From Promethearchaeota archaeon (GTDB lineage: Archaea > Asgardarchaeota > Lokiarchaeia > Sigyniarchaeales > SOKP01): DNA of 22,075 nucleotides. This document shows positions 1 to 22,075 of this stretch, piece after piece. The notes below the pieces were generated by a model. It worked only from the letters and a program-made list of their open reading frames with translations. It was not told the DNA's origin and ran no database searches. Each line of letters starts with the position of its first letter. The stretch's first letter is position 1. The stretch lies in NCBI GenBank assembly GCA_048938445.1, contig JBHLME010000074.1, positions 1-22,075 on the forward strand. Direction: 5' to 3'. A program made the position numbers and the translations under genes.

Positions 1-108
1 ATTTTCTAATGCTAGTGAAAAAATAAAATTTTTTATTTTTTATTCAAGATAATTTTAAATCGTGTAATATGTTTATTTTTATTAGAAAATATATAATTTT
101 GATTAAAA

Positions 109-342
109 ATGGCAGTAGATAAAGATAAAGTAAAGGAAGTTATTGAGAAGATTAGACCTCAATTGCAAATGGATGGTGGGGATGTAGAACTCGTTGGTAT
201 TACGGATGATGGTGTTGTTCAAGTACGCTTACAAGGACATTGTGTTGGATGCATGCATGCCCAACAGACACTCAAGCTTGGTATCGAACGAGCAATCCAA
301 CAATTTGTACCTGATGTTAAAGAAGTCGTAAGTGTCTTTTAA
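109..342 (+). CDS. NifU/NfuA C-terminal domain Fe-S cluster carrier protein
   Basis: 77 aa with IRPQLQMDGGDVELV...VRLQGHCVGC...TLKLGIE, the NifU-C signature including the CxxC motif. Confidence 0.93.
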   Translation: MAVDKDKVKEVIEKIRPQLQMDGGDVELVGITDDGVVQVRLQGHCVGCMHAQQTLKLGIERAIQQFVPDVKEVVSVF

Positions 343-653
343 AATTATTTTTTTTACCTTTTTTATAAAAAATGATTACTTTTCTTTCAACGACAGAAAA
401 CAAGCTTAAAACTTTCATCATTATTTTTGATTAAATTTCTTTTTGAGAAAGTCCCAAACAAATTTCTATTATTTATAAAATTAAAAAGTAATATAATAAT
501 GTTTTAACTATTTCTCATTTAATTCAATTCCAATTCTTTTTTTCATTTTAAATTACTAATTTTTGGAATGTAGAATAATTCAAATTAGTAAATTTAATTA
601 CTTTTTGAATATTAACTTAAATATTCAATTATAATTAGTGTAAATGTATTAAA

Positions 654-1889
654 ATGAGTGATAGCGATAAAACCAGCAAAAAAAAAGGAAATACAGAAAA
701 TAAAACCTCTTCGAGGGGTAATCGGGATCAAAACTTGCTCCAAGCACTCGGAATATCGCAGGAAGAAAAAGTAGAATTAGAAAAGAAATTGAGTCTGGCA
801 GTAGCTTTTGATTCACTTTCAGAACATACATTTAATTTTATTTATAAGGATCAGTTACTTGAAAAACAATTAAAATTATTAACTACCCGCCTCGATAGCT
901 TAGGTAAATTTCGTGAAGAAGATAAACTATTAAAACAACAATATGAAGCTAAACAAATAAAAGATACAATATATAATTTAAAATCTAAAGCAGAACAAAT
1001 TGCTGCAAGTAAAGGATATGAAAAACCTTTTGATAGGAAATATCGAAATTATAATTTATTAATTACTATTCCTATTTTTGGAGTTTTTATAATATTAATC
1101 ATTATAGACACTATTTATACCCTTTCTTTAAGCATGTTCTTATTTCCACTACTCTGTGTCGCCTTTTTAGGACCTCGAATGTTAAAGGGATCGTTATTAA
1201 AAAAATGGCATGAATTTAAAGAGGAAAATAAGAACCAACTTTATACGGAAAATCGGGAAGATCATATAATTTTAAAGGAATATACTCAAGAGATATTAAG
1301 AAACGTTAGAGAAACGTTATTGGAAAAAAAAATTCCTCTCCAAATTATTAAGTTTCAACTTTTAAGCAGTGATTATGAGGATTTAAAAGTATTAGGGGAA
1401 TATCCAGTTAGGAATTTTCCCGGAGAAAAACAGCTTCTTGTAAGTTTTGAATATCCTCCTGGGATGGAACCGTTTCCTATTCCTGAAGGATTCAAACAAT
1501 TACAACAAAGTGAACAAAAACCTGAGAAGAATTTTGTAGTTCTCACGGAATTAAAAGCTAAAAATGGTATTATAAGTGATTTTTTACCATCACTTAAAGA
1601 TAAGTTTGCCAAGGAAATAAATGAAATGCTTAATAATAGCGAATTAGTTAAAGGTCCTGATGATATTCTTTCTATTATCCCAAATTATTCTGAAAAATTA
1701 GCAGTTTATTGTCCGTGTCGCGAAATCGTAAATGATTTTAATATTCAAATTTGTAATTGGAAGGATCAATTCAAATTTTATTTATTCGTAGGAGAAACTT
1801 GTAAATGTGGAGAAACAATTTATGCATTATCTTTAATAGATGAGAATGATGAGATTCCAGATGAATTGAAAATAATTTTTAGCAATTAA
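654..1889 (+). CDS. Hypothetical membrane protein (charged helical N-terminus, two-TM hairpin, Cys-containing C-terminal domain)
   Basis: 411-aa ORF. Hydrophobic pair LLITIPIFGVFIILIII / LSLSMFLFPLLCVAFLG, plus YCPC and TCKC near the C-terminus. No family recognised. Confidence 0.8.
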   Translation: MSDSDKTSKKKGNTENKTSSRGNRDQNLLQALGISQEEKVELEKKLSLAVAFDSLSEHTFNFIYKDQLLEKQLKLLTTRLDSLGKFREEDKLLKQQYEAKQIKDTIYNLKSKAEQIAASKGYEKPFDRKYRNYNLLITIPIFGVFIILIIIDTIYTLSLSMFLFPLLCVAFLGPRMLKGSLLKKWHEFKEENKNQLYTENREDHIILKEYTQEILRNVRETLLEKKIPLQIIKFQLLSSDYEDLKVLGEYPVRNFPGEKQLLVSFEYPPGMEPFPIPEGFKQLQQSEQKPEKNFVVLTELKAKNGIISDFLPSLKDKFAKEINEMLNNSELVKGPDDILSIIPNYSEKLAVYCPCREIVNDFNIQICNWKDQFKFYLFVGETCKCGETIYALSLIDENDEIPDELKIIFSN

Positions 1890-1960
1890 GAGATTTGTAT
1901 TTTCTTTTTTTATAATAATTTAGTTTTCCTACTTTTTTTTTAAACTTCCAAGAATAGCTT

Positions 1961-3316
1961 TCATTTTTTCTTTATTTTAGAATACCAATGATAAAGTAAA
2001 CTGTAACCTCTTACTGCCCTTTCTATTTCATTATCAAAGACAGGTAATTTTATTTTAGAAGCAGTATTTAGGACTCTTTTTGCTCCCTCTCTTTCTGCTT
2101 GAATTAGAATAGTGATAATCGGTTTATCAGGATATTGATTCTTTATTCTCTCAAAAACACTGAAATCAAACTCGATTTCGATAAAAAATTCAAGAGCAAG
2201 AATCAATCCATCTACATTTTTATCATTCAAGAGAGTGTTAGCAGAAGTAGTATAAATCCCACAAATTTTAATTCCAATAAATTTTTCGGGGGGCCAATAA
2301 TCTACAGGATTACCATATGAACAAGTTGACCCTCCAACTTTATCCACGATAATACTACGAGATTCTTCATTAGGTCGCGCAAGTGATAAATTTTGTTTTC
2401 TCATTTCTTTTACTATCAAATGTATTGCCCCCGAGCTTGGACCTATTATTCCTAAATTAACACCTTTAGGTTCAGGACACCATAAAAATATCTTAGCAAT
2501 TTCAAAAAGTTCAATATAGTTTTCAACAGCAATAGCTCCGGCTTCACTAAGTTCCCTTTCCTTTTGATCATCTTTACCTACATGAAAAATCAAAACAGGT
2601 TTATATAATGATACTTTTTTAACTGCTTTAATTAATTCATCTGAAATTTCCCTTAAAAATAACGAGATAACTTTTGTTGTATCATCATTTAAAAAATGTT
2701 CAAGCACATCTGCTTCATTTACGTGAAATCCTTGACCTAAATGAATCACTTTTGAAATAGGTAAATGTTGTGAAGGAGTCCACCACCCCATGGCACCAGC
2801 TAAACCCCCAGATTGAGTGATGAAACTCACGCCTTCCTTGACATTTTTATTTTCCTTCATTATATGTTGTCGCACGGGAATGATTGAGGTAGTAAAGTTA
2901 TCATTAAAATTAATTATTCCTAGCATTGAAGGTCCTAAATAGGTTATATCATATCTTTCACAGAGCTCACGCAATCTCTTAGCTTTATCATGAACATCCG
3001 TTCCAGGTTTTAATTCAGTTTGTATTGCAACATATTTTACCCCTATTTGTCCCAATTTTTCCACGATCTCAAGTATATTTTTTCCTAAGACAATTATTGC
3101 TAACTCAGGGATTTCTGGTAATTCTTCAAAAGCGTGATAAGATTTAACTCCTAAGATTTCATTGGCATTTGGATTTAAAATATAGAGACGACCATGGTAA
3201 AATATTTCCAATAAGTTTTTTAATATCGTATAACTAAATGAGAGGGCTTCTCTAGACGCTCCAATTATTAAAACACTTTTAGGATTAAAAAAGGGACCAA
3301 GTTTATTTTTTTCCAT
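1961..3316 (-). CDS. CoA-binding protein, ADP-forming acetate/acyl-CoA ligase alpha-subunit-like (apparently lacking the catalytic His loop)
   Basis: FFNPKSVLIIGAS start, LGPSMLGI (GPNCLG equivalent), TQSGG, NPVD and KPIIT motifs match ACD alpha. No SHTG motif. SD-like AGAAGGTG upstream on the minus strand. Confidence 0.85.
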   Translation of the reverse strand: MEKNKLGPFFNPKSVLIIGASREALSFSYTILKNLLEIFYHGRLYILNPNANEILGVKSYHAFEELPEIPELAIIVLGKNILEIVEKLGQIGVKYVAIQTELKPGTDVHDKAKRLRELCERYDITYLGPSMLGIINFNDNFTTSIIPVRQHIMKENKNVKEGVSFITQSGGLAGAMGWWTPSQHLPISKVIHLGQGFHVNEADVLEHFLNDDTTKVISLFLREISDELIKAVKKVSLYKPVLIFHVGKDDQKERELSEAGAIAVENYIELFEIAKIFLWCPEPKGVNLGIIGPSSGAIHLIVKEMRKQNLSLARPNEESRSIIVDKVGGSTCSYGNPVDYWPPEKFIGIKICGIYTTSANTLLNDKNVDGLILALEFFIEIEFDFSVFERIKNQYPDKPIITILIQAEREGAKRVLNTASKIKLPVFDNEIERAVRGYSLLYHWYSKIKKK

Positions 3317-3629
3317 TATTCACCTTCTATTAATTGTTTTATATTTAATTATTTTTCCATATTTAAATTAATTTTTATTAAAAATCATAGACATATTGAA
3401 CATTTAACTTGATAACTTTTCACCCAACCGAAGAACAGGCAATAAAATTTAAAATAAATATATTTTGAGAGAAATAATAAATCAATAATTCTCCAATTGG
3501 GTTTTTATATTAAATAATAGATTATTTAAATAATCACAAAGTTTTTAGATTTAACAGGTTATAACCATAAATTAGTAAAAATTTTCTAAGAATTATACTT
3601 ATTTAAATTACATTAACGAAGGTAATAAC

Positions 3630-6600
3630 ATGCAAAAGATTAAAATTAAAATGAAAAATACGAATTTAATTTCTATCATGTTTATCATATTTTTCATTAC
3701 TCCTATAATTGGAAATATATTCACATTTACGAACATTGTCTCTAATAAATATCAAAATGAAAATGTAAATGATTTTGGACTAAAAACAAGTGGAGATAAC
3801 ATTAATATTACCACTCCAGAGAATAGAACCTACACGGCTCCAATGAACGGATATTATCCCGCCACGCATGGATTTGAAAGTGATACTGATGGGACATTTC
3901 CTGTTGGATGGATAGATACAAGCCAACCAGGATGTAGTGCTCAGATCATTCCAGAATTAGGAGGTCATAAAAAAGTCTTTGAATTTAATGATAATGATTA
4001 TTCTAATCAGGTATTTGTCACAAATCTCTTTAATGAAATCAGGACCATTGATGGTGATACTATCGAGTTTTGGTGGAGAACTTCAGATTCGTCCAAAATT
4101 GGAGATGTTAGAGCATACGATTCGGGATTAACTACTATAGGGGTATATCTTCAAATCTCCAATGGTTATTATCAATACTGGGATGGAGTTGACTTGAATA
4201 ATTTAGCACCTTGTGGGAGCAATGTGTGGTATCATCATAAAATCGTTATATCATTTAGCACATCAACATTTAATTGGTACATTGATGGTAATTTACTTGG
4301 GACAAATTTACAATTATTTACAATAGACTTAGCATCATTTGTATTTTCAAGTACAAATGTGGGTTCTGGTCATACCAATTATTTAGATGCTATCAGCTAC
4401 TCTTGGGATCCGGATTACACCATTGGAGATAATATGAACGAAGGATTATTGCTCAGCTATGAAAATAGCACTGTCTTGGATTGGACGGGATATTCCTTGG
4501 ATGGAGCAGCAAACATTACTATTCAAGGTACTACGACGATCCCAATGCCTACTAGTGATGGATTGCATTCAATTCAAGTATTTGGGAATGAAACGAGTGG
4601 AATCATGCATACTTCTGACATCCGATATTTCACTACTAGTGCAATTGGAATCATTACACCCGAAAATAGAACTTACACGGCACCAATGAGCGGGTATTAT
4701 CCTGCAACGCATGGATTTGAGAATGATGTTGATGGTTTAGATCCTGTTGGATTTACCGCTTATGAAGGAACAGGTTGTTCAATAACAGTCTTGAATTCGC
4801 TAGGAGGCCATCAAAAAGTGGTAGAATTATATGATGGGTCCTCTGGAGATTATAATAATGCTATTTTAGAGCATAATTTTAGTCCCAAGACAATAGGCAC
4901 GGTTGAGTTTTGGTTTAGGAGAACTGGAGTTGATGAAGGTGGTAAAATGAGGCTCTGGAATAACTTAGGAACGATCGCACTTAATTTTCGTGAATATCTT
5001 GGATGGTTTCAGTATGAAAATGGCACGGATTTTATCAATATCATACCTCGAATTAATGACCAATGGTATCACATCCGATTTGATTTCAATACTATTTCCG
5101 ACACGGTTGATATTTATATTGATAATGTTTTAAGATTGGATGATCAACCTCTTACAGCAAGCGTGGATTCTGTGACTTCATTTAAGATCTCAACTAATCA
5201 ATTGGGTTCAAGTGATTATAGTTCATATGTAGATGCTATAGGATACTCTTGGGATCCAAATTATAATATAGGAGATAACATTAACGAGGGGTTATTGCTC
5301 AACTATGAAAATAGCACTGTCTTGGATTGGATGGGATATTCTTTAGATGGAGCAGCAAACATCACCATTCAAGGTACTACGACGATCCCAATGCCTACTA
5401 GTTACGGATTGCATTCAATTCAAGTATTTGGGAATGAAACGAATGGAATTATGCATACTTCTGACATCCGATATTTCACTACTAGTGCAATTGGAATCAT
5501 TACACCCGAGAATAGAACTTACACCTCACCAATGAGCGGGTATTATCCTGCAACGCATGGATTTGAGAATGATAATGATGGAACCAATCCTAAAGGATGG
5601 ATTATTAGTGAGCCAGGTTTACAGCAAGTGGATGTAATTTCAAGTTTTAATGGACATAATAAAGTGTTAAGATTATTTGATACCGAGTCAGGAGGAGGAG
5701 CGCAAGCACAGGCTACTAAGACGTTTTCACCTCAAACCACGGGTTCCATAGAATTCTGGTATTTAACTAGTGGTTATCAAGAAATGTGTAATGTAAGAAC
5801 GTGTGAAACATATAATACAATTGCTGCAATTAATTTCTGTAGTAATTTGGGTAATTTTTGGTATGAGAATGGAACTGATTGGATTTCAATTGCTACTTGT
5901 AATAGTAACCAGTGGTATCATGTAAAATTTGAATTTAATTGCTCGACTGATACTTATGATATCTTTATAGAGGATAATTTAATTTTAAATGATGCTCCTT
6001 TCTCTGGATCAGTACCATCAATAACAACAATTGAGATTCTTACAAGGCAGTGGGGAACCTCAAGTGACTACTACATGTACATAGACGCCCTAGGGTTATC
6101 TTGGGATCCTGATTACGCCATTGGAGATAACCTGAACGAGGGATTGTTGCTTAGCTATGAAAACAGTACTGTCTTGGACTGGGTGGGATATTCCTTGGAT
6201 GGAGCAGCAAACATCACCATTCAAGGTACAACGACGATGCCAATGCCTATTAGTTATGGATTGCATTCGATTCAAGTCTTTGGGAATGAAACGAGTGGAA
6301 TCATGCATACTTCCGACACACGATATTTCACTACAAGCGCAATTGGAATCATTTCACCCGCGAATAGAACTTACATCGCACCAATGAACGGATTTTATCC
6401 TGCCACGTATGGATTCGAAAATGATTTAATTGGATGTTTGCCACAAGATTGGACTTCTGACGAAATTGGTGGAACCTCTAGTGTAATTTATGAATTACAA
6501 GGACATAAATACGTGTTAGAAATGAATGATACTAATTCTAATAATTTGATATTAACTAAGAATTTCACAGAGCAAGTTACTGGAACAATAGAATTTTGGC

Positions 6601-9269
6601 TGTATTTAACTGATACTAATCTCAATGGATACACATTTAGAATTGATGATTCAGGAACGTCTAATGGAATATATTTATTGATCCGTTGGAATGAACTACG
6701 TCATTATCCTACAGCATCTTCTGTAAAACTTATGGATTATAACTTTGATAATGAATGGAAACATTGGAGAATAGAATGGGATTGTACAGATGATTGGCAT
6801 CTATGGATTGATGGAGTCAGTATTGATGCGGGTATCGGCTATAGTTATTGGTTACCTCCGATAGCAATGGATGGATTATTATTTTCTACACCAGGAGCTG
6901 AAAGTGGATTTCAAGCAAATATGGATGGGTTTGGATTTTCTTGGGATCAGGATTATTCAATTGGAGATAATATAAATGAAGGATTATTCCTTGGCTTTGA
7001 AAATAGCACCGTTTTGGACTGGATGGGCTATTCTTTAGATGGAACAGCAAACATTTCCATTCAAGGCAACACGACCATTCCAATGCCAGATGACGGCCAT
7101 CATACCATCCAAGTATCGGGAAATAGCACTGGAGGAATATATTACCAGTCGGATGTCAGGCACTTTACCGTGAAAAACGGCTTGATTTCGATTAAAACGC
7201 CTAAAAACATTACTTATACGACACCAATGAACGGATATTACCCTGCTACCTATGGATTTGAAAATGATCAATTTGGAGATCTCCCCTTAGATTGGATAGA
7301 TTGGTCTGGAAGTACATGTACAGTTGGAGTTATTGATTCTATTAGTAATTTTAATAAAATTTTAGAATTTAATGATCCCTCGAGTAGCGGACGAGCAAAT
7401 ATTATACAGCCCTTTCAATTAGCTCAATCTTCTGGAACCGTAGAGTTCTGGGTAAGAGCAACGACAACAACAAACCAGTTAATGATTGCTATTTTTGAAA
7501 CCAATGCAGTTGATGAGCTTTACATTCAATTAAGTGAAAATGGGTATATTAGATATTTTGATACCATATATCATGATATCACAACCTACGAGGCAAATAA
7601 ATGGTATCATTTCAGAGTGGAATTTGATACTACATCAGATTGGCATTTATGGATTGATGGGATCTCTCAGGATGGGGGTGCGGGGTATAATTTTAGAGGT
7701 AATCCGACTTCATTAAATACATTACAATTTTATACAGGAGTATCTAGTGGTTCAACATATTACATTGATGCAATTGGATATTCCTGGGATCTCCACTATA
7801 ACATTGGAGATAACTTAAACGAGGGATTATTGCTCAGTTTTGAAAATAGCACTGTCTTGGATTGGATGGGATATTCCTTGGATGGTGCAGCAAATATCAC
7901 CATTCAAGGCAACACGACCATTCCGATGCCCACGGGAAATGGATTGCACTCGATTCAAGTGTTTGGTACCACGCCCGATGGATATACCATCCAATCCGAC
8001 AAGCGTTACTTCTCTCTCGATTGGGAATACATTTATTTAAGACCAAGCCTTAACATCTTGGACATAATTGATGAATATGGCTTGCATATTGAAATTAATC
8101 TTAATGAAATAGGATTCTTGCACGTTAGTAACTTTTCTTTTACGATTCCGATAATGACTGACCTCGGTTATGGTCTATCCACGATGTACTTCTATAGCAT
8201 TGACTTGTATAGTGCTAATTTTGTTAAAGATGAGTCGATTCTTATGAGTATCACCATTAGATTTTATTATGATCCCTTGAAAATCAACGACCCCTCAGTT
8301 CTTAAGCTTTATCACTACGTTTCCAGCTTGGGGCAATGGCGCTTGGAAGGATTTGTTACAAACTTAATGCAAAATTACGTGGAACTAACTACCACCGATT
8401 TATCATATTTTTGCTTGACTGAGATAGATATTCCAGTCAATACATTTCCATGGCTCATCATCATCATAATCATTTTAAGTGCTATTGGTATTTCAATCCC
8501 TTCAAGCTACGTCATTATCTCACGTCGCAAGAAAAATAAAGGAGATAAGTATAAATCATTAAGAAAAAGAGAACATCACGCAAAAGAGTTACCAACTTTG
8601 CAAGATGAAAAATCTCGTCAAGTAAAAACCGTAAAACCACAAATCACTCCCGAAATGCTCACTCCAATCAAACCAAGGGAATTAAAAAGTATCATCAAGG
8701 TAAAAAAACCTAAAAAAGCTATAAAAACTAAAGTTGATGACCCTACAATTCATAATATAACTCTTAGTAAAAAAGAAATCGAAGAAGTAAAGAAAACTGA
8801 AAAGGAAATGCGCATTTTGAATCAAGAAGATTTCTGTCAAGTCCATAAAGGGCCATTAACAGGAATGACATATATTTGCCCTAAATGTAAAGCAAAATAT
8901 TGCGTGAAATGCGCTACATCATTATCACAACGAAAAGAAGGATGCTGGGTTTGTGATACTATTATAAAAATTGAATCCAATAAACAGGAATCAAAACCTC
9001 AAAATAAAAAGACTCCATTACTAAGAACGCTTGATAATAGTAAATTAAAAGAAATTTTTAAAAGTAAAAATATAACTGAAACTATTGAAAATATAGGTGA
9101 TATTAATATTTCCATTTTAGATAAAGAATTTTTGAAAAAGGTAAATCAATTTAAATGGGAAGAAAATGAAAAGCAGGAATTTATAAATGAAATGATAGCA
9201 TTACCTCCTTCAAAACGAGAAAAAATCTTAAATCGGATGATCAAATTATCCAAATATAAAGAGGATTAA
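3630..9269 (+). CDS. Giant single-pass cell-surface receptor-like glycoprotein: signal peptide, 5x (Ig-like domain with inserted ConA/LamG-like domain), membrane-proximal beta domain, TM, cytoplasmic Zn finger and helical tail
   Basis: 1879 aa. N-terminal hydrophobic leader, five ~281-aa repeats, many N-x-S/T sequons, TM at ~8445-8519 followed by RRKK, and C-x2-H...C-x2-C-x4-C-x2-C-x10-C-x2-C at 8835-8954. AAGGT SD-like site upstream. Confidence 0.88.
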   Translation: MQKIKIKMKNTNLISIMFIIFFITPIIGNIFTFTNIVSNKYQNENVNDFGLKTSGDNINITTPENRTYTAPMNGYYPATHGFESDTDGTFPVGWIDTSQPGCSAQIIPELGGHKKVFEFNDNDYSNQVFVTNLFNEIRTIDGDTIEFWWRTSDSSKIGDVRAYDSGLTTIGVYLQISNGYYQYWDGVDLNNLAPCGSNVWYHHKIVISFSTSTFNWYIDGNLLGTNLQLFTIDLASFVFSSTNVGSGHTNYLDAISYSWDPDYTIGDNMNEGLLLSYENSTVLDWTGYSLDGAANITIQGTTTIPMPTSDGLHSIQVFGNETSGIMHTSDIRYFTTSAIGIITPENRTYTAPMSGYYPATHGFENDVDGLDPVGFTAYEGTGCSITVLNSLGGHQKVVELYDGSSGDYNNAILEHNFSPKTIGTVEFWFRRTGVDEGGKMRLWNNLGTIALNFREYLGWFQYENGTDFINIIPRINDQWYHIRFDFNTISDTVDIYIDNVLRLDDQPLTASVDSVTSFKISTNQLGSSDYSSYVDAIGYSWDPNYNIGDNINEGLLLNYENSTVLDWMGYSLDGAANITIQGTTTIPMPTSYGLHSIQVFGNETNGIMHTSDIRYFTTSAIGIITPENRTYTSPMSGYYPATHGFENDNDGTNPKGWIISEPGLQQVDVISSFNGHNKVLRLFDTESGGGAQAQATKTFSPQTTGSIEFWYLTSGYQEMCNVRTCETYNTIAAINFCSNLGNFWYENGTDWISIATCNSNQWYHVKFEFNCSTDTYDIFIEDNLILNDAPFSGSVPSITTIEILTRQWGTSSDYYMYIDALGLSWDPDYAIGDNLNEGLLLSYENSTVLDWVGYSLDGAANITIQGTTTMPMPISYGLHSIQVFGNETSGIMHTSDTRYFTTSAIGIISPANRTYIAPMNGFYPATYGFENDLIGCLPQDWTSDEIGGTSSVIYELQGHKYVLEMNDTNSNNLILTKNFTEQVTGTIEFWLYLTDTNLNGYTFRIDDSGTSNGIYLLIRWNELRHYPTASSVKLMDYNFDNEWKHWRIEWDCTDDWHLWIDGVSIDAGIGYSYWLPPIAMDGLLFSTPGAESGFQANMDGFGFSWDQDYSIGDNINEGLFLGFENSTVLDWMGYSLDGTANISIQGNTTIPMPDDGHHTIQVSGNSTGGIYYQSDVRHFTVKNGLISIKTPKNITYTTPMNGYYPATYGFENDQFGDLPLDWIDWSGSTCTVGVIDSISNFNKILEFNDPSSSGRANIIQPFQLAQSSGTVEFWVRATTTTNQLMIAIFETNAVDELYIQLSENGYIRYFDTIYHDITTYEANKWYHFRVEFDTTSDWHLWIDGISQDGGAGYNFRGNPTSLNTLQFYTGVSSGSTYYIDAIGYSWDLHYNIGDNLNEGLLLSFENSTVLDWMGYSLDGAANITIQGNTTIPMPTGNGLHSIQVFGTTPDGYTIQSDKRYFSLDWEYIYLRPSLNILDIIDEYGLHIEINLNEIGFLHVSNFSFTIPIMTDLGYGLSTMYFYSIDLYSANFVKDESILMSITIRFYYDPLKINDPSVLKLYHYVSSLGQWRLEGFVTNLMQNYVELTTTDLSYFCLTEIDIPVNTFPWLIIIIIILSAIGISIPSSYVIISRRKKNKGDKYKSLRKREHHAKELPTLQDEKSRQVKTVKPQITPEMLTPIKPRELKSIIKVKKPKKAIKTKVDDPTIHNITLSKKEIEEVKKTEKEMRILNQEDFCQVHKGPLTGMTYICPKCKAKYCVKCATSLSQRKEGCWVCDTIIKIESNKQESKPQNKKTPLLRTLDNSKLKEIFKSKNITETIENIGDINISILDKEFLKKVNQFKWEENEKQEFINEMIALPPSKREKILNRMIKLSKYKED
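3801..8012 (+). repeat. Five intragenic tandem repeats, period 840-852 bp, each with a conserved block and a divergent block
   Basis: Conserved blocks begin at 4386, 5232, 6084, 6924 and 7767 (DA.GYSWD...YSLDG...RYFT...ITPENRTY...YYPATHGFEND). 4605-4663 is identical to 5451-5509 (59 bp) and 4681-4727 is identical to 5527-5573 (47 bp). Confidence 0.95.
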
Positions 9270-9271
9270 TC

Positions 9272-9937
9272 ATGGAAAAACAACGAAACAGGACAGTAAT
9301 GGAAAAAGTAGATTATGAAACAGTCATTTACTCGGAACTTCGTGATTATTTAAATAGTAATAAGATATTAAAACTTAATGAGGTTATTCCTTTTCTTACA
9401 GGACGAATAGCAAGATCTTCGCTAAATTTAAACAAGGTTGGAATAACCAAAATTCTTAAATCTTTCATTGACCGTAATATAATCGTAGAAGGATCAAAAC
9501 TGACAAGAGAAGATGTTCTTACAAATCCTAAAAGAAGGATAATATATGAGTTTATTAATCAAAATCCGGGAACATATTACTATCAAATTATTAAAGAATT
9601 AGAGATGGGAAGCCACTTGGTAATTTGGCATGTTGAAATTTTATTAGAATTTAATTTCATTAACATGATTGAAGAAGATAATCATGAATTATATTTTAAT
9701 CATAAGACAAAACCGGATATGGCAAAGTTAATTTATTACAGAACAAATGAAAAGAGCAAGAAAATTTTAGCTTACCTAAAGTCGAATAATACAGGAGTTA
9801 CCAAAACTGAAATATCCAAAAATCTTGACATGCACCCAACGACAGTAAAAAAATATATAGAGATACTAAAAAAGCATCAATTAATTCATTCTCTGAAAGA
9901 CAAGTATAAAACATTATATCTTTTAGACGAACTTTAA
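9272..9937 (+). CDS. Winged helix-turn-helix transcriptional regulator with tandem HTH domains (COG3398-like) and an N-terminal helical domain
   Basis: NPKRRIIYEFINQNPGTYYYQIIKELEM..HLVIWHVEIL and KILAYL...TKTEISKNLDMHPTTVKKYIEILKKHQLI are two ArsR-like wHTH units. Starts 2 nt after the upstream stop; alternative start at 9299. Confidence 0.85.
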   Translation: MEKQRNRTVMEKVDYETVIYSELRDYLNSNKILKLNEVIPFLTGRIARSSLNLNKVGITKILKSFIDRNIIVEGSKLTREDVLTNPKRRIIYEFINQNPGTYYYQIIKELEMGSHLVIWHVEILLEFNFINMIEEDNHELYFNHKTKPDMAKLIYYRTNEKSKKILAYLKSNNTGVTKTEISKNLDMHPTTVKKYIEILKKHQLIHSLKDKYKTLYLLDEL

Positions 9938-9999
9938 AAATAATTTTATAAATTTCTATTTTTTAAAAATGAAATTGTTAGAAATGAAAGTAAGACGAT

Positions 10000-10641
10000 C
10001 TATGCTTCAACCTTCTCATATTTATCTATATCATAAATTGGAACTTCACGTCGTTTCTTATCATCATAAAAAGGTAAACCCGATTTTTTTAAAAATTCGA
10101 TTGCTTTATATTTCGTGACTACTATTTGGCTACCACACGAAATTTTCATACTTGCAACTCTTAACCTCTCTCTTACTAATGAGACATCTTTTAACTTGCA
10201 TCCCACGTCCAAGATAACTGCACCAGCTTTTACGCGAGCGCATACTCCTGTTGAGCGTCCAAAAGAGTTCCGCATACCACTTTGTACTCTGTCGGCTCCA
10301 GCAAATGCAAGCATTCTATTTTCTCTGTACTTTTGAAAAGGTTTTGACCTCATTCTTAGACGGAAATTATTTCTTCCTAATGTTTTTTGTAATGGAGTAT
10401 TAATTGCGATACGTATTGCCTCTAAAGCATTTGATGATATTTGAATTTGATTATTAACCTTAAGACCCAAGACAATCTCCCATTCTTCAAAAGGAATGTC
10501 TTTATTACCTCCCCAGAATCGAACTATCTTACTTTGAGCGCCTCCCCGAGCATATTCTCTTCTATGATTAGCACTTCGTTTATGTTGGTAAGGCCGCCTA
10601 TTCCATTTCGCATAACATTGCCATGGTCTTTTATGTGCCAT
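10000..10641 (-). CDS. rpl10e: 50S ribosomal protein uL16 (L10e)
   Basis: MAHKRPWQCY, QISSNALEAIRI, RENRMLAFAGADRVQSGMRNSFG and ARVKAG are diagnostic L10e motifs. SD-like GTAGGTAG upstream. Confidence 0.96.
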   Translation of the reverse strand: MAHKRPWQCYAKWNRRPYQHKRSANHRREYARGGAQSKIVRFWGGNKDIPFEEWEIVLGLKVNNQIQISSNALEAIRIAINTPLQKTLGRNNFRLRMRSKPFQKYRENRMLAFAGADRVQSGMRNSFGRSTGVCARVKAGAVILDVGCKLKDVSLVRERLRVASMKISCGSQIVVTKYKAIEFLKKSGLPFYDDKKRREVPIYDIDKYEKVEA

Positions 10642-10795
10642 AATCTTTCTACCTACTCTATGGTTTAAATTACTTTTTATAAGAAATAAAAATATAAGAG
10701 ATTATATATTTAGATTTTATGTAGTATGATTAAAAAATTTTATTAAATCCCTTTCTAAAACCAAACCCTTGAAGAATAATATAATTTAATAAATC

Positions 10796-11932
10796 ATGAT
10801 CGACACCCTAACGGCATTAAAGAAGAAAACTGAATTATTATGTAAAGGATTATATTTAGATAAAAATTTTCTGAAACATTATAAATCCCAAGGAATAGAA
10901 ATAGATTTTGGGCGAAAAGGAGGAGCAGGTCCATCAGGAGGTAGATATTTCCTATTAGAGGATCAAAAAACCTTAGTAAATGTAGCATTATGGAACGATT
11001 CATCAATTTCAAGTTTATCATTAAAGGAAACAGAAAATGGATTTTTTAAGATCTATGATGATCGCACGAAAGGAGAATTCGGTAAAGTAAAACTGATTCA
11101 AAATCCTAAATATTATGATAAGAATTTTCTAACCTCTGACGGAATTCAAATGAAAAAAATTGCTCTCGTTCACGGAGTCAATTGTTTAGCAACAACCATT
11201 TATCAACAATGCACTCATTGGGCTTGCGGAGAACCATGTAAATTTTGTGGAATACAAGTTACTTTAGAATCTGGATCAACAATTATAGAAAAAAATGCAC
11301 AACAAATTTGTGAAGTTATCTCTGAAGCCAAAAAAGAAGGACGCTGTTCTCACATGACATTAACTACAGGAACTGCTGAAGGAGAAGATAAAGGTGCGAG
11401 GAAATATATTGACATATTAAAAGGGATTAAAATGAAATATCCTAAACTTCCATTACACATACAAATTGAACCAGTTAATCATGCTATTCTAGTAGAGTTA
11501 AAAGAGGCAGGAGCAGATACGATAGGAATACACATTGAAATTGTTGATGAGCTCTTAAGAAAAGTAATTACACCTGGTAAATCAAAAATACCCTACTCAA
11601 AATTTAAAGATAGTTGGAATGACGCTATAGATGTATTTGGAAATAACCAAGTGGAGACTTTCTTATTAACAGGATTTGGAGAATCTAGAATTGAATTTCT
11701 TAAGGATGTTGAAAATCTCATTACTATAGGTGTGATCCCATATATCTTACCAGTTAGATCAGTTCCAGGAAAAACTTTAATGCCAATAATGAACTACAAT
11801 GCTTTATTAGAAATTTATGAGAAGACAGCAAAATTAATGAAGCAACATGGTATGAATCCTTTAAAAAATAAAGCTGGATGCGTGAGATGTGGTGGATGCA
11901 GTGCCATTAATGAAGCTTATAAAGCGGTTTAA
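10796..11932 (+). CDS. Radical SAM protein, MSMEG_0568-like family
   Basis: RKGGAGPS, KKIALVHG..CLATTIYQQC...CKFCGI, HMTLTTGT, TPGK and C-terminal AGCVRCGGCS match the motifs I recall for this family. Confidence 0.82.
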   Translation: MIDTLTALKKKTELLCKGLYLDKNFLKHYKSQGIEIDFGRKGGAGPSGGRYFLLEDQKTLVNVALWNDSSISSLSLKETENGFFKIYDDRTKGEFGKVKLIQNPKYYDKNFLTSDGIQMKKIALVHGVNCLATTIYQQCTHWACGEPCKFCGIQVTLESGSTIIEKNAQQICEVISEAKKEGRCSHMTLTTGTAEGEDKGARKYIDILKGIKMKYPKLPLHIQIEPVNHAILVELKEAGADTIGIHIEIVDELLRKVITPGKSKIPYSKFKDSWNDAIDVFGNNQVETFLLTGFGESRIEFLKDVENLITIGVIPYILPVRSVPGKTLMPIMNYNALLEIYEKTAKLMKQHGMNPLKNKAGCVRCGGCSAINEAYKAV

Positions 11933-12005
11933 TTTTTACATGAGTAAATTATAATATGTCAATTTCTAACCAGATGCGTTTAAATATTTTTAATAAATTT
12001 ATAGT

Positions 12006-12110
12006 TTATTACAACCATTAGTAGATATTGCTGATTATATAACGAATGTAGAAATGATCAAGCATCCGTTTAAGAGTGGAATTGATGCTCGAAAAGGTAT
12101 TGAATATTAA
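12006..12110 (+). pseudogene. 3' remnant of a cob(I)alamin adenosyltransferase (BtuR/CobO/CobA type)
   Basis: Reads LLQPLVDIADYITNVEMIKHPFKSGIDARKGIEY*, matching the BtuR/CobO C-terminus (AD.VTEM..IKHPF..G..AR.GIE(Y/F)). In-frame TAA at 11994 and no start codon. Confidence 0.8.
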
Positions 12111-12119
12111 ATTTCAAAA

Positions 12120-12845
12120 TCATTCATATTGAAATTTTTCTATTTTTTGTAGAGGAAACTCAAATTCTATTACAATATAATTACTTTCATCATTTTTAGA
12201 TGTTTTATAATCTACTACATTGCATTTAATATCCATATTGAATATTTCGGATATCCTTGCTTCAAAAAATCCTGACAATAAATAATAATGATAGATATAT
12301 TCACCATTATCTTCCAGAAGTTTTGAATTCTTCATGTGGTATATGATACGGTTTTTCTCAGCCATAATTGAAATATCAAGGGGATCAATTCTATAGAAAA
12401 TATTATCAAAATATTTACGATATTCTTTTGTGAAAAATTTGATGAGATTCATTTTCTGGATATTTTCTTGATCTTTTATTTTTTCACCTATTTGCAACAC
12501 ATTTTGAATAAATGGATAATCAGCAATTCTCTTTCCAAGATTCTTGATAAAATCTTCTTTATTAGGTAGATCCCTTTTAAGAGCACCTACTAGAGATTTA
12601 TAAAATGCAATTACTAGTTCAAATGATAGAGATTTTCTTTCTTTCGCATAGTAGACGCTTGCCGTTCCAATATTTTCTTTAAAAACTTTGCCTTCCGCTT
12701 CTAATATCCCCAAATATTTGGAAACCGTATTTCGATTCCCATTAATCTTTTTTGCCAAGTCAATAATGGTTAATCCAAACAATTCACCTTGTAGGCAATT
12801 TAAAACCTTGTTTTTATATTTTTTGCTTTTTTCTTTTCTTTCCAT
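12120..12845 (-). CDS. HTH transcriptional regulator with a C-terminal V4R/H-NOX-like ligand-binding domain
   Basis: GLTIIDLAKKINGNRNTVSKYLGILEAEGKV is an HTH. The C-terminal part (LGKRIA...HYYLLSGFFEA...CNV) has a V4R-like pattern. ATG at 12845 preferred over the TTG at 12911, which adds a low-complexity poly-A-derived segment. Confidence 0.72.
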   Translation of the reverse strand: MERKEKSKKYKNKVLNCLQGELFGLTIIDLAKKINGNRNTVSKYLGILEAEGKVFKENIGTASVYYAKERKSLSFELVIAFYKSLVGALKRDLPNKEDFIKNLGKRIADYPFIQNVLQIGEKIKDQENIQKMNLIKFFTKEYRKYFDNIFYRIDPLDISIMAEKNRIIYHMKNSKLLEDNGEYIYHYYLLSGFFEARISEIFNMDIKCNVVDYKTSKNDESNYIVIEFEFPLQKIEKFQYE

Positions 12846-13057
12846 GGATTTTTCAATAATTTCAAGTATTATTATATGTAAGAATTCTTTTTTTTTTTTT
12901 AAATTTATCAATATTAATATTTTATCACTTAGTACTAGTTTATTAAAATTAATAAATGTAAAAATAACTCTTTATATTTTCATATTACATCATTTTTGTA
13001 CATTTTGGTAAAAATATAATCTTTAAATAGTATCTCTACAAATAGTTAAAATAAGTA

Positions 13058-13082
13058 TGCGAATTTGATATGCATCTTCGCA
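13058..13082. promoter_or_regulatory. Candidate operator palindrome TGCGAA-N13-TTCGCA
   Basis: GC-containing inverted repeat in an otherwise AT-rich divergent intergenic region, 36 nt upstream of the ATG at 13119. Confidence 0.3.
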
Positions 13083-13118
13083 AATATTTTCTAAAAATTA
13101 AATAAAGGGAGAATTAAA

Positions 13119-14321
13119 ATGTCAAAAAAAGTAGCTGCAGCTGCGATTATTTTGATTGCTTTTGGAGGAGTTTCTATTCCTGGTGGAATTGTTATAAATA
13201 ATTACATAAAAGATCTCACATATAGTTCAATAGATGAAGGACTTCTAGGCATCCGAACTGAAGGTATTCCAATGGTGGAACACATGGTTAATTGCACGTT
13301 TTTTGCAACATTTCTTAATCTTCTATATAATAATGATGATAATAACTTAAACTCGATTTTCAATGATTCTCTATTTGAAATAACTGCATTAGGCATTCAT
13401 GTTCGTAGTATTGCGAATTATACTGGTTTAGGAGACTTGAATTATTCCTATCTAGCCTGTAAACGCCTCCTTTTAGGAAATGAAACACCTAGCTTGGGTT
13501 ATATTCCAGGTTTGATAGAAGATATCGATACGGGTGAAGGGATAATTAACTTCTTAGAGGATTATAACGAGGCGCAAATTAACACAATAAAACGAAATGA
13601 AATGATTGATGATTATAAATGTAATTGGGATCATTTAACATACTTAGTTGATTATTACAATAGCTTTTTTGTTCCAGAAACAATACCCCAACTTCTACCA
13701 TTGGTGTCATCTCTTAAACCAGAATTAGCAGGATTAAATAATACTCTTGAAATAGCAGAATATTATCTATATGCTCAATGGGCATGGGGTAATTTAAAAC
13801 CTGAGGGATTTCCTTTACCATTAGGAGATATTGAAGTATATGGTTTCGAAGTAGGATATCAGGGTCCAGGAATTAACGTTACTTCCACAAACATGACAAG
13901 AGAAGCAATGTATCTCCTATGGAACACATCAAATCCCTTATCTTTGGTTATAAAAACGGGTGTAAATGCATGGTTAGGTGCGGTTAATGGTGATGCAGTT
14001 CTACAATCCCTCCTATTAACTGAAAATAATCTTACTTCTGAAAGCTTGGCCATGATATTAGAATGGATTCCAAAGTTTCAGCAAAATGTGATGCCTTTCC
14101 TTGCTCAATATCAAATGGGATTGCCAACTGATTCTATTACATTAGGAAATATAATTCAAGTTGCAGCTATAGGCCTTGGTGGAGTATGTATAGGATTAGG
14201 TGGAGTTGCAATAACAGGTAATGTGGTTGCTAAACGAAAAAAATTGGCAAAAAAGCAAATAGGCACATTAGATAAATCAAAGTCAGTAGAAAAAGGAGAT
14301 TCCGAACAAAAATATATATAA
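13119..14321 (+). CDS. Hypothetical membrane protein with N- and C-terminal TM helices and a large extracytoplasmic loop
   Basis: 400 aa. TM1 VAAAAIILIAFGGVSIPGGIVI, TM2 IIQVAAIGLGGVCIGLGGVAITG then KRKK. Several N-x-S/T sequons. GGGAG SD upstream. Confidence 0.85.
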   Translation: MSKKVAAAAIILIAFGGVSIPGGIVINNYIKDLTYSSIDEGLLGIRTEGIPMVEHMVNCTFFATFLNLLYNNDDNNLNSIFNDSLFEITALGIHVRSIANYTGLGDLNYSYLACKRLLLGNETPSLGYIPGLIEDIDTGEGIINFLEDYNEAQINTIKRNEMIDDYKCNWDHLTYLVDYYNSFFVPETIPQLLPLVSSLKPELAGLNNTLEIAEYYLYAQWAWGNLKPEGFPLPLGDIEVYGFEVGYQGPGINVTSTNMTREAMYLLWNTSNPLSLVIKTGVNAWLGAVNGDAVLQSLLLTENNLTSESLAMILEWIPKFQQNVMPFLAQYQMGLPTDSITLGNIIQVAAIGLGGVCIGLGGVAITGNVVAKRKKLAKKQIGTLDKSKSVEKGDSEQKYI

Positions 14322-14340
14322 TCATTTTAAATTATAAACC

Positions 14341-14360
14341 TTTTTTTTTTATTGTTTTTT
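14341..14360 (+). terminator. Putative archaeal oligo-T terminator
   Basis: T10-ATTG-T6 about 20 nt after the stop at 14321. Confidence 0.45.
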
Positions 14361-14430
14361 AATCTAAAGAACTATTTCCGAAAATTTTTAATATTATTTA
14401 GCCTTAGGATACTTAATACTGAATTAATTT

Positions 14431-14628
14431 ATTAACATTAAATAATATTAAGTTGGATGAAATGGTCGCTGGAATGACATTTAAAGCATTTAACAAAATT
14501 TCAAGCTTAGTATTATTGTTATCCGTACTTCTTTTAGTAGTACGTGTAGTAGTATTATTATAATAGACTACCAATAAATTCTTATCTCTGAGCTTTTATT
14601 GGTAGGATAGAAGATAATTAATGTTAAT
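14431..14628 (+). ncRNA. Candidate structured 5' leader / cis-regulatory RNA of the mutase operon
   Basis: Nested complementary segments read by eye: 14431-14440/14619-14628, 14441-14457/14500-14517, 14518-14523/14613-14618, 14524-14529/14539-14544 and 14568-14578/14595-14605. No known RNA family recognised. Confidence 0.35.
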
Positions 14629-14643
14629 CAAAAGATATAAGAG

Positions 14644-16287
14644 ATGGAACACATGACTGAAAGTCAAGAGAAAAAAACCTCTAAGACAAAAAGGGAAGAA
14701 AGGCAACCTAAATTCAAGAACTTGTCCGATATTGAAATTAAAAGACTTTATACCCCAGAAGATATTAATAATTTCAATTATACTCAAGATTTAGGAGAAC
14801 CAGGTAAATATCCCTTTACAAGAGGCGCCTATCCTTCTATGTATAGAGGTCAATTCTGGACCATGCGCCAATTTGCAGGTTTAGGTACTGCAGAGCAAAC
14901 TAACGAACGCTTTAAGTTCTTAATTGAACATGGTCAGACAGGTTTAAGTGTAGCTTTTAGCCTTCACACCATTTATGGATATGAAGCTATTGATCCGCAT
15001 TCATTAGGAGAAATCGGCAAGGAAGGTGTTGCTATTGATACTTTAAAAGATATGGAAATCTTATTTGATGGAATTGACCTTTCAAAAATCAGCACTAGCA
15101 TGACTATTAATGCTCCAGCAGCTATTTTACTTGCAATGTATATTGTTGTTGCTGAAAAACAAGGCCACACGCCCCCTCAATTAAGAGGGACTATTCAAAA
15201 TGATATTTTAAAAGAATATATAGCACAAAAATCATGGATATTCCCCCCAGATCCTTCAATACGTTTAATTATTGATACAATCGAATATTGTACTAAAAAT
15301 GTTCCCCAATGGTATACCATTAGCATAAGCGGATATCACATTCGCGAAGCAGGTTCAACTGCTGTTCAAGAATTAGCATTTACACTAGCAGATGGTTTTG
15401 CTTATGTTGAAGCAGCAATGGAGAGAGGAATTGATGTTGATGATTTTGCTCCTAGATTATCATTCTTTTTTAACTCGCATAATAATTTTTTTGAAGAAGT
15501 ATGTAAATACCGAGCAGCAAGAAGAATATGGGCAAAACGGATGAAAAATAAATATGGAGCAAAAAAACCAGAATCTATGAGGTTAAGATTTCATACTCAA
15601 ACTGCTGGAGTTTCATTGACTGCTCAAGAACCTGAAAATAATATTGTAAGAGTAACTTTACAAGCATTGTCTGCAGTATTAGGAGGCACTCAATCATTAC
15701 ATACAAATTCATTTGATGAAGCATTATGTCTTCCGACAGAAAATGCTGCTAAAATTGCTTTAAGAACTCAACAAATAATTGCTCACGAATCTGGGATAGC
15801 AGATACAGTCGATCCTTTAGCAGGTTCTTATTATGTTGAATGGCTTACTAATAAAATGGAAGAAGAAGCTGAACTTTATTTTGATAAAATTGAAGAATTA
15901 GGGGGTGTTATCCCTGCGATCAAGGCAAATTTCTTCCAGAAAGAAATCGCTAATGCTTCTTATAAATATCAACAAGAAATAGAAAATAATGAAAGAACAA
16001 TCGTTGCTGTTAACCAATATAAACAAAGAGATTCTTGTTCTACTGAAATTCTAAAAATAGATGATTCTATTGCTGAAGAACAAATAAAAAAGTTGAATGA
16101 TGTGAAAAATTCAAGAGATAATGAAAAAGTTGCAGATAAGTTAAAAGAACTTAAAAAAGCTGCTGAAAGAACCGAAAATTTGATGCCCTTCATTATGGAT
16201 GCTGTAAGAGAATATGCATCAATTGGAGAAATAATGAATGTTTTAAAGGAAGTATTTGGTGTGTATAAGGAAGATTCAATATTTTAA
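14644..16287 (+). CDS. icmA: B12-dependent acyl-CoA mutase large (substrate-binding) subunit, isobutyryl-CoA mutase type
   Basis: YPFTRG, WTMRQFAG, GTIQNDILKEYIAQK, ISISGYHIREAG and QSLHTNSFDEA motifs. F77/Q195 occupy the positions of MCM Y89/R207. The start may be 14653. Confidence 0.88.
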   Translation: MEHMTESQEKKTSKTKREERQPKFKNLSDIEIKRLYTPEDINNFNYTQDLGEPGKYPFTRGAYPSMYRGQFWTMRQFAGLGTAEQTNERFKFLIEHGQTGLSVAFSLHTIYGYEAIDPHSLGEIGKEGVAIDTLKDMEILFDGIDLSKISTSMTINAPAAILLAMYIVVAEKQGHTPPQLRGTIQNDILKEYIAQKSWIFPPDPSIRLIIDTIEYCTKNVPQWYTISISGYHIREAGSTAVQELAFTLADGFAYVEAAMERGIDVDDFAPRLSFFFNSHNNFFEEVCKYRAARRIWAKRMKNKYGAKKPESMRLRFHTQTAGVSLTAQEPENNIVRVTLQALSAVLGGTQSLHTNSFDEALCLPTENAAKIALRTQQIIAHESGIADTVDPLAGSYYVEWLTNKMEEEAELYFDKIEELGGVIPAIKANFFQKEIANASYKYQQEIENNERTIVAVNQYKQRDSCSTEILKIDDSIAEEQIKKLNDVKNSRDNEKVADKLKELKKAAERTENLMPFIMDAVREYASIGEIMNVLKEVFGVYKEDSIF

Positions 16288-16301
16288 ATAAGAGGAATAA
16301 C

Positions 16302-16703
16302 ATGACAGAACAAAAAATTATAAAAGTATTAGTATGTAAACCCGGATTAGATGGACATGATAGAGGTGCTAAAGTAATTGCTCGTGCTTTACGAGATGCT
16401 GGAATGGAAGTAATATATACGGGACTTCATCAAACGCCCGAGGATATTGTTAATACTATCATCCAAGAAGATCCAGATGCGGTAATGTTAAGTTTTTTAA
16501 GTGGAGCACACAATGCATTATGTCCTGTAATTATGGAAAAATTAAAAGAACATTGTATAGATGACGTTTTAATTGGAGTAGGTGGTATAATTCCGGAAGA
16601 AGATAAGATTCCATTAGAAAAACTCGGATTTTCTGGTTTTCATGGACCTGGTACTGAATTAAAAGAAATTGTTGAGTTTGTTAGAAATAATTTAAAGAGA
16701 TAA
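16302..16703 (+). CDS. Cobalamin-binding small subunit of the acyl-CoA mutase (IcmB/McmB-like)
   Basis: KPGLDGHDRGAK (DxHxxG), SFLSGAH and GGIIP motifs. GAGG SD upstream. Confidence 0.95.
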   Translation: MTEQKIIKVLVCKPGLDGHDRGAKVIARALRDAGMEVIYTGLHQTPEDIVNTIIQEDPDAVMLSFLSGAHNALCPVIMEKLKEHCIDDVLIGVGGIIPEEDKIPLEKLGFSGFHGPGTELKEIVEFVRNNLKR

Positions 16704-16709
16704 ATAGAA

Positions 16710-17705
16710 ATGAATTATTCTGATTTAATTGCAAAATTATATGATGGAAATACTCGAGCCGCTGCACGTTTGATTACTATCGTTGAAAATGATATTGCCG
16801 CTTCTGAAGTGATTATTAATTCCATTTATAAAGATACTGGAAATGCATATATCTTAGGAGTTACTGGTGCACCCGGAAGTGGAAAAAGCACTTTTATCTC
16901 AACTATCACAAAGAAATATTTAGATCAAGGTAAAAAGATTGGAATAGTATGTGTTGATCCAACTTCTCCTCTTACGGGGGGTGCTTTGTTAGGAGATAGA
17001 ATTCGAATGAAGGAAAATTTCTCACTTGATAACGTATTCATCAGGAGCATGGCAAATCGCGGACAACTTGGAGGATTAGCAAGAGCGACTGAAGATACAA
17101 TTAAAATCTTAGATGCATATGGATGTGATATTATAATAGTAGAAACGGTAGGAGTAGGACAATCGGAAGTAGATATTTTTAAATCAGCTCACACGGTAAT
17201 AGTTTTATTGGTACCAGGTATGGGAGATGATATCCAAGCAATAAAAGCAGGTATCATGGAAATTACTGACATCTTTGCTGTAAATAAAATGGATTTACCT
17301 GGTGCAGACAGAAAAGTTTCAGATATCATTCAAATGCTAGAATTAAACATGAATTATAATTACACTTCGAATAATATCAACAAGGATATCGCAAAATTAA
17401 AACAATGGCTACCAGAAATCATAAAAATTAACTCAAAAACTGGTGAAAATTTTGATGATTTATTAGAAATCATTGATAAGCATAAAAAATTTGTAGATAA
17501 ATCAGAAATCAATACAAGTTACATGGTAAATAGGATTAAAAGTGAAACTATTCAAATCCTTCGACATAAATTAACAAAAAAAATTGAAGATTTATTAAAT
17601 TCTAATAAAATTATTGAAGAAAATATCTCTCAAGTCCTTGATAAAACACTTGATCCATATTCAATGGCAAATTTAATAATAAAATTAATTGGTTTAAAAA
17701 AATAA
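16710..17705 (+). CDS. meaB: Mutase-associated GTPase MeaB/ArgK
   Basis: GAPGSGKS P-loop, VDPTSP, GGALLGDRIRM, ETVGVGQSE and NKMD motifs. Confidence 0.95.
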   Translation: MNYSDLIAKLYDGNTRAAARLITIVENDIAASEVIINSIYKDTGNAYILGVTGAPGSGKSTFISTITKKYLDQGKKIGIVCVDPTSPLTGGALLGDRIRMKENFSLDNVFIRSMANRGQLGGLARATEDTIKILDAYGCDIIIVETVGVGQSEVDIFKSAHTVIVLLVPGMGDDIQAIKAGIMEITDIFAVNKMDLPGADRKVSDIIQMLELNMNYNYTSNNINKDIAKLKQWLPEIIKINSKTGENFDDLLEIIDKHKKFVDKSEINTSYMVNRIKSETIQILRHKLTKKIEDLLNSNKIIEENISQVLDKTLDPYSMANLIIKLIGLKK

Positions 17706-17732
17706 TTACTTTTCTAAGTTTATTAGTTAAAA

Positions 17733-18509
17733 ATGTCCATAATTATTGTAGGTGGGGGAAAATTTGGACTAAAAGCTATAGAATACGTTAAAAAGAATAA
17801 ATTATCTGCAATATTAATTGATAAAGATCCCCATTGTCAAGCAATTCAATTAATAGAAAAAAAGTATGATAATTTTAAAGATTTTAAAGAAGAAATCAAA
17901 CACTTAACTAATGATACAGTATATTATATTAAAGATGAATTTACAATTATCAATGATTTATTGCTATCCATTGATGTAAATTATATAATTCCCGTCATAC
18001 CGATCCATTTAATGGCTTCAATAATTTCTTATTTTTTACTAGAAAAATCCTTGGATCTTATTGTTGACAAGGAAAATACATTAGATTTTATTAATAATGG
18101 TAATCCCGACCTTATTCTAAGTTTTAAAATTGATCAAGGAATAGTTTTCCTATCTCATGCTAAAAATAATGAATCCTGTCCTGATAATTGCATGGGTCCT
18201 CCTAATTATTGTCCTCATTTTAAAAGAGAAAAATCCATAACAATTACCCAATATTTGAGAGATTATTTCGAAATTGATAATTATATTGATATTAATGAAG
18301 AAAATCCAATGAAAATAAAAATTATTTTTGAAAGTTATCAATTGAAACCAGGTTTGGGGGGATTAAAAGGAATAGAAGTTAAAAATATTTTTAAGATCTT
18401 AAATCAAAAGTTAGCTTTAATTATGGAAAGGAAATCAGAAATAACAATTGCTACCACTTGTAATTGCCATGGTGTCATTAATTTCTTAAAAAAAAATAAA
18501 ATGGAATAA
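17733..18509 (+). CDS. Uncharacterised NAD(P)/FAD-binding Rossmann-fold protein with Cys clusters
   Basis: N-terminal IIVGGGKFG...LIDKD dinucleotide-binding motif, plus CPDNC-x6-C and TTCNCHGV. Confidence 0.75.
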   Translation: MSIIIVGGGKFGLKAIEYVKKNKLSAILIDKDPHCQAIQLIEKKYDNFKDFKEEIKHLTNDTVYYIKDEFTIINDLLLSIDVNYIIPVIPIHLMASIISYFLLEKSLDLIVDKENTLDFINNGNPDLILSFKIDQGIVFLSHAKNNESCPDNCMGPPNYCPHFKREKSITITQYLRDYFEIDNYIDINEENPMKIKIIFESYQLKPGLGGLKGIEVKNIFKILNQKLALIMERKSEITIATTCNCHGVINFLKKNKME

Positions 18510-18564
18510 TTTTTTTATATTTTCCTTATTTAATTTAATTATATTTATTGAATTTTAAATTGCA

Positions 18565-19707
18565 TTAATGCTTTTTACTTTTTCTAATTTTTTTTGATTT
18601 TCTAAGCATGCCAATTAAACTTTTAGGGGGGAGTACATTTCGAACCTTTTGCAAGATAATTGCATCATTAGGGCAGTTTGATGCACAAATTCCACAACCA
18701 ATACACTTTTCTAGTGAAATATTGATTCTACCATTATCTGAATCTCCCTTAATGGTAATTGTACTCATTGGACATATTTCAATACACGTTTCACATAATT
18801 TACATGCTTCATGATTAATTAAAGGTTCAAAATTTGGTTCTGCAATTGCTTTTTTATTATTCAATTCTTTAACAGATTTTAAAAAACCACAACAACATGA
18901 ACAACAATTACAAATAAAAACGGAAGAATTCTTTATATTTATAGTTTCATGAACCAACCCTTCTTTCTCAGCTTTATTCATTATTTCCATTAATTCATCT
19001 AAACTCACTTTCTTTCCAACCTTGGTGTTAATTACATTTTTCGCTAAAAAACCTGCTGATACACAAAAATTCTCATCAGTTTGTTTACATGGATGACCTG
19101 CTAATTTTGCAGCATTCCTACAACTGCATGGTTGAATCGCAAAAGTTTTAAATTTAGATAAATATTTTCTAAGAATTTCATGAGGTAAAATTTCATACTC
19201 AAGCTGAATAGTTTTATTTATTTCAATGCTTTTTTCTATAGGCTTTACTGCAGGGATTACTCGATACAATGGATATCCCCTCTGGGTATGTTCTACGTGG
19301 AATCCAGAACTTAATAACTCATAATGAGCTTCACCTGCTTTCTTTATTTTTTCTGAATCATCCCTATTAGTAGTAAAATAAAACTCAAATAAGCCAGGTA
19401 GATAAGGTAATACAACAATAAAAGGTCCAATTTTAATAATTTTTCCTTTATAATTCATATCTTTTATAATTGCTTTTATCTCAGATTTTGAATGATTCGT
19501 GCGTTTCCTAATTCTTCTTTGGGTGACCGGCCTTACTGCTTTCTTTATACCTTTTACTATTATAAATGCTTCATCCTCTGTAAACATATTATGTAACAAT
19601 TTATTAACGGTCTCACTTTTCTCTAATGGTACACCTATAGAGGGACTCAATAAATTTCTTAATTGATCATAATTTTCTTGAGATTCGGACATTGTAATCA
19701 TCTTCAT
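18565..19707 (-). CDS. 4Fe-4S dicluster domain protein with an additional Cys-rich Fe-S module
   Basis: CKLCETCIEICP and CIGCGICASNCP ferredoxin motifs, plus CSCR...C...C...GLVH...ICNCCSCCC. Confidence 0.9.
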   Translation of the reverse strand: MKMITMSESQENYDQLRNLLSPSIGVPLEKSETVNKLLHNMFTEDEAFIIVKGIKKAVRPVTQRRIRKRTNHSKSEIKAIIKDMNYKGKIIKIGPFIVVLPYLPGLFEFYFTTNRDDSEKIKKAGEAHYELLSSGFHVEHTQRGYPLYRVIPAVKPIEKSIEINKTIQLEYEILPHEILRKYLSKFKTFAIQPCSCRNAAKLAGHPCKQTDENFCVSAGFLAKNVINTKVGKKVSLDELMEIMNKAEKEGLVHETINIKNSSVFICNCCSCCCGFLKSVKELNNKKAIAEPNFEPLINHEACKLCETCIEICPMSTITIKGDSDNGRINISLEKCIGCGICASNCPNDAIILQKVRNVLPPKSLIGMLRKSKKIRKSKKH

Positions 19708-19879
19708 TTTAAGCTATCATTAATACAATTTTCATAAAAAAACCTTTCTATAGAATTTAGATTAAGTAGGCTATATTGATTAAATTTTAATCATAGTAAT
19801 GATTTTAGATATGATATTGGAATTCGTAAAAACACTTAAAAAAATTTAAAAAAACTGAATTCATAATTATTAAAAGAAA

Positions 19880-20686
19880 ATGGTATCTATAATTAGGAAA
19901 TCCAAGTATAATGAGTCTAGAAATATATCTTATCGCAGTGGTTTTCATAAGAAAATTATGGAATCTACGATTGATATAACACATGATAAAATTAAGACTG
20001 GATTTAAAAGTGTAGTATACAGGAGTGGTTTAATTTATAATTTCGTTAACCAGAGGGCTTACGATTTTTGGAGGAAATTTAAAACGATTGCTGCAATAGC
20101 TTGTTCAAACGGAAATAAAACCATTTTAGACCTTCCATGTGGAACGGCATATCTCACGAGATACTTAAAAAGTGACGTTACCTATATAGGTTGGGATTTA
20201 AATAAAAATTTTCTTGCTAAAATCAAACATGATTGGAAAAAAGGGAGAATAAGACTGAAAAAGGTTATTCTTCAGCAAAAGAATATTTTTGACTTCCATG
20301 ATTATCCTAAAAATGTAGATGTCATTGTTTTTTGTGATATACTACATCACATTTATCCTCAACATGTTAAATTGGTAGAGAATGCTAAAGATTATGCAAA
20401 GAAAATTATAATATGTGAACCTGTAGCTGTTAAACCTAAAAATATGAATGTAAAAGATTGGACCGCAAGAATGACTATTAATGTTGTAAAGCGTTTACCT
20501 GAAGCAATTTTTAGATATATAGATTTTCTTTTTGCTGATAATGATGGAATAAATACTTACCTTGATCGTTCAAATTGGATTTATGATAGAAATTCTCTCC
20601 GTGAATTTTACATCACCATAGGTATTAAGAGAAATAAAATATATGATATTGGTGATGAAATGATTGGAGTATGGGAGAATTCATGA
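19880..20686 (+). CDS. Class I SAM-dependent methyltransferase
   Basis: ILDLPCGTAY motif I, YIGWDLN, DVIVFCDILHHI and IIICEP. The start may be at 19958. Confidence 0.85.
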   Translation: MVSIIRKSKYNESRNISYRSGFHKKIMESTIDITHDKIKTGFKSVVYRSGLIYNFVNQRAYDFWRKFKTIAAIACSNGNKTILDLPCGTAYLTRYLKSDVTYIGWDLNKNFLAKIKHDWKKGRIRLKKVILQQKNIFDFHDYPKNVDVIVFCDILHHIYPQHVKLVENAKDYAKKIIICEPVAVKPKNMNVKDWTARMTINVVKRLPEAIFRYIDFLFADNDGINTYLDRSNWIYDRNSLREFYITIGIKRNKIYDIGDEMIGVWENS

Positions 20687-20754
20687 GATTTTAATTCAAC
20701 GAGATAAGTTTTTTTAAATACAACCAAAAATAACGATTTCCATATTTCGTAGAA

Positions 20755-21204
20755 TTAATTTTCTTCTTCAAATAAATTAATTCTTAAATCGTACTGTTTT
20801 GGGCTATTTTCACAATTTAGTTCACAACAAGCAGGTAAATAAGAATATACCTCAAACCTCCCAACAGGCACGACCAAGTACATGAGAGAATGAATTAATT
20901 GACAAGAACTATTGATTTCTTCAAGGGGACCATCACATAATAAATCCTTGTGTTTATCTTTATCAACGAAGAGACAAATTCCATCATTAGGCTTAAAACC
21001 AAATAAATACTGAAACTGGGGTATGACCGGATAATTTTCTGTTTCTACCTTTCTTTCATATTCAATCTGAATTTTGTTAAACGAGAGGGTGAATTTTAAA
21101 GCCTTATAAGAGTCATTTTTTCTATCTTGGTCTGATATCTCGTGTATGATAAAATCTCGGGAAACAGCTTGATCGATTAAATCTACTAAATCATTCTTCA
21201 ACAT
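20755..21204 (-). CDS. Hypothetical protein
   Basis: 149-aa ORF (TTG start), co-oriented and closely spaced with the upstream minus-strand genes. No motif recognised. Confidence 0.65.
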   Translation of the reverse strand: MLKNDLVDLIDQAVSRDFIIHEISDQDRKNDSYKALKFTLSFNKIQIEYERKVETENYPVIPQFQYLFGFKPNDGICLFVDKDKHKDLLCDGPLEEINSSCQLIHSLMYLVVPVGRFEVYSYLPACCELNCENSPKQYDLRINLFEEEN

Positions 21205-21235
21205 TTTATAAATAAATAGATCATTATTATGTTAT

Positions 21236-21508
21236 TTATGTTTTTGGATTAATTATTTTGCCTTTTTTTGGATCCATCCATTCTGAAAATATTTCCTCAA
21301 TTGTTAAAGAGTTCTTTTTGTTACATTTAATACATTCTTCTTCTGATAATTTTTTAAACGTAAAATCACCTTGCTTAAAAGAACGCTCATATTTTGCTGA
21401 ACATTTTCTACATTTTACAACAGATGTAATTTTTTGAATTACATGATCTTTTAACTTTAATATGTTTCCGATATCGGGTATTGGAGGGAATTGAGGTTCT
21501 TCTGACAT
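21236..21508 (-). CDS. Small archaeal zinc-ribbon protein
   Basis: 90 aa with KCRKC...R.FKQGDFTFK...ECIKC (two CxxC). Confidence 0.8.
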   Translation of the reverse strand: MSEEPQFPPIPDIGNILKLKDHVIQKITSVVKCRKCSAKYERSFKQGDFTFKKLSEEECIKCNKKNSLTIEEIFSEWMDPKKGKIINPKT

Positions 21509-21581
21509 TATTCTTTAAAAAAATGAGAATTTATTATATCAACATTAAATATGAAAAAGAATAGAAATAAAAAGTTTGTTC

Positions 21582-22075
21582 TTAATTTTCATGATTGAGT
21601 GAATCAGCATTATTACCATCTAAATTGTTCGTTTCTTCGACTTGTTTAGAACCTTCTGTTTCTTCCTTTTTAGTCTCTGGTTCCACTGGTTTTGGTTTTC
21701 GTGAGGTAACGACTTTAGCATATCTTAAAACGTCCTTCCCTATCATCCATCCATCTTGAATTATATCAATTATAGTGTTATTAGGCAAGTCATCTCTTTC
21801 TATAGAGCTTAAAGCCTCATGATAATGATAATCAAATGGATCATTGATATTTACCTTCATGACAGCTGCACCATCATGAGCTTTAATAATACTTAAGAAT
21901 TGATTGTAAAACTGTTTGATATTTTCGTTATCAGGATTATTTTCGATAGCTTTCTTATAAGAATCATAAAGAGGTAAAAATTTCTTTAAAACTGATGCCG
22001 TATATTCAAGACGTAAGTCATTTTTATTTTTATTCCACCTTTTTTGAGCATTTTCAAATTCCGCTTGGAGAAGCA
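21582..22075 (-). CDS. grpE: Nucleotide exchange factor GrpE (5' end outside the window)
   Basis: The frame is open from 22073: LLQAEFENAQKRW...KFLPLYDSY...DPFDYHYHEAL...IIQDGWMIGKDVLRYAKVV, all GrpE motifs. The 92-aa ORF in the track is only its C-terminal part. Confidence 0.93.
   Translation of the reverse strand, partial: LLQAEFENAQKRWNKNKNDLRLEYTASVLKKFLPLYDSYKKAIENNPDNENIKQFYNQFLSIIKAHDGAAVMKVNINDPFDYHYHEALSSIERDDLPNNTIIDIIQDGWMIGKDVLRYAKVVTSRKPKPVEPETKKEETEGSKQVEETNNLDGNNADSLNHEN

Follow-up and report, generated by a model that had tools for sequence, protein, structure and literature searches.

In the SdpI-SdpR system of Bacillus subtilis, an ArsR-type autorepressor is sequestered at the membrane, and in the RsgI-SigI system of Clostridium thermocellum, the anti-sigma/ECF sigma pairs have carbohydrate-binding ectodomains; archaea use TBP/TFB. 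ToxR, CadC and TcpP are transmembrane transcription regulators that carry an OmpR-type wHTH at the N-terminus and have their C-terminal domain in the periplasm, and Spt23 and Mga2 are membrane-tethered transcription factors that undergo ubiquitin-dependent processing. ScpB clasps a helical stretch of ScpA, its partner protein. To our knowledge, Asgard archaeal signal transduction is almost unknown apart from catalogues of kinases and small GTPases. PMC2910880 deals with SdpI-SdpR, and the abstract of PMC11323476 mentions TcpP/ToxR.

The window analyzed here, a whole stretch of 22,075 nt from a Promethearchaeota archaeon, carries a receptor gene (P0001) and, directly downstream, a regulator gene (P0002, called REG; Table 1), whose architecture, topology signals, recurrent adjacency, natural fusions and predicted interface were obtained computationally. 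We consider it somewhat probable that the two form a kinase-free membrane receptor/regulator module made from new parts, with the regulator held at the membrane. In a literature search, the tail domain of the receptor, its pairing with REG and the place of the pair at a ubiquitin operon were undescribed; they may be drawn, unnamed, in PMC9192718 and PMC10936438.

Table 1. Features of the receptor gene and REG (positions in the window)
Feature	Coordinates	Strand	Description	Basis
Receptor gene (P0001)	3630..9269	+	1879-aa type I membrane protein	ORF list, translation
N-terminus	3630..3722	+	basic stretch then hydrophobic segment, aa 1-31	hydropathy peak aa 13-31
Ectodomain repeats	3813..8060	+	five tandem repeats, ~845 nt / ~282 aa apiece	direct repeats, Pfam
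Juxtamembrane ectodomain region	8061..8450	+	aa ~1478-1607	common to paralogs C168 and C127
TM helix and stop-transfer	8451..8534	+	single TM helix aa ~1608-1631, then RRKK aa 1632-1635	hydropathy, flanking charges
Cytoplasmic linker	8535..8834	+	Lys/Glu-rich, aa 1636-1735	composition; low model confidence at C-terminal end
Zn finger	8835..8954	+	eight-ligand cross-brace, aa 1736-1775	conserved ligands, model
Tail domain	9051..9266	+	C-terminal, helical, aa 1808-1879 (~70 aa), unnamed family	HMM, complex model
Junction	9267..9274	+	TAA-TC-ATG, 2-nt spacer	sequence
REG (P0002)	9272..9937	+	221 aa, three winged helices	AlphaFold pLDDT 91.8, pTM 0.80; Pfam
REG WH1 and WH2	9314..9697	+	WH1 aa 15-77, WH2 aa 86-142; predicted tail-binding face	interface model, conservation
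REG WH3	9713..9925	+	aa 148-218, canonical DNA-binding-type wHTH	VIA, Pfam; outside predicted interface

Receptor architecture and topology

Both open reading frames, the single TM helix with its stop-transfer and the charged linker of ~100 residues are present as the first-pass annotation had described them, and the Zn finger matches its assigned coordinates exactly. The N-terminal 31 residues are a putative signal peptide or signal anchor. The five lectin-like ectodomain units that had been described were recovered by a direct-repeat search of the window DNA (families D1-D3, spacing 840-852 nt, identity 66-91%) and by a match above the cut-off of Pfam PF22585 Sialidase-like_CBM (43 bits, cut-off 27, E 5.6e-11, two stretches), the count of five being that of this assembly only, because the outside contigs that cover the locus break at repeat borders within the repeat region. 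Tandem Repeats Finder gave no repeats because the period of ~845 nt is above its limit. Each unit consists of a ConA/lectin-type CBM and a smaller module, and sugar binding by the ectodomain is predicted from these lectin-type repeats; one repeat, searched against PDB sequences, found no relative. The paralog C168 reached 25.6 bits with Laminin_G_3, slightly under the cut-off of 27.6. Comparison of the last 300 residues of the paralogs showed that the conserved juxtamembrane segment closes, ahead of the TM helix, with a P-[FW]-P-W motif.

No K/R is found in the 15 residues before the TM helix and 8 are found in the ~20 residues after it, and Lys makes up 1.7% of the ectodomain and 19% of the tail. 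These charge flanks and the Lys contrast fit an N-terminus outside and a C-terminus inside the cell, in agreement with the orientation first proposed. N-glycosylation sequons were not enriched in the ectodomain (29 observed vs 22.5 ± 4.3 in shuffles) and were therefore left out of the topology evidence. The part of the receptor after the TM helix comprises 248 residues with two confidently modeled domains, unlike a plain S-layer or adhesin surface protein, which would end soon after its anchor, and in line with the receptor-like folded cytoplasmic region that had been claimed. The tail is common to paralogs in the same genome whose ectodomains differ.

The receptor/REG junction is spanned without differences by the same outside contigs, which come from another sample and another study. 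These contigs are all from DNA, and no RNA run listed for the locus was found. The terminator scan found no hairpin terminator at the junction and was otherwise, like the sigma-70 scan, uninformative for an archaeon. On sequence grounds, the best explanation of the arrangement is that receptor and REG are one co-transcribed module.

The Zn finger, the tail domain and the pairing with REG

The Zn ligands of the finger are C1736, H1739, C1750, C1753, C1758, C1761, C1772 and C1775; the pattern is kept in nine proteins of the genome, the Cys columns are invariant in the finger alignment and the finger was modeled with pLDDT 86-92. In VIA comparisons, almost every one of the 50 best matches was a RING/U-box domain (Z 5.0-6.5, rmsd 1.6-2.5 Å over 48-50 residues, the Z values being middling for so small a domain). 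Foldseek with the finger and tail model gave weak matches, none at E ≤ 0.001, and against Pfam the finger matched no zf-RING or zf-C3HC4 family at E ≤ 1, the weak matches being C1_4 (E 0.1), ANCHR B-box (0.24), zf-B_box (0.58) and FYVE_2 (0.79). Atlas leads to RING-finger clusters scored 0.76-0.78, under the bar of 0.9. By its model, the finger fold is RING/U-box-like, and a ligase role is putative. The finger occurs independently of REG: just 13 of the 90 tail proteins of relatives carry it, and it is also found on six multi-TM proteins of the same genome with no REG on their contigs.

The helical tail that the first-pass annotation had seen is present, but its claimed extent (9102-9269) was too short. 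The domain had no match in Pfam or NCBIfam and no telling structural match, being hardly sampled in the VIA list. A tail HMM matched proteins in 63 of the 301 genomes of the phylum, with up to ~20 matches in a single genome, and the domain has 323 cluster representatives among 1.84 billion proteins. In the genome of the window, six proteins were matched, every one beside a REG paralog (five with the receptor upstream of REG at gaps of 2-35 nt, one with REG upstream of the membrane protein), and their ectodomains vary from lectin/LamG to beta-helix NosD-like to none. The same genome has eight close REG paralogs, six of them paired with membrane proteins.

In relatives, the count was made on 90 non-identical tail-bearing frames in 87 foreign loci drawn from a longer list of matches. 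A same-strand REG lies within 600 nt of 72 frames, four are fused to REG in frame (ecto-TM-tail-REG) and the other 14 lack an adjacent REG; by our own estimate, chance would account for well under 1 of the 90, given ~9 REG genes per ~4-Mb genome. A conserved, adjacent pair of membrane protein and soluble regulator, as in SdpI-SdpR and anti-sigma/sigma systems, is thus found here, as is the recurrent adjacency across genomes that had been proposed. In a congeneric genome the pair persists, with 66-68% identity in REG and 63% in the tail, and the finger is there too; an in-frame fusion also occurs in a congeneric genome. In a quick tree, the only one used and for grouping only, receptor and REG co-duplicate one-to-one as a radiation, which on sequence would be the pattern of specific signaling pairs. 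A REG subfamily of ~350 aa has N-terminal TM segments of its own (7/7 fetched, with C48 and C145 in the window's own genome), and membrane attachment is therefore a common theme. Distant REG-like matches in other families of the phylum span WH2-WH3 only, and at the seven such loci inspected there was no tail and no obvious paired membrane partner; the module is best read as confined to one Promethearchaeota family.

In three runs, the complex of tail and REG was modeled with ipSAE 0.72, 0.74 and 0.72, against 0.01 for the best of three controls; the score is a model confidence, obtained from unpaired alignments of our own making. In the benchmark, 58 of 80 solved complexes reached the ipSAE mark, as did 2 of 110 mismatched pairs. 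At least 85% of contacts were common to the runs, with partner pLDDT of at least 72. The tail is placed on WH1-WH2, where it uses the WH2 'recognition helix', and WH3 is left free. The REG interface residues are 20-38, 65-77 and 114-126, and the lowest-error contacts join REG W119 with tail F44 and E47 (F1851 and E1854 of the receptor), all nearly invariant. WH1 bears a conserved E-G-S-K-L-T motif and WH2 the invariant W119/H120. Conservation of the interface was just mildly above that of the rest (permutation values 0.03 for whole REG, 0.18 within WH1-WH2 and 0.03 for the tail).

The model thus predicts the tail-regulator interface that had been suggested, with the tail as a proposed REG-docking domain that would bind REG directly; the natural fusions lend support to a functional link. 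Physical pairing of the two is very probable. The coupling of the genes is real and goes with the ~70-aa helical tail, not with the Zn finger, which corrects the first-pass reading. We give almost no credence to the view that the large protein is simply an adhesin, or of S-layer type, and its wHTH neighbor unrelated: archaea do commonly have large repeat-rich surface proteins, and wHTH genes are abundant (~20 REG-HMM matches of whatever strength in this genome), but adjacency in 6/6 cases here and 76/90 elsewhere with fusions included, the contrast of the interface scores with the control, and the structured cytoplasmic region all stand against it.

The fusions also bear on a homeostatic assembly-feedback loop, in which REG would autoregulate the operon, the tail would titrate REG by the amount of inserted receptor and the ectodomain would be an adhesin or glycan binder without signaling. 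Such a loop would suit the single operon with its minimal spacer, the high diversity of the ectodomains, including partners almost without any (e.g., a ~270-aa 2-TM type), and a single TM helix that bears no sequence sign of a conformational relay. We hold it to be very unlikely, however, as titration is impossible where REG is fused in frame or anchored by its own TM segments, and the RING-like finger and the ubiquitin-operon context would go unexplained.

REG fold and the ubiquitin-like operon

The downstream gene does encode a tandem winged-helix protein that begins 2 nt after the receptor stop, with three winged helices, not two. REG exceeded the Pfam cut-offs for HTH_11 and HTH_24, and in VIA comparisons WH3 superposed on MarR/ArsR/IclR-type regulators with Z 10.3-11.9 and rmsd 1.1-1.5 Å over 59-65 residues. 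In NCBIfam, SdpR, ArsR and Lrs14 matches were all under their cut-offs; the WH3 fold is of the SdpR/ArsR-SmtB type, though REG is no member of that family (NF033789 SdpR, 29.8 bits vs 100, E 4e-7; NF033788 ArsR/SmtB, 21.6 vs 55). An ECF sigma identity was rejected, with Sigma70_r4_2 the only match (E 0.12, 12.5 bits vs 25.7), as was an Rpc34 identity (PF05158, 26.5 bits, under 28.4; multi-copy where a single-copy core gene would be expected). An ESCRT-II identity was rejected because PF04157 and PF05871 were both absent at E ≤ 1; structural likeness to ESCRT-II was weak (TMq 0.22-0.25; Z 10.4 with rmsd 8 Å), and EAP30/Vps22 is encoded by another gene of the genome, at C109:21381-21749.

With whole REG, Foldseek ranked Rpc34, ScpB, ESCRT-II EAP30 and UFL1-DDRGK1 (8iue_P 3e-5, 3w6j_E 1.5e-4, 3cuq_A 1.8e-4; TM-scores ~0.26). 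This ranking is what would be expected if REG were a tandem winged-helix scaffold of a ubiquitin-like system, comparable to these proteins, and no transcription factor; the tail would then be the tag through which membrane proteins recruit the scaffold, to be sorted, quality-controlled or turned over in a ubiquitin-dependent way, with the RING-like finger as ligase module. We regard this as unlikely.

At the core locus (L101, outside the window), the most conserved REG-tail pair divergently adjoins Ub-like, E1 (ThiF, 193 bits), E2 (UQ_con, 88.9) and JAB (48) genes, which together make up a Ub-like modifier operon; the ubiquitin model scored 26.5 bits in one Ub-like gene (cut-off 25.4) and 23.9, slightly under, in the other. 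Among nine foreign core loci with long flanks, a Ub-like gene is the divergent neighbor of REG at eight, E1, E2 and JAB are present at five, and at one E1 reaches the contig end. The membrane partner at the core locus has a ubiquitin-like domain as its C-terminal end. The first half of the conserved Ub-REG intergenic block resembles a TATA-type promoter element; genome scans with the two halves of this block returned 132 and 270 loose matches and were uninformative.

The divergent position and its synteny in foreign core loci, the ubiquitin-like end of the core partner and the fold of the finger all speak for a scaffold, as do the occupation of the WH2 'recognition helix' by the tail in the model and the conservation of the WH3 helix among paralogs. 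A divergent place beside an operon is also classic for the operon's own regulator, however, and a single adaptor would be enough for many cargoes, yet REG duplicates one-to-one with its partners. WH3 is nearest to genuine DNA-binding repressors (Z 10-12, against the ESCRT-II match of 10.4 at rmsd 8 Å), the HTH_11 and HTH_24 matches are over their cut-offs, ESCRT-II has its EAP30/Vps22 gene elsewhere in the genome, and few tail proteins carry the finger. That REG is a DNA-binding regulator, with DNA bound by WH3, is probable in our judgment. Among the points against the receptor/regulator reading itself are the mild conservation of the interface, the 14 tail proteins without an adjacent REG, and the ubiquitin operon of the core copy, which equally fits an adaptor. 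The WH3 recognition helix is also similar among paralogs, with K194/Y195/L199 nearly invariant, contrary to what diversified operator specificities would predict.

Proposed relay and comparison with known systems

Under the receptor/regulator reading, the receptor would display its five lectin-type repeats outside the cell, and its last ~70 residues, a small helical domain, would grip WH1 and WH2 and so hold REG at the membrane. WH3, free in the model and folded like the DNA-binding repressors of bacteria and archaea, would probably provide the output. The share of REG that is held, released, clipped or modified would depend on what the receptor is doing, whether it binds glycans or another cell, clusters or is turned over. 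Given the covalent fusions and the TM-anchored REGs, simple reversible release can be no general mechanism, and cleavage or action at the membrane site would be needed. Whether the module relays the environment at all we judge to be evenly balanced; ligand sensing, the direction and means of the relay, and any ubiquitin step are what we infer. Given the ubiquitin-operon link and the RING-like finger fold, the degradation variant of the relay has some footing, short of proof.

We think it quite unlikely, but worth stating, that this Promethearchaeota family has evolved receptors whose cytoplasmic tail joins a RING-like ligase finger to a domain that docks a three-winged-helix transcription regulator. 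The module would have grown from the ubiquitin operon, and on sensing glycans or contacts the receptor would cause a transcription factor held at the membrane to be processed, degraded or given a ubiquitin-like modification. If so, it would be an archaeal counterpart of Spt23/Mga2- and NRF1-like logic, and such signaling would be older than eukaryotes.

Whatever its relay, an unnamed ~70-aa docking domain and an unnamed three-winged-helix protein would define a lineage-specific, kinase-free receptor/regulator family with interchangeable sensor ectodomains, and would provide a residue-level binding hypothesis testable with recombinant fragments, for which culture is not required. As its most conserved member sits inside a ubiquitin-like operon and RING-like fingers occur, the family may be a first handle on Asgard ubiquitin targets, and it may show whether ubiquitin-controlled, membrane-tethered gene regulation predates eukaryotes.

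Across the receptor/regulator reading of the first-pass annotation, adjacency, a predicted interface and topology signals for a C-terminus inside the cell were all found, so that none of the three refuting outcomes it had named occurred and it is partly supported; coupling through the finger and a uniquely eukaryote-like logic did not stand, the latter because bacteria, too, sequester regulators at the membrane without a kinase, in SdpI-SdpR and with anti-sigma factors.

As in SdpI-SdpR, the gene of a membrane protein lies beside that of a small wHTH regulator, kinase-free holding is proposed and the best NCBIfam match of WH3 is SdpR. Unlike SdpR, REG has two more winged helices, which are predicted to dock, and its partner is not multi-pass like SdpI but a very large protein that crosses the membrane once, with lectin-type repeats outside and a C-terminal domain dedicated to the proposed docking; the module is also archaeal and linked to a ubiquitin operon. 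RsgI-SigI resembles it in that a single-pass membrane protein and its cytoplasmic transcription protein (here proposed) have duplicated together, one to one, in that varied ectodomains of sugar-binding type are joined to a cytoplasmic binding domain that stays constant, and in adjacent, co-transcribed genes. REG is no sigma factor, however, the binding domain is C-terminal where that of the anti-sigma factors is N-terminal, and no proteolytic cascade was identified for the module.

The fused forms and the TM-anchored REGs unite a TM segment and a DNA-binding-type domain, in the fusions together with the sensor, as ToxR, CadC and TcpP do, but the domain order is reversed and the winged-helix array is unrelated. 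The finger superposes on that of the RING E3 Hrd1 (6a3z, Z 5.5, rmsd 2.0 Å, 47 residues) and, as in membrane RING E3s, is carried on the tails of membrane proteins, in this case in a genome with genes for Ub-like, E1, E2 and JAB proteins; its spacing is C-x2-C/x4/C-x2-C, not the C-x-H/x2-3/C-x2-C of RING, and no Pfam RING model matched. Like ScpB, REG is predicted to grip a helical segment of its partner; unlike ScpB, Rpc34/RPC6 and ESCRT-II Vps22/EAP30, it is multi-copy and membrane-linked.

Proposed receptor and regulator genes

The window is a complete contig (22,075 bp) from a 4.63-Mb assembly with 29.6% G+C, a metagenome bin with an estimated contamination of 8%. The contig encodes a putative membrane receptor followed, at the junction TAA-TC-ATG, by a winged-helix protein, here termed REG. 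The receptor ectodomain is ~1570 aa long, Lys-poor and rich in Thr/Ser/Asn/Gly, and contains five direct repeats at a spacing of 840–852 nt, which matched the Sialidase-like CBM, a ConA-type lectin fold (Pfam, 43 bits, cut-off 27). No K/R was found in the 15 residues preceding the TM helix and eight lie just after it, and Lys content is 1.7% outside and 19% inside; the charge flanks and Lys asymmetry fit an N-out, C-in topology. The receptor/REG junction was spanned without differences by contigs of another sample and another study; the repeat region was fragmented in these contigs, so the repeat copy number rests on the window assembly. ORFs, domains and bridging contigs bore out the receptor architecture given in the first-pass annotation, including the finger coordinates.

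Elsewhere in the window lies a divergent pair of genes whose products both lack the tail domain. One (12120–12911, − strand) encodes a 263-aa wHTH protein with a weak HTH_24 match, in which the REG HMM reaches WH3 alone (E 3.6e-6); the other (13119–14321, + strand) encodes 400 aa, starting with a signal peptide and closing with a C-terminal TM plus short basic tail. A methylmalonyl-CoA mutase operon (14644–17705, + strand) comprises the large subunit (747 bits), the B12-binding subunit and a MeaB GTPase.

Positions of the features discussed (G000, this genome; C, contig; L, fetched locus)
Feature	Position	Strand	Remarks
CoA-binding acyl-CoA synthetase-type gene	1961–3316	−	window
Receptor ORF	3630–9269	+	1879 aa
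Receptor basic N-terminus with hydrophobic segment	aa ~13–31		
Receptor single TM helix	aa ~1608–1631		RRKK directly after
Receptor Lys/Glu-rich linker			100 aa, between RRKK and finger
Receptor eight-ligand finger	C1736 to C1775		
Receptor helical end (tail domain)	aa 1808–1879		
REG ORF	9272–9937	+	221 aa
REG winged helices	WH1 15–77, WH2 86–142, WH3 148–218		structure model
Ribosomal protein L10e	10000–10641	−	window
Radical SAM gene	10796–11932		window
Ubiquitin-type locus	L101 (G000:C32) 4622–14722		gene order kept in L102–L104, L108, L109
Self-anchored REG in this genome	L006 (G000:C48) 342–1382		
Tail-REG fusions	L071, L072, L074, L077		each ~950 aa plus
Finger-bearing proteins without tail domain or REG	G000 contigs C204, C230, C13, C60, C7, C3		

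Recurrence of the tail domain beside REG

An HMM of the last ~72 receptor residues matched six proteins in this genome, each directly adjoined by a REG paralog; in five pairs the membrane protein precedes REG with gaps of 2–35 nt, and in one REG precedes a two-TM protein of 278 aa. Their ectodomains differ: two are lectin/LamG, two are right-handed beta-helices (NosD-like, E 1e-43 to 1e-82), and a small protein has almost none. The finger is present on three of the six, and also at the end of six further membrane proteins whose contigs carry no REG. Five of these are multi-TM and the sixth combines a single TM with beta-helix-like repeats; they are candidates for membrane-bound RING-type ligases. 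The link to REG is the tail domain, and the finger behaves differently. The recurrent adjacency to REG that the first-pass annotation proposed to look for in finger-plus-tail proteins was seen for tail-bearing proteins, here and in relatives; the finger also occurs apart from REG.

For relatives, 87 foreign loci were fetched, comprising the best match of each genome in the two tail-profile searches described below and 36 more, mostly from two copy-rich genomes. They yielded 90 non-identical tail-bearing frames. In 72 of them a REG lies no more than 600 nt away in the same orientation (50 downstream, 22 upstream), in four it is fused in frame, and 14, several of which are short or weak fragments, have none nearby. 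At a density of ~9 REG genes per ~4 Mb, the number expected by chance is estimated at well under one, and chance adjacency of receptor and REG was considered highly improbable. In a congeneric genome the window's pair is conserved, with REG 66–68% identical, tail 63% identical and the finger kept.

The tail profile found matches in 29 of 41 close genomes. In a phylum-wide sample of 301 genomes it matched 63: 57/68 in the window's own family, 1/7, 1/1 and 3/4 (weak matches) in three others, and 0/220 in the remaining 26 families of the sample. The weak matches (E 3e-6 to 2e-5) fall in G041, G052 and G072, very small genomes (1.3–1.4 Mb) from a distant family, and could reflect either chance or remote kinship. 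No Pfam or NCBIfam model covers the tail domain. Among 1.84 billion proteins it matched 323 cluster representatives at E ≤ 0.001, of which 201 reach E ≤ 1e-10; in most of these it sits right at the C-terminus, and the proteins differ widely in length. Public REG relatives (40 matches, best 75% identical) are labeled “hypothetical protein” or “winged helix-turn-helix transcriptional regulator”, Promethearchaeota archaeon.

One locus of the congeneric genome G005 (L070, C157 1980–8907) holds three small finger+tail proteins (189–325-aa frames) and a further protein with the finger, alongside just one REG; several docking partners seem to share one regulator there. Distant REG-like proteins of this genome (L009–L011 on C112, C139 and C159; E 1e-17 to 1e-27) adjoin a multi-TM protein of ~430–550 aa, with a tandem duplication on C159 and two tail-like helical repeats, outside HMM reach, in the C112 partner. 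These pairs may represent an additional, older tier of this arrangement.

Predicted docking and membrane attachment of REG

The regulator had been described as a tandem winged-helix protein; winged helices were recovered, and the model resolved three (pLDDT 91.8). The tail-regulator interface sought by the first-pass annotation was predicted when REG (alignment of 38 rows) and the tail domain (46 rows) were modeled together, with ipSAE 0.72/0.74/0.72 and 0.00, 0.00 and 0.01 for three controls. This mark was reached by 58/80 solved complexes and 2/110 mismatched pairs, counts that apply roughly here because our own alignments were used, the score being a model score and not a measurement. Runs agreed in at least 85% of contacts, with partner pLDDT at least 72. 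The predicted interface covers REG residues 20–38, 65–77 (a conserved E-G-S-K-L-T stretch) and 114–126, the lowest-error contacts being those of REG W119 with tail F44 and E47, all nearly invariant; conservation at contact positions exceeded that elsewhere only slightly (permutation 0.03, 0.18, 0.03). We know of no solved complex of this kind; ScpA-ScpB, in which tandem winged helices grip a helical partner, is a precedent without sequence relation.

WH3 lies outside the predicted interface. It superposed on MarR, ArsR/SmtB, IclR, MecI and Z-alpha domains (Z 10.3–11.9, rmsd 1.1–1.5 Å) and exceeded the Pfam cut-offs for HTH_11 and HTH_24; its NCBIfam matches (SdpR, Csa3 HTH, Sso10a, ArsR, Lrs14) were all below curated cut-offs. 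Identification of REG as Rpc34 or ESCRT-II was rejected.

REG is also found covalently attached to membrane segments. Four distinct G005 paralogs combine ectodomain, TM, basic stop-transfer, linker, tail and complete REG in one frame, and their REGs form one clade (100 SH-aLRT, quick tree). A ~350-aa subfamily, found in many family genomes (about 20 frames of 333–388 aa in the REG search), has an N-terminal TM, a 60–90-aa loop outside and a second hydrophobic segment before REG in 7/7 fetched loci (L132–L138), this segment being flagged by a hydropathy threshold in four and judged by eye in three; the REG on C48 of this genome belongs to this subfamily. A more distant REG on C145 is membrane-anchored too, having one TM, a signal peptide and an ectodomain of ~200 aa. 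In L096 (G002:C33, 2241–3143) a REG with the finger at its own C-terminus lies downstream of a tail-bearing membrane protein. Pairs, fusions and self-anchored forms make membrane attachment, non-covalent or covalent, the common denominator of REG.

On balance we lean toward a reading in which the receptor tail would dock WH1–WH2 and keep REG at the membrane, WH3 would be the DNA-binding output, and receptor state would govern REG availability. Given the covalent forms, any release of REG would probably require cleavage or modification; alternatively, REG could contact DNA while still membrane-bound, in the manner of ToxR-type proteins. A feedback-only loop appears improbable.

The ubiquitin-type locus and comparison with known systems

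The most conserved, or core, pair is REG with a ~270-aa two-TM protein, present as one copy in most family genomes. This partner terminates in a ubiquitin-like domain (E 0.006 for the Pfam ubiquitin model; Atlas cluster, 87 members). In L101, which lies outside the window, one strand carries an unknown 382-aa gene, JAB/MPN, E2 (UQ_con), E1 (ThiF) and a Ub-like gene, with an LRR gene on the opposite strand between E2 and E1 in this genome; REG and the tail-Ubl membrane protein diverge from these on the other strand, followed by a convergent second Ub-like gene and then a 399-aa coiled-coil protein and a 351-aa nucleotidyltransferase-like protein. Among nine foreign core loci with long flanks, E1+E2+JAB are present in five, the sequence breaks off inside E1 in one, two have just the Ub-like and unknown genes, and one has none upstream; the Ub-like gene is REG's divergent neighbor in eight. 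The passages of PMC9192718 considered here place Ub and ESCRT genes of Lokiarchaeota in two separate regions and contain no mention that we found of the REG and tail-Ubl genes.

The small Ub-like proteins (L101:9725–10072 and 11920–12261, both − strand) and 18 relatives in L015–L065 have an acidic N-terminal extension and a P-A-S-[IT]-A-G end; 12/18 relatives stop right after A-G, and six have 2–7 residues beyond, like modifier precursors that need trimming. The Ub-like/REG intergenic region holds a ~35-nt block (L101 ~10134–10170) more conserved than its surroundings in 22 genomes, which could be a promoter, operator or small RNA; its first half resembles a TATA-type element, and its second half recurs exactly ~136 nt upstream of the finger-bearing multi-TM gene on C204. 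On C109, the one close REG paralog lacking a tail-bearing or TM partner (36288–36959) lies 15 kb from the EAP30/Vps22 (ESCRT-II) gene of this genome (21381–21749).

The finger model (pLDDT 86–92) matched almost exclusively RING/U-box domains in a structure search independent of Foldseek (Z 5.0–6.5, rmsd 1.6–2.5 Å, 48–50 residues), including Nse1, RNF146, Hrd1, TRAF6 and Ring1B; Foldseek matches were weak and likewise RING/ZZ. It is termed RING-like in fold only, because no curated RING sequence model in Pfam matched and its ligands are spaced in the manner of a B-box or ZZ finger.

After removal of duplicates and of partial HMM matches, 81 REG sequences were placed in a quick tree, midpoint-rooted for drawing only. 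The core REGs cluster together with good support (98 SH-aLRT) on short branches. The second group unites the receptor-linked, fused and self-anchored REGs; its branches are long and it shows bursts confined to single genera. REG might instead be a winged-helix scaffold of a ubiquitin-like system with the tail as recruitment tag, as the operon context of the core pair, the Ubl fusion on its membrane partner, the RING-like finger and the conserved WH3 helix would suggest; one-to-one duplication of REG with its partners and the repressor-like WH3 argue against this main rival, which we regard as rather unlikely.

By the sequence tests run, the module belongs to none of the SdpI-SdpR, anti-sigma/sigma, RsgI-SigI or ToxR/CadC families, and we know of no bacterial parallel to its tie with a ubiquitin operon. 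As a system of docking and control, it would work like SdpI-SdpR and anti-sigma/sigma pairs, its fused forms like ToxR/CadC, and the carbohydrate-sensing RsgI-SigI set is closest in spirit. It differs from these in its unnamed docking domain and three-winged-helix partner and in its archaeal lineage.
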